A stretch of 63,890 nucleotides of DNA, counting the filler, from Hausera hauseri (lineage: Eukaryota): the NCBI GenBank assembly GCA_046269625.1. It is 11 parts of 11 records of this genome, joined end to end, with 100 filler letters (N's around TTAATTAATTAA, not from the genome) between each part and the next. Parts side by side here need not be neighbours in the genome. Positions count along the whole stretch, not along the records: positions 1 to 9,461 come from JBJURY010368815.1; 10 more parts are not named here. One strand, written 5' to 3'. The notes below the pieces were generated by a model that saw only the letters and a list, made by a program, of their open reading frames with translations, did not search any database and had not been told where the DNA came from. The translations under genes were made by a program, and so were the position numbers. How positions within the stretch are numbered: position 1 is the first letter of the stretch; each line of letters starts with the position of its first letter. This document shows positions 1 through 63,890 of the stretch, piece after piece.

Positions 1-224
1 TGTAGTTCCGTGTTGATCTATCTGTAAATAGTTTTGGAATTTGGGATCAGGACGGTTACGTATTTCTGAAAAAATCCGTCGATGCTAAGTCGGCTCATTT
101 TCGGGTCGATCTGATTATTTACTAATCTGAAGAAGAAAACATAAAGATTAATCTAAAAACAAAGTGTGGTTTTAAATCAAAACAAATTCTTTGTTTGATG
201 ACAGAATAACCTGATCTGTAATTG

Positions 225-863
225 TCAGGTTATTTTATCATAGGGGTCTACAGGGTTTTCCACCTCCCTTAATTCCCATTCTGTATTTTTAGGGCGTTTA
301 GAATAATAATTTTTGGTAACTAACCGAACAATCGCAGTTAATAAAATGAGAACAAATGTTGACGATGCGATAATGGATACAATCGGTAATGCGCTTAACC
401 ATATTGGTACTTGTGTGGTGGTTGGAGTTGTTGTCATCTTCGATATTTTCATACAATGTCGATCTCGTACTGATTTCGCCCAGGGTATGTACCGTAATTG
501 TTTGGTTATGCTTATTCTCTGTATATACTTGTACTATGTAATCGGTTGTAATAATTTATTATCTTCCTGTTTTTGTATCTCTTCGACTGTTGGTTTCTTT
601 TCCGTTTTAACAACTTCTAATCTTGATCCACTCTTCCGAATTCCGTATACATCTCCTAGCGTAGATTCATCGTGCCACCATTGGGTGTGTACCCTCGGCA
701 CATAAGAAGCAATCATCGATAATGCTAGAACTATCTGAACGTATGATATTGGCCTAGAAACTATTGATGTAGTTTTTATCTCGCGTTGGCGTAGGTTGTA
801 ACGTTTATTGGGCCGTCTCTGTCCTGACGACTCTTTGTACCGACACGACTTCTTCCTTTCCAT
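225..863 (-). pseudogene. Small type-I membrane protein at the env position, downstream of a Gypsy integrase
   Basis: ORFs 534..863 and 225..452 share a frame, with one stop at 534-536. They give RYNLR, a signal-like ISYVQIVLALSMIAS, a Thr-rich stretch, a TM segment LPIVSIIASSTFVLILLTAIV and a tail ending YDKIT. Confidence 0.55.
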
Positions 864-1610
864 TTTTATTGATATATACTGTGGTTGGTGTAACTCTGGT
901 AACTTCGTACGGTCCTCTGCCTGTACGAGTCAATTTTAATGAGGTGCCTTTCCTGACTACTCGATAATGTACATAAACCAAATTTCCTTGTTCTAAACAA
1001 TGTTGTTTCGCTTTCCTATCGTATTGCTTTTGAACTGCTCTTGATATTCTTGAGATAACTCCTTGGCAATTTTCCAACATTTCTGTAATCGCGTCTGTAG
1101 CACTTCTGCCAAATTCTGTTCTAAACATTTGGGATTGACTGTATACGGTGTCATTCCTAAATCTGTGGGTAACACGGCTTCGCGTCCGTATATCATAAAA
1201 ATGGTGTAAATCCTGTCGTCGGGTGTGGTGTGGTATTAATTGCAAATTGAGTTCCTTCTAAAAATTCGTCCCAATATTTCTGGTCCTTAGCTACAACTGT
1301 TGATAATATGCGTATGACAGTTGCATTCATACGTTCGACCATTCTATTACACTGAGGGTGATATGCGGTAGTTGTTAGTCGTTCGATTTCAAATATCTTG
1401 GTAATTTTCTCGAAAAGTTCGCTGGTAAAATTTCTTCCGCGATCCGTTAATGTTTGGTCGGGTGGTCCGTATCGGCAAATAATTCTTCTTACTACGGCTT
1501 CTGCCAGGGTTTCTGCCTTTTGATCAATTAATGCTGTCAACTTGACAAAATGAGTTAATCGATCAATAGAAGTTAAGATATATTTATTGTTCTTGTGAGT
1601 CGTAGGACTT
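805..1610 (-). pseudogene. Ty3/Gypsy integrase core and GPY/F C-terminal domain; frameshifted, N-terminus missing
   Basis: NKYILTSIDRLT, LTDRGRNFTS, TTAYHPQCNRMVERMN, NTTPHPTTGFTPF and GRGPYEV motifs. Confidence 0.93.
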
Positions 1611-1887
1611 GGATTGTCGACACAAGTACCGTCGAGATTGTCTAGAAAAATTGACGTTAGAAAACAAGAAAACCACGTGTCCTGTGTGTAGGGCAGAAGC
1701 GACGGACTTGAAGTATTACTCAAACGGCAATTATACCAGAGTGGACAGAATAAAACCCCATTTTAGCTACGAGTTGGAGACTAATCCTAAAGAGAATCAA
1801 ACCAATTCAAGTTCGGGACCCAGCTTAAGACAGCGTATGGATTTATTACGGACAAACCGTTCAGACAAACCTCTCCTGAAGCAATAG
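1609..1887 (+). pseudogene. C-terminal half of a RING finger at the 3' end of an LTR element
   Basis: LDCRHKY.RDCLEKL...TCPVCR. The first CxxC is lost at the junction near 1610. Confidence 0.7.
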
Positions 1888-1915
1888 GCACATCCGAGGG
1901 TGCTGCTCAGGGAGA

Positions 1916-2857
1916 TGTTGGAGAACAAAAGTCATAGTCAACTGCAGTAGAGACCAATATAGTAGCTGGTCTATTGTTGAAATTAATAGCAAGATTAAGC
2001 AATAACAAAAGCTGTAAATAATATTAATGTGAATAATTTATGTATATAGCAATAATATAAACACAGAAAAAGCAAAGTAAACCGTTGTAAATGATATTAC
2101 TGTTATAATAACGGTATCATGCAATAGAGAAATGGCAAAATTTTAAATAGTCAAAATGGCAAATTTGTACATAGCGAATTAGCTGATATATAAAATTGAT
2201 TAAACAGAAGATTGTAAAAATTCAATATTACTAGAACGAAATATTAACTAGTTTAATTACCATTGATAAACTACAAATGTCAAAATTTCGGAGATATTAA
2301 TTATTGCTCGGACGAATTATCGGCATTAAAATAAATCAAATCATTGAAATTGAAAGAAAAACGTAGGCGAATAGAAATTAGCTGAGCTGATAGAGCTATA
2401 TAAGGCTTACAAAATCGTGGCAAAATCAGAAAAATTTTTGGAGTCTAATTTAATGCGTATTATTGTGTTGAAATTAAAGAAAATCCAGAAGACTGTTCCG
2501 AACCGACAGACGTCGATTTACGAATTTGAAAGACTTTGTAACGTATATATTTGATCGATACCGTGTAGAATCAATTGGTAATTGTCTTATTAATATAATC
2601 TGTTGTATTTAAATTTCCTCATAGTTTTTCCTTCGCCCCTTAAGGGTGGTTAGAAGTCATTAAGGTTAAAATCTACATGTAAACTATATAGTTGAGAGAT
2701 CTTGAAATCGATAGCACAGGACCGCACGCATATACTCGCACAGATTTTAAAATCGTTAAGGTGCATTCTGTCTACACGATAACGGTAGACCGAACTGCAT
2801 AGCAAAATAAATTCGAGTGAAACTATTGTTATATAGTGGGAGACGTATAGGGCGACA
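1916..2857 (+). repeat. Probable LTR of about 940 bp
   Basis: Non-coding AT-rich block. It starts TGTTG after a short purine run (AGGGAGA) and ends CGACA, 2 nt before a PBS. The 5' boundary is inferred and no second copy is present. Confidence 0.6.
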
Positions 2858-2859
2858 TT

Positions 2860-2877
2860 TGGCGACCCTAGCAGGAC
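2860..2877 (+). promoter_or_regulatory. Primer-binding site, probably tRNA-Arg
   Basis: TGGCGACCCTAGCAGGAC follows ...CA-TT. It resembles the tRNA-Arg PBS (TGGCGACCGTGACAGGAC type) of 412/mdg1-like elements. Confidence 0.75.
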
Positions 2878-3258
2878 AGTTTGTACATTGCTAGACTTTA
2901 CTTATCAGAGTTAAATAATTATATACAGGCGAACAGCGCCATTACATCGAGTAACTGGACTTATTCAGAATCGGAATTTAAAATTTGGGTATATAGGCTA
3001 TTTTTACGGGAATAAGTAAACAAAACTTAATTGAGAACAAACATTGATAGGTAAGGAATAAACCATATATTAAAAGACAATTCACCTATATGTGAAACGC
3101 TTAGAAATATATACAGCGAAACCGAAAAAGTAGATAGACGTTCAAATTCCGAGAACAGAACTCAACTAGACGTCACCGAGCATAATAAGCAATTTACAAT
3201 CCCACGCAAAAAACCTAAACTGAACAAAGCAAACGCAGAAATAAATAACGTAAATAAT

Positions 3259-4320
3259 ATGGCAACAGATAACCCTCCAGTAGCGCAGAAACTAGATATA
3301 TTCACTTTTGACTCTCTAAACCTGCCGGCATATGACGGAGACCCGGACGGGCTCAATGAATTCTTGAGAACTTATAAATGACATGCAGAAGGTGCTAGCC
3401 TCACTCCTGAAGTAATGATAAAACGTTTGTCATTATATTTGAAAAATCTAGCCGCAGATGCTTATAGCGAACTCACTAATATGGAAAAGAAATCTTGGTC
3501 CTCCCTGGTAGGAGCATTAAATCGCAAATTGTTGCCGACCGTAACGCCGTAACAAAAGCTTATGGCATTTCAGAACCGAGTACAGCAAAAGGGTGAATCG
3601 GTAACTCAATTCGCATTTGCGTTAAAGAAGCTTGCTAACAGTTACATTAGTACATTAAGGATAGCCAACGTAGCGAAAGACAAGACAGAGGCGGAACGTG
3701 ACTCCGCAGAGAAGGCCTCACCACCGGATTTAGATGTTATGATGACAACGCAACTAATAAATGGTATTTGGTCGCTAGACTTAGTTAAACAGTTGATTTC
3801 AACTAGACCCAAGAATTTTGGAGAAACGTTGCGATTAGCTCAAGACTTAGAAATGGCGCTAGATAGATACGCCAGGCATGATATAAACGATAGAAACAAT
3901 GATCACAATGACCTTAATGATAGAAATCGCAACAATAATCACGGAAGAGATGACGGACGATTTACAAGTAACAGAAATTATGGACATAGAAAGAATAATG
4001 GCGGTTAAAGAAATGGCAGAGGTGGTAATTATACTAATACGAACAGATCCGACTCTAATTGGGATAGGAGTAAAGGAAACTATAAAGGTCCGAATTATTT
4101 GAATCAAAACGGCGCTAATCGAAATAATGATAACAGACGAAGTACGGACATCGCGCAAGGCGTGTCAATCCAGTATAACCAAAGCACAAATAGATCTACG
4201 TCACCAGTAAACGAAGACGGTATACAAAGAGTCGGCAGAAACGGAAACTTAGTTTGTTTTACCTGCGGCAAAGAAGGACATATTTTAAGGTCATGTCCCA
4301 ATCCGCGTAGCGTTTCATTT
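3259..4320 (+). pseudogene. gag: Ty3/Gypsy-type Gag: capsid, Asn/Arg/Gly-rich linker and CCHC zinc knuckle, with in-frame stops
   Basis: One frame from ATG 3259: LPAYDGDPDGLNEFL, YLKNLAADAY, QQKGESVTQFAFALKKLA, CFTCGKEGHILRSC. Confidence 0.9.
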
Positions 4321-7300
4321 ACTGAACCAAATAAGACCAGTATGATTAGAATCAATGAAAATCTAGAAGCAAAATATGGTGTTTGTGGGGAAACAGGAAC
4401 TATCATTGATATACAGGACTTGAGAAATTTTTTAGATGATCAGCCGGATACTATGAACTTACAAATTTTGATGACTAGAAGAGAATACGGAGATAAGTTG
4501 AGATTATTAGAAGTATACCATAGCTTAGCAGAACCAGAAACTGAATATGAACACACGATAGCCCATAAATGCAGTGATATAACACGAAGAGTGTTCCGAC
4601 AAACAATAAGCCATCTGATAAACCAGGCACATCTACGGCAGTCGACTTAGACGCAGAGCCTGAATTTACAGTCGAAAAAGTAGCTAAGCTTACTGAGGAC
4701 GATGTAGAAGAAAAAGAATTTATGGAACCATTAATACTTAAAATTGCGAAGAATAGAGGCCGTAGCCCTTTACTAAAAACCAAACGTAGGAGTCGTTCAC
4801 GCTCCAAAATAACCAGAGAGAAAATTGAAGAAACGGAAAACCCGAACGTCGTTGTAGGAGGCGTCACGGATTATAGTTTGGATACACCGGAAATTGGTTC
4901 ACATACATCTACCGGAGTACCGGAACCGATAGAGCTAATTAATGACTTTAACGAGATCTGCCCACTTCTCATTAGTGAGGAAGAGACAACAAATAAGGAC
5001 GTTTTCGATCCCAAGAAGTGGAAAGTCCGACACTCCTGGAAAAATGCGAATGAATTAAGGAAATTGAAAAACAAACTTTATGAGTCAGAAATCTTACAGT
5101 GTGATCTAGAAAGGCTTAAACAAATTAGCGAACAGGTGGATATATCCGGAAAAGTACAGCAATACGCTGAAAAGTTATATAAAAGTTTAAAACTGCGTCG
5201 TGAGGGAAAGTTTGCTGAGGCAATCGACCTGGAACAATCCGAAGAGGTATCAGCCGAAACGTTGTTAAAATGGAAGCGGGAATTAGAATTGTGGATTAAA
5301 AGCGGGTTAGAATTTTCAGAAGGATGGAATAAAAACGAAGATAGGTTTGACGTAAAAGTCACTAAAGCTCAGACATTGCTGTCCACTTTAGAAGCAAACC
5401 CGAAATTAAAGAGAGCAGCTCGCAGTTTAGAACGTATGATGGATGAAATTCGCCTTGAAATGATTCGCCGGCTCAGGGAAAAACCGGTTAACCATCGAAG
5501 TAATATCGACTTAGAAATATTGGGTATAGACCTAGTAGATATTCCTCCCTTAATGGAGATGATTGAATTCACGTTCGCCGTACCTAGACAATATACGAAT
5601 TTAGAGAGTCGTATTAAAATAGAAAATGAAATACAAGCACAGATTTATAGTTTGAGAAATCGAATTATGTTCCCAAACAACGAGGATACTCAATATACAA
5701 TTAAGACTTGTATCGTAGAATGGGACGAGTATAGGGATGAGTTCAGTTATGTCGGTCGAGTTATGAATTTCCTAAAAGCACCAGATGATGAATTAGAAGA
5801 TGCTTATAAGATGCTAGATAAAACTATAATGGCGAAACCTGTAATCGCAAATCAACTGTCGGAATGGTCCGAATTAGTAACGCGACTAACCAAATTAGTA
5901 GAAGATCGTAAAACAGAATTTCCGCAAAGCGAGCCAACGGTGAAGAAGCAACTATAAGAAAGTGCACACGATTTAGCCACGTTGCGGATAGAAATAGACA
6001 TCCGTACTCAATTTGAAGCGCTACGACGACTAAAATTTATGAAAAAGGAACGGGAAGCGTCGATGATGGAGGAAATATACAAATTGATCGAAGAGACGAA
6101 CTTTACGGAGAAACGGAATATGATTTACAATGTAAATTCAAAGTTAAAGATTGTCCGGCTAGAAGGGATTCAATATTTAACCGAGAAACCAATCGACAAA
6201 ATTTCTGTACCAGACATTAAAATCTTGGACATTTGTCCAGAATATCGAGATACGTTAACGGATGCAATAAGGTTTTTACACAAACCTCAAGAATGGATGG
6301 CCGGATCAGACCAGAATTTCCATACCAAGTTGATAGAAATCGGAAACGACCCACATTTTAGCTTTCAGGAACACAAGTTTGTAAAGAAATTGTCGGATGC
6401 AATGGACCCTGATTCAAAGGTTATTAGTGGAAATGGCAGAAACCAGTGATGAACAGATGAGGCAGTTGATGCCCAAGATACAGAAAGGAGAAGAAACATG
6501 TATCAAGACAAAACAAAGAGAGACAAGGTTAGATGAAATAACAAGAGCTTGGAGTCTATCGAAACAAATATGCTTTTACCGAATCCGAGATTAAGAATAA
6601 ACGAGAATTTTTACAAAGATGGCAAAAAGATGTGATTCTTGAATTGACAGATTATCACCAGAAACGGCTGGTTGGCCCGAACGAATTGGGCGAATTACTG
6701 AAAATGATTCAGTATGCCTGTGGAAATGGACTAGGTTTCCAAACTACGCAAATGAAAGAAATACAACCTAGATTAAAGGAAATTCGGGAAAACATTCAGA
6801 GCCAATGCGGCTTTAGTGGACTATCGACTCCCGGATGACGGAAACGAACCCAAATGGTATGCATACTTCGACGAAATACTTGCCGGAAAATCTATGACTC
6901 CAGTACAGCTAAACGAAATAGAAACATGTCCGCAGGACAGGAGATTCAATGTGGAGATGCTACTAGATTCAGCGCTAACTGAAGAAGATTTGATTGAGCT
7001 AATTAACGTAAACATTACTGAGAGTAAATTAAGACAACTTATTCCAACTTTAACTACACTATCTAGCGAAAACACGATTTATAGTACGGTGCCGAAACTT
7101 TTGATAAGGAAGTACGCTAAGATCTTGAGGGCTAAACCTGCGGTGACGATAAAGGTAATGGTGTCATCCGAATAGATGGACGAAAAAGAATGCAAGTTGA
7201 CTACATATTCCTACGTAAAAAATATAAGAGAATGGCTAATAAACAATCGTGGAACGAACGAGTTAAACTACAGATTATATTTTAGAGGTAGAATACTCGA

Positions 7301-8092
7301 TGAATTAGAACAACTAACAGACGTCGGGATTATTCCTGACGAAACAAATCGGATAGTAGTAGTAATAACTAACGAACAGACAAAAGAAGAAGCTACACGT
7401 AAAGCCAAAACAGAACAATGCGTAGGACAAATCATGGGAGTTCGAGACGCTGAACTATATTTTGAGTATTTGCAAACGGACAAAGATAATGAACAATACA
7501 ACGTAAATCTAGTACCACTAAGTGAAACAACCATTAAGGCTTTAAGACTGAAACGTCTAGTAGACAGACCTAGAAAACTGCGAAAAGAAGTGGATTACAA
7601 CGGAGAATTAATTAAAGAATTGATACAGATGTCGATTCCGACTCTTAGCCCAGATAACGAGGAATTAGGCGAGTTAATGAAAAATTTAATACGAATTGTG
7701 AATTATTCTAGCTTTCGAGGGGATGTGTTAAATGATAAAGAAAAGATAATTTTAGATGCAGCCAAATGACACGAAGTTTGCCTTTCAAACTATCGAAAAG
7801 TAATTTAACTGATGAATCGGTAATCGAAAAGATCATGGTAGGAAATACGAATAAAGAACTGAGAAAAGTATTGCTATACTTAGTAGTCAAAATAAATCCT
7901 AATCGAAAGAATGAAATCAATCGGGCTATAAGCTTAGCACGGAGAGCAGCAAGAAGAATGCCTTGCGAAGTAAATTGGGCGAGACTATTTGACAAGGAAG
8001 AAGGCAAACGAAACAATAATAAACTCGACGATATGTTACGTAACCTGACGGCGACAAACGCTGGAGGTCGAAAAATGAATCGAATTGGCTAA
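4321..8092 (+). pseudogene. Large charged, predicted alpha-helical region of unknown function in place of pol
   Basis: Chain of abutting ORFs broken by stops and frameshifts; the part from ~5460 on is conserved in the paralog at 25657-28340. I saw no D(T/S)G protease, YxDD or DDE motif. Confidence 0.7.
7143..7366 (+). other. Internal ubiquitin-like (beta-grasp) domain without a terminal GG
   Basis: VTIKVMVSS..EKECKLT..YVKNIREWL..YRLYFRGRILDELEQLTDVGI..RIVVVI parallels ubiquitin [20 protein letters not shown]. The paralog has KLYFRGKILD. Confidence 0.65.
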
Positions 8093-8097
8093 TTAGT

Positions 8098-8670
8098 TTG
8101 CTTACCTTAATGATGCTAATCAAGCATATAAGTGCGGTAACCGTCTATGATTGCGATAAGTTTAAACTAGGACAGAGATATTCGTTAATGGATCTGGAAG
8201 TATGCCAGGATGCCAGACCGCACAAATTAGGAACGACAGAACAAAGTTACTTCCTATATCAACAACAAGAATTGATATCGTTAGACGGAATGGAGTGCAT
8301 GCTGAGACGATCGCGTAGTATCTTCCACTGTGGACTAATACACGGACATTCCTCCATAATTAAGCCAACCACTCCGCTTATCCCAATGAATTTAGAACGC
8401 CAACACTGTAAACAAGCTAAAGAGAACGGAAGGGTACAATGGGACAGTATGCAATTAAAAATGCAACCAGGAAAGATAATCAGAGCATCTAAAGTAGTAG
8501 CTGGAAGGTTCGATATGCATAGCGAACATTGTAATGGAGCAGAATACGATACCGGAAAAGGATTAGAACCAAACGTGGTAGTTGTGGATTTCTATGAATC
8601 AGAAATGCGATCACAAAAGGTAATGTTCCATAGTGTAACTAAGTTATACACTGAGAATTAAAAATGCCAT
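8098..8670 (+). pseudogene. env: Chuvirus/jingchuviral-like (class III) fusion glycoprotein, N-terminal part
   Basis: Signal peptide followed by VYDC...YSLMDLEVC...ECMLRRSRSIFHCGLIHGHSS, the typical N-terminal pattern of chuviral G. Confidence 0.8.
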
Positions 8671-9461
8671 TTTTAAAATTAAGAACAGACACATGTAATA
8701 AGTGTAAATATTTAGAGGAAAAGTCAGTTCAATAGTTAAATAAACTGGTGTGACTTAATGTCAGCTTGCTATTCAGTTATTTGTGGCATGTGCTTGTTGT
8801 CCTATGTCAGTTATTGCAAATCCATCAACCAACCAATTGATAAATGACAACTTTATCTGCATTCTTGCAAGCACAAGCAAAATGACAGATTTAATACAAA
8901 ACGACAGATTTAATACAAAACAGTTGGTGTAACAAGGACACACAAAAATTTATCTCATGAAGAAAAAAAGGCAATTCCTGTAAATCCAATAACAGCTCCC
9001 ACCATGTCAGGATATCATAAAAAACTCACTGGAAAAATAGATATTAAACAACAAGTTGGGCATAAAAAACATAATTTTACAGATACGACAAATACTGTAG
9101 CAGCATTGATATGGCAAAAAAAAGAATTATGTCACGATATAAAATGTGGCATCGGTTTGACACAGATCATTTTAGAAGTATGCAGTAAATCAGATAAGTA
9201 AGTAAATAAATAAATAAATAAATAAAATCATCTCAAGAGGCACCGTCTTCAATGAGGAGGGGACAGAGACTTTTCAGAGTTATAACCTCCAACATCTAAA
9301 CCATAGTCCTCATCATTCAGTTCTTCTCCACCTCTCCTCCCTCTGCTGTCCTCTTCTTCGTCGTCCTCCTCATCCTCTTCTTCTTCCTCCTCCTCCTCTT
9401 CCTTGAAAACGTTCTGGTCCTTTCGAGTCGTTCTGTCCCTCTTGGGCCCTTTGCAGATCTT

Positions 9462-9561
9462 NNNNNNNNNNNNNNNNNNNNNNNNNNNNNNNNNNNNNNN
9501 NNNNNTTAATTAATTAANNNNNNNNNNNNNNNNNNNNNNNNNNNNNNNNNNNNNNNNNNNN
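9462..9561. other. Artificial contig-joining spacer. The others are at 14436-14535, 19428-19527, 25557-25656, 29957-30056, 38047-38146, 42205-42304, 48722-48821, 54098-54197 and 59808-59907.
   Basis: The same 44N + TTAATTAATTAA (stops in all six frames) + 44N block occurs ten times. Adjacency across spacers has no biological meaning. Confidence 0.98.
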
Positions 9562-9909
9562 CTGGATAAACTTTCTGGTGCTCTGCATAAATTAAACGTG
9601 GATTTAAGGTTAAACGAAACGACCGTGCAACAATACTCAGTCGATTTACCAGCGCAAAAAACGAAACTGTTTGATTTTATCGGTCGCGAAATGTCTCATG
9701 TACCCGATGGATATGGTGGTTTAAAGTGTCGACTGAATATCGAGTTACAAGAATACAAGGAAAAAGCCGGTATCAAAAGCCCGATTTGGCGTGTAGCTGA
9801 AGGACATTTTATTTATCAACAAATTTTGTTTTACCGTTCTTCTTCTTCTTTTATTAACCCAATTAACGAGTATAAATATACGTGTAATTTTAATATTGGC
9901 ATAAGAATA

Positions 9910-10377
9910 ATGATAATAAATCATGTACAGATTACCTTAACAGACGAAAATGCTTTTGTACCGAGACGTGTTACAGCAAACAGTGCAGGCTACGATGTGT
10001 TTTCCAATGTCAATACGACAATTCCTGACAGCACAATCAATTGCATAGCGACTGGGATTCGATTGGCAATTCCACCGGTTACTACGTACAACTTTTGTCG
10101 AAAAGCGGACTGGCAAAGCTCGGACTTATGATTGTGGGCGGCGGCGGATTTACACTTTCGTGGTGAAATTAAGGTGTTGCTGGGAAACCAATCCGGGGAA
10201 CCGTATGCTTTTCCCAAAGGCAGTGCAATCGCACAAATTGTTTTTCGTCGCTGTGAAGAGGTGGAATTCAGTGTAATGTCACCGGAACAATGAGGATTGT
10301 TTTGCGTCAATGAATCAAGGCGAAATGAACGCAAAGAATTTGGCTTTGGTGATATGGCCAAGACCATCTGTGTTTAG
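9910..10377 (+). pseudogene. dut: dUTPase, frameshifted
   Basis: SAGYDVFS, ATGIRLAIP, SKSGLA, FRGEIKVLLGN, KGSAIAQIVF and a C-terminal R..FGFG motif. Confidence 0.92.
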
Positions 10378-10451
10378 TTATTGTGATAATAATAATAGTT
10401 AGTTGTTTTGCTTGTGTTATAAACAAAAAATTATTTTGTACGAGATAAGGA

Positions 10452-10899
10452 ATGGCGACAGCATTTATAGATATTGAAGCTTTCCAAGATGATAATTGCC
10501 GGTACGTGATAAAAGAATTATGCACTATAGACGTCTGTAACATTTTCGAACCGCTTGTATACATATTCAAGCCCGGTATTGTATGCAAATACCTGACGGA
10601 AAAAGCGAAAATTACAAATGGATTTTCTTTTTGACATCGTCATGGACTTCAATTTTCTGTGCGACATGTAGTACGGTAGAGATTTGTGATCGTTTTAACA
10701 TTGAAAATACAATATTTTACATTAAAGATCAAATTGGCGGAGAAAAGTTTACACAACTCCATTCACACTTTCAAGAACATCGAACAGCTCGCTCACAATA
10801 GTACCTTACAATATTAGATGTCCGTATCGTGATAATGGACCGCATTGTGCTTATAAAAAATGTCTACGGCTTTGTATTGATTATATTTTATGCAAATAA
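10452..10899 (+). pseudogene. Maverick-associated DnaQ/DEDD-like exonuclease
   Basis: FIDIEAF...YVIKEL...YIFKP...HGL, and a C-terminal C...HCAYKKC motif. Confidence 0.7.
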
Positions 10900-11003
10900 A
10901 TAAATATATTTCTCCGTATAAGTCAGTAGAATAATTCAAACACTATAAATACGGGTAGGAAATAATATTAATCATCATTGAAATAGTTAATCAACTGAAG
11001 CAA

Positions 11004-11456
11004 TTGGAAAATTTTGATGGATTATCAATTTCTGACGTGGTACGATGGTGGCAAGTACGTGATAGTGAGCTGATTGCAAGAGCAGTAAATGAATTTGGAT
11101 TTACAGAAGATTTAGCATCAATAGCATTTTTGACAGCAACAACAGATTTTAGCTCTATAGAAAATTTAATTATTGTGCTAAATCAAATGTACATTCACCG
11201 ATTGTACAATACAAATTACTTTGATACTGTTGAAAAGGTACGCAGTGAATTAACGAACTTGAAAGAGAAAATAATGGACAAAGTACGAGACTGTCAGTTT
11301 ACTTGTGTGCTGTGTAAACAAAGAAAAGTGGATACGGTATTCTTAATGTGCGGCCATCTCGTTATTTGTCAAAGGTGTTCCACCATCAAAGTAACCCGCC
11401 AATGTTTAGAATGTAAATGTGCTATAATGGAAATTGTACATATTTATTACGAATGA
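11004..11456 (+). CDS. UBA-like plus C-terminal RING (IAP/MDM2-type) E3-ligase-like protein lacking BIR domains
   Basis: SELIARAVNEFGFTEDL...FSSIENLI, then a coiled segment, then CVLC...VFLMCGHLVICQRC...CLECK...HIY at the C-terminus. The start is called at TTG. Confidence 0.75.
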   Translation: MENFDGLSISDVVRWWQVRDSELIARAVNEFGFTEDLASIAFLTATTDFSSIENLIIVLNQMYIHRLYNTNYFDTVEKVRSELTNLKEKIMDKVRDCQFTCVLCKQRKVDTVFLMCGHLVICQRCSTIKVTRQCLECKCAIMEIVHIYYE

Positions 11457-11850
11457 CGTCTTCAATAACGGAACAAAACTGTGTTATTGGCTTCCATGAC
11501 GTGGAGGTAATTTTATCTAGTATGTACCATTGTGATATGACACAATACTCTCAACATAATTGTCTATTGTTTACAATGAAAACAAACCTGTATGAACAAA
11601 TTTGACATAAATTTGGGTGAAATTTCATTTTACGTTTGTCCTATTTAAAAAATGTCTTTGGAAAACAATTCAGCAGGCGACAGATCCGCGAGTCTCTAAA
11701 AATTCAATAGTACAGCGAATATTCTTCAGAAATTCCCTGTTGTATAATGGATACAACTTACATTATCTGTGCAACGTTATTCAATTGCCACTGATGCAAA
11801 GAGTCAAAATTAAACCAGTGAAATATGGTTTATTGGTGAAAAAATAATTT
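11453..11850 (+). pseudogene. Small Cys/His Maverick hypothetical protein
   Basis: ATG overlaps the RING stop (ATGA); C....SQHNCL motif; frameshifted. Confidence 0.4.
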
Positions 11851-12544
11851 GGATACAATGAAAGACACAATTAAAAAAGCTGACAGTGATTTGGCGTTGA
11901 GTAACGATATCCGAGATACATCATCGATTTTTTACAAATAAAATATGGCGAAAATTGTCAGTTCACATGGTGGAGAAACAGTAGTAGTAGAAAAAGCAGT
12001 TTTGACAATGGAAGGAACTAAAGGGTACTTGACACTGAAGATCAAAGGATTCAAGGAAAGGAGCGACGTCAAATCCCCAATATGAAAAATGGGGAAGTTT
12101 CCTATTATTTTGCTGACTTACTTTGTGTGCTTTTGTGATTTTAGGTTTTATCCGATCAATAGATATATGTATTTGTGTTACATATTTTGTTTTCTCGTAT
12201 AAGGTTATTGTTTTACTTTTACTTCTATCTTACTTAATAATAATAGGTTAAGTAAGTAACCGAAAACAAAACACAAAAGCCACTGAACAAAGTACATTGT
12301 TAACACTGAAATAAAATGATATATAAAAGATAATTGTCCATAATTGTCAAATTATCCAGACCAGATTGATTTGCCTGTATCTTATCTGATCTGACGCCAC
12401 CGAACGCGTTTTATTTCAACCTCCAATATCCATACGTCTAACTCTTATTTCGCCCCACCAACTTTCACTTATCATCGTTACATGACAAAGCGACATTCTC
12501 ACTAGTTATATATATATATACAGCTGGTGCTCAATTGATTATGC

Positions 12545-14435
12545 CAATATTGCAGCCATCAAACATTTTCTGGTAACGTGCCAAGTCGAGGTAATGCAGC
12601 TCTTACATCCGCAACTTGCTCAGGTCCAATACCACTTGTCCGATGTAACTTGGCCAGTCCAGAGCGACTTCTTCCCTGTTTAACAGCACCACAACCAATT
12701 CATCGGCAATGTACATTGACCGCCGAAACTGTGCTTTACTCGTGTACGTGAACAACCATTTTTTGTTATTGCATAGGAGTACATTGAGCCACTTTTCCAG
12801 ACTCTCCACTGTTTTTTCGTACAGAGAATTGTTTTTCAGCTTGTAGTAGTTCTTTTCGAACTTTATACAAGCTACGGCTCGCTTCACCGAATTTCCATCT
12901 ATGTACGCATTGAATATTGGAGCCTGAGCAAATCGGATTGCACGATTCAGCTGTGTGACGCGTATATCGAGCTGCATGTAGAACAGTATCAAACGCCAAT
13001 GGACCAAGTAATTCAGCTTCGGTTCATGCGTCGTGAGCAGTTTTTTCAATTTTGAGCCTGGCGGACATTGGTTAAGTGGTGCGACCGGTAAATGATCCAA
13101 AACGTCATCAGCTCATCCGGTACCACAAGATCGACCTCCATCAGGTATCCGACTGAGCCTGCCATGCCTGCTCGCGATCGGTTGAACATTATTTCGTCCA
13201 GATCTTGTCTGTTGACTACCCAATCAAATGAACTGTGCGGCAAGGGTTGCGAAAGCGCCCAGCTGTACAGGTTATTGATATAAATATACAGCAGTGCTGT
13301 GATATCGGTAGGACTGACCTGATGCTTGTTGACAAATGTCATGCAGCCGCGAATACCGACATCAAACACTCGGTACATTTCCGGGTCTTGCAGCAACTCA
13401 GTTTGTCGATCCAGTGATATCAAAGCTGACACCCAACTCATTCCCGACCTATCTTCCGCCAGCGTTTTGGTCCGAAATGCTTCGAACACGTCGGCTAATA
13501 AATACACGTCCAGTTTAAGATACTGGAGCATGTAATCCAACATGTTTCTACAGTTCAGTTCTGTGCAAGATTCTTGTGCCATCCCATATTCATCTTTTGC
13601 GATAACTGTCCATCGCGGGGGTAATTCCTCTGCTGTCCGGAGTGTCTCATATGATGTTGCAAATCCGTAGGGAAATATGCCTTTGCTGCGTGCAGTATGT
13701 GCAGGGAACAGCGTCAGTGCTATAGGCACATATGGCAAGGCATTTACCAGCTTTGCTAATGATTCATTGAGAAACTGCAATGAATCAAGGAAGTGTACCT
13801 GGAATCGGTTTGCTCATGCCGAAAGCGATAGGCATTTTTCCTTTGTCGTTGGGATTATGGAGAGTTCTCAGTGCAGAAATCCGTTTATTGTCCATTTAAA
13901 AATATGGTGACAATCATAACCCCTGAATTTATGAAATACTACCGGTAAGAATGGCCGAAAATTCCTTGCCAAATTGCATGAATTACATGCGGCTCCGAGA
14001 TATCGACTGACAAAATGATCATGATCCGGTATGAACCGTTCCAGTGCATGAAACGTTAATATTTTGTGGCACAGGTAACATTCATCTGCGAATTCAAACA
14101 TCAGGTGTTCAACTTCATCTACTCTACCAGGGTGCGATTTCAGTTTCAACTATGGTTTGAAACTGGTGAAAGAAATAGCGTACACAATTCCATCCGTGGA
14201 AAACATAATATTGAGGTTGACCTGCGGCTTTTATTGAGGCAACCAACATACCGACGGCGATTAAAACATGTTTTTGGTCATATATATTATGCCGTGGTAA
14301 GATAGCTTCGATATCGGCATATACTATATATGCCGGACTGTCTGTTTTTGACCAATCAGTGAACCTGTGTTCCTGTTTGACGGGCATGACATACATTGTG
14401 GTTCCTGACTAATTTTGTCTGCACACAGTCACATG
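12545..14435 (-). pseudogene. polB: Protein-primed DNA polymerase B with an endonuclease-VII-like insert; truncated and frameshifted
   Basis: YADIE, CYLC..DHDH..YLGAACNSCNL, FHKFRGYD, KGIFPY, YLKLDVYLLADVFEAFR, NNLYSWALSQPLP, KLKNNSLY and IGQVVLDLSKLRM. It ends before YxDTDS. Confidence 0.93.
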
Positions 14436-14541
14436 NNNNNNNNNNNNNNNNNNNNNNNNNNNNNNNNNNNNNNNNNNNNTTAATTAATTAANNNNNNNNN
14501 NNNNNNNNNNNNNNNNNNNNNNNNNNNNNNNNNNNTGCTAT

Positions 14542-15700
14542 GTGGCTCAACCAATTACTTACAGTCACAATGACACAATGGAAATCGCGAAAAATGTCGT
14601 TTTAGTTAGTCTAGAATTGGTTACATTACAGGTTCAAATGACATTTTCCATCACCAATTTCTTTATACACTATTTTCTACAACTAAAACAACTATTTAAC
14701 AAACGACCAGTATATGTTAAATCACTGCTATTTGATTTGTACAGTTATGCCTCTGTTAATCCATTAAGTAATATGTTGATATGGGATAATTTAAAGCAAT
14801 TTTCCATTGTGTCCCTGGCCGAATTGAATTTAGATGAACAAATCCAAATAGACCTGATCTGCCAAGTACAGGAAATCAAATCTACCAATGCAAACATACT
14901 TGGATCATTTGATCAGACATTTTGTTATTTTGGCGCGAAACATATCATAAAGGATGTCGGTTACAAAAACTTGCAGTCAGTGTCGATTTGGGGTATTACA
15001 AAGAATGCCCATAGAGCTATAAAATATTCAGAATAAATAAAACATATTGGAGCTTTTAAATTTTATTACTCTTACGGAATCCGATTTTTCGGCATTTAAC
15101 AATCGTACGCGAGGGAAAATACAACTCATGAAGCCTGGTGCACTTTCTATCATTGATACGGTGACGCTGTATTATCACATCACTGGAATAACAAGAACGT
15201 ACGTAAAAATGCCGTCGGATTCGGCATTTAAAAATCTCACAAAATCTAAGCACAACACCGATGTATGCGGTTTTGCCATGTCCGCCTTTTCAGACGGGTA
15301 GCACATCCGGTGTCGGGTACTGTATGCATATTGTTTAATGCGTTGGTCCAGGCCAAGACATTGTACTGTAGAATATGCTGCAGAATTGCATTCGCTAAGG
15401 GTAGAGATTACCGCAAATCCAACACCTCTGTCCTGTTGCACTTTAGTTGGAAGGACACTATGATACAGACCATAATTAGTAGTGCAGCGGTACAGGAAGT
15501 CATGCAGTCGACATCTCGTAAATTCACTCACGCTCAACAATGACTTTATTGTCATGTTCTTGAAATCCTCCACAAGTCGAACGTAACAATGTTGCAGAAC
15601 ACAGAAGCTGACTGTAGTTCGGGTAGCCAACACTGTGACACAATGTTCTCAAATAAATCTTGACAGAAACTGTCAAAGCTAGACCACATTATTTTCGATA
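14542..15700 (+). pseudogene. Possible OB-fold ssDNA-binding protein remnant (RPA70/MEIOB/POT1-like)
   Basis: SLAEL...IDLICQVQEI...IKD...SVSIWG...FITLTESDFSAFNNR, followed by a CxxC-containing segment YCRIC...DYR..LLHFSWKD. Pattern similarity only. Confidence 0.33.
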
Positions 15701-16199
15701 TCCGTGCAATCGGCCATATGCATTTAAAAAACTCCTACATTTTAGAAATCGATGGTGGACCCATTTATATTTTGTACTCAAGACACACAAAAAACGAAAT
15801 CAGAAGTCGCCGTTAAGACTGGTACAACTATGAATCTACAGAGTGGCTTCGAAGCCTATCAAGATCTTATTTGCAAAATAATCAAACGTGTTAGTAACAA
15901 AATTATTCCCCAAAAACTTAATGGTATCGCTAATACTTTCGACACCGTCACTACTCGAACTCACATATATAGGTTTTAGACTCTCAATCGAAAACCCTTT
16001 TCGGATTCTGGAACCCTTGACACCAAAGAAAGTTTTCAAGTGACTGTTATGTTCCTAACAAAATCTTTTTCATCATTACAAGATCCACCAGAAAAGGTCA
16101 TTCCCGTCTGCACATTAGAAAATATATCACATCTAATTGAACGTCCCCTACTTTGGGTTAGGGATCTGTGTGAGAGTCCAATTACATACACGTCACGTC

Positions 16200-19100
16200 G
16201 TACGCCCGTTGTTTGCCCCAAGGCTGTGAGTCGCGCGGCTTGCAGTGCGGGGTTACAGCATCGCGCTCCTGGCTCCAGCCAGCACATTTTTTCCATTTTC
16301 ATTTTTAAAAACAACATACACATCCACACACATACCGCAAATAAAATACCTTAGAAAAGGAGCTACACACTTCAGTCTTAGACGCCACCGACATTTCTGA
16401 CTTTGCCTTGTTTTCCAATGACTTAATCATCCGTCAACATGATCGTCTGTGTAGCTTTCTTTTGCATCCTTTTTTATCCATTTGTGTCACGCTTCAGCCT
16501 AAACATTATGGTGGTTCTGACCCCAACTCTAATGAGTTAAAAAAGTCGCCTAACATAACCTTCGTGTCGCCAACTCTTTCCTCCTTTTCACACTTTCAGG
16601 GCGTCGATTTTTTCCTTGATAGTCAGAATTCCAGCAGAACATGGCTAGATTTCCACGCAAAGTGGCTAGCCTCACACAAAATCACCGATTCCTTTCAGAA
16701 AGCCAACAGTTTACTGATTCATATGCCGACCAACATTAAATCCTTCATCACTAATCTATCTGACATTTTTAATCACTCCGACCCCTACAAATCGCTATTG
16801 GACGCCGTAACTACATAAACTGAGCCTTCGCCAGACTCCATAATTCAAAAATACTTCAATGAAAATGCTCTGGGTCAGCAAAAACCTTCAGAATTTCATC
16901 GAACCTCACTCTCGCAACTAAATTCAGTAGACGTGAACCAACAAAATAATGCTGATCTTCTCAGACGTTATTTCTTATTATCCTCGCCAGTCCAAATCCG
17001 CGCACTCCTCACTGTAGTGGAGGATTCTACGTCGCTAGATAAACTGACGCAACTTGCGGACAAAAGTTATGAAATTTTTCATAACAATAATGCACATACA
17101 ACGATTTCAGTTTTACAAGCAACGCAATCACCAACAACAGTTGCACATCTACAGTCAGCAAACTCATCATACAAAGCAAACAATATAGTCAATGAACTTC
17201 AAAATATTCAAGCCGAAAATGCGGTTTTACATCAGGCTATTTCAGCTATATCTAGAAGACCCGACGCCTTGTCCTTTCCGCGTTGTGATCAATTTAGCGT
17301 AAATCGAAGCAGAGTCGTCTGTAAACTCCAGGCGTGCCCAGTCGCCTTCGCGACGGATGGTGTGCTATTATCACCAAATTCAATCCAAATGTCAAAAAAT
17401 GCTGTATAGGCTGTAAATTCTATACGCAGAATTTCCAATTACGCGATGTAGTTTGCATCTATCACAGTAAGTTCAAAGACAATGCAAAACGCTGCTTATC
17501 TGGGTGTACGTTTTACACCCAGAACAATCCAACTTCTTCACCTACTCAAAAAAAACACCTACAGCCGCCAGAAACTACAGCAAATTCTGGCAAAGGCCAT
17601 CTTTCATCACTTAAGAGCCGTACTAATGCTGTTTTCCTATTAAACGCTACACTCACATCTCCACACCATACTAAATTCTTGATTGATTCGGGTGCAGCCG
17701 TCTCATTTGTAGTTTCATCTTTCCATTCTTTAAAAATTCTTCTCATCTCTGCTGGGCTATTTACTGCCAATGGGCAAGCCTTACGTATTTCTGGTACTGC
17801 AGAACTCTCCTTCACTTTAGCACATTTCTCTGAACTTTTTCAATGGAAGTTTATTGTTGCTAATATCAAAACTCCCATCTTAGGTTCTGATTTTCTATCG
17901 CATTACAATTTACTTGTCGACTGCAGACAGCATCGTGTGATCCAAAATACAATTAACCATACAAATTCACAAAATAATGCACCATTTGTTCCGAAGTTGA
18001 CTATAACGCCAGTCTATACTAAAGAAATATTTAGTTAAAGTAGATAAATTGAATGTTGATAACTCCGATTGTGACGTTTCTATTCATACAGTAACAACAA
18101 AAAACAATTGCCAACACAGACTCAACCTTTCACCTCACCTCCCCATTAATGCAACTGGATACAGCTCTTCGTGACTATATCACAACTTGTCCTAGAGCAT
18201 TGAAAACCCAAATTCCAAGCCTGCTTCTACTACGTACCATCACATCGTCACTTAACACCAAAGACCAATTAAACAGAAGGTTAGGCCACTTTCTCCGCGC
18301 AGACGCAAAGCTGTGGAATCGGAGTTCAATGAATTAGAAAATGCAGGAATTGTAAGATCAAAGTCACCTTGGGCCTCACCTCTACACGTATTGCCCAAGG
18401 ACGGTACTTTCAGGTCCTGTGGCGATTATCGCCAATTGAACACCATTACGGTAATGGACGCATAACCATTACCGCTCATCAATGAAATCCTACACAGACT
18501 CAATTGCAACATCATATTTTCATCCATCGATCTTCATAAAGCCTACTATCAGATTCCTGTCTCACCTGCTTACATACCGAAAACAGCTGTGACAACACCT
18601 TTTGGCCTTTTTGAGTATGTCTTCATGCCCTTTTGTTTGCGTAATGACTCTCAAACATTTCAAAGGCACATAGACACAATTCTTGCTAGTCTAAACTTTG
18701 CTTTCCTTACATAGATGACATTCTCATAGCCTCGTCATTCCCCAAACAACATTCTGAGCACTTACGCATAGTCTTTCAACGCCTTCACCAAAATAATTTA
18801 GAAGTAAATTTCGCCAAATACTCTTTTCTCCAACACAACATTTCCTTGGTCATATCAACACCACATTTGGCCACTCTCCTCAGCAAGACCACATAACTCA
18901 GCTTAAGGACATTCAGTTGCCACGAACAACAACTGAAATGCGCTCTTCTCTTGGCACACTCCACTTTGTTCACAAATATGTGCAGCATTGCTTTGAATTA
19001 ACCGCACAGTTTGCATTTTTATTGTATGGAAAGAAGAAACAGTTAATTCACTGGACTCCTGAACTTGTCAACCACTTTGACCATTTATGTGAAGGTTTAA

Positions 19101-19427
19101 AAACTGTCGAGATCCTAGCTTATCTCAAGTCTGACGCAGAGCTAATATTAACCACAGATGCCTCTACCGCAGCAGTCAGCGCAATATTGCACCAAATTTC
19201 TACTGACGTCAGCGAGCCTCTGGAATTTTATTCTCGGAATCTTACACCACTAGAAAGTCGTTACTCAACGTTCGACAGAGAGCTCCTGGCTATAGTATTA
19301 GCCGTGAAACAGTTTTCCCATTTGTTAATTGCCAGGTCTTTTACGATTCAAACTGACCACAAACCTCTTTTTCGCATTATGAACATGAAAACTTCCTCAA
19401 CTAGACAACAGCATCATATACCGTACT
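16200..19427 (+). mobile_element. Mag-like Ty3/Gypsy element (UBL-Gag-PR-RT-RNaseH), decayed, copy A
   Basis: Gag LGQQKPSEF and CIYH..F...AKRC; FLIDSGA; SPWASPLH; MPF, YIDD; TTDAS; YSTFDRELLA; TDHKPL. Confidence 0.93.
16283..16515 (+). other. N-terminal ubiquitin-like domain ending KHYGG, copy A (one frameshift)
   Basis: IFSIFIFKNN-IHIHT...ELHTSVLDAT..DFALFSND..DRLCSF..ICVTLQPKHYGG|SDPN. Confidence 0.6.
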
Positions 19428-19988
19428 NNNNNNNNNNNNNNNNNNNNNNNNNNNNNNNNNNNNNNNNNNNNTTAATTAATTAANNNNNNNNNNNNNNNNN
19501 NNNNNNNNNNNNNNNNNNNNNNNNNNNAAATGTGGAACGAATTTGAATGGGAGAACAATGTAACAGTGAACACGAAAATTAGGGATCTCCATGTTTGCCT
19601 GAAGCATATCACAAGCAATACGAATATGCGTTGTTTAACGTCTCCAGAAGCCCTGAAGGGTGAATGTGATTATCTTTGTGTTACATTGTGCGCAAAATGC
19701 ATTTTCGGCGAACATGTACTGGCAAATGTTTGTTTGGAGAAACCACCTGGTGAAGAGCCGGTGACAGGACACGTTTGAATCCGAGCAAAGTGCCAAGGAA
19801 TGGCTGTAACGATGGGGGAGAAAATTAATGATCTTGAAATTTTCTCAAAATGATCCATCTTGAAAATAAGCATTTTTTGACAATTTTTGTTCCATAGTTG
19901 TGAAACATACTGAATAAGGCTTATCAGCTTAATAAAACTGTTAAGAATCATCTACCTCTATCTCTCTCTACTTGGAAGTATCATAGCC

Positions 19989-20309
19989 ATGCATAACAAA
20001 TCAACAAATAGTTTGCCACGAGGAACAAACATTAATGATATTCGAACGACGGAAAATAGTGCTTTCATCAACTGGAAATCTCGTGGTACCACTGACAGTA
20101 CGGTACCAGTAATCGGGATAATTGTGAACGGGACTGATCGATTGCAACATGAATCGCTAAAAGATGATGAAAGGACATGCGCTTCCTGCAAGGTGATGAA
20201 GTTAATGCCAAGCAAATTGAATCTACCAGAAATACGTGTCTGTCTCTCCAATCGACGCTCACTGTCACGTGTTGGACTTCGAACCTTCTGGACTAGACCA
20301 TCACAATGA
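19989..20309 (+). pseudogene. Possible fibronectin type III-like fragment
   Basis: LPRGTNINDIRTTENSAFINWK...VIGIIVNG resembles the start of an FN3 domain. Weak. Confidence 0.25.
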
Positions 20310-20389
20310 TCCAATGGACGTACTGCCAGTCAATAGCAACCTCCGATTGACCGCCAGACATTCCATCGTCAGAGGCATCCAAACACAGG

Positions 20390-23300
20390 TTGGTGAAATT
20401 CTTTTCGTTGATTCACGCCCGCCAGTGCTACCATTTTTTGCGCATGTATACAAATCTTTCATAGCTAACACCATTTTTCATTTTAAAGGGTTTTTAAGTT
20501 CAGTAACTGGATATTTTTTTTATCACAATCATCATTTGCCACTGCTTCCCCGGCTGTACGCCCGAACCTCTCCTTAACCCAGAAGGAAACCGCCAAAGCC
20601 CCTATGCATTTTAACATTCTCCTGAGATTACTTCGCTGCACTCTCCGTCCAGGTGTTAGGCAATAATCGACACATTAAAACCATTAGAGCTCCACTCAAC
20701 GCCACAGCGCAGCTCCTGTACAATTCTTTATCCTCCTCACTTAACACTTCTACCTTCTGTTTCACACATCGAGGTATCACTGTACATCCTGTCGACTCCC
20801 TCCTGTCTTTTGTATTCCACGAACGTCCAGTCATCCATCTCATGCTCTATTTTCGCCTTTGGGATGGATCGGACTCAAACCCGTCTTTCTCGGATGATAA
20901 ATCCACAAATACATACAATTTTTATCGTCTACCAAATTGTCAACAAATACCAGCCTCGCTAAATCTACCTCGTGTGCATTTCTTCTTGATAAAATCAACT
21001 CAAGCAAACCATGGCTCCAATTCCATCAACAGTGGCTAAATTCCAACAACATCACCGACCCCTTTGTGCGAACCAATAGTCTTTTGATACTTCTGCCTGT
21101 CAACATCAAGCTGCAAATCAGTAATATCTCCGAACTGCTCCAGTCATCGACACCATACGAAACACTATGTGAGGCCGTACTCCATATCACCGGTACCTCG
21201 ATAGATCACATTATACGAAAATACTTTAACGATCATGCTATAGGAAACCAAAAGCCATTCGATTTTCTCCAAACGGCCAATCTGCAGCTTAGCACTTTGG
21301 GAGTAACACCTACGAATAACGAGGATTTAATTCGCCGTTAATTTTTGTCACCTTTGCCTACTTCAATCAGAGCCTTGCTCACCATTGTCGACCAGTCTAC
21401 TGCTATCGAAAAACTGACCATAATGGCTAAAAAATCCTTTGAGATTTTCCACACCAATAATTCTTTCCCAATTGCGGCTGCAACCATATGTACTCCAACT
21501 ATAGACACAACATTATTCACTCAACAATTGCAAATGGTGCAGCAACAGTTTGACAAGTTACAGCAGTCAATTTCGGCCATTACTACCCAACTAAACAACC
21601 TTAATGGACCTCGAAAAAGTGATACCAGACCTTCAAGGGAGCGAAGCACTACAAGACACTCGACTCGATCAAAGAAATGCTTCTTAAGCTGTCAATTCTA
21701 TAGCGAGCCATACGCTGTGAACAACCCTATTTGCATATACCACAACAAATATCAGTCACAGGCCAGGTCATATGTATCTGGTTGTAAACACTACAAAGAT
21801 AAATGTTCTCCTTTTTTCCTTTTCTTCCTTTTCTCCAATTCCTTCAAAAAACTAATAATGCCGCCAGATTTTACGGCACATTCTGGTGCAGGCAATATCG
21901 CTCAATCTTCTGACCGTTTCAACACCGCCTCTGCAGTCTTTCTGTTGAAAGCTGCACTGTTATACAGAGATACCTTACATATCGAATTCCAAATAGATTC
22001 AGGAGCTGCCTTTTCACTCCTTCACTTGTTCTTCACTCATACATGCACTATAATTTCCTCTCCTCCTCTCTTCACTGCCAATGGGCAACCGTTGAACGTT
22101 GCAGAAACCACGGAACTGACTTTTACATTCGCCAACTTGCCAGATAAGTTTGTATGGAAGTTCCACGTGACCAATATTAAATCTCCCATAATATACTCAG
22201 ATTTTCTTGAGGAACATGATCTATTGGTCGATTGCAAATACGGCTGTCTTTTAAGCAGGAACTCGATCGCAATTCCAAACATATCTCGCAGACAATCTGT
22301 CGAACACCTCAATGCACTCTTCTATAAATATAGTGAATACCTCGTCAAATGCTAACGAGTATAGCAATCAGAAATCAATTTTAAAACAAAAATCCAAACT
22401 GAATATTGGCAGTGGCAATGACGGTTGTTTTTCGTCAATTACTGCAACTGTTTCGTCCGATGATATGCCTCATTTATTCTTACCTCTAGACTGGGATCTT
22501 AAATCATACGTCGCAACGTCTTGCTTTTGCATAGTTAAAAGGGACGTCAACTTCAAGCCTCCATTCACAACTTATCACCATATAGTAATAGAACATCAAG
22601 GGCCTATCAAACAAAAGCTCAGACCTTTGTCGCCACTGGAAAAGTCTGGCATCGTTCGGAGATCGAATTCTCCATGGGCTTTTCTTCTTCATGTAGTAGT
22701 AAGGAAAAATGGTACTTACAGGCCATGTGGCGACCATCGACAATTAAACAACCTAACTATTACAGATGCATATCCACTGATACTCATTAAGGATAAACTT
22801 CATAGTCTCAATAACACCAATACATACTCTACCATGGAGCTGCACAAGGCCTACCATCAAATTCCTGTTGCACCTGATAACATTCCAAAACTGCTGTCAT
22901 CACACCATTTGGCCTTTATGAATACATCTTCATGCCTTTCGGCCTACGTAGCGCATCTCAGACCTTTCAGCACCACATTGACACCGTTCTTTCAGGTCTT
23001 GATTTTGCTCACCCATACATAGATGGCATATTAGTCGCTTCCACCTCGATTAAACAACATAAAGAACACCTTAGAATTATTTCCCACAGATTGCATCAAA
23101 GCAACCTGCAAATCAGTTTCGCCAAATGCAATTTCTTCCAGAAACACATCAACTTCCTAGGCCACGTAATTAATCCCGAAGGTCATTCACCCCAGCCTGA
23201 TCGTTTACAACAATTAAAATATGTGACGTTACCAACTACTACTACCGATATGAGGAGTTTTCTAGGGATATTGCATTTCGTACACAAATACGTGCCACAC

Positions 23301-25556
23301 TTCCTCGAACTAACGGCACCTTTTGCACACCTCTCACTCGGGAAGAAAAGACAACTAATCCACTCGACTTCCGATCTAGTAAATCAATTTGATCGCCTTC
23401 GTTAAGGTCTGAAAATTGTTGAAATCCTGGTTTTTCCAAAACCAAACGCGGAACTAATATTAACTACCGATGCCTCAACCACAGCCACTGATGCGACATT
23501 ACACCAAATATACAATGGTGTTGACGGGCCATTAGAATTTTATTTCCGAAAGCCCATGCAACCAGAAAGTCGATACTCACCATTCGATTGTAAACTCCTG
23601 GCCATAGTTCTAGCTGTAAAGTATTTCAAGCATTTGCGCCTATCACATCAATTTATCATCCAAACCGACCACAAGCCTCTACTTCATATAATGACGTTGA
23701 AACAGTCATCATCCAGACAAGAACGACAGATATCATGCCTGTCGACATTTAGTTTTTCATAAAATATATTTCAGGCACCGAAAATTTACTAGGAGATTTT
23801 CTGTCGCGGTCGGTAAACTCGATTACAGTTCAGCCAATTTTCTCCTCTGAAGTTCTGAGAAGTAATCAGCCATCATCTGATATTCTCCAAGCTTTTAAAT
23901 CGGTTGAGATCATCGATGGCATCACCTACGACACATCCAACTCGACTAATAAAAAAATCAACCTTGCTCCATCGCTACAAAAGACAGCTTTCACTTACTT
24001 TCACTCTCTTCATCATCCGGATTTAAAAGCCACATTCCTTCTACTGCAACGCAATGTTGTATGGCCGACTATGCGTACAGATGTACAGGTCTTGGTTAAG
24101 GGATGTGTTGCATGTCAACAATATAAGGTTCATAAACACCTTAAACCACTACTTTATCACTTCCCTTGCACGTGTCGTTTTGACACCGTTCATTTGGATC
24201 TTGTGGGTCCTTTACCATCCGACAACGGCTATCAATATATCTTATCCATGGTAGATCGCGCTTCTCGCTGCCGGAAGCCGTTCCTCTTCGATCAACCAAC
24301 CCGGAGTCAGTAGCGGACGCATTTATTAAGATATGGGTCAGCCGTTTTGGCTCACCACGTCACATCATAATGGACCAGAGTTCGCAATTTGAAGCTGATC
24401 TTTTTAAATCTCTTGTAAGACACTTGAGGATAGCCCATTTCCATACGACGCCACACCATCCCCAAGCAAATGATCTTCTTGAGAGATTTTACTGCACCAT
24501 GAAGATTTCTTTGAATATCTTAGCAAACAACAATCATAACTGGACCTCAATTCTTCCTCTTGTCCTAGTCGGTTGACACAACACGCCATCCACCACCACA
24601 GGTTGTGCTCCAGCTGAGGCTCTCTTTGGGACACCAATTCGTGTCCTATTTGAGCTCTCCAACCTCGATGAAAGTTCGTTAGAAGAACTTATTCATGCGG
24701 CTCAGTCCCGCTTTGTAAATGTCTGCTCAAACGCCTTTGCCGCCTTATAAATAAAGACAAATCGTATATTCTAGAGGACTTATACTCAGCCAAGTTTGTA
24801 TTGTTGAAGGATCCGACACCTTCTGGTTTTCGGCTTCAATACGTTGGCCCTTATAAACTACTCAGCCTTTCTTCGCACATCGCTACTATTTTACGTAAGG
24901 CCAGACATCAAAATGTACATATTTCTAATCTTTTGCCAGCATTCTTCGTTGACGATGACCAGGATAACACCCCTGTTTTAAATCCTAACTCTAACTTCTC
25001 TCCACTCGAGCCATCATCTAATTTCCTCGATGATTTTAATCCGTTGCAGCTATCGCTATCGCATCACAATCAGTTCATTCCATTTCCTTCATCGTCCTCT
25101 GCTCCTCCACCACCTACTTTGCCGTCATCGCCTGCACATCCACTACTCACTTCACCTTCATTACACTATTCCTTTCCATCTCCAGTTTCGCCTTCTTTGC
25201 GTGATCCTTTCCCTCTTTAGCTTCTTCTCCACTTTCACTTCTTCATGAAACATCCTCCTAAAACACCACAAAATCCACAGCATCTTTACCTCGAAAAACT
25301 CCACAAGCGCCATCAACATATAACAGGGAACGCCAAGTGACATTTAGCACCTACAGCAGGGAGAAGTTTATAAATGGAATCCAACGTCTGACACACACCA
25401 AAACCGAATAGGTACAAGCTCTTCCTTTTCTTACGATGTTCTAAGTTTATTTTTCCTTCTTTATAGTCTTCATTTTGCCACGGAGGTGATGTAGTGACTG
25501 AAATGTGGTTGCACTGGAGGGGTTAAAGGATCGTTAAGGAAATTTTCCCCACCATG
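20390..25556 (+). mobile_element. Mag-like Ty3/Gypsy element (UBL-Gag-PR-RT-RH-IN), near full length and decayed, copy B
   Basis: UBL ending RLWDG|SDSNP; IDSGA; YRPCGDHRQLN; MPFGL, YIDG; HHCC zinc finger; HLDLVGPLP; HHPQANDLLER; YVGPYK. A purine run then TGTAGT at 25490 may start the 3' LTR. Confidence 0.94.
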
Positions 25557-25656
25557 NNNNNNNNNNNNNNNNNNNNNNNNNNNNNNNNNNNNNNNNNNNN
25601 TTAATTAATTAANNNNNNNNNNNNNNNNNNNNNNNNNNNNNNNNNNNNNNNNNNNN

Positions 25657-28600
25657 AATAGTCGAACGACTCAAGGAAAAGCCGGTCAAAGAACAAAATG
25701 AAATTGATCTAGAGATGTTAGGCATAGACTTAATAGATATTCCACCCTTAATGGAAATAATAAAAATCACTTCTACCGCAACAAAACAATATGCAAGCCT
25801 GGAAAATCGGATTGAAATTGAAACCGACAAAGATTGCGAATATGCAGTCTGAGAAATAGAATTATGCAAATAAATAATGACAAAACACAGAAAATAATTA
25901 TGGCTTATATCCTAGAATTCGACGAATATAAAGACTAGTTCGATTACACCTGTCGGGTCATCGATTTTATTAAAGGTCCAGATGATGAACTAGAAGACGT
26001 TCATAAAATGTTAAACAAGGCAATATTGGCAGAGCCAGAAGTCGCTAATCAGTTGAAAGAATGGTCCAAAGTGATAACGAGGTTGAGTAAACTGGTAGAA
26101 AGTCGAAAAAAAGAATTTCCAGAACGCGAGCGTACAGTAAAGAAACAATTAGAAGAAAACGCACGGTATTTAGATACGATGAAGCGGAGATTGACATCCG
26201 GACCCAATTCGATTCATTACGTCGATTAAACTTTATGAAAAAGGAGCAAGAAATGAAGATGCTGGATGATATATATAAAATGATAGAAAAAACAAACTTC
26301 ATACAAAAACGGAACTTGACTTGTGACTTTTATCCAAGATTAAGAAAGGTCCGCTTAGAAGAAATCCAACATTTAACAGCAAAACCCCTCGAGGATATAT
26401 CGGTTCGAGATCTGGAAACTTTAGACATTTGCCCAGAATATCAGTCGACCCTCGAAGAAGTAGTGACGTTCTTACACTACCCACAATAAAGGATGGCCGG
26501 AACAGATCAAAGGTATCATACCGAAGTGACTAAAATAAGGAACGACCACCATCTTAATTTTGAAGAGGCCAAGTTTGTAAAAAGATTGATCAATGAAATA
26601 GACCCAGACGCAAAATTATTAATGAGATATATGAATTAGCACTGCTGATGGTGGAAGTGACAGAAATTAGTGACGAAAAAATAAGACAGTTGTTGCCACA
26701 GATACGACAAGTTGAAAAAACTTGCCTTAAAACGAAACAGAGAGCGGTAAGATTAGACAAACTAACTAAGGAACTCGAAAGTTATAAAAATAAGTATGCC
26801 CTTACAGAAACAGAAAAGGCTGATAAGTCACAATTTGTACAAAAATGGCAAAGAGACGTAGCTTCCGAGCTAACTAATGATCAAGAACAAGGATTTATAT
26901 CAGCCGAAGAATTATGTCAGTTGCTAACAGTATTGCGCCAAACTTCCGGAAACGGACGTTGTTTCCAAACTATGCAAATGGTTACAATGCAACAAAAACT
27001 ACGGGAACTAAGAGAATCAATAAAGGACGTGAACTTAGTCCGGCCGTTAAAAACTCCGAAGATTGATTTCGGACTACCAGAAGACGAAAACGAATGGACG
27101 CGTATCTGAATTCAATAATCGCCGAAAAGCCGAAAACTCCCGTGCACTTGTACAAAACGAAGACGTGTCTACCAGATCAGAGATTCAGTGTGGAGATGCT
27201 TCTGGATTCGGCATAAACTGAAAGGGATCTAATTAAGTCAATCAGTGTAAACCTTACTGGATATCAATTAAGGGAGTTAGTCCCCACCTTAACAAAATTA
27301 GCTAGCGAAGGTACGATTTATAGCGCTGCACCAAAACTTTTAATCAAAGAATATGCTAAATTCTTAAAGACAAGGCCCGAAGAGACAATTAAAAGAAGAG
27401 TAACGTCTGACTCGATGGACGAGAAGGAGCACAAGTTTACTACACATTCCCTTGTGAAGGATGTAGCACTGTGGTTAAGGAGTAATGGTCATACAAATAA
27501 GCTGAACTGTAAACTTTATTTTAGAGGAAAAATATTAGACTAACTGGAACTACAAATAGAAGTTGGAATTATTCCAGACGAATCAAACCGGATAGTGGTA
27601 ACTATTCCTACCGACGAGACAAAAGAAGAGGTCACAAGGAAGGCGAAGACTGAACAATGGGTAGGACGGATTATAGGAGTTCGAGATGCAGCAATGTACT
27701 TCGAATACTTGCAAACAGACCAAGACAAGGCAAAATATAATAAGAATCTAGTACCAACCAGTGATACCGCACCGACTGTAACGAAACAGAAGCGTCTGTC
27801 GGTAGGCTGCGAAAGACACGATAATAAATCGACTATAATGGAGACATGATCAAAGAATTGAGAAAAATATCCATACCGACCTTCAGTGCACATGACGAAG
27901 AACTGAATGAACTTATAAAAAATTGATACATATAGTAAAACACTCCAGCCTCGACAACAATATGTTAGACGAGAAAGAGAAGGCTATATTTAATGCAGCC
28001 AAAGCCATGAAAAATTTTCGATGTAAATTATCCAGAAGTATCTTAAGCGATGAAATGATAATCGAGAAAATTATGGTAGAGAACACTGTGGAGGAATTAA
28101 GAAAAGTATTGCTATATTTGGCTGTTAAAACCAATCCATTCCGAGATAATGAATTCAATAAGGCCCTTTGCTTGGCGAGAAAGGATGCCAGGAAACTGCC
28201 CCGAGAAGTAAACTTGTCCAAATTATTTGAAAAAGAAGAAAAGCGTCAGAATAGGCCCTTCCTTGGAAATAATAAATTTGAAGACTTGTCCCGAAACGTA
28301 GCCGGAAATAATAGAGGAAACGAGCCAAACTGGTTAATTAACTTCTTAACCGTTATGATGTTAATACGACAAATGGGTGCAGTTACCGTGTATGACTGAG
28401 ACAAATTTAAACTTTGCCAAAAATACTCATTACTGGACTTAGAAATGTATGAAGATGCGAGACCACATAAGCTAGAAACAAAAGAAAAAAATTACATGCT
28501 GCACCAACAACGCGAACTAGTTACATTAGACGGAATAGAATGCATGTTGCGACGATCTCGCAGTATTTTCCATTGCGGATTGGTACATGGGCATTCATCA

Positions 28601-29956
28601 GTAATCAAGCCGACAACCCCACCAATTCCGATAAACTTGGAACGTCAGCATTGTAAGCAAGCTAGAAAGACTGGAAGATTAAAATTGGATGGTATGGAGT
28701 TGGAAATGCAACAAGGAAGGATAATGAGAGTATATAAAGTGGCAGCTGGAAGACTAAATATGCACATCGGACATTGTAATGGTGCAGAATACGATACTGG
28801 AAAAGGGCTAGAGTTGAACGTCGTCGTGGTAGATTTTTACGAAACCGAGAAGCGCCTACAAAAGGTAATGTTCCATAGCGTTAATAATCTTTACACGGAA
28901 AACCAGAAGTGCCACATTCAGGATGGCACATGCCCCTTTCGAAGCTCCGTGGTAATTTGGGAACCCCCAGCAAAAACCGATTGAAATTTTATCAGAATTA
29001 AAGAACTTAAGTTTAATGAGACGACATGGAAACGATTCATAAGTAGCATGGAAACTAACTCTAAAACGCGAGAAGATGTGGCCAAACAGTCCACACCTAC
29101 TATATTAATTTCCAATACTCATGGATTGAAATTTGTGAAAAAAGATGCACTCACACGATACGATGTCATAATGTACGCCACCAATTATGAAGCATTCTTT
29201 GTAGCTGAGACGAAAGTAAACGCCAGAACGTTTAAAATCGAGACTCAAGATATTCGAATTGAGGATTATTTGAAAAACAGAGACGACTATTTTTACTATA
29301 AAGGACAAGCTGAAATAGCCGAGTTATATCACAAAATGATAACAAATGACTGCAAATTGGACTTGGAAGTCATGCGGACTAAACTGGCTTTAACATATGC
29401 TAACCCTGAATTAGCATGACCAATAATCCCAATGAAAGAAGGCGTTTTCGGACGAGTAACCGGAGAAGTCCTACTGACCTATGAATGTGAAAAGAAAGAT
29501 GTACCTATTAATGTGGAAGAGAAGAGGTGTATACAGGAACTTCTAGTAATATACCAAGACGTTTGAAGGTTAATAACACCAATTACTAGAGTGTTATTAG
29601 CAAACTCTACCCAACCGACAATTTTGAGAGACTGCAAAACCAGCCTGAGTGAACCAATATTCAGACGTAGCGAAACCGATTGGATAAGTTTACCAAACGG
29701 CGGCATAATTACGCCACCGACCAAGCTAACAGAAACCAACTTAATAAAAGGAATAACCGATGATAAATTTGAAGATACTGCCGCAAAAGAGATTTACCGA
29801 CCAAAAAAAGTAGAGGCGTTCCGACAATTTCTCACTTTTCCCCGTCAACGCACACATGAATTAAACAGAGCGATGCATACAATATTATAGGACTCGCGTT
29901 ATCAAGCGAAGCGGGAATCATTATTCGGTGTCAACTACTACCGAAAAGTGACTACG
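25657..29956 (+). mobile_element. Second diverged copy of the helical region-UBL-chuviral glycoprotein polyprotein element
   Basis: Collinear homology to ~5460-8670, e.g. IDLEMLGIDLIDIPPLME, CPEY, VRDAAMYFEYLQTD, ELRKVLLYL and SRSIFHCG. Confidence 0.9.
28330..29956 (+). pseudogene. env: Chuvirus-like glycoprotein ectodomain of about 540 codons with in-frame stops, cut by the contig end
   Basis: VYD, FHCG..HGHSS, C..QDGTC....IW, LYHKMITNDC, GEVLLTYEC, CIQEL, PITRVL, IY.....AFRQFLTFP. Confidence 0.85.
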
Positions 29957-30056
29957 NNNNNNNNNNNNNNNNNNNNNNNNNNNNNNNNNNNNNNNNNNNN
30001 TTAATTAATTAANNNNNNNNNNNNNNNNNNNNNNNNNNNNNNNNNNNNNNNNNNNN

Positions 30057-30746
30057 CGTTCTTTTTGTTCCGGTGTATAGTGGTACATCCACGTTTCATC
30101 AACAGTTATGAAACGATGCTTGAAATCCATTTTATTTTCCTTAAAACGATCCAAACACGCCTGAGAAATACGCATTCGAACGCATTTTTGGTCAATTGTT
30201 AGCGAATGTGGCACCCATCTTGCACAAAGATTTTTCATGTGTAAATCTTCGTGTAAAATATTTCCAATTCATTCTTTTGAGATGCCTATGGCCACAGCTA
30301 CTTCACACACTTTCATTCGTCGATCATCTAACACTGTATCATGGACTTGTTCAATGATTTGTGGTGTTGTAGCAGTTTTTGGACGACCTTCGCGTGGATC
30401 ATCTTCGAAGCTTGTACGACCAGATTTAAAAAGAGCAGCCCATCTTTTCACAGTAGCAAGTGAAGGCGAGGCATCTTTATACACTTTTAACAATTTCTGA
30501 TGAATTTCCTTTGGTGTTAAACCATCCAAAAACAAAGAATTTTATCACTGGACGATATTCAGTTTTGTACATTCTAAAAAATTACTGATACGTGAATATT
30601 AAAAAAACTAGCACCACTCAAATAAACTGAGATTGAAATAAAATTTTAAGCGTGTTTGTATAAATGTTTATATAAACAAATTACACTTATTTCACGTTAA
30701 AAATTTTTCTTTCATTGTTAGGCCCAGAACTTTTCAGACTGTCCTA
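30057..30746 (-). mobile_element. Mariner (Tc1/mariner) 5' half: TIR and frameshifted transposase
   Basis: FKSGRTSFEDDPREGRP, CARWVPHSLT, ITVDETW. TIR-like TA-GGACAGTCTGAAAAGTTCTGGGCCTAAC on the minus strand at ~30716-30746. Confidence 0.93.
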
Positions 30747-31299
30747 TAAAAAAACTATATTGTTTTTACTAAAAGACACAAAGTGAGTAAAATCAATCGT
30801 TCATTGAATGCCGTTGAATCCGTGACTTACTGGAAACAGTAAAACAAATTACAATTTAATTTTTCAATTCATTTTGACAAGACATTTTCACGAAATAAAG
30901 CACTATGACCAATTTGACTCCAAAAAGGCATGTTGCAATTTTCCAGTCCCTATTTATAACAAATACATATTAAAGTAATATGAAATGCTACATTTATTTT
31001 ACAATTTTCCATAACGAGTCTCTAAACATTTTAATACCCTGGAACTTCCCAGCAGTATGAATTCAATGATATGAAACGAGTGAATCATTTCTACGAAGAT
31101 AAACATTCTCTGAAAATATCAATGATCAAAGTTTCTAGTTATGATTAAGAAAATATTATTCAATCACTAAACTGAAATCAATAGTTTACTGTTTAATTAG
31201 TCATTTTAATGTATTCTTGGAGAATGTCTTTAATTCATGAAAGTTCCGATAATATTTTATATCCATTGTTTTTTATTCCCGTTTGTCATGACCCATTAC

Positions 31300-32188
31300 A
31301 ATCTATCAAAGTCCGATTTCACTACTGTTGATTGGAATATTAGTCTTTTTCCTGTAATCGATACGGATTGGATCGTAACATTTTTTTACCAGTTGATTTC
31401 ATTTTTGCCATTTTGAACATGAAAGGTCCTAACGACAATTATATCAATTACTGCAGACCCGATAAAGATTGTAAAAGTAACTTTAGTAATAGGAAAAATA
31501 TTACAAATAACCATACTCATTTCACCACAATTGTGTACAACATTATTGTCAATGACACAGGATTATATAATTGGACATTGACCATGTCTAGCAAATCTCT
31601 TGTTGTCAATCGTATACCTTTATGACCGTTCGTAAACCGCCTTCCCAATTCAACGCCATTGGAAGTGACTCATTTATTAAATGCCGGTGTGAAACTCAAT
31701 TTGGAGATACTGCCTACAGACGTATTTGGTTATCAGTTTCAATTAACACCAAATTTACAATGGGTTCCACTTTGCAGGTATTTTGTTTTGCAGACTCTGT
31801 TAATTCGACGGATAAAGGTTTTTATTACGTTAATCAGTCATGTTTTAAAGATTCATGTGTGTACTACACAATACAAAATGACGCAAATACACTTTTACGT
31901 TTAACATCATGCCATTTATTAGATGTCATTCATTTGCTTACAGGTTCTATACAGACTAAACCACCTGTGCATCATAACCAAAGAATTAAATTTAATTCCA
32001 CAATTGTATGTTACGGACTTAGCGGATATCCTCATCCAACATATGAATGGATTTGTTTATCACCATCTGAAATACCACTCAATGCTTTCCAAATTCCTAA
32101 TTTGACACCTATCAACGAAACACTTTACGTTGATAATTGGAATACCGTTCGTGTTCAACTGTACATTTACGAATGCATTTCCAGATAA
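31300..32188 (+). pseudogene. Ig-superfamily cell-surface protein fragment
   Basis: IIVNDTGLYN (DxGxY motif), IKCRC, IVCYGLSGYPHPTYEW and YEC; frameshifted. Confidence 0.45.
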
Positions 32189-32541
32189 ATTTCTCTTTAT
32201 CTTTCTATCAAAATACAGTTTGTTGTAAGCTTACGCAGTCATGAACCGATAATGAACCTGTGTTGTTAATACGCAAATCCACACGACGTGCGGTTTTTCA
32301 AATAAACAGGGTTCTAAATTTTTTAATGTTGCATACAAACCCTTTTTACAACGTTTCTTTTTATCCTTACCAATTACTCCCAAAAAGACACGATTGTATT
32401 TATTTCCTCTTAAATTTTGACCTCAAATACAGCGCAACGTTTGTTGAATGCTCCAACAATGTACTTTGTCCAAATATTTCCGACATTTTACAATCATACC
32501 ATAGCCAGTACAGTTCCAGTTTCATTCGGCCATGTGATGGA

Positions 32542-34010
32542 ATGGACAATTTCATGAATTCTTTGATGAATTGCATCAATCAGGATTTGATCGACAAGGC
32601 ATCACAGGACTTCTGCGAACAATACAACACTAAATTCAATCAACAGAAATTGGAAAAGGAACTGTTTTCAGTGTCCCGTAATCGATACGACCTACTGCCG
32701 TTCTACGCACGTCTCGTAGCGAATATCAGTCACATAATGAATGACGTCGGTACGGAGGTATCGTCGCTGTTGCTCGGCGAATTGAAGTGGCATATTCACA
32801 AGAAAATTCAACCAAATCTTGAGTCGAAAATCAAAAAAGTCCGATTTATCGGCAAACTCGTAAAATTCAACGTGTTGAAGAAAACTGACACCATGGGCTG
32901 CATAAAACTGCTACTCCAACAATTCAAACATCACAATATCTACATGCTCTTTACCTTGTTGGAGACATGCGGTCGTGACCTGTATCGATCACAGCCTCGT
33001 CGTTTACGGACGAGTGCCTATCTAAAAATAATGATGCGCAAAGCATCGAAAAGCGTTCTGGAAGCAAAGTATCCAACGATGATCGAGAATGCGTATTACT
33101 ACTGCAATCCACCGGATAGCACTGAAAAATTTTACGATGTCGATGAATTGACAACTGAAGAATAACTCCTAAGGAAATTATTGCACGTCGATCTGAACAA
33201 GCATAACAACGACAAAATATTCAAGATAGTTCGGAAATTCCAATGGGATAACAGACAGCTCATGAAATTCGCCATGCGTACATTCACTGAGGTGTGGCGA
33301 CTTAAATACAACAATGTACCGTATTTGGCCAGTGTCCTGGCTATATTGACACCTTACCACGAAGAATTGGTTGTATCTGTCATTGATAATGTGATTGAGG
33401 AAATACGGATAGGGATGGAGATGAATGATCCAAAATATAATCAAGACAAAATTAGTATTTTTTGTTGTCTTGGGAACTTCTATGTGTATAAATTAATCAG
33501 TGCTGCAGTAGTTTTCAATGTCCTTTATTCTCTAGTTTCTTTTGGAGTTTCTCTTGATAATTCTGTTGAATCACAACTCGATTTTCAAGATAATTATTTT
33601 CGAATTAACCTCATCCATACGTTACGTGAAAGCTGCAGTCAGTATTTTAAAACCGGTGGTATCGGAAAAAAGCTTGATATCTACCTTTTTGTATCTCCAA
33701 CAATACTATCTGTTTAAAAAACCTTTGGAGACATTTGTTGCTTCACAGCCAGAAGATGAAGTAAATGCTAAAAATCTAAAGGTCCATTTTCTGTTCTTAT
33801 CGAAGGTCGGGTTTTTGACCTGATCATAAGTCTGAGATCAAAATGCAAAATTTATAACACATTTGAAGAAGTTCAAGCAAGCATTGACAAATTCGAAAGT
33901 GAAGGCATTAAGAAATTGCAATCGAAGTCGATATATCTCGGTGATGCACCAAGTAATCAAAACCAGGGCTTACAAATTATTGAGGAGATTGCAGAGGATG
34001 AAGCTGATTA
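32542..34010 (+). pseudogene. UPF2: UPF2 (regulator of nonsense transcripts 2), MIF4G-2 and MIF4G-3 region, intronless, with a stop and a frameshift
   Basis: NCINQDLIDKA..DFC, DLLPFYARLVA, VRFIG.L.KF, LLETCGR, MIENAYYYCNPP, IEEIRIGMEMNDPKYNQ, LYSLVSFGV. In-frame TAA at 33163-33165. Confidence 0.92.
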
Positions 34011-34299
34011 TGTATTTGAAATAAGCCAAACAACCTACATTAACAAACCTCGTTTCATTCCATATCATAGCGGTGCCAATTTTGAACATCGGGACAAAAA
34101 AACCCGATACTCCGTTGCATGTCAATCCTGAACGGATATTTAAAAGATGTGAAATTCTTTTTAGTTATTTGTGCTGACTTCGAGGCTATGTTTGAACGGA
34201 AAACCAGTGCAATATTAAAAATTTTGAAGCGACAACACAGTTTCGACAAACCCAAATTGCAGAGCTATCCTAAAATATGTTTCAGTGTAAAGGAAGTTT

Positions 34300-34452
34300 A
34301 AGTTGAAGAACTCGTCCACAGGAACGTCATGATCGAACACCGCAATTTGTCCGATTACACTCCGTTAAGTTTGGCAGCATCCGGCAGTTACTTCACTGTC
34401 AATATTCTCCATGTCTGGAGTAGTGATGATCAGTCAACGGGCTCAAAATTCG
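34300..34452 (+). pseudogene. Ankyrin-repeat fragment of ANKHD1/ANKRD17/Mask
   Basis: VEELVHRNVMIEHRNLSDYTPLSLAASGSY...STGSK matches the Mask/ANKHD1 repeat EHRNVSDYTPLSLAASGGY...RTGSK. Confidence 0.75.
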
Positions 34453-34559
34453 TCACGATTCTTCACAAAATCCTCTGTAAGTCTCTCGGTAACAAACATT
34501 CGAGAGGTGCCGACGAGACTGGCGTCCATTTAATCAACAAGGATGATCCACTGAGGAAA

Positions 34560-37500
34560 ACACTACAGATGTGGCCAAATTCGACACCCAGTATTCAGGT
34601 ATTCAAACACAGGTGGGTGAGGTTCTTTTTACTGATTTATACCCATCGGTGCAGCCGCGTCCTTTGCATTTGCAAACCTTTCATATCTCCCACCCTTTTT
34701 CACTTTAAAAGTTTCTTTAGCTTATTATCTTTGTACACTCCTTTACTCCGTTTATCACTTGACCCCGCTATCCCGACTGCACGCCCATATCTTTTGTTAA
34801 CACGGAAGCAATCTACACAAGCTGCTTTTGCATTTTACCATTCTCCTGGAATTGCTTCGCTGCAACTCTCCTTCTTTATCTTCAATAACAATCAACACAT
34901 AACGGCCATTAAGGCTCCATTTAATTCCACGGCGCAGCTACTATACACCTTTCTATCCTCCTCACTCGACACTGGCAATTTCTATTTCACACATCGAGGT
35001 ATCACAGTACATCCCGTCGACTCACTCTTGTCTTTCGTATGCCACGAATGTCAAGTCATTCACCTTATGCTCCATTTTCGCCTCCGGGGTGGATCGGATC
35101 CAAATCCATCCTGCTCGGATGACAAATTCACGAATACGGGCAACATCTATCGTTTGCCACACTCCCAACAGTCATGAGGTTCATTAAACTTACCTTGTGT
35201 TAAATTCTTCCTTGACAAAAACAACTTCAGCTAGCCATGGCTCCAATTCCACCAGCAGTGACTAAAATCGAACAACATAACAGATTATTTTGTGCGAGCC
35301 AATATTCTTTTAATTCTTCTTCCTGCCAACGTCAAGCAGCAAATTAATAATATCTCCGAGCTGCTACAATCCTCGACACCATATGAGACACTCTGTGACG
35401 CTGTATTTTAATGACTATGCAATAGGGAACCAAAAGCCATCCGACTTTTTCCAAACGGCCATTCTGTAGCTCAACGCGTTAGGAGTGACCCCTACGAATA
35501 ACGCGGATTTAATTTGCCGTTATTTCTTATCGTCTTTGCCCACCTCAATCAGAGCCTTGCTGACCGTTGTTGACGAATCCACTACAATCGAAAAACTTGC
35601 AATAATGGCTGACAAATCTTTTGAGATTCTTCATACTAACAGTTCTCTCCCTGTTGCTGCTGCAACCACATGTGCTCCAACTACAGATACAACACTCTTT
35701 ACTCAACAGTTGCATATAATGCAGCAACAGTTTGACAAGCTACAACAATCGATCTTCGCCATTACTAGCCAACCAAGTAATCTTAATGGGTCTCGAAGAA
35801 GTGAAACCAGACGTTCACGGGAGCGAAGCACTTCAGTGCACTCTTCTCGGTCCATTTCACCTGGCGGACGCATGACTTGTTTCTACCACATGCGTTTTCG
35901 AAAGGAAGCAAGGAAATGTTTCTTGGGCTGTCGATTCTTTAGTGAGCGATACGCTGTAAATAACCCTATTTGTATATACCACAACAAATATTAGTCACAG
36001 GCCAGATCATGTGTGCCTGGTTGTAGATATTACAACAAAAAATCTCCTAGCTTTTTTTCCTCTACTTCCTTTCCTCCAAATCCTCCAAAAAACTCATAAT
36101 TCCTCCAGATGTTACGGCACCTTCTGGCGCAGGCAACATGGCTCAATCTTCTGGCCGTTTCAACACCGCCTATGCAGTCTTTCTGTTGAAAGCTGCACTT
36201 TTATGTAGCGATAGTTCACACATTGATTTTCTTATCGATTCAGGAGCTGCCTTTTCACTCCTTCTGTTGACCTTCGTTCCTACCTCGACCATGATTTTCT
36301 GTCCACCTCTTTTCACTGCCAGTGGACAACCGTTGAACATTGCAGGAACCACGGAATTGACTTTTATATTTGCCAACCTGCCAGATAAGTTTGCCTGGAA
36401 GTTCCACGTTACCAACATTAAATCTCCCGTAATCGGCTCAGACTTTCTTGCCGTCCATGATTTATTGGTAGATTGTAAATACAGCTGTCTTCTCAGCAGA
36501 AACTCGATTTCAACTTCAAACATTAGTCTCGCAGACGATTTAGCAAGCAATTCATTGAACTCATCTGGAAACATATTGAACGTTTCTTCATCTATTAAAA
36601 AAACTTCAGATAAAGTTGGCACACCTTCAATTATAAGCGAAAATTTTATATATATTTTGAAACAGAAATCCAAATTAGGTGTCGACAGTAACGATGCCAA
36701 TTGTTTTTCTTCAGTCACTGCAGCTGTTCTTTCTAAAGATACGCCTCAATCACTCTTATCTTTAGACGCTGATCTTAGATCATATAGTACAACATCATGC
36801 TTTTGAATAGTTAAAAGAGACATAATCGTAAAGCTCTCATCCTCAACTTATCATTACATTGTAACAGAGCATCAGAGGCCTATCAAACAGAAGGTCAGAC
36901 CTTTGTCGCCACGCAGACGTAAAGCTGTGGAGCAGGGGTTTAATGAACTGGAAAGGTCTGGCATCGTTCGGCGACCGAATTCTCCATGGGCCTCTCCTCT
37001 TCATGTATTGGGAAAAAAGGATGGAACCTATAGGCCATGTGGTAACTATCGCCAATTAAACAATCTTACTATTACAGATGCCTATTTACTACCACTCATT
37101 AAGGATATTCTTCATAGCCTCAGCAACACAAATACTTATTTTACTATTGACCTTTTAGATGTTACTGGTGCTTGTGGAGTTGTTTGAGGGAGAGATGCTG
37201 TAGATTTTGTGGTGTTTTGGGAGAGTGCTTCATGAAGAAATGAAAATGGAGAAGAAAATAAGAGTGAAGTGGATCAAGCGAAAGAGGCGAGACTGGAGGT
37301 GGAGGCAAATCGTGCGATTACGGTGAAGTGAGTGGTGGGTGTGCAGGCGATGACGGTGAAGTAAGTGGTGAATGAACAGTGAACGATGACGGAATTGAAA
37401 ACGATTGATTGTGACTCGATTGCTGCGACGGCTCAAAATTATCGAGGAAATTAGATCATGGCTCGCCTGTAGAGAAATTAGAGTTAGAATTTGAAACAAG

Positions 37501-38046
37501 GCTGTTATCCTGGTCATCATCAATGAAGAATGCTGGCTTGAGATCAGAGATATGTACATTATGAGGTTTGTTCTTGCGTAAAATAGTAGCGGTGTGAAAA
37601 CAAATATTTAGTAGTTTGTAAGGGCCAACGTATTAAGGCCGAAACCCAGACGGTGAAGGATCCTTCAGCCATACAAATATGGCTGAGTATATGTCTTCTG
37701 GAATATAAGATTTGCCTTTATTTAAAAGACGGCAAAAAGCGTTTAAGTTTACCTCTACAAAGTGGGACTGTGCTGCACGAATGGCTTCATCTGGTGGACT
37801 TTCATCCAGATTGGAAAGCTCAAATTGTGCACGAATTGGCGTCCCAAAGTAAGCTTCAGCCGGGGCACAACCTGTGGTAGTGGATGGCGTGTTGCGCCAA
37901 CCAAGTAGGACAAGAGGAAGAATCGAGGTCCAATTACGATTGTTGTTTGCCAGAATTTTTAAAGAAATCTTCATGGTGCGGTGAAATCTCTCAAGAAGGC
38001 CATTTGCTTGGGGATGATACGGCGTCGTATGGAAGTGGGCTATCCC
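34560..38046 (+). mobile_element. Mag-like Ty3/Gypsy element, copy C: UBL-Gag-PR-start of RT, then an inverted 3' end (37155-38046, minus strand)
   Basis: RLRGG|SDPNP, CFYHMRFRKEARKC, FLIDSGA, SPWASPLH, YRPCGNYRQLN. The minus-strand part matches 24430-25320. Confidence 0.93.
34860..35093 (+). other. Ubiquitin-like domain of 78 aa ending RLRGG, in frame with Gag
   Basis: LQLSFFIFNNN-QHITAIKAP-NSTAQLLYTFLSSSL-NFYFTHRG-ITVHPVDSLLSF-VIHLMLHFRLRGG. The GG codons are at 35088-35093. Confidence 0.82.
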
Positions 38047-38146
38047 NNNNNNNNNNNNNNNNNNNNNNNNNNNNNNNNNNNNNNNNNNNNTTAATTAATT
38101 AANNNNNNNNNNNNNNNNNNNNNNNNNNNNNNNNNNNNNNNNNNNN

Positions 38147-41100
38147 CTGCTCTCTGCTCTCTGCTCTCTGCTCTCTGCTCTCTGCTCTCTGCTCTCTGCT
38201 CTCTGCTCTCTGCTCTCTGCTCTCTGCTCTTTGCTCTCTGCTCTCTGCTCTCTGCTCTCTGCTCTTTGCTCTTTGCTTTTTACTCTCTGCTCTCTGCTCT
38301 CTGCTCTCTGCTCTCTGCTCTCTGCTCTCGGCTCTCTGCTCTCTGCTCTCTGCTCTCTGCTCTCTGCTCTCTGCTCTCTCCTCTTTGCTCCCTGCTCTCT
38401 GCTCTCTGCTCTCTGCTCTCTGCTCTCTGCTCTCTGCTCCATGCTCTTTGCTCTCTGCTCTCGGCTCTCTGCTCTCTGCTCTTTGCTCTCTAATCTCTAA
38501 TCTTTACTCTATGCTCTCTGCTCTCTATTTTATGCTGTCTACTCTCTACTCTCTGGTTTCTGTTCTCTGATCTCTGCTCTCTACTCTCTGCTGTCTACCC
38601 TCTGATCTTTAGTAGCTGCTCTTTGCTATCTGCTCTATACTCTCTATTCTCTGCTGTCTGCACTCTATTCTCTACTAGACGCTCCCTGCTCTCTGCTCTC
38701 TACTATCTGCTCCGTGCTCTATGCTCTCTGCTCTCTGCTCTCTTCTCTCTACTTTCTGCTGTCTGCTGTCTGCTTTCTGCTGTCTGCTCTACGCTCTATA
38801 GTTTCTGCTCTATGCTCCGTGTTCTGTGCTCTCTGACCGTTGCTCTCTGCTCTTTTCTACCTGCTCTATGCTCTCTGCTCTCTGCTCTACGCTCTCTAGT
38901 TTCTGCTTTATGTTCTCTGTTCTCTGCTCTCTGATAGTTACTGTCTGCTCTTTCCTCCCTGATATACGCTCCCTGCCCTCTGCTCTCTGCTTTCGGCTAA
39001 CTAATCTCTGCTCTCTGCCCTCTGCTCGATTTTCTCTGCCCTTAGCTCTGTGTTTCCTCTTGTTGCTCTCTGCTCTCTGCTCTCTTCTCTCTTCTCCCTG
39101 CTCCCTTCTTTGCACTATCCGCTTTCTACCCTCTAATCTCTACTAGCTGCTCTCTGCTCTCTACTCTCTAATATCTGGTCTTTACTCTCTGCTCTCTGCT
39201 CTGTGCTTTCTGCTCCCTGCCCTCTGCTCTCTGTTCTCTACTCTGTGCCTTCTACAATCTGATCTCTACTAGCTGCTTTTTAATATCTGCTCACGGTTGT
39301 TTGCTATCTGTTCTCTGTTCTCTGCTGTCTACTCTCTGCTCTGTACTCTCTACTATATGATCCAAGCTGCCTGATCTCTGCTGTCAGCTTTCTGCTTTCT
39401 GCTTTCTGTTCTCTGCTCTCCATGATCTGCTTTCTACTCTCCGCTCTCTACTCTCTACTCTCTACCCTATGATATCTACTAGTTTTTCTATGCTCTATTC
39501 CTTTTGATCTTTGCTCTCTATTCTTTGCTCTCTGCTATCTGCTCTCTGTTGTCGGCTCTCCGCTATCTACTCTCTGATCTCTGCTGTCTGCTCTCTGCTC
39601 TCTAATCTTTGCTCTCTGCTCTCTCCCCTGGGCTCCTTGGTTTCTACTCTCTGCTGTCTACCCTCTGATCTCTGCTAGGTGCTCTCTGCTCTCTGCTTTC
39701 TGTTTTTTGCTCCATTCTCTCTGTCCTTGCTCTGTGCTTTCACTTCCCTGTTCTCTGCTCTCTGATATCGGCTCCTCGCTCTCTGCCTTTTGCTCTGTGC
39801 TATCTGCTCTCTGCTCTCTGCTCCCTGCTCTCTGCTCTCTTCTCTCTGCTCTCTTCTCTCTGCTCTCTGCTCTCTGCTCTCTTCTCTCTGCTATCTGCTC
39901 CTCGCTCTATGCTCCTTAGACTCTGCCGTCTACTCTCTGCTTTATACTCTCGCTATATGCTCCAAGATCTCTGATCTCTGCTCTCAGCTTAGTGCTCTCT
40001 GCTACCTGCTTTTGTTCTCTGCTCTCCACTCTCTGCTCTCTACCATCTAATATCTACTAGTTGCTCTGATCAGTTCCCTCTGCTCTTTGCTCTCTACTCT
40101 CTGCTCTCTGCTCTCTACTCTCTGTTCGCTGCTTTGTGCTCACGGCTTTTTGCTCGTTAGACTCTGCCGTTTACTCTCTACTTTATACTCTCTACTATAT
40201 GCTCCAAGGTGTCTGATTTCTGCTCTCAGTTCAGTGCTTTATGATCTCTGCTGTCTTCTATCTGCTCCTTGCTCTCTGCTCTCTACTCTCTGCTCTTTAC
40301 TATTCGCTCTCTACCCTCTGATATCTACTAGTTGATCTCTGCTCTATTCCCTTTGCCCTTTGCTCTCTGCACGCTACTCTCTGCTCTTTTCTGTCTGCTG
40401 TCTGCTGTCTGAACTTTGCTGTATGCTCTCCGCTATCTACTATCTGATCTATGCTCCCTGCTCTCTGCTCTCTAATCTTTGCTCTCTGCTCTCTGCTCTC
40501 TGCCCTGTGCTCTCTGCTGTCTACTGCCTGCTCTCTAATCTCTGCTCTCTACTCTCTACTCTCTGCCCTGTGTCATATGCTTTTTATTCTCTCGTGTCTA
40601 CTCTCCGCTCTCTACTCTCTGGTCGCTGCTCTCTGCACCCTGCTATTTACTGTCTGCTGTCTACCCTCTGACCTCTTTTAGCTGCTGTCTGCTTTCTGCT
40701 GTCTAATCTGTGCTCTCTCGTCGCTGTTCTCTGCTCCCTGCTCTCTGTTTTTTTCTCACTGCTCTCTGCTCGCTGGTCTCTACTCTATTTTTCTGTTCTC
40801 TGCACTCTACTCTGTGCACTATGCTCTCTGCTTTCTGATCTTCACTCGCTGCTCTATACCTTCTTTTCTCTGCTCCCTGCTCTCAGCTATATGCTCCCTA
40901 CACTCTGCACTTTGCTCTCTCCTTTCTACTCTCTTTCCTCTGCTCTCTAGTCCCTTCATTCTCCTCTCTGCGCACTGCTCTCTGCTCTCTACCCTCTGCT
41001 CTCTACTCTCTTCTATACTTTCTGCTCTCTGCCCCCTGCTCTCTGATCTCGGCTCCGTAATTTCTGCTCTCTGCTCTCTCATCTCTCTTCTCTCTTTCCT

Positions 41101-41583
41101 CTGTACTCTGCTCTAGGCTCTCTAGTCTCTGCCGCATTCTCCCTGCTTTCTGCTCACTGCTCTCTTGTCTCTCTTTTCTATTCTCTACTCTCTGTTCTCT
41201 GTTCTCTAATCTCTGGTCTATACTTTCTGCACTCTGTTCCCTGCTCTCTGCTCTTTGCTCTCTGCTTTCTGCTCCCTACTCTCTGCTCTTTCCACTCTCC
41301 TCTCTGCTCTCTTTCCTCTGCTCTCTATTCTCTGCTCTCTGCTCTCCGCTCTCTGCTCTTTGCTCTCTGCTCTCTACTCTCTTCTCTATGCTTTCTGCTC
41401 TCTGCCCCTTGCTATCTTCTCTCTGCTCCTTACTCTTTACACTCTGCTCTCTCATCTCTGCTCTTTCATCTCTGCTCTCTTCTGTCTGCTGTCTGCTTTA
41501 TTCTCTCTACTCTCTGTTTTTTTCTCTCTGCTCTCTGCTCTCTACTGTCTACTCTCTGCTCTCTTCTATCTGCTCTCTGCTCA
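38147..41583. repeat. (CTCTGCT)n heptamer microsatellite, near-perfect at the left end and degenerate further in
   Basis: Directly visible. It generates the spurious SREQRAE and LSALCSL ORFs. Confidence 0.97.
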
Positions 41584-42029
41584 CATGAATAAGTATTGAT
41601 AAATATAAAACTCTGATGTAATTTCTGGGGCCGAAGACTGTTTTTTTATCTACTCATCACTCGAATTTATTTTTTGAAATACAAAAAAATTTATTTAATT
41701 TAACTATAATATTAATCTTGTAAGTACCATGGGGCATCTTCATAACTGCAGTGTGTTGTCAGTTTAATTGGCATTGTCCCAATCCTTATGACCTTTTCCC
41801 TAATGATGATTTCTACATGCAGACAAAGGAGTGTGGAATATAAGTCACACTAAAGACCATAGTGTCTCTCCCAACCCCATGGTACATTTCTCTATTTGAT
41901 GTCTATACTTAATGTATATATGTCTATATACTTTAATATTTTTATTATTGATTCATATTATTTCATATACTTTCTGTTGCATTCACTCGTAATAGTAACA
42001 TGTATGATTGATGTAATCATGCAGGCAAG

Positions 42030-42204
42030 ATGTCAGTTAGACGTCGTAGAATGGCTGTATCTGAAGCCTTGAAGATTATTTCGATGCCAGATAGTTCAGA
42101 CGACAATGACGACATTGTCGACGGAGATGAATCCAATGACGAATACTACATCGCAGAGCAGAATAAAAACGTTGATGATGCCATAGATGTCAAAAACAAT
42201 ATCA
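42030..42204 (+). pseudogene. Possible piggyBac-type transposase N-terminus
   Basis: MSVRRRRMAVSEALKII followed by an acidic D/E tract, typical of PGBD N-termini. No catalytic domain is visible. Confidence 0.35.
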
Positions 42205-42749
42205 NNNNNNNNNNNNNNNNNNNNNNNNNNNNNNNNNNNNNNNNNNNNTTAATTAATTAANNNNNNNNNNNNNNNNNNNNNNNNNNNNNNNNNNNNNNNN
42301 NNNNGGGGAAATTTTACCCATTTGAAATTTTCCCATTGATTTTTCCCCATGTTCCCATGGTCTGACGGAGTTGCAACAGTGTCCATTGTAATCGCCAACA
42401 TCGATTTACCCTTTGTACGCATTTTCTCAGCGCTAACAGCATGTGTCTCGTTACGCGAGGCGCATTTCCTGTTTTGCTTCTGCCTCTTCTAGCGTCTCTC
42501 CCTTACATTTCTCAAAGCCGCGCCGCTATTAACTTTTGCTCACCTCGTCACGGGCTATCGATATCACCTGGTCCGAACCTCTTCACTCGACCTCATTTTC
42601 TGCGGGGCGGGGTCTCCGACTATTTTTAGCGAAATGTTCAGAATAGCCAATCAGGTGGGGAAAACTGGTCGCCGGACCAATCAAAGCTTGTTTTGATAAG
42701 TGGTTTTGAGCTGACACTTCTACCTACTTCAGTGGGGTAAGTTGTGTCA

Positions 42750-45700
42750 CAAAAATTTTTGGATTTACTTAGTTCCGGACACTTGCATATTTCTACTCAC
42801 CTCAGTGAGTTGAGACGAAAAAAATTTTGTACCGACCTAGTTCCGGACACCTGCATACTTGGACTCAGCGAGGTGTGTTGGGCTGGAAAAATATTTGGAC
42901 TGACCTAGTTTCGGACACATGCATATTTGCAGTCAACGACACGAATTGAGCGAAAAAAAATTTTGGACTTATCTACTTCCGGACACTTGCATATTTGGAC
43001 ACAGCGACGTGAGTTCAGTCGAAAAACTTTTTGGCCTGACCTAGTTCCGGACATATGCATTCTTTGACTCAGCGGGTTGAGTTGGGTCGGAAACATTTTG
43101 GACTGACCTAGTTCCGGGCACCTACATATTTGCAATCAACGCCATGAATTGAGCCGAAAAAAATTTTGGACTTACTTAGTTCCAGGCTTTTGCATATATG
43201 GACTCAGCGAGGTTAGTTGGGTCGGAAAAATTTTTGGACTGATGTAATTCAGGAGAGCTGGATATGTGGGCTCAGCGAGGTGAGTTATGTAGGGAAAAAC
43301 TTTTGAATGACATAGTTCCGGACACCTACATATTTGCAGTCAACGCCATGAAATGAGCCGAAAAAAATTTGACTTATCTAGTTCCAGACTCCTGCATATG
43401 TGGACTCAGCGGGTTGAGTTGGGTCGGAAACATTTTGGACTACTAGCTCCGGACAACTGCATATTTGGACTCACCGGAATGAGTTGAGGCGAAAAAAATT
43501 TTGAACTGACCTAGTTCCGGACACCTACATATTTGCAGTCAACGCCACGTATTGAGCCGAAGAAAATTTTGGACTTATCTAGTTCAGTACACCCGCATAT
43601 TTGGACTCAGCGAGATGAGTTGTGTTTGAAATATTTTTGCATTTACCTCGTTCCGGGCACCTGCATATTTGGAATCACCGCAATGAGTTGAGCCGAATAA
43701 AACTTCGGGCACACCTAGTTCCGGACACCTCCATATTTGGAATCACCGCAATGAGTTGAGCCGAATAAAACTTCGGACACACCTAGTTCCGGACACCTGC
43801 ATATTTGTACCCAGCGAGGTTAGTTGGCACGGAAACATTTTGGAATGACCTAGTTCCGGACACCTGCATATTTGGACTGACCGCAATAAGTTGCGCCGAA
43901 AAAAAATTTGGACATTTCTAGTACCGGCCATCTACTCATTTGGATTCAGCAAGGTGAGTTTCGCCTGAAAATTTTTGGACTGACCTAGTTCCAGACACCT
44001 GCATAATTGCACTCGCGGCTATGATTTCAGTCGAAAAAAATTTTGGACTGACATAGTTCCGGCCACCTGCATATTTGCAATCACCGCAATGAGTTGAGCC
44101 GAATAAAACTTCGGACTCACCTAGTTCCGGAGTCCTGCATATTTGGACTCAGAGAGGTGAGTTGGGTCGGAAAAATATTTGGACTGACCTAGTTCCGGAC
44201 ACCTGCATATTTGGAATCACCGCAATGAGTTGAGCCCAATAAAACTTCGGACTCACCTAGTTCCGGACACCTGCATATTGGGATTCAGCGAGATGATTTG
44301 GGACGGAATCATTTTGTACTTACATATTTCCGGACACCTGCTTATTTGGATTGACCCTCGTGATTTGAGCCGAGAACAATTTTGGACTTATCTAGTTCCG
44401 GACATCTGCATATTTGGATTCAGCGAGGTGCGTTGGGTCGAAAAAGGTTTTGGACTGACCTAGTTCCGGACAGTTGAATATTTGGACTCGCAGCAATGAG
44501 TTGAGCCGAATAAAACTTTCGACTGTCCTAGTTCCGGACACTTGCATATTTGCACTCACAACAATGAGTTGAGCTGAAAAGAATTTTTGACTTATCTAGT
44601 TCCGGACCCTGCATTATTGGATTCAGCAAGCTGACTTGGGTCGGAAAATTTTTGTACTGAGCCAGTTCCGGACACTGGCATATTTAGACTCACAGTACTG
44701 ATTTCAGCCAAAAAATATTTTGGATTTATATAGTTCCGGACATTTGCATATTTGGACTCAGCGAGGTGAGTTGGGTAGGAAAAATTTTGGGCTGACCTAG
44801 TTCCCGACACCTGAATATTTGGATTCAGAGCAATGAGTTGAGTCGAAAAAATTTTGGACTCACATTGTTCCGGACACTTGCATACATGTACCCAGCGAGG
44901 TTAGTTGGGATGCAAAAATTTTGGACTGACCTAGTTCCGGACACATGCATATTTGGATTCTGCGCAATTATTTGAGTCGAAAAATTTTGGACTGACCTAG
45001 TTCCGGACACCTGCATATTTGGATTAAACGCAATGTGTTGAGTCAAAAAAATTTTGGACTGTCCGGAACTAGGTCATTCCAAAATTTTTCCGACCAAACT
45101 CACCTCGATGAGCTTAAATGTGCAGGCGTCCAGAACTAGGTCCGTCCAAAACTTTTTCGGTCAAACTCATTGCGGTGAGACCAAATATGCAGGTGTCCAG
45201 AACCAGGTCAGTCCAAAAATTTTTGCGGCTGAAGTCTGCGGTGAGAATAAATGTTTACGTCCCAAATAACCTCGCTGAGTACAAATATGCAGGTGTCCGG
45301 AACTAGGTCAATGGAAAATTTTTTCAGACCCATCTCACCTCGCTGAGTCCAAATATGCAGGTGTCCGGAACTAGAGCAGTCCAAAATTTTATTCGCCTCA
45401 ATTTATTGCGGTTATTCCAATTATGCAGGTGTCCTGAACTAGGTCAGTTCAAAAATTTTTCAGACCAAACTCACTTCTCTGAAATTTTTGTCTCACCTAG
45501 TTCCGGACACCTGCATATTTGTACCCAGCGAGGTTAGTTGGGACGCAAACATTTTGGACTGACCTAATCCCGGACACTTGCATATTTATACTCACCGCAA
45601 TGAGTTCAGCCGCAAAAAATTTTTGACTGACCTAGTTCCGGGTACCTGCATATTTGAACTCAGCGAGGTGAGATGTGTCTGAAAATTTTTGCTTTGACCT

Positions 45701-48050
45701 AGTTCCGGACACCTGCATATTTTTACCCTGCGAAAATAATTGGGACGCAAACATTTTTGACGACCTTGTTCTGGACACTTGCATATTTGTACACACCGCA
45801 GTGAGTTTAAACGAAAAAAATTTTTGAAGGACCTAGTTCCGGACACCTGCATATTTGGAATTACCGCCGTGAGTTGAGGCGAAAAAAAATTGCACTTATG
45901 TAGTTCCGGAAACCTGCATATTTGAATTTACGCAATGAGTTGAGCCCAAGTATATTTTAAACTAATCTAGTACCGTACGCATGCACATTTGTATTCAGAA
46001 AGGTGAGTTTGCCCCGAAAAATTTTTGGACTGAGCTAGTTCCGGGCACCTGCATATTTGGATACAGTGATGTGAGTTGGGACGGAATAATTTTCGACTTA
46101 CATAGTTCCGGACACCTGCATATTTGAATCCAACGCAATTAGTTGAGTCGAAAAAAATTTTGGACTGATCTAGTTACGGTCAGCTGCATATTTGAATTTA
46201 CCGCAATTACTTGAGCCCAAGAACATTTTGAACTTATGTAGTACTGTACACATGCACATTTGGATTCAGAAAGGTGAGTATGGCCGGAAAAAATTTTGGA
46301 CTGACCTTCTTCCGGACACCTGCATATTTATACTCAAGGCAATGAGTTCAGCCGCAAAAGATTTTTGACTGACGTAGTTCCTGACACCTGCATATTAAGA
46401 TTCAGCAAGGTGAGTTGTGTCGGAAAAATTTTTGGACTGACCTAGTTCCGGACACCTACATATTTGGACTGAACGCAGTAACTTGATTCCAAAAAATATT
46501 TGGACTGACAGTGCCGGACACCTGCATATTTGGACTCAGTGAGGTGAGTTGAGTCGAAAATATTTTTCGACTGGGCTAGTTCCGGACACCTGCATATTTG
46601 TACCCAGCGAGGTTAGTTGGGACGGAAACATTTTGGACTGACTTAGTTCCGGACACCTGCACATTTGAATCACGACAATGAGGTGAGTCGAATGAAATTT
46701 CGGACTGACCTAGTTTCGGACACCTGCATATTTAGACTCAGCGAGGTGAGTAGAGTCAAAAAATTCTTGGACTCACCTAGTTCCGGACACCTGCATATTT
46801 CGACTCACCACAATGAGTTAAGCCGAAAAATATTTTGGGCTGATCTAGTTCCGCACACCTGCATATTTGAACTCAGCGAGGTAAGTTGGTTCGGAAAAAT
46901 TTTGGACAGACCTAGTTCCTGACACCTGCATATTTGGACTCACCGCAAAAATGTGAGTCAAAAAAAATTTTGGACTGACCTAGTTCCGGAAACCTGCATA
47001 TTTGGCCGCGGCGCAATGAGTTGATTCCAAAAATATTTGGACTGACATAGTTCCGAACACCTGCATATGTGGACTCAGCGAGGTGAGTTTGGTCAGAAAA
47101 ATTTTTGGACTGACCTAGTTCCGGAAACCTGCATATTTGGAATCTCAAAAATGCTTTGAGCCGAATAAAATTTCGGACTGACCTAGTTCTGGACACTTGC
47201 ATATTTTGACTCGACGCAAAGAGTTGATTGCAAAAAATATTTGAACGGACATAGTTCCTGACACCTGCATATTTGGACTCAGCGAAATAAGTTTGGTGGG
47301 AAAAATTTTTGGACTTACCTAGTTTCGGGTACCTGCATATTTGGATTCAGCAGGGTTATTTGGGTCGGAAACATTTTGGATTCACGTAGTTCCGGACACC
47401 TGCATATTTCGACTCACCGCAATAAGTTGGGCCGAAACAAATTTTGGACCGATCTAGTTCCGGACACCTACATATGTGGACTCAGCCAGGTGAGTTTGAT
47501 CGGAAAAATTTTTGGACAGACCTTGTTCCGGACACCTGCATATTTGGCCTCGGCGCAATGAGTTGATTCCAAAAATATTTGAACTGACATAGTTCCGAAC
47601 ACCCGCATATGTGGACTCAGCGAGGTGAGTTTGGTCAGAAAAATTTTTGGACTGACCTAATTCCGGACACCTGCATATTCTGACACAGAGCAGTGAGTTG
47701 GTTCGAAAAATATTTGAATTGACCTAGTTCCATACACCTGCATATTTGGACTCAGCGAGGTGAGTAGAGTCGAAAAAATTCTTGGACTGACCTAGTTCCG
47801 GATACCTGCATATTTTGACTCACCGCAATGTGTTGGGCCGAAAAAAATTTTGGTTTGTTCTACTACGGGACTGCTGCATATTTGGACTCAGCGAGGTGAG
47901 TTGGGACGGAAAAATTTTGGATTAACCTTGTTCCGGACCCCTGCATATTTGGACTCACCTCAACTAGTTGAGTAGGGAAGAAATTTGTTCTGACCCAGCC
48001 CAGTTCCGGGCATCTGCATATTCGGACTCAGCGCAATGAGTTGAGCAACA
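42750..48050. repeat. Satellite with a 68-bp monomer and mostly alternating A/B subtypes (136-bp higher-order unit); internal inversion at 45061-45482
   Basis: The core GGACTGACCTAGTTCCGGACACCTGCATATTTGG recurs every ~68 bp (its AGTT at 42771, 42839, 42907). Confidence 0.96.
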
Positions 48051-49219
48051 AAATTCAATTATAATTCCAGTTTTGCAACCTATAAAAGAAGAAAATAACG
48101 CAAAGAAGATGCCGGAAAAGTTTTATACAGCTAAAGAACTTGATGAAAACATATAACGAAAATTGATATACCATTTCCCACTCGTTAACAACATTTTATT
48201 ATTCAATGACAATAATAAGTTGAAGGTTACAAAAGAAGTTTTGGTTTCTCAACCTCAAACTTATGCTCTTAAATAAATGTAAATAGAGTGTGAGGTTTCT
48301 CCTTCCTCCTAGACTCGAAATCTCTATTTAGTCTTAAAGCAACTTGTGGGGTCTGCTTGATGGTTTTTAATTGACCTTAGTGAGTGCCGATCACTAGGAG
48401 ACGCACTAGTGTCGTTCCACTTACTTAAATGAATTTAGACACCGGTTCAGAAAAAGAGGTCCCTTTTAGGTATTAATAATCCTTACTATAGGAAAATTAT
48501 TACTTCGATTACGGCAATAAAAGAGGAATGATATAATAAAAGGTTTAATAAGATCAAGGAAATACAAATGATACTATATGTATACCAAAGTTATAGAAAA
48601 AATAACAATAATCAAAAAGCGTACAATTAAAGTGGTGATACATGCTTGTGATTCAGGTGTAATATATTGTCATAGGTTCGAGTAATACACTGGTTTATAT
48701 AGTGGTTCAGTGATCGTATATNNNNNNNNNNNNNNNNNNNNNNNNNNNNNNNNNNNNNNNNNNNNTTAATTAATTAANNNNNNNNNNNNNNNNNNNNNNN
48801 NNNNNNNNNNNNNNNNNNNNNTTTCTGACCTCTTACTTCATACCCAAATGAAACTAATGAAAAAACTTGAATTTGAATATATTATTAAGGTTAAGCCACA
48901 TAAAGCATGATATCAATATTTTTCATTTTTATTTTTGGAATTACTTAGCGGCATTATCATTCAAACTCAATGAATAAACCAATGAAATCCGCTGAATCTC
49001 TACTGCAGACTTACGTAAGTTTAATTATGAAATTTGAAAATATCGATTTGATTAGATTTGAATTCAAAGTTTAATGTTTGAAAATCTCGTTAAATATTAA
49101 CAAATTTATATATTTAAATTGGTGCAATAGTTGATTAAAAATGTCTTATGTACAGGATGAATAAATGGTGCAATACCATAGTGTTAAAAAATGAAACACG
49201 ATAAAAAAGAGGATTTACT

Positions 49220-50263
49220 CTACAGATCAGTAAAGGAGACCATGTAAGGACTGAGTAAACAGATGTCCTTCCTGTTCCTTACCAAAAAATCATATTGGCT
49301 ATATCCCAAATGGGTAAACAAATGTACAACAACAGCACCCTTCACCACAGCATCATGATTCTTCATGTAGACATCCAGTTGATCACAGCCCCTCTTCTGC
49401 CAGTATCCTATTGGTACAGCACACAATTTCGACAAATCTTCGTCAATCATTGGTGAAAATAATGACGATGGACCCAACTGAATTTTTTTTTTCGGATTTT
49501 TTCTATCTTGCATTGACAATGATGCATTGTAATGGACCAGCAAATCCGTTAATCTGAATGGACCTGTATGATCCAATATCTGTTCAAATGTCTCTGGTCC
49601 TTGTTGATCAATAAGCAGTTTGAAGAAGTCATGATGAGCAACACAGGCCATCAAACTATTCATAGCGAGAAACTCGCGATTACGCAGAATTTGGACCTTC
49701 ACATCAACATCGGTACTGAGAACACAAGAGAACTTATCCATGACAACGTGAAATGGTATTTGACACCGTGTATCCATGTCCATATAAATACCACCAAATT
49801 GGTATAAAATGAAATTTCTCATGACATCTGATCGTTTGAGTTTTTCTGAAATGCGATTAATGTACGTCAAGACGATTGCAGCCTTGTGCGGGAAATACTT
49901 GCTGATGACTCGGTAGGCAGTTTGGTCAGTCCAGAATATGACAATCATATCGTCGTTTATTTTTATACAGGTCTCAATGGATCTCCAATATTCCATGGGG
50001 ACTCCTCGGTCTTTGTACATGATATGGATGATTTTCGGTATACCATTTGCGAAATGAGAAATATCGATTACTTTAATGTCGTCAGGGTATTTGAATTCCT
50101 GACAGATCCCAATGATTGATGATGTTGATCGATTTTTGATAGTATTTGAATGAAATAACACATTAATGTTAATAGTCTCAGTGTAATGGATAACAAATAT
50201 TACTACACCACATAACAGAATGAGCACAATCAATGAGGACTGTACATAAGTCCATGAAATCAT
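49220..50263 (-). CDS. GT32-family glycosyltransferase (DXD sugar-binding; OCH1/MIPC-synthase-like), type II membrane, intronless
   Basis: N-terminal TM, IPKIIH, FWTD, RSDVMRNFILYQFGGIYMDMD, NSLMAC...HDFF, TGP. Intact 347-aa ORF. Confidence 0.9.
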   Translation of the reverse strand: MISWTYVQSSLIVLILLCGVVIFVIHYTETININVLFHSNTIKNRSTSSIIGICQEFKYPDDIKVIDISHFANGIPKIIHIMYKDRGVPMEYWRSIETCIKINDDMIVIFWTDQTAYRVISKYFPHKAAIVLTYINRISEKLKRSDVMRNFILYQFGGIYMDMDTRCQIPFHVVMDKFSCVLSTDVDVKVQILRNREFLAMNSLMACVAHHDFFKLLIDQQGPETFEQILDHTGPFRLTDLLVHYNASLSMQDRKNPKKKIQLGPSSLFSPMIDEDLSKLCAVPIGYWQKRGCDQLDVYMKNHDAVVKGAVVVHLFTHLGYSQYDFLVRNRKDICLLSPYMVSFTDL

Positions 50264-62654: not shown

Positions 62655-63110
62655 ACTGTTTCCATAATGTTAGCTAATATCAGTTATCGCGAACATTTTA
62701 CCGAGTGTGACATTAACACACTACCTTTTAATCAATGGAAGCCGAGGCAGTATTTCCTCCGGTGTCCACCGGATTTTACATGCATCGTATTTCAATCGGG
62801 AATGTGTCGTATTAAGGTTTGTCGCAAACTAATCACATTTGATAAACTACTACCATTCGGAATTGTCATTGACAAAATCCAATCAATAATGGTAACGACT
62901 CAGTTAGACTACCACAAAGCAATCAATCTGTACAACTTAGCAATGGCGGCTGCTGAATGTACTTATGAACCCGAACTGTTGCCAGCACTCAGACTGACAT
63001 CGTTGCGCCCATTCTGTCAATGTGTTTAGCAGTGTACTCGGTATTCGGACAGTGGACTATGAACCAATTAATAATCAAATTAAAAACCACAAATGTTTTA
63101 TTGAATCAAA
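62655..63110 (+). pseudogene. TATA-binding-protein-like gene, frameshifted near the C-terminus
   Basis: TCIVFQSGMCRI corresponds to TBP TALIFSSGKMV. IQSIMVT...INLYNLA...YEPELLPALRL corresponds to YEPELFPGLIY. VF..VLGI follows in the next frame. Confidence 0.8.
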
Positions 63111-63174
63111 AAATGTAGATTGCACAACAACAAACTGTAAATACCATTCCCATGTCCATTCAGACATTACTGCC

Positions 63175-63840
63175 ATGGAAGAAGACAAGGACAAAACAAT
63201 TCTACTTAATGATGCCAATGACGAAAGTTCAGATTTGTCGTGGTTGTTTGGCTACAAAAGCACAATTCTAATGTCAAACTGCTTGAACCACCTGTCCAAC
63301 AATTAGAAAAACCGGGTGATTTTCTGCAAGTTGATTGTCTGGAAATGAAACAGAAACTTGCTCACAAAGCAACAGCAGCAGCAGAACCGATGTTAAAAAG
63401 GCAAAATGCAATGATTGGAATACGTAAACGAAAATCAAAACCGTCGACGCGCCAAACAGATACTTTTACTGAAACGAATTTTTGGCAAGTACGAAATGCA
63501 TTTTCTGCAAACGTCCGTACTGATTTCATTGAATGATCCCGTGTCTCTTTGCGCACTCAAGTACAACTATCGTGTAAAACGGCTTTCGCGTGAAAATTGG
63601 AATAAACTTTTATGGTTTGCATAAATTAAACGTGGATTTAAAGTTAAATGAAACGATCGTGCAATAGCAGAAAACGAAACTTTGATTTTATCGGGCGCGC
63701 AATGTCTTATGTACACGATGCCGACGATGGTTTAAAGTGTCGACTGAATATTGAGTTTCAGTTGTACAAGCCCGATTTGGCATGTAGCTGAAGTACATTT
63801 TAATTATCAATAAATTTTGTTATTTTACCGTTCTTTCCTT
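63175..63840 (+). pseudogene. Polinton hypothetical protein, continuing into the 9562-9850 paralog
   Basis: Broken ORF from ATG 63175. The 3' part is shared with the start of contig 2 (LNVDLRLNET...LKCRLNIE). Confidence 0.45.
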
Positions 63841-63890
63841 AACCCAATTAACGAGTATAAATATCCGTGTAATTTAAAAAAATAGGCATA

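Follow-up and report, generated by a model that had tools for sequence, protein, structure and literature searches.

Errantiviruses with the order GAG-ENV-POL and an env of the HSV/gB type are described from Platyhelminthes, Bryozoa and Nematoda (Chary and Hayashi, PMC13524379). In Burro/GYPSM1, the giant gypsy-like elements of planarians, env sits in frame between gag and pol in a polyprotein of 4,873 aa, with a ubiquitin-like domain before env and RING-type and other ubiquitin-related motifs as accessories (PMC6431247). The bdelloid LTR elements Juno and Vesta carry a DEDDy exonuclease as ORF3 after pol (PMC5408684). As to decoding, CAR-YYA is the readthrough motif of tobacco mosaic virus (TMV), 3' stems 8-12 nt from the stop being common stimulators (PMC3159437), and SIRE1 has an in-frame stop before its env-like ORF with pol/env readthrough (cited in PMC2194720). 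Tandem LTR-retrotransposons in plants share internal LTRs (PMC11899658).

Here we analysed a stretch of 63,890 nucleotides, filler included, from Hausera hauseri (GCA_046269625.1), called the window in the following. The locus at its start belongs to a family with the layout LTR-gag-X-env(gB-type)-PR-RT-RH-IN-membrane protein-ORF-RING-PPT-LTR and a length of about 17 kb, which is summed from anchor distances, no single contig spanning it all. With the errantiviruses of PMC13524379, whose flatworm elements have 12-18 kb intervals, the family shares the Ty3/gypsy pol and the gB-type env before pol. In contrast to what we see here, the main text of that paper mentions no RING, small ORF or accessory gene, and we found neither an FN3 membrane protein behind the integrase nor a readthrough site nor an ORF of the exonuclease-RING type described in it, its supplements being covered by a term search. 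An env in frame inside the gag-pol polyprotein is common to Burro and the family. Burro exceeds 30 kb and contains MATH, BCL2, BIR and ankyrin; the Hausera hauseri family has about 17 kb, LTRs of 0.7-0.8 kb and one CCHC knuckle found, and its scanned fragments, which are broken, gave no such Pfam matches and a weak ubiquitin match (E 0.019). Juno and Vesta have intact catalytic residues and no env; the family here has an env, and its exonuclease-like ORF shows an altered motif I and a RING at its end. Likeness to TMV-like and SIRE1 readthrough consists in an in-frame stop with CAR-YYA, a downstream stem and a 3' accessory ORF of an LTR element; the difference from the TMV-like cases is that the stop is UGA and not UAG, and that the predicted extension would couple a RING to a membrane protein, in a gypsy element of an animal.

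The env-before-pol layout is already published, and the locus itself is a case of ordinary decay. What appears to be new is the post-integrase FN3 membrane protein together with the readthrough-type stop, of which we found no description in the open-access literature, the supplements of PMC13524379 being a source that may bear on it. In the open-access literature, no gypsy FN3 protein downstream of an integrase and no CARYYA readthrough in a retrotransposon were found; the search for gag-env-pol elements with RING or extra ORFs returned only PMC13524379, and the one combining readthrough, RING, exonuclease and flatworm returned nothing. Taken as a whole, we consider it probable that a gypsy-type retrotransposon of ~17 kb has left its 3' end at the locus, decayed and partly inverted, and that another copy of the family likely went into the 3' LTR of this remnant; the gene order in the family is gag-X-env-pol-membrane protein-RING.

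Gene order and proposed polyprotein of the family

The window consists of separate contigs strung together by N-linkers, and only positions 1-9461 (G000:C368815) are contiguous; their features are collected in Table 1. The linkers, of the form N44-TTAATTAATTAA-N44, stand at 9462-9561 and nine more places. Because they join unrelated contigs, neighbourhoods past position 9461 are not real. On these other contigs we noted fragments of a dUTPase-like protein, an IAP-type RING and a DNA polymerase B (Polinton-like, 9562-14435), a broken, intron-free MIF4G-domain stretch that is UPF2-like and possibly a retrocopy (32245-33717), tandem repeats with periods of 7/14/21 nt and longer (38000-48200), and, on the minus strand, an ORF of 355 codons with a DXD glycosyltransferase domain (49223-50287; PF04488, E 1.8e-13). 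A satellite on a contig other than 1-9461 dominates the repeat matches of the whole window.

Table 1. Features of the contiguous stretch at the start of the window, with positions counted from its first nucleotide.
Position	Strand	Feature	Basis
1..218	-	start of last ORF (putative pseudo-exonuclease-RING), inverted; first ATG 98-96; runs off contig end	natural copies
127..150	-	pyrimidine tract + CAG, splice-acceptor-like, upstream of first ATG	loose pattern
145..212	-	predicted extended RNA stem-loop, starting 12 nt past stop	folding, 93% of cells paired
219..227	-	UGA-CAA-UUA: stop codon (227-225) in CARYYA readthrough-type context	copies compared
228..533	-	C-terminal part of membrane protein: final part of last FN3-like domain, then TM helix and tail (predicted)	natural copies, fold prediction
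533..534	-	junction of ~870-890 nt deletion; most of ectodomain lost in window copy	non-self loci; X1 record 268-606
534..804	-	integrase tail, internal signal-like segment (ISYVQIVLAL...), ectodomain start	natural copies
805..1607	-	integrase core and C-terminal part, N-terminus missing; stops and a frameshift	profile match and natural copies
1607..1607	.	inversion-type junction, 1-nt overlap	natural-copy comparison
1607..1915	+	3' end of RING ORF (second half of C3HC4 RING), continuing into PPT	profile match
1908..1915	+	polypurine tract (PPT), shortened relative to other copies	comparison of copies
1916..2100	+	first 185 nt of 3' LTR, subtype B	copies diverging at 2100/2101
2101..2857	+	whole 5' LTR, subtype A, from TG end; ~14 nt missing near 3' end	family LTR matches
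2860..2877	+	primer-binding site (PBS) TGGCGACC...	sequence
3259..4400	+	gag with CCHC knuckle, broken by stops	profile match
4400..8043	+	X region, not clearly assignable to any family; ubiquitin-like match ~7210-7365, weak (E 0.019)	profile search
8044..8660	+	gB-type env (PF24664), N-terminal part, truncated; unrelated sequence beyond	profile match

Contig searches with the integrase side, env, the RING and whole contigs gave 246 loci, which correspond to 192 distinct stretches. Over these, gag precedes env in 5 of 5 cases, env precedes the integrase in 15 of 15, the integrase precedes the membrane protein in 26 of 26 and the RING in 10 of 10, and the membrane protein precedes the RING in 15 of 15. 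The only exceptions to this one order among the searched contigs are tandem-type junctions. Indeed, env, protease (PR), RT, RNase H (RH), integrase (IN), membrane protein, RING and 3' LTR lie on one contig in L109, and gag through IN on one contig in L111. The pol order PR-RT-RH-IN is of the Ty3/gypsy (Metaviridae) type, with best database RT-RH matches 38-46% identical. In L004, the N-terminus of env is joined straight to the PPT-LTR of the family.

The env in front of pol is of the gB type: the window copy matches PF24664 at E 3e-16, and a natural env ORF of 653 aa does so at E 1.9e-41. A search for env homologues gave none at 1e-10; by eye, unaligned, it resembles the env of a Schmidtea errantivirus. 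A second X-env fragment of the same retrotransposon family, 67% alike, is found on a separate contig at window 25657-29956.

Four intervals were tested for their frame, namely those that separate env from the ubiquitin-like domain on one side and from the protease on the other, the one between protease and RT, and one inside the integrase; they are multiples of three with scattered indels. The gag-X frame counts come from 1-3 copies per interval, and the same frame is seen in L198. From the integrase into the signal-like segment the frame is kept in 30 of 41 copies, and in a natural ORF of 539 aa the integrase continues into the ectodomain. On the frame intervals we rejected a programmed frameshift at the boundaries of env, PR and RT, and a conserved stop before the protease was likewise discarded, most true-site copies having Tyr and a stop appearing in 2 of 24 rows. 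Separately, we observed that about 18 of 40 integrase copies share a one-base loss at alignment column 425, apparently in a T run, which would be either repeated slippage at this site or the mark of a lineage whose integrase is defective and which is copied in trans.

An independent metagenome contig, L246 (Ga0209893_1000075), provides an intact distant relative, 28-40% identical to the Hausera hauseri family. Its open frame of at least 3,012 aa holds env, PR, RT, RH and IN and closes with a signal-like segment followed by ectodomain and TM-like segment, with the DEDDh ORF separate. Judged from its sequence, L246 has the same post-integrase membrane-protein layout, and the homology of its ectodomain to that of our family has weak profile support (E 0.002). 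In its segments 2-9040, 9207-9875 and 9917-11305 we noted two protease-like DTG motifs, an ORF of 222 aa that belongs to no known family, and the DEDDh ORF, which lacks a RING. From the frame counts and this one intact relative we infer that gag through membrane protein would form one polyprotein of ~4,100 codons, in which env and the post-integrase protein would each be entered via an internal signal segment.

The membrane protein and the last ORF

The original prediction had described a 'mini' membrane protein behind the integrase. It proved to be a deletion remnant: of the 41 non-self membrane-ORF loci, some of which overlap on the same contig, 39 hold 770-888 nt extra at 533/534, and the remaining two, which represent a single contig, show a different deletion of their own. 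One record of run X1 spans 268-606 without differences, so that the deletion at 533/534 is present in X1 as well. At full length the protein has about 480 residues, is of type I and in frame with the integrase, and has predicted fibronectin-III folds. For a natural ORF of 399 aa the predicted fold consists of beta-sandwich domains and a helix (pLDDT 67, pTM 0.38). With this model Foldseek gave E 6e-8 to CNTN1 FN1-3 at a low global TM-score, and the single-domain comparison with fibronectin FN3-6 gave Z 10.3 and rmsd 1.8 with 78 aligned. Matches in the ESM Atlas fall into FN3 clusters at 0.87, which we treat as a lead only. Sequence homologues of the membrane protein were found neither at E 0.001 nor among PDB sequences. 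For the post-integrase protein we predict a series of FN3-like domains that is followed by a single TM helix with a short tail.

The last ORF, in its natural form of 761 aa (L198), joins an N-terminal part to a DEDDh-like region and a C3HC4 RING, and P0121, an intact database relative of 870 aa (E 3e-218), shows the same join. The DEDDh assignment is supported by weak Pfam and PDB matches, by Atlas clusters at 0.91-0.94 and by relatives that match RNase_T clearly. Motif I carries Asn in place of the expected Asp (NY[GREV] or NCG) in 38 of 43 matches, the catalytic D-x-E being lost. The last ORF appears, from these sequence comparisons, to encode a catalytically altered DEDDh exonuclease fold followed by a C3HC4 RING. 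The predicted structure of the 761-aa ORF had a pLDDT of 36 and was unusable, and scans of the locus with P0121 and P0132 found nothing. We also observed that the RING ORF continues across the PPT and terminates within the first LTR bases (…GGEML), and that P0121 does likewise.

The stop codon before the last ORF

We compared 77 copies, which come from two clades. In 74 of them the membrane protein ends in a stop codon (TGA in 70, TAA in 4), and in 62 of the 77 this stop is followed by CARYYA, with the RING ORF in the same frame; the copies are close kin, so that retention of the motif partly reflects relatedness and the counts for stop and stem are inflated. The integrases of the two clades are 71-77% alike. 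Downstream of the stop, a stem of 25 pairs was drawn from single-sequence folds and scored in 36 copies selected for an intact motif, where it is 93% paired against 34-58% when slid. Three of its pairs change on both sides between the two clades, by one event each. The pair-type measures do not beat shuffles (295/500 and 292/500 for two of five measures), RNAalifold alone gives 9 pairs at -2.67 kcal/mol, and the fold z averages -1.46, with 11 of the 36 copies below -2.

On these grounds, we regard readthrough at UGA-CAA-UUA into the exonuclease-RING ORF as evenly balanced between true and false. Some ribosomes, aided by the 3' stem, would read through the UGA into an ORF of ~865 codons, and this would yield a low-abundance, membrane-anchored ubiquitin ligase in which the FN3 membrane protein is joined to the RING. 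Spliced RNA probably also makes a soluble form of the RING ORF, and both routes may operate.

A close contender, to which we grant a little under an even chance, is that the RING ORF comes solely from a spliced sub-genomic RNA with an acceptor ~100 nt past the stop, CARYYA and the stem being incidental or serving RNA export or splicing. An acceptor-like site, by a loose pattern, does precede the first ATG in 50 of 59 copies, with the ATG just 3' of it, and a GTRAGT word accompanies it in 40 of 59. L246 has neither CARYYA nor a RING, and its exonuclease ORF has its own ATG with an acceptor-like site 2 nt upstream, which speaks for splicing as well. However, an exact CARYYA after an in-frame stop is expected only about 1 in 400 times from base composition, and yet it is kept in both clades; the commonest hexamer variant, CAACTA (16 of 77), still conforms to the motif; and the frame is open from the stop to the ATG in most copies. 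As to the donor-like word, in the window it reads GTAAGT (~117-123, minus strand; column 108-118 of A3) and lies 4-5 nt past the acceptor-like CAG; it occurs in both clades, as in a micro-exon or a recursive site.

Junctions at the locus

Near 1610, the original prediction had seen a minus-strand integrase without its N-terminus abutting a plus-strand RING without its first CxxC, and both are there. The integrase is an rve core (E 7.6e-11) cut just upstream of the DIVGPLPT motif, and the RING matches zf-RING_2 (E 9.8e-5) at profile positions 20-44 only. Natural copies of both genes place the inversion-type junction at 1607, with an overlap of 1 nt. The order IN > membrane ORF > ... > RING > PPT > LTR, which had been derived by undoing one inversion, is indeed the natural one on 10 of 10 contigs with both IN and RING. 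Instead of one inversion, the minus-strand IN/membrane-protein piece and the plus-strand RING could stem from two different copies, by antisense nesting and deletion, and this we see as a realistic possibility, though not the favoured one. The TM segment of the window clusters with L112 (support 1.0) and its RING with L109 (0.94); since the nearest relatives differ, two copies may be involved, and a search for the reciprocal junction gave 0 exact matches. Against this, the family is a mosaic, with L184 being window-like both at the post-stop/TM segment and at the RING (88% and 86%), and both breakpoints sit where a single inversion of ~4.3 kb would put them.

Downstream of the RING, a purine run, one LTR (1916-2857), a PBS and gag had been expected in this order. 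The purine run, the PBS and the gag with its CCHC knuckle are indeed present, the window PPT being 5 nt shorter than the usual family form, but the single LTR did not hold up. When 1916-2857 served as bait against the genome contigs, the family matches fell into two sets. In 8 of 29 non-self loci the matches start at ~2101 with TG/CG, preceded by host flank or by the family PPT, and natural copies such as L025 and L028 match 1916-2100 and then diverge exactly at 2100/2101, as do further copies. Scored directly after the PPT (n=29), the 1916 stub is seen in two copies (L025, L128) and the 2101 head in three (L004, L014, L018). Stub and head show no relatedness to each other (score 20 against a background of 18-42). 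The supposed LTR is thus a 185-nt stub of subtype B followed by a complete subtype A LTR, and the proposed sharing of one LTR between the pol-carrying 3' end and the gag-env 5' end is not supported at this locus; two different LTR heads abut here. LTRs with TG...CA ends, a PPT and a PBS are present in the family, and the solo LTR L029 carries a 4-nt duplication. The PBS presumably resembles those for tRNA-Arg; one exact pattern search gave no matching tRNA gene. As further observations, most of the 29 copies differ so much in the initial ~200 nt of the LTR that no likeness is recognisable, the PPT and the 3' part of the LTR being conserved, and at the 3' end of the LTR lies an inverted repeat (TTGTTATATA...TATATAACA; e.g. 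L012 310-347) that could form a U5 hairpin beside the PBS.

A join exactly at an LTR terminus is what an integrase makes, and we therefore read 2100/2101 as the point where a gag-env copy is nested in the 3' LTR of a related copy, a reading that we hold to be quite probable. The original prediction had set a nested insertion or a random chimera, with an integrase from an unrelated family with different LTRs, against itself; nesting is indeed the better reading, and the integrase is of the same family as the gag-env unit. The far end of the nested insertion was absent among 12 matches to the subtype-B continuation, and a pattern search for it produced 7 hits, compared with 16 in the control, and no hit lay at an LTR.

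That two tandem copies share one hybrid LTR here, made by recombination, is unlikely, even though real single-LTR junctions exist in the family. LTR ends were recognised in 16 of 51 stretches ending in the RING, and 6 of these 16 continue into a PBS; L129 and L235 were added by BLAST, so that junctions of the type RING>PPT>single LTR>PBS or gag are known from L030, L117, L123, L129, L137, L143, L198 and L235. These internal-LTR-internal junctions are of the kind described by PMC11899658. However, they hold one LTR of ~690-830 nt, whereas the window has 942 nt with two unrelated heads, which fits nesting, and the second head begins precisely with its TG end, a join that homologous recombination would not produce. 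The single-LTR junctions on other contigs are either real tandems or collapsed LTR pairs; the age and decay of several of them lower the likelihood of collapse.

We think it more improbable still that one or both junctions (1607 and 2100/2101) are assembly chimeras. This is a high-copy family in a highly fragmented assembly (869 Mb in 909,086 contigs), and no X1 record bridges 1607 or 2100/2101 at 99% likeness; X1 holds just 0.34 of the words, and gaps in its coverage are uninformative. The overlap of the joined pieces, however, does not exceed 1 nt at 1607, and at 2100 there is no evident one, so that there was nothing for an assembler to jump on, and X1 contains the 533/534 deletion. Of the two arrangements originally offered, one very large element with env before pol or a bipartite pair with shared LTRs, the former agrees with our data and the latter, a gag-env unit and a pol-RING unit favoured by nothing more than the window's own layout, is ruled out by L109 and L111: env and IN are colinear on 15 of 15 contigs at a distance of ~4.4 kb, one contig has both gag and IN, and one has both env and the 3' LTR.

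The 3' half of env-before-pol elements has barely been described so far. In this invertebrate gypsy element it contains accessory genes in the style of complex retroviruses, namely a second glycoprotein fused behind the integrase and a pseudo-nuclease-RING. As a tentative and rather doubtful extension, one frame of ~4,950 codons would make capsid, fusogen, enzymes and a second surface protein; stop readthrough of the plant-virus type would give a receptor-like transmembrane E3 with a dead RNA-binding nuclease domain, likely removing host surface or defence proteins; and the family may integrate unusually often as tandem arrays. If UGA-CAA-UUA is read through, it would represent a short, testable recoding signal and lead to a transposon-encoded membrane ubiquitin ligase.

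What the first reader, a model, noticed from the sequence alone, without database searches (positions are those of the whole stretch)
1916..8670. LTR element with Gag, a giant unknown region, a UBL and a chuvirus-like fusogen in one polyprotein, and no pol between gag and env
Seen: LTR, PBS and Gypsy Gag with CCHC, then ~1,250 codons of charged sequence with no recognisable PR, RT, RH or IN motif, then an internal UBL, an internal signal peptide and a chuviral-type glycoprotein. In the independent copy (25657-29956) the upstream ORF runs in frame into the signal peptide (...NEPNWLINFLTVMMLIRQMGAVTVYD). The ancestral product was therefore probably one polyprotein. Established: chuviral G capture is known in BEL/Pao retroelements of insects, but alongside pol. 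Inference: an undescribed retrovirus-like family that is either a pol-less gag+env partner mobilised in trans or has an unusual gag-X-env-pol order.
Basis: partly seen in the sequence, partly recalled or inferred. Interest (0 to 1): 0.88.

Follow-up and report, generated by a model that had tools for sequence, protein, structure and literature searches.

The report
Broken Burro-like giant envelope retrotransposon
This is the decayed front half of a heavily repeated animal retrotransposon whose capsid, ubiquitin-like and virus-type envelope parts likely formed one giant protein with the replication enzymes following behind, a layout already published for the planarian 'Burro' elements, so it is a new example rather than a new kind.

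Summary
The anatomy is real: a TG...CA LTR, a tRNA-Arg-type PBS, Gag with one CCHC, about 1,260 codons with no pol domain, a ubiquitin fold (Z 12.4) and a Monjiviricetes-type glycoprotein, in frame with the upstream ORF in copy 2. The spacer is under purifying selection (dN/dS about 0.05-0.23). 'No pol' is not supported, because both copies end inside env. Of the 17 best glycoprotein relatives, 14 were scanned: 11 carry protease after env in the same ORF, 3 stop within or at the end of env, and none has pol first. Metagenome contig L001 runs UBL, Bcl-2-like, env, PR, RT, RH, IN in one ORF of at least 3,426 aa. An integrase fragment with these relatives' tail lies inverted beside the LTR. The order Gag-UBL-BCL2-env-pol is published for planarian Burro (PMC6431247), and gag-env-pol for flatworms, bryozoans and nematodes (PMC13524379). 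Still open: Bcl-2 identity in this copy, the first ~800 spacer residues, the host phylum and strict Burro membership. The scan noted one other gypsy element with such an envelope in another genome. Verdict: new member of a known kind.

The parts
228..849 (-). Tail after the integrase: Y-x-L-R motif, a signal-peptide-like segment and a transmembrane segment (one stop inside)
   Evidence: Hydrophobic segments at 749 and 383. The same motif followed by hydrophobic segments is in 6 of 6 env-pol relatives with a full integrase; the motif is absent from the pol-env protein P0095.
850..1615 (-). Integrase core and C-terminal part of an env-pol-type element, inverted relative to the finding and cut at about 1610
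   Evidence: Pfam rve 1.2e-10. Relatives' IN profile iE 3.9e-42, its best hit in the window; IN-tail profile iE 5e-13, its only hit. Identity 39-42% to env-pol relatives, 31% to P0095, 29% to the window's other gypsy IN.
1606..1887 (+). C-terminal half of a RING-finger ORF, likely a 3' accessory ORF of the family
   Evidence: zf-C3HC4 1.6e-4, zf-RING_2 5.3e-5. Multi-copy in run X1: 15 contigs at place 1745.
1896..1915 (+). Purine-rich tract (14 of 20) abutting the LTR; PPT-like, weak
1916..2857 (+). LTR, 942 bp, TG...CA; likely shared between the 3' end of one copy and the 5' end of the next
   Evidence: Ends and flanks; no partner in the window
2860..2877 (+). Primer-binding site, tRNA-Arg type
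   Evidence: relative L003 has the same first 8 bases
3259..4650 (+). Gypsy Gag: capsid region, Asn/Arg-rich stretch, one CCHC knuckle at 4255; 3 stops
4578..6983 (+). Unassigned charged, likely helical spacer of about 800 codons
   Evidence: dN/dS 0.14 and 0.23 where copy 2 overlaps. No Pfam, PDB or word-search relative. Language-model lead to dynein heavy chain tail families, score 0.95, not backed by HMM.
6984..7376 (+). Helical module plus integral ubiquitin-like domain (about 7137-7373); no C-terminal di-Gly; one stop
   Evidence: Profile from 6 relatives: iE 1.2e-10, best decoy 3. AlphaFold pLDDT 72-90 by block over residues 31-150. Foldseek E 4.3e-5. VIA Z 12.4, rmsd 1.7 over 75 residues.
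7760..7990 (+). Helical domain at the position of the relatives' Bcl-2-like domain; identity inconclusive
   Evidence: Top window hit of the relatives' profile but only iE 0.26. hhalign score 23.4, probability 12%, reached by 0 of 200 shuffles. No Pfam Bcl-2 hit for either copy. Model pLDDT 48.
8071..8669 (+). Internal signal-peptide-like segment and the first third of a Monjiviricetes-type (gB-like) fusion glycoprotein; cut at about 8670 against low-copy DNA
   Evidence: PF24664 E 3e-16, profile positions 5-177 of 653. Depth falls to about 2 after 8848.
25657..29956 (+). Second, diverged copy: later spacer, UBL, in-frame join to env, env up to the contig end
   Evidence: 66.7% nucleotide identity over 5469-8669. 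PF24664 profile positions 6-504 of 653.

Best explanation
These are two decayed, truncated copies of a highly repeated Ty3/gypsy-type LTR element that likely encoded one Burro-like polyprotein in the order Gag, spacer, UBL, (Bcl-2-like), Env, with PR-RT-RH-IN inferred to follow Env. Shown here: the parts up to env, selection on the spacer, and the in-frame spacer-to-env join in copy 2. Shown in relatives: pol after env in the same ORF, a Bcl-2-like domain before env, and a signal-plus-TM tail after IN. Inferred mechanism: the LTR drives a full-length RNA read as one protein. Gag, spacer, UBL and the Bcl-2-like domain stay in the cytosol. The internal signal peptide sends the class III fusogen ectodomain into the ER, and its TM segment stops transfer so that pol is cytosolic again. 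Signal peptidase and the element's own protease(s) would cut the chain, and tRNA-Arg would prime reverse transcription. The UBL, the Bcl-2-like domain and the 3' RING ORF would likely act on host ubiquitin and cell-death pathways, as reported for Burro1 cargo. The integrase fragment at 850-1615 is most simply the pol end of an upstream copy, flipped by an inversion that also cut the RING ORF.
For: Of the 17 hits at E<=1e-30, 14 were scanned; the 3 left out are 426-492 aa env fragments. Eleven of the 14 have PR after env in one ORF, 5 of them also RT and RH. The other 3 end within or at the end of env, and none has pol first. P0151 (4,844 aa), L001 (at least 3,426 aa) and L003 (2,693 aa) run env-PR-RT-RH-IN in one ORF. 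L002 has Gag-CCHC, UBL (Pfam 2.6e-4), a weak Bcl-2 hit (0.041), one stop, then env. In the env tree, copy 2 sits with all 13 such relatives against 14 stand-alone glycoproteins and P0095 (support 99). The relatives' helical+UBL profile hits both copies. The neighbouring integrase matches this lineage and its tail and is repeated at similar depth in run X1 (4,700-11,400, against 2,900-12,000 over the spacer). The published Burro order matches.
Against: No contig held here joins this family's env to its pol. The gag-to-spacer join is out of frame in copy 1 and absent from copy 2. The Bcl-2-like domain is weak in the window and lacks the GGW motif of the relatives. No BIR or MATH domain was found in the spacer. 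The relatives are only about 27-31% identical in env, and copy 2 is a long branch. The integrase tree was unresolved. No Burro sequence was available for direct comparison.
Confidence: 0.85

Rival explanations
1. A pol-less gag-X-env partner that supplies capsid and envelope and is copied in trans by a separate pol element, for example the one whose integrase lies next door.
For: No pol is seen in either copy. The spacer and env are under purifying selection. The integrase is on the opposite strand with no join to env, and equal depth fits a partner as well as one element.
Against: Both copies end inside env, so pol could not be seen. All 11 of the 14 scanned top relatives that extend past env carry PR in frame, as do P0151, L001 and L003.
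Confidence: 0.07
2. A separate gag-env-pol lineage that gained its UBL and helical cargo independently of planarian Burro. It works alike but is not the same family.
For: GAG-ENV-POL elements are not monophyletic by pol (PMC13524379). This copy has one CCHC rather than 2-3, no BIR or MATH, and no GGW motif. The host phylum is not fixed.
Against: The UBL then Bcl-2-like then in-frame env order is shared with Burro and with P0013, P0017, L001 and L002. The helical+UBL module is homologous across six relatives and both window copies. This rival is compatible with the main architecture and differs only on ancestry.
Confidence: 0.3
3. Rearranged remnants of an ordinary gag-pol-env element, or a chance patchwork of gag, host DNA and a chuviral endogenous glycoprotein.
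For: The contig is rearranged at about 1610 and cut at about 8670, and copy 1 has many breaks.
Against: Two copies 33% apart are colinear over 3.2 kb, with dN/dS about 0.05-0.23 in the frame leading to env and 0.8-3.4 in shifted frames. Coverage by many other contigs is continuous from gag to env. Intact relatives have the same order.
Confidence: 0.03

Closest known systems
Burro / GYPSM1 giant gypsy-like LTR retrotransposons of planarians (as reviewed in Arkhipova & Yushenova 2019, PMC6431247; section 7 read. Jurka 2007 and Grohme 2018 not seen, cited through this review)
   Same: Gag with CCHC, a long cargo region, a Ubi/SUMO-like domain, then env related to mononegavirus fusion glycoproteins in frame. 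Very high repeat number. Relatives here also show BCL2 before env, PR-RT-RH-IN after it, and ankyrin repeats (P0151). A RING is reported in Burro1 cargo (passages of PMC13465017 citing Lee et al. 2026, which was not held).
   Different: One CCHC rather than 2-3. No BIR or MATH found in the spacer. The Bcl-2-like domain is degenerate or unproven. The half RING sits just before the LTR rather than in a BIR-RING unit. Total size, pol and host phylum are not seen.
GAG-ENV-POL errantiviruses with HSV/gB-type ENV in Platyhelminthes, Bryozoa and Nematoda (Chary & Hayashi, PMC13524379; section 14, part 1 of sections 5 and 6, passages and Supplementary file 1 rows read)
   Same: Ty3/gypsy Gag, a chuvirus-like gB-type env ahead of pol, LTR and tRNA PBS.
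   Different: The main text has no occurrence of 'ubiquitin', 'RING' or 'Burro', so the cargo between gag and env is not described there. The spacer here (about 1,260 codons from CCHC to env) is longer than in the relatives with a CCHC (about 220-700). P0013 has over 1,000 residues before env.
Anakin and other BEL/Pao elements with a chuviral glycoprotein (Dezordi et al.; results and discussion of PMC10084718 read; PMC7642597 seen as search listing only)
   Same: Same broad glycoprotein family (PF24664) carried by an LTR element.
   Different: Gag matches the gypsy-type relatives, whose pol profile hits Ty3 Gag-Pol (E 3.5e-19). Env precedes pol and lies in the same ORF.

Membership tests
Burro-like giant gypsy | N-terminal gypsy Gag with CCHC knuckle(s) | tested here: met
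   Gag profile iE 1.3e-18. One CCHC at 4255; Burro has 2-3.
Burro-like giant gypsy | Ubiquitin/SUMO-like domain between Gag and env | tested here: met
Burro-like giant gypsy | BCL2-like domain just before env | tested here: inconclusive
   4 of 4 relatives hit Pfam Bcl-2 at E<=1 (best 7.7e-5); 0 of 2 window copies do. Weak positional homology. Low-confidence model.
Burro-like giant gypsy | Mononegavirus-type env in frame with the upstream polyprotein | tested here: met
   Stop-free frame 27911-28396 runs into the env start; PF24664. Copy 1 has a frame break at this join.
Burro-like giant gypsy | PR-RT-RH-IN after env in the same ORF | tested here: inconclusive
   Both copies end inside env. 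Met in relatives. A lineage-type integrase fragment is adjacent but inverted.
Burro-like giant gypsy | BIR and MATH cargo domains (variable among Burro elements per the review) | tested here: not met
   No Pfam hit or BIR motif in the spacer. This lowers strict Burro1 membership only.
Burro-like giant gypsy | Internal region over 20 kb between paired LTRs | not testable with these tools
   Contigs of 4-10 kb; no genome held.
Burro-like giant gypsy | Very high copy number | tested here: met
   22,078 contigs of run X1 and 1,420 of run X2 lie on 1-9461 at 80% likeness. This shows many diverged copies, not a copy number; X1 may be the window's own source.
Burro-like giant gypsy | Triclad planarian host | tested here: inconclusive
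   A UPF2-like gene is 45-49% identical to the 119 other listed hits and 67% to one unnamed protein. It joins the only flatworm in a 20-row tree (97/94), but as a long-branch pair and with no arthropod or nematode rows.
Burro-like giant gypsy | RT/IN phylogeny within the Burro clade | not testable with these tools
GAG-ENV-POL errantivirus, HSV/gB-type ENV | gB-like (chuvirus-related) env | tested here: met
   PF24664 in both copies. The fold of env itself was not predicted.
GAG-ENV-POL errantivirus, HSV/gB-type ENV | env between gag and pol | tested here: inconclusive
   env follows gag with no pol between; downstream pol is seen only in relatives.
GAG-ENV-POL errantivirus, HSV/gB-type ENV | LTR followed by a tRNA PBS | tested here: met
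BEL/Pao Anakin-type element | Chuviral glycoprotein alongside a BEL/Pao gag-pol | tested here: not met
   Gag matches gypsy-type relatives whose pol matches Ty3. env precedes pol in all 11 of the 14 scanned relatives that extend that far.

The most novel reading that the evidence does not exclude
A two-part retroelement: a pol-less Gag-spacer-UBL-Env branch of the Burro-like lineage that keeps capsid, cargo and fusogen under selection and is copied in trans by a separate pol-bearing partner whose integrase end lies beside it. Its ~800-residue spacer would be a captured dynein-tail-like helical domain.
Probability: 0.06. Interest if true: 0.75.

Novelty: new member of a known kind. Interest (0 to 1): 0.3.

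Why it matters
The layout is known, so the value is modest. Burro1 cargo is reported to protect planarian stem cells from apoptosis (second-hand, via PMC13465017), and that paper calls Burro1 planarian-specific. The relatives found here show that a helical+UBL module, a Bcl-2-like domain and a small membrane protein after IN recur across many diverged gag-env-pol polyproteins (about 30% env identity). If the host is not a triclad, that cargo set is older and wider than described. I did not find the shared helical+UBL module or the post-IN membrane tail described in the ten literature searches run. However, Grohme 2018, Sacco 2022 and Lee 2026, with their supplements, were not held and may cover them.

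Tried and rejected
Hidden pol in 4321-8092: none by Pfam or by RT, RH and IN profiles, which did find the decayed pol pieces elsewhere in the window. The PR profile missed both protease motifs of other gypsy elements in the window (17679 and 36231), so it is insensitive. The motif scan that finds those two finds none in the spacer. Word-based protein searches found nothing for env among 1,195-3,410 aa proteins or for the spacer, although the full HMMER scan found 356 env relatives; these blanks are therefore weak. Viral and prokaryote genome scans found no relative, nor did a metagenome scan with the integrase. Bcl-2 fold: the model had pLDDT 48, no Bcl-2 chain was among the top 50 VIA rows and the Atlas gave only hits under 0.9; none of this excludes it. 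Dynein-tail lead for the spacer: not supported by Pfam or by PDB sequence search; kept as a lead. I first read a purine run at 277-263 (minus strand) as the PPT of a second LTR. It lies inside the coding tail, so I dropped that reading. No RNA holder was listed. The IN tree was uninformative. No earlier scan note matched by place or by sequence.
Full report
Setting. The window is a series of short contigs separated by N spacers, from an animal genome rich in gypsy, Polinton-like and mariner-like debris (the Polinton and mariner labels are partly from recall). No whole genome is held. The finding lies in contig 1-9461. A second copy fills contig 25657-29956 and is 66.7% identical over 5469-8669.

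Observation. The LTR runs from TG at 1916 to CA at 2857, followed by a PBS at 2860 that is closest to the Arg tRNA ends listed in Supplementary file 1 of PMC13524379. It has no partner in the window. Gag is recognised by a profile from four relatives (iE 1.3e-18) and has one CCHC at 4255. The 1,257 codons after it contain no pol by Pfam, profiles or motifs. The RT, RH and IN profiles have positive controls in the window; the PR profile failed its controls, so the PR result rests on the motif scan. The glycoprotein is PF24664 in both copies. Copy 1 covers profile positions 5-177 of 653 and then abuts low-copy DNA. Copy 2 covers 6-504 and ends with its contig. Copy 1 has 5 in-frame stops and 6 frame changes. 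Other contigs of the runs read differently at several of these places, so the breaks look copy-specific.

The spacer is real protein. Between the copies, dN/dS in the frame leading to env is 0.14, 0.23, 0.05, 0.13, 0.12 and 0.11 for six segments. Two more segments (6442-6540 and env) had saturated dS. The shifted frames give 0.8-3.4. Gag and 4650-5468 have no second copy and were not tested. The UBL is solid: AlphaFold block pLDDT 72-90 over residues 31-150, Foldseek hits to ubiquitin-family chains (best E 4.3e-5), and VIA Z 12.4 with rmsd 1.7 over 75 residues. It lacks a terminal di-Gly, so it is an integral domain rather than a conjugated modifier (read from the sequence).

Relatives give the missing half. 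An HMMER scan with copy 2's spacer end plus env gave 356 hits at E<=0.001 and 17 at E<=1e-30. I scanned 14 of the 17 with Pfam; the three left out are 426-492 aa env fragments. Eleven have a protease after env in the same ORF (one only weakly, E 0.0018). Five of these go on to RT and RH, and four to IN. The other three end within or at the end of env, and none has pol before env. Five lower-ranked hits were also scanned: four showed env only, and P0095 has IN before env. P0151 (4,844 aa) adds ankyrin repeats and several protease-like stretches. A metagenome scan gave three loci. L001 has UBL-like, Bcl-2-like, env, PR, RT, RH and IN in one ORF of at least 3,426 aa; its UBL and Bcl-2 labels come from alignment and 70% identity to P0004, not from Pfam. 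Two accessory ORFs follow, one an exonuclease. L002 has Gag, CCHC, UBL, a weak Bcl-2 hit, one stop, then env. L003 has Gag-env-pol in 2,693 aa with a similar PBS. In a FastTree of 29 env sequences, copy 2 groups with all 13 such relatives against 14 stand-alone glycoproteins (every fifth of 68) and P0095, with support 99, though on a long branch. A profile of the helical+UBL module from six relatives hits copy 1 at iE 1.2e-10 and copy 2 at 1.1e-5; the best reversed decoy scored 3. Four of four relatives' pre-env domains hit Pfam Bcl-2 at E<=1 (best 7.7e-5), but neither window copy does. The window's domain at that position is the profile's top hit at only iE 0.26 and beats 200 of 200 shuffles in hhalign at 12% probability. 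It lacks the GGW motif and folds poorly. I call it inconclusive, likely degenerate.

The neighbourhood. Left of the LTR are a weak purine tract, the second half of a RING ORF (1606-1887) and, on the minus strand, an integrase core and tail (1615-228). That integrase is the best window match to the relatives' IN profile (iE 3.9e-42) and the only match to their IN-tail profile (5e-13). It is 39-42% identical to them, against 29% for the window's other gypsy IN. It also continues into the Y-x-L-R motif, signal-like and TM segments seen in 6 of 6 relatives. Its depth in run X1 is of the same order as the spacer's (depth is not a copy number). The simplest account, which is inferred, is two copies sharing one LTR (tandem, or collapsed in assembly), with an inversion in the upstream copy from the IN core to the middle of the RING ORF. 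The IN tree could not confirm kinship, and no contig shows the join.

Mechanism. Confidence is 0.85 for the architecture; the function of the cargo is less sure. One RNA makes one polyprotein: cytosolic Gag and cargo, an internal signal peptide, a lumenal class III fusogen, a TM stop, then cytosolic PR-RT-RH-IN, then a small membrane protein. Signal peptidase and the element's protease would do the cutting. The topology and processing are inferred from domain order and general knowledge of signal peptides. A role of the UBL, Bcl-2-like and RING parts in ubiquitin and apoptosis control is inferred by analogy to Burro.

What is known. Arkhipova & Yushenova 2019 (PMC6431247, section 7 read) describe planarian Burro/GYPSM1. 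It has Gag with CCHC knuckles, Smc-like, MATH and BIR motifs, a Ubi/SUMO-like domain, BCL2, an in-frame env related to mononegavirus glycoproteins, then PR to IN, in a 4,873-aa ORF. [quoted passage not shown] Chary & Hayashi (PMC13524379) report GAG-ENV-POL elements with gB-type env in flatworms, bryozoans and nematodes, and 114 gypsy elements with chuvirus-like glycoproteins in arthropods. Dezordi 2023 (PMC10084718, results and discussion read) found no clear gypsy capture, which the later paper supersedes. Passages of PMC8532177 show BURRO1 is transcribed and PIWI-controlled. Passages of PMC13465017 cite a study in which Burro1's BIR-RING cargo protects stem cells. Grohme 2018, Sacco 2022 and Lee 2026 were not held, and their supplements may bear on cargo and host range. 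The element works like Burro. Strict membership is not established: BIR and MATH were not found, and size, pol phylogeny and host could not be tested or were inconclusive. A UPF2-like gene on another contig is compatible with a flatworm but may be long-branch attraction.

What is left unexplained. The first ~800 spacer residues have no detected relative. The spacer path overall is about one-third charged residues, and one language-model search points to dynein heavy chain tail families at 0.95, without HMM support. The CCHC-to-env distance (1,262 codons) is longer than in the relatives with a CCHC. One earlier scan note (e1-9887218) reached a similar 'already reported' verdict for a gypsy element with such an envelope in another genome; its gene order was not stated in what I saw.

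Verdict. Observation confirmed, interpretation partly supported. New member of a known kind; interest 0.3. The pol-less, two-part reading is not excluded but unlikely (0.06).

Noticed in passing
window 9562-13813 and 54198-63890: Polinton/Maverick-like gene sets: DNA polymerase B, rve integrase, RING ORF (Pfam), with dUTPase-like, ATPase-like and capsid-like frames read by eye. 57040-59749 and 60151-62908 are 80% identical, and 9566-9903 matches 63602-63890.
   Followed up: no
window 32245-33717: UPF2-like gene (MIF4G) with no visible intron over about 390 codons and one in-frame stop; 67% identical to one unnamed protein and 45-49% to the other listed hits. Possibly a retrocopy.
   Followed up: partly
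window 16345-19426, 20221-25330, 34302-38043: Several decayed copies of an ordinary gag-pol gypsy family (66-81% identical to each other), unrelated to the finding's lineage by IN identity.
   Followed up: partly
window 38147-48721: Two contigs of tandem repeats: a 7/14-base pyrimidine-rich unit, and a longer repeated unit with an inverted block near 45249-45483.
   Followed up: no
P0002 (HBK71150.1): A 2,627-aa env-pol retroelement polyprotein is filed as a hypothetical protein of a Flavobacteriaceae MAG; likely animal DNA in a bacterial bin.
   Followed up: no
P0003, P0005, P0151, L001:2-10282: These polyproteins carry several protease-like D[TS]G stretches (3, 3 and 6 motifs in the three proteins), some after the integrase.
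   Followed up: partly
L001:10617-12666: Accessory ORFs after the polyprotein: a 496-codon frame with an RNase_T exonuclease domain (E 1.4e-5) and a 145-codon coiled-coil-like frame. P0011 has an exonuclease-like stretch before env (by eye).
   Followed up: partly
window 49223-50287 (-): Intact 355-codon DXD glycosyltransferase frame (PF04488), likely a host gene.
   Followed up: no

What the first reader, a model, noticed from the sequence alone, without database searches (positions are those of the whole stretch)
34860..35110. Ty3/Gypsy Gag made as a ubiquitin-like fusion with a di-glycine (RLRGG|S) junction, seen in three copies
Seen: a 78-aa segment directly before the Gag capsid region aligns by eye with ubiquitin along its length and ends VIHLMLHFRLRGG|SDPNP (ubiquitin: TLHLVLRLRGG). 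Copy B has RLWDG|SDSNP at 20854-20871, explained by two point changes (CGG>TGG, GGT>GAT). The much more divergent copy A keeps KHYGG|SDPNS at 16501-16518 although the rest of the domain has changed, which suggests selection on GG|S. Established: host deubiquitinases cut linear UBL fusions after GG (ribosomal Ub fusions, pestivirus Ub insertions). Inference: this Mag-like family uses a host DUB/ULP to release Gag with a defined N-terminus, or to release a free, possibly conjugatable modifier or decoy. I know of no description of this architecture in Ty3/Gypsy elements.
Basis: partly seen in the sequence, partly recalled or inferred. Interest (0 to 1): 0.9.

Follow-up and report, generated by a model that had tools for sequence, protein, structure and literature searches.

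The report
Ubiquitin-like domain fused to retrotransposon Gag
A decayed retrovirus-like jumping gene in this window belongs to a family whose capsid protein (Gag) is made with a ubiquitin-like domain in front of it, ending in the two glycines that cells normally cut after; this design seems not to have been described for such elements.

Summary
Window 34860-35093 (+) encodes a 78-residue ubiquitin-like (UBL) domain ending RLRGG|S. It lies in the same reading frame as the Gag that follows.

Tested alone, the segment shows no significant similarity to ubiquitin. Searching with its Gag, however, found about 20 database relatives that carry the same N-terminal domain.
- The two glycines are the only invariant columns of a 20-sequence alignment.
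- The family profile hits ubiquitin in the PDB in register, with family GG on Ub G75-G76.
- One relative passes Pfam's ubiquitin threshold.
- AlphaFold2 with the family alignment gives a confident beta-grasp model (about pLDDT 90). Its best Foldseek matches are ISG15, SUMO and ubiquitin.
- In one intact relative (P0161) the UBL is exactly M1 to G76.
- The residue after GG is never proline in 21 sequences.

The UBL-bearing Gags form one well-supported clade.

- The element is CsRn1-like (two CX2HX9CX3C "CHCC" knuckles), not shown to be Mag-like.
- This copy is a pseudogene with several stops and a frameshift.
- A linker of about 31 codons separates GG from Gag.

Cleavage by host deubiquitinases is the best-supported mechanism but remains an inference. 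I found no paper describing this architecture.

The parts
34698..34859 (+). Leader upstream of the UBL, in the same open frame (the frame is open from 34302). The only frame-0 ATGs are at 34329 and 34569, and there is no Met at the UBL start.
   Evidence: The leave-one-out family profile starts aligning at 34698. BLASTP similarity to the leader of P0003 extends upstream to about 34770.
34860..35093 (+). Ubiquitin-like (beta-grasp) domain of 78 residues, ending RLRGG.
   Evidence: AF2 with the family alignment gives pLDDT 88-96 over residues 1-70 and 77 over 71-80 (ten-residue block means), with strand-strand-helix-strand-strand-short helix-strand order. Foldseek: ISG15, SUMO and ubiquitin at probability 1.0, target-normalised TM about 0.8.
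35088..35093 (+). Di-glycine codons (GGT GGA). The next codon, 35094-35096, is Ser. This is the presumed deubiquitinase cleavage site.
   Evidence: They are the only invariant columns of the 20-sequence alignment A2 and are present in 21/21 sequences. They align with ubiquitin G75-G76 in the PDB profile search.
35094..35186 (+). Linker between GG and Gag, predicted disordered. It contains an in-frame stop at 35175-35177.
   Evidence: AF2 pLDDT is 53-55 after residue 80. Linker length is 15-49 residues and poorly conserved in relatives. Stop position.
35187..35408 (+). Gag N-terminal region (the part that matches Pfam DUF7041 in relatives), in the same frame as the UBL. In-frame stops lie at 35232-35234 and 35259-35261, and two more at 35409-35414.
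   Evidence: BLASTP to P0002: 35187-35231 matches residues 733-747 (E=2e-6) and 35262-35405 matches 758-805 (E=1e-12). Gag HMM positions 1-71. DUF7041 in relatives.
35395..36096 (+). Gag core and nucleic-acid-binding region in the +1 frame relative to the UBL (frameshift near 35395-35410). Stops lie at 35467-35469 and 35992-35994.
   Evidence: Gag HMM positions 83-294; the piece 35470-35991 scores E=4e-41. phmmer of 35470-35991 found 715 library proteins at E<=1e-3.
35878..35931 (+). First CHCC zinc knuckle (CX2HX9CX3C).
   Evidence: Regex on the translation. Motif definition from PMC2582038.
35971..36024 (+). Second CHCC knuckle, interrupted by the stop at 35992-35994.
36138..36803 (+). Aspartic protease region (DSGA at 36237-36248), one base back in frame from the Gag core.
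   Evidence: Read directly from the sequence; Pfam gave no significant family for this piece.
36807..37184 (+). N-terminal part of reverse transcriptase. The element breaks off here.
   Evidence: Read directly from the sequence; the piece is too short for Pfam RVT_1.

Best explanation
**What it is.** The window holds a decayed copy of a CsRn1-like Ty3/gypsy LTR retrotransposon. Its gag gene encodes a short leader, a ubiquitin-derived UBL domain ending in (R/K)-L-x-G-G, a disordered linker of 15-50 residues, and then Gag (a DUF7041-type N-terminal domain, the core, and two CHCC knuckles).

**Shown**
- The architecture itself.
- Homology of the UBL to ubiquitin, in register with its C-terminal tail.
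- Absolute conservation of GG across a deeply diverged clade.

**Inferred**
- As with cellular ubiquitin-fusion precursors (Ub-eL40, Ub-eS31, FUBI-eS30, SDE2), host deubiquitinases cut the peptide bond after GG during or soon after translation.
- This would release the leader-UBL and a Gag that starts at a defined, non-methionine residue.
- The UBL would therefore act as a removable N-terminal module that aids expression or folding and sets Gag's N-terminus and possibly its stability.
For: **Family membership and fusion**
- The Gag piece finds 715 relatives. The closest carry an N-terminal domain ending in GG.
- Intact relatives have one ORF running through UBL and Gag. In P0161 the UBL is M1-G76.
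- The window's UBL and Gag N-terminus share one frame and are colinear with P0002.

**Conservation of the junction**
- GG are the only invariant columns in A2, whose mean column identity is 16%.
- Over 21 sequences: GG 21/21; Leu at the Ub L73 position 18/21; Arg/Lys at the Ub R72 position 15/21; the residue after GG is never Pro.

**Homology to ubiquitin**
- The family profile matched 308 PDB sequences at E<=10. All 60 listed are ubiquitin, ubiquitin fusions, ISG15 or FUBI-eS30. E-values: mono-Ub about 1e-3, Ub-eS31 4.6e-6, di-Ub 1e-8. Family '...irllGG' aligns on Ub '...LRLRGG'.
- Pfam ubiquitin PF00240 scores 27.6 bits in P0037, above the 25.4 cut-off, and 19-24 bits in four others.
- Some members keep a QIFVK-like start.

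**Fold**
- AF2 with the alignment gives a confident beta-grasp, and Foldseek places it among UBL modifiers.

**One origin**
- A 99%-supported clade of 24 Gag rows holds 19 of the 20 UBL-bearing rows (18 database proteins and the window). The 5 unlabelled rows are 3 N-truncated fragments and 2 gene calls starting at a Met in the linker.

**Against a plain ubiquitin signal**
- The position aligned to Ub I44 is mostly Thr/Ser and K48 is not kept, while the tail that deubiquitinases read is kept. This fits 'cut here' better than 'bind ubiquitin receptors'.

**Precedent**
- SDE2 is cleaved after a diverged UBL-GG by deubiquitinases, including USP5 (PMC5131917, PMC13572447).
Against: - No cleavage, N-terminus or protein data exist.
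- The window's own copy is a pseudogene, and its segment alone is not significantly ubiquitin-like.
- Most members have a leader before the UBL and no Met at its start, so the true start codon is unknown.
- Two gene calls start inside the linker, so Gag might also be made without the UBL.
- The residue after GG varies (S, M, G, N, A, D, K, Q). No single N-terminal rule follows from it.
- Database relatives carry no organism names, and several are chimeric gene models.
Confidence: 0.6

Rival explanations
1. The UBL is not removed. It stays on Gag as a built-in ubiquitin-like signal or adaptor. It might recruit ESCRT or trafficking factors, the proteasome or p97, much as the UBL of Ddi1 sits beside its retropepsin domain, or as artificial ubiquitin-Gag fusions can assist retroviral budding.
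For: - The UBL is a folded domain joined to Gag by a flexible linker.
- Many cellular proteins keep integral UBL domains.
- The link between retroviral Gag and ubiquitin is established knowledge, not tested here.
Against: - From established knowledge, integral (uncleaved) UBL domains generally lose the C-terminal GG. Here GG is the only invariant feature across sequences of about 16-24% mean identity.
- The residue aligned to Ub I44, the main receptor-binding patch, is Thr/Ser in most members.
- No member has Pro after GG, which would block cleavage.
Confidence: 0.2
2. Cleavage occurs, but the point of it is the released UBL. With its exposed GG it would be conjugated to host or element proteins, or it would act as a decoy for host ubiquitin or ISG15-type machinery.
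For: - The R-L-x-G-G tail resembles that of conjugatable modifiers.
- The best Foldseek hits are the conjugatable modifiers ISG15, SUMO and ubiquitin.
Against: - Apart from the tail, the surface residues of ubiquitin are poorly conserved, so use by a host E1 is doubtful.
- The UBL usually carries a variable leader.
- Products of deubiquitinases that end in GG are reported to be targets of C-degron pathways (PMC8013793, listed; only title and abstract read).
- There is no direct evidence.
Confidence: 0.1
3. Artefact. The resemblance is chance in a C/T-rich non-coding leader, or the UBL belongs to neighbouring host genes that gene prediction joined to Gag.
For: - The segment has only 9% charged residues and is C/T-rich.
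- Single-sequence tests were negative.
- Several database relatives are plainly chimeric gene models: histone H2A, CNOT1 and cohesin domains upstream.
Against: - The leave-one-out profile gives E=1.3e-8 for this piece alone.
- About 20 independent proteins, behind different upstream sequences, share the same order UBL-GG-linker-Gag.
- They form one clade.
- P0161 and others are compact ORFs with nothing host-like.
Confidence: 0.02

Closest known systems
Cellular ubiquitin and UBL fusion precursors: Ub-eL40 (UBA52), Ub-eS31 (RPS27A), FUBI-eS30 (FAU) and SDE2
   Same: - An N-terminal ubiquitin-type domain ends in GG and is followed in one ORF by an unrelated protein.
- The family profile aligns on Ub-eS31 and FUBI-eS30 chains in the PDB.
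- SDE2 has a diverged UBL cut after GG by deubiquitinases, giving a new N-terminus that controls stability (PMC5131917, PMC6486553, PMC13572447).
   Different: - The cargo is a retrotransposon capsid protein rather than a ribosomal or host regulatory protein.
- Most members have a leader in front of the UBL.
- A long disordered linker follows GG.
- Processing is unproven.
Ubiquitin insertions in cytopathic pestivirus (BVDV) polyproteins; viral ubiquitins of baculoviruses and giant viruses
   Same: A mobile or viral genome has captured a host ubiquitin sequence. In BVDV, host enzymes cut after it to release the downstream protein (established knowledge). These proteins are among the best BFVD structural matches to the model.
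   Different: - The BVDV insertions are recent, nearly identical copies of host ubiquitin arising in single strains. Here the domain is old, highly diverged and fixed in a whole clade.
- No Gag or other retroelement protein appeared among the 50 listed BFVD matches.
CsRn1 clade of Ty3/gypsy LTR retrotransposons (CsRn1, PwRn1, AgCR elements)
   Same: - Gag carries the CHCC (CX2HX9CX3C) signature in place of CCHC.
- Gag and pol are separated by a -1 frame change, one of the expression strategies described for the clade (PMC2582038).
   Different: - PMC2582038 does not contain the word ubiquitin.
- Most Gag relatives found here (91 of 115 tree rows) lie outside the UBL clade, and their Gag match begins within about 150 residues of the protein start.
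- No tRNA-Trp primer-binding site was found in this truncated copy.
Ddi1/Ddi2 (UBL plus a retropepsin-like domain)
   Same: A ubiquitin-like domain is joined to a retroelement-type protein module.
   Different: The Ddi1 UBL is integral, is not followed by a cleavage-type GG junction, and precedes a protease rather than Gag (established knowledge; PMC7072860 and PMC4962041 appear but were not read).
2A-like peptides at the N-terminus of non-LTR retrotransposon ORFs
   Same: A transposon-encoded device that separates an N-terminal leader from the main protein during or after translation (PMC3708506, listed; abstract only).
   Different: That mechanism is ribosome skipping, not a folded UBL cut by host proteases. 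It also occurs in a different class of element.

Membership tests
Ubiquitin-like (beta-grasp) domain, ubiquitin family PF00240 | Beta-grasp fold (strand-strand-helix-strand-strand-short helix-strand) | tested here: met
   AF2 of window 34860-35174 with alignment A2 and no templates: mean pLDDT 81.6; ten-residue block means 88-96 for residues 1-70 and 77 for 71-80; elements E2-9, E12-20, H26-35, E41-45, E48-50, H56-59, E66-73. Foldseek against the PDB gave 252 hits at E<=1e-3. The top ones are ISG15, SUMO and ubiquitin, with target-normalised TM about 0.8 and rmsd 2.0-2.6. The single-sequence model was unreliable.
Ubiquitin-like (beta-grasp) domain, ubiquitin family PF00240 | Significant sequence similarity to ubiquitin | tested here: met
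   Met at family level. The profile of A1 against the PDB gives mono-ubiquitin E about 1e-3, Ub-eS31 4.6e-6 and di-Ub 1e-8. PF00240 scores 27.6 bits in P0037, above the 25.4 cut-off, and sub-threshold hits in register occur in P0076, P0078, P0103 and P0010. Not met for the window segment alone.
Ubiquitin-like (beta-grasp) domain, ubiquitin family PF00240 | C-terminal di-glycine in register with Ub G75-G76 | tested here: met
   The HMM alignment places family GG on Ub G75-G76. GG is present in 21/21 sequences.
Natural ubiquitin-fusion precursors (cleaved by deubiquitinases) | UBL and cargo lie in one ORF, and the residue after GG is not Pro | tested here: met
   ORFs are continuous in P0161, P0013, P0010, P0002 and others. 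In the window the two parts share a frame, but it is broken by stops. Residue after GG: S7, M4, G3, N2, A2, D1, K1, Q1.
Natural ubiquitin-fusion precursors (cleaved by deubiquitinases) | Actual cleavage after GG by host deubiquitinases | not testable with these tools
   Needs protein expression and N-terminal mapping.
CsRn1 clade of Ty3/gypsy | CHCC (CX2HX9CX3C) Gag signature | tested here: met
   Two motifs, at 35878-35931 and 35971-36024; the second contains a stop. Definition from PMC2582038. The motifs are conserved in relatives.
CsRn1 clade of Ty3/gypsy | Primer-binding site complementary to tRNA-Trp | tested here: inconclusive
No LTR or PBS could be identified in this truncated, decayed copy.
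CsRn1 clade of Ty3/gypsy | Placement of RT/RH/IN within the clade; 4-bp target-site duplication | not tested
   The Gag translation printed contains no CX2CX4HX4C motif, only CHCC motifs. RT phylogeny was not tested.

The most novel reading that the evidence does not exclude
A whole clade of retrotransposons encodes its own ubiquitin-derived modifier. After host deubiquitinases free it from Gag, the UBL with its exposed GG would be conjugated to Gag or host proteins, or would soak up host ubiquitin or ISG15-type enzymes. That would make it a transposon-encoded ubiquitin-like modifier or decoy, not merely a removable tag.
Probability: 0.1. Interest if true: 0.9.

Novelty: new variant of a known kind. 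Interest (0 to 1): 0.78.

Why it matters
Ubiquitin and retroviral Gag have long been linked: free and conjugated ubiquitin is found in particles, and ubiquitin plays a role in budding. As far as I could find, no natural retroelement has been reported to encode Gag as a ubiquitin-type fusion.

- **A natural experiment.** This clade shows what a genetically fixed UBL does for capsid production, N-terminal definition or stability.
- **A new route of host dependence.** The element would rely on host deubiquitinases for maturation, in addition to its own protease.
- **A practical use.** The UBL-GG-DUF7041-CHCC signature is a simple marker for annotating this clade. It also flags gene models that wrongly join these elements to host genes.

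Tried and rejected
**Single-sequence tests of the 78-residue segment: negative or unreliable**
- Pfam.
- PDB phmmer.
- AF2 without an alignment and Foldseek on that model.
- A scan of viral contigs.

**Searches that found little or nothing**
- The search for homologous proteins with the UBL ORF region and with the Gag piece was blank, probably because of its length and word limits. With alignment A1 it gave only 7 proteins.
- Exact look-ups of window ORFs were not in the collection.
With A3 on metagenome contigs it gave one UBL-less DUF7041 Gag, L001. With A3 and A4 on viral and prokaryotic genome contigs it found nothing.
- The tRNA-Trp primer-binding-site search found nothing.
- No LTR pair was found in the piece.

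**Ideas rejected**
- I first thought Gag restarts at the ATG at 35238 in another frame. The frame-0 reading is colinear with P0002.
- By eye, 34329-34500 resembled the C-terminus of a mariner transposase. No tool supports this.

- A direct pairwise alignment of the segment with ubiquitin, because no reference for ubiquitin was available and sequences are not to be typed. The PDB and Pfam searches stand in for it.
- Organism names for the relatives were not available.
Full report
**1. What is in the window**

The piece 30057-38046 holds three things:
- a Mos1-type transposase fragment on the minus strand (30269-30535);
- exons of a UPF2-like gene with MIF4G domains (32260-33717);
- from about 34700 onward, a decayed LTR-retroelement on the plus strand.

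It ends R-L-R-G-G (codons 35079-35093) and is followed by S-D-P-N. The frame is open from 34302 to the stop at 35175-35177.

**2. Single-sequence tests fail**

On its own the segment is not recognisably ubiquitin.
- Pfam gave nothing at E<=10.
- phmmer against the PDB gave no ubiquitin.
- AlphaFold2 without an alignment gave pLDDT 43, and Foldseek on that model found no ubiquitin.
- The segment is C/T-rich and only 9% charged.

At this stage a chance resemblance in a leader sequence was a live option.

**3. Relatives settle it**

I spent the one exhaustive protein search on the adjacent Gag piece (35470-35991). That query would recover relatives whether or not the UBL is real.
- It found 715 proteins at E<=1e-3.
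- Among the 150 listed, the subfamily closest to the window has, upstream of a conserved 'FFLD..SP..W' Gag start, a domain of about 75 residues. This domain ends in GG, in contexts such as RLCGG|S, RLLGG|M, RLRGG|N, KIYGG|A and RIRGG|G.
- In a 13-sequence alignment the two glycines are two of only four invariant columns.
- In a 20-sequence alignment with the window first they are the only invariant columns, at a mean column identity of 16%.
- Over 21 sequences: GG is 21/21; the Leu aligned to Ub L73 is 18/21; Arg/Lys aligned to Ub R72 is 15/21; Gly aligned to Ub G47 is 15/21. The residue after GG is S, M, G, N, A, D, K or Q, and never Pro.

**4. The domain is ubiquitin-derived**

- A profile of the family alignment searched against all PDB sequences matched 308 sequences at E<=10. 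All 60 listed are ubiquitin, ubiquitin fusions, ISG15 or FUBI-eS30. E-values: mono-ubiquitin about 1e-3, Ub-eS31 4.6e-6, di-ubiquitin 1e-8. The family tail lies on Ub L71-G76.
- Pfam's ubiquitin model scores 27.6 bits in P0037, above its 25.4 cut-off. It scores 19-24 bits, in the right register, in P0076, P0078, P0103 and P0010.
- P0161 is a compact 413-residue ORF whose UBL runs exactly from M1 to G76 and ends LHLKLRLRGG|S. P0103 and its relatives begin the domain with QIFVK or a close variant.
- AlphaFold2 of window 34860-35174, with the family as alignment and no templates, gives block-mean pLDDT of 88-96 over residues 1-70. The secondary-structure order is that of ubiquitin, and the tail after GG is disordered.
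- Foldseek places the model among ISG15, SUMO, ubiquitin and FAT10 at probability 1.0, target-normalised TM about 0.8 and rmsd 2.0-2.6 A. Among viral proteins it matches viral ubiquitins and the BVDV ubiquitin insertions, and no retroelement protein is among the 50 listed.

**5. The window's segment belongs to this family, in frame with Gag**

- A UBL profile built without the window hits one six-frame piece of 30057-38046, namely 34302-35174, at E=1.3e-8. The next best is 0.72. The alignment ends at 35093.
- BLASTP of the window against P0002 gives 41% identity over the UBL, E=6e-12.
- After a linker of about 31 codons, frame 0 continues into the Gag N-terminus, colinear with P0002.
- The copy is broken. 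It has in-frame stops at 35175-35177, 35232-35234, 35259-35261 and 35409-35414. It changes frame near 35395-35410, and has further stops at 35467-35469 and 35992-35994.
- Protease (DSGA at 36237-36248) and the start of RT follow. The element breaks off at about 37184.

**6. Which element**

Gag has two CX2HX9CX3C motifs, at 35878-35931 and 35971-36024. PMC2582038 gives this CHCC signature as the hallmark of the CsRn1 clade of Ty3/gypsy, known from flukes and insects. That paper does not contain the word ubiquitin.
- RT phylogeny could not be done.
- No tRNA-Trp primer-binding site or LTR was found in this truncated copy.

**7. One origin**

In a quick maximum-likelihood tree of 115 Gag cores (the careful search did not finish), a clade with 99% support holds 24 rows.
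- 19 of these rows carry the UBL: 18 database proteins and the window.
- The other 5 are 3 N-terminally truncated fragments (P0001, P0005, P0027) and 2 gene calls that start at a Met in the linker (P0018, P0034).
- The remaining 91 rows lack a detected UBL, apart from P0037. That protein is either a second capture or a chimeric gene model.
- L001, a metagenome relative from the broad family, starts Gag at a Met just before the DUF7041 region, with no UBL.

**8. Mechanism**

Shown: the architecture and its conservation pattern.

Inferred: cleavage after GG by host deubiquitinases, as for Ub-eL40, Ub-eS31, FUBI-eS30 and SDE2 (PMC5131917, PMC6486553, PMC13572447).

The conservation pattern argues for cleavage.
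- The tail that deubiquitinases read, and the absence of Pro after GG, are conserved.
- The I44-patch position is mostly Thr/Ser and K48 is not kept. This speaks against a plain 'ubiquitin signal in cis'.

Open points:
- most members have a leader of 16-133 residues before the UBL, with no Met at its start;
- the window has frame-0 ATGs only at 34329 and 34569;
- two gene calls start in the linker;
- there is no protein evidence.

**9. Novelty**

Eight full-text searches were aimed at finding a prior description. They combined ubiquitin or UBL with Gag, LTR retrotransposon, CsRn1, Boudicca, DUF7041 and ubiquitin fusion. None found this architecture described. The library lacks most subscription journals, so an earlier mention cannot be ruled out.

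**10. Limits**

- Several relatives are chimeric gene models.
- A direct alignment to a typed ubiquitin sequence was left out.

Noticed in passing
window 32260-33717 (+): Two long open stretches with MIF4G domains (Pfam E=1.4e-25 and 3.2e-19). These look like exons of a UPF2-like nonsense-mediated-decay gene. The retroelement lies just downstream, possibly in an intron or 3' flank.
   Followed up: partly
window 30269-30535 (-), running to the piece edge: Fragment of a Mos1/mariner-type transposase N-terminus (HTH_48, E=2.3e-6).
   Followed up: partly
window 37185-38046: The element breaks off after the RT N-terminus. What follows is a G/T-rich stretch with GC skew up to +0.5 and a degenerate 33-nt direct repeat (37314-37379). 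On the minus strand there is an ORF (37633-37974) that looks by eye like an integrase C-terminus, although Pfam found nothing. This suggests a rearrangement or a nested, inverted element.
   Followed up: partly
window 34302-34859 (+): The frame of the UBL stays open for about 186 codons upstream, with ATGs only at 34329 and 34569. Weak similarity to relatives' leaders reaches back to about 34700-34770. The true translation start, and whether the leader has a function, are unknown.
   Followed up: partly
protein P0037 (database relative): A UBL that passes Pfam's ubiquitin cut-off sits 9 residues before a DUF7041 Gag belonging to the other, UBL-less Gag clade. A RING finger lies upstream. This is either an independent second capture of ubiquitin by a related element or a chimeric gene model.
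   Followed up: partly
proteins P0008, P0002/P0151, P0078 (database relatives): These predicted proteins join host domains (histone H2A; the CNOT1 CAF1-binding domain; cohesin SA HEAT repeats) to the UBL-Gag. They are most likely annotation artefacts where elements sit in or next to host genes.
   Followed up: no
PDB search with alignment A1: Matches to Ub-eS31 (S27a) fusion chains run about 30 profile positions past GG and score about 8 bits more than ubiquitin alone. This may be low-complexity noise, or a trace of the gene from which the UBL was captured.
   Followed up: no
window 35971-36024 (+): The second CHCC knuckle of Gag is interrupted by an in-frame stop (35992-35994). Gag-like sequence then continues in the same frame to about 36096.
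   Followed up: yes
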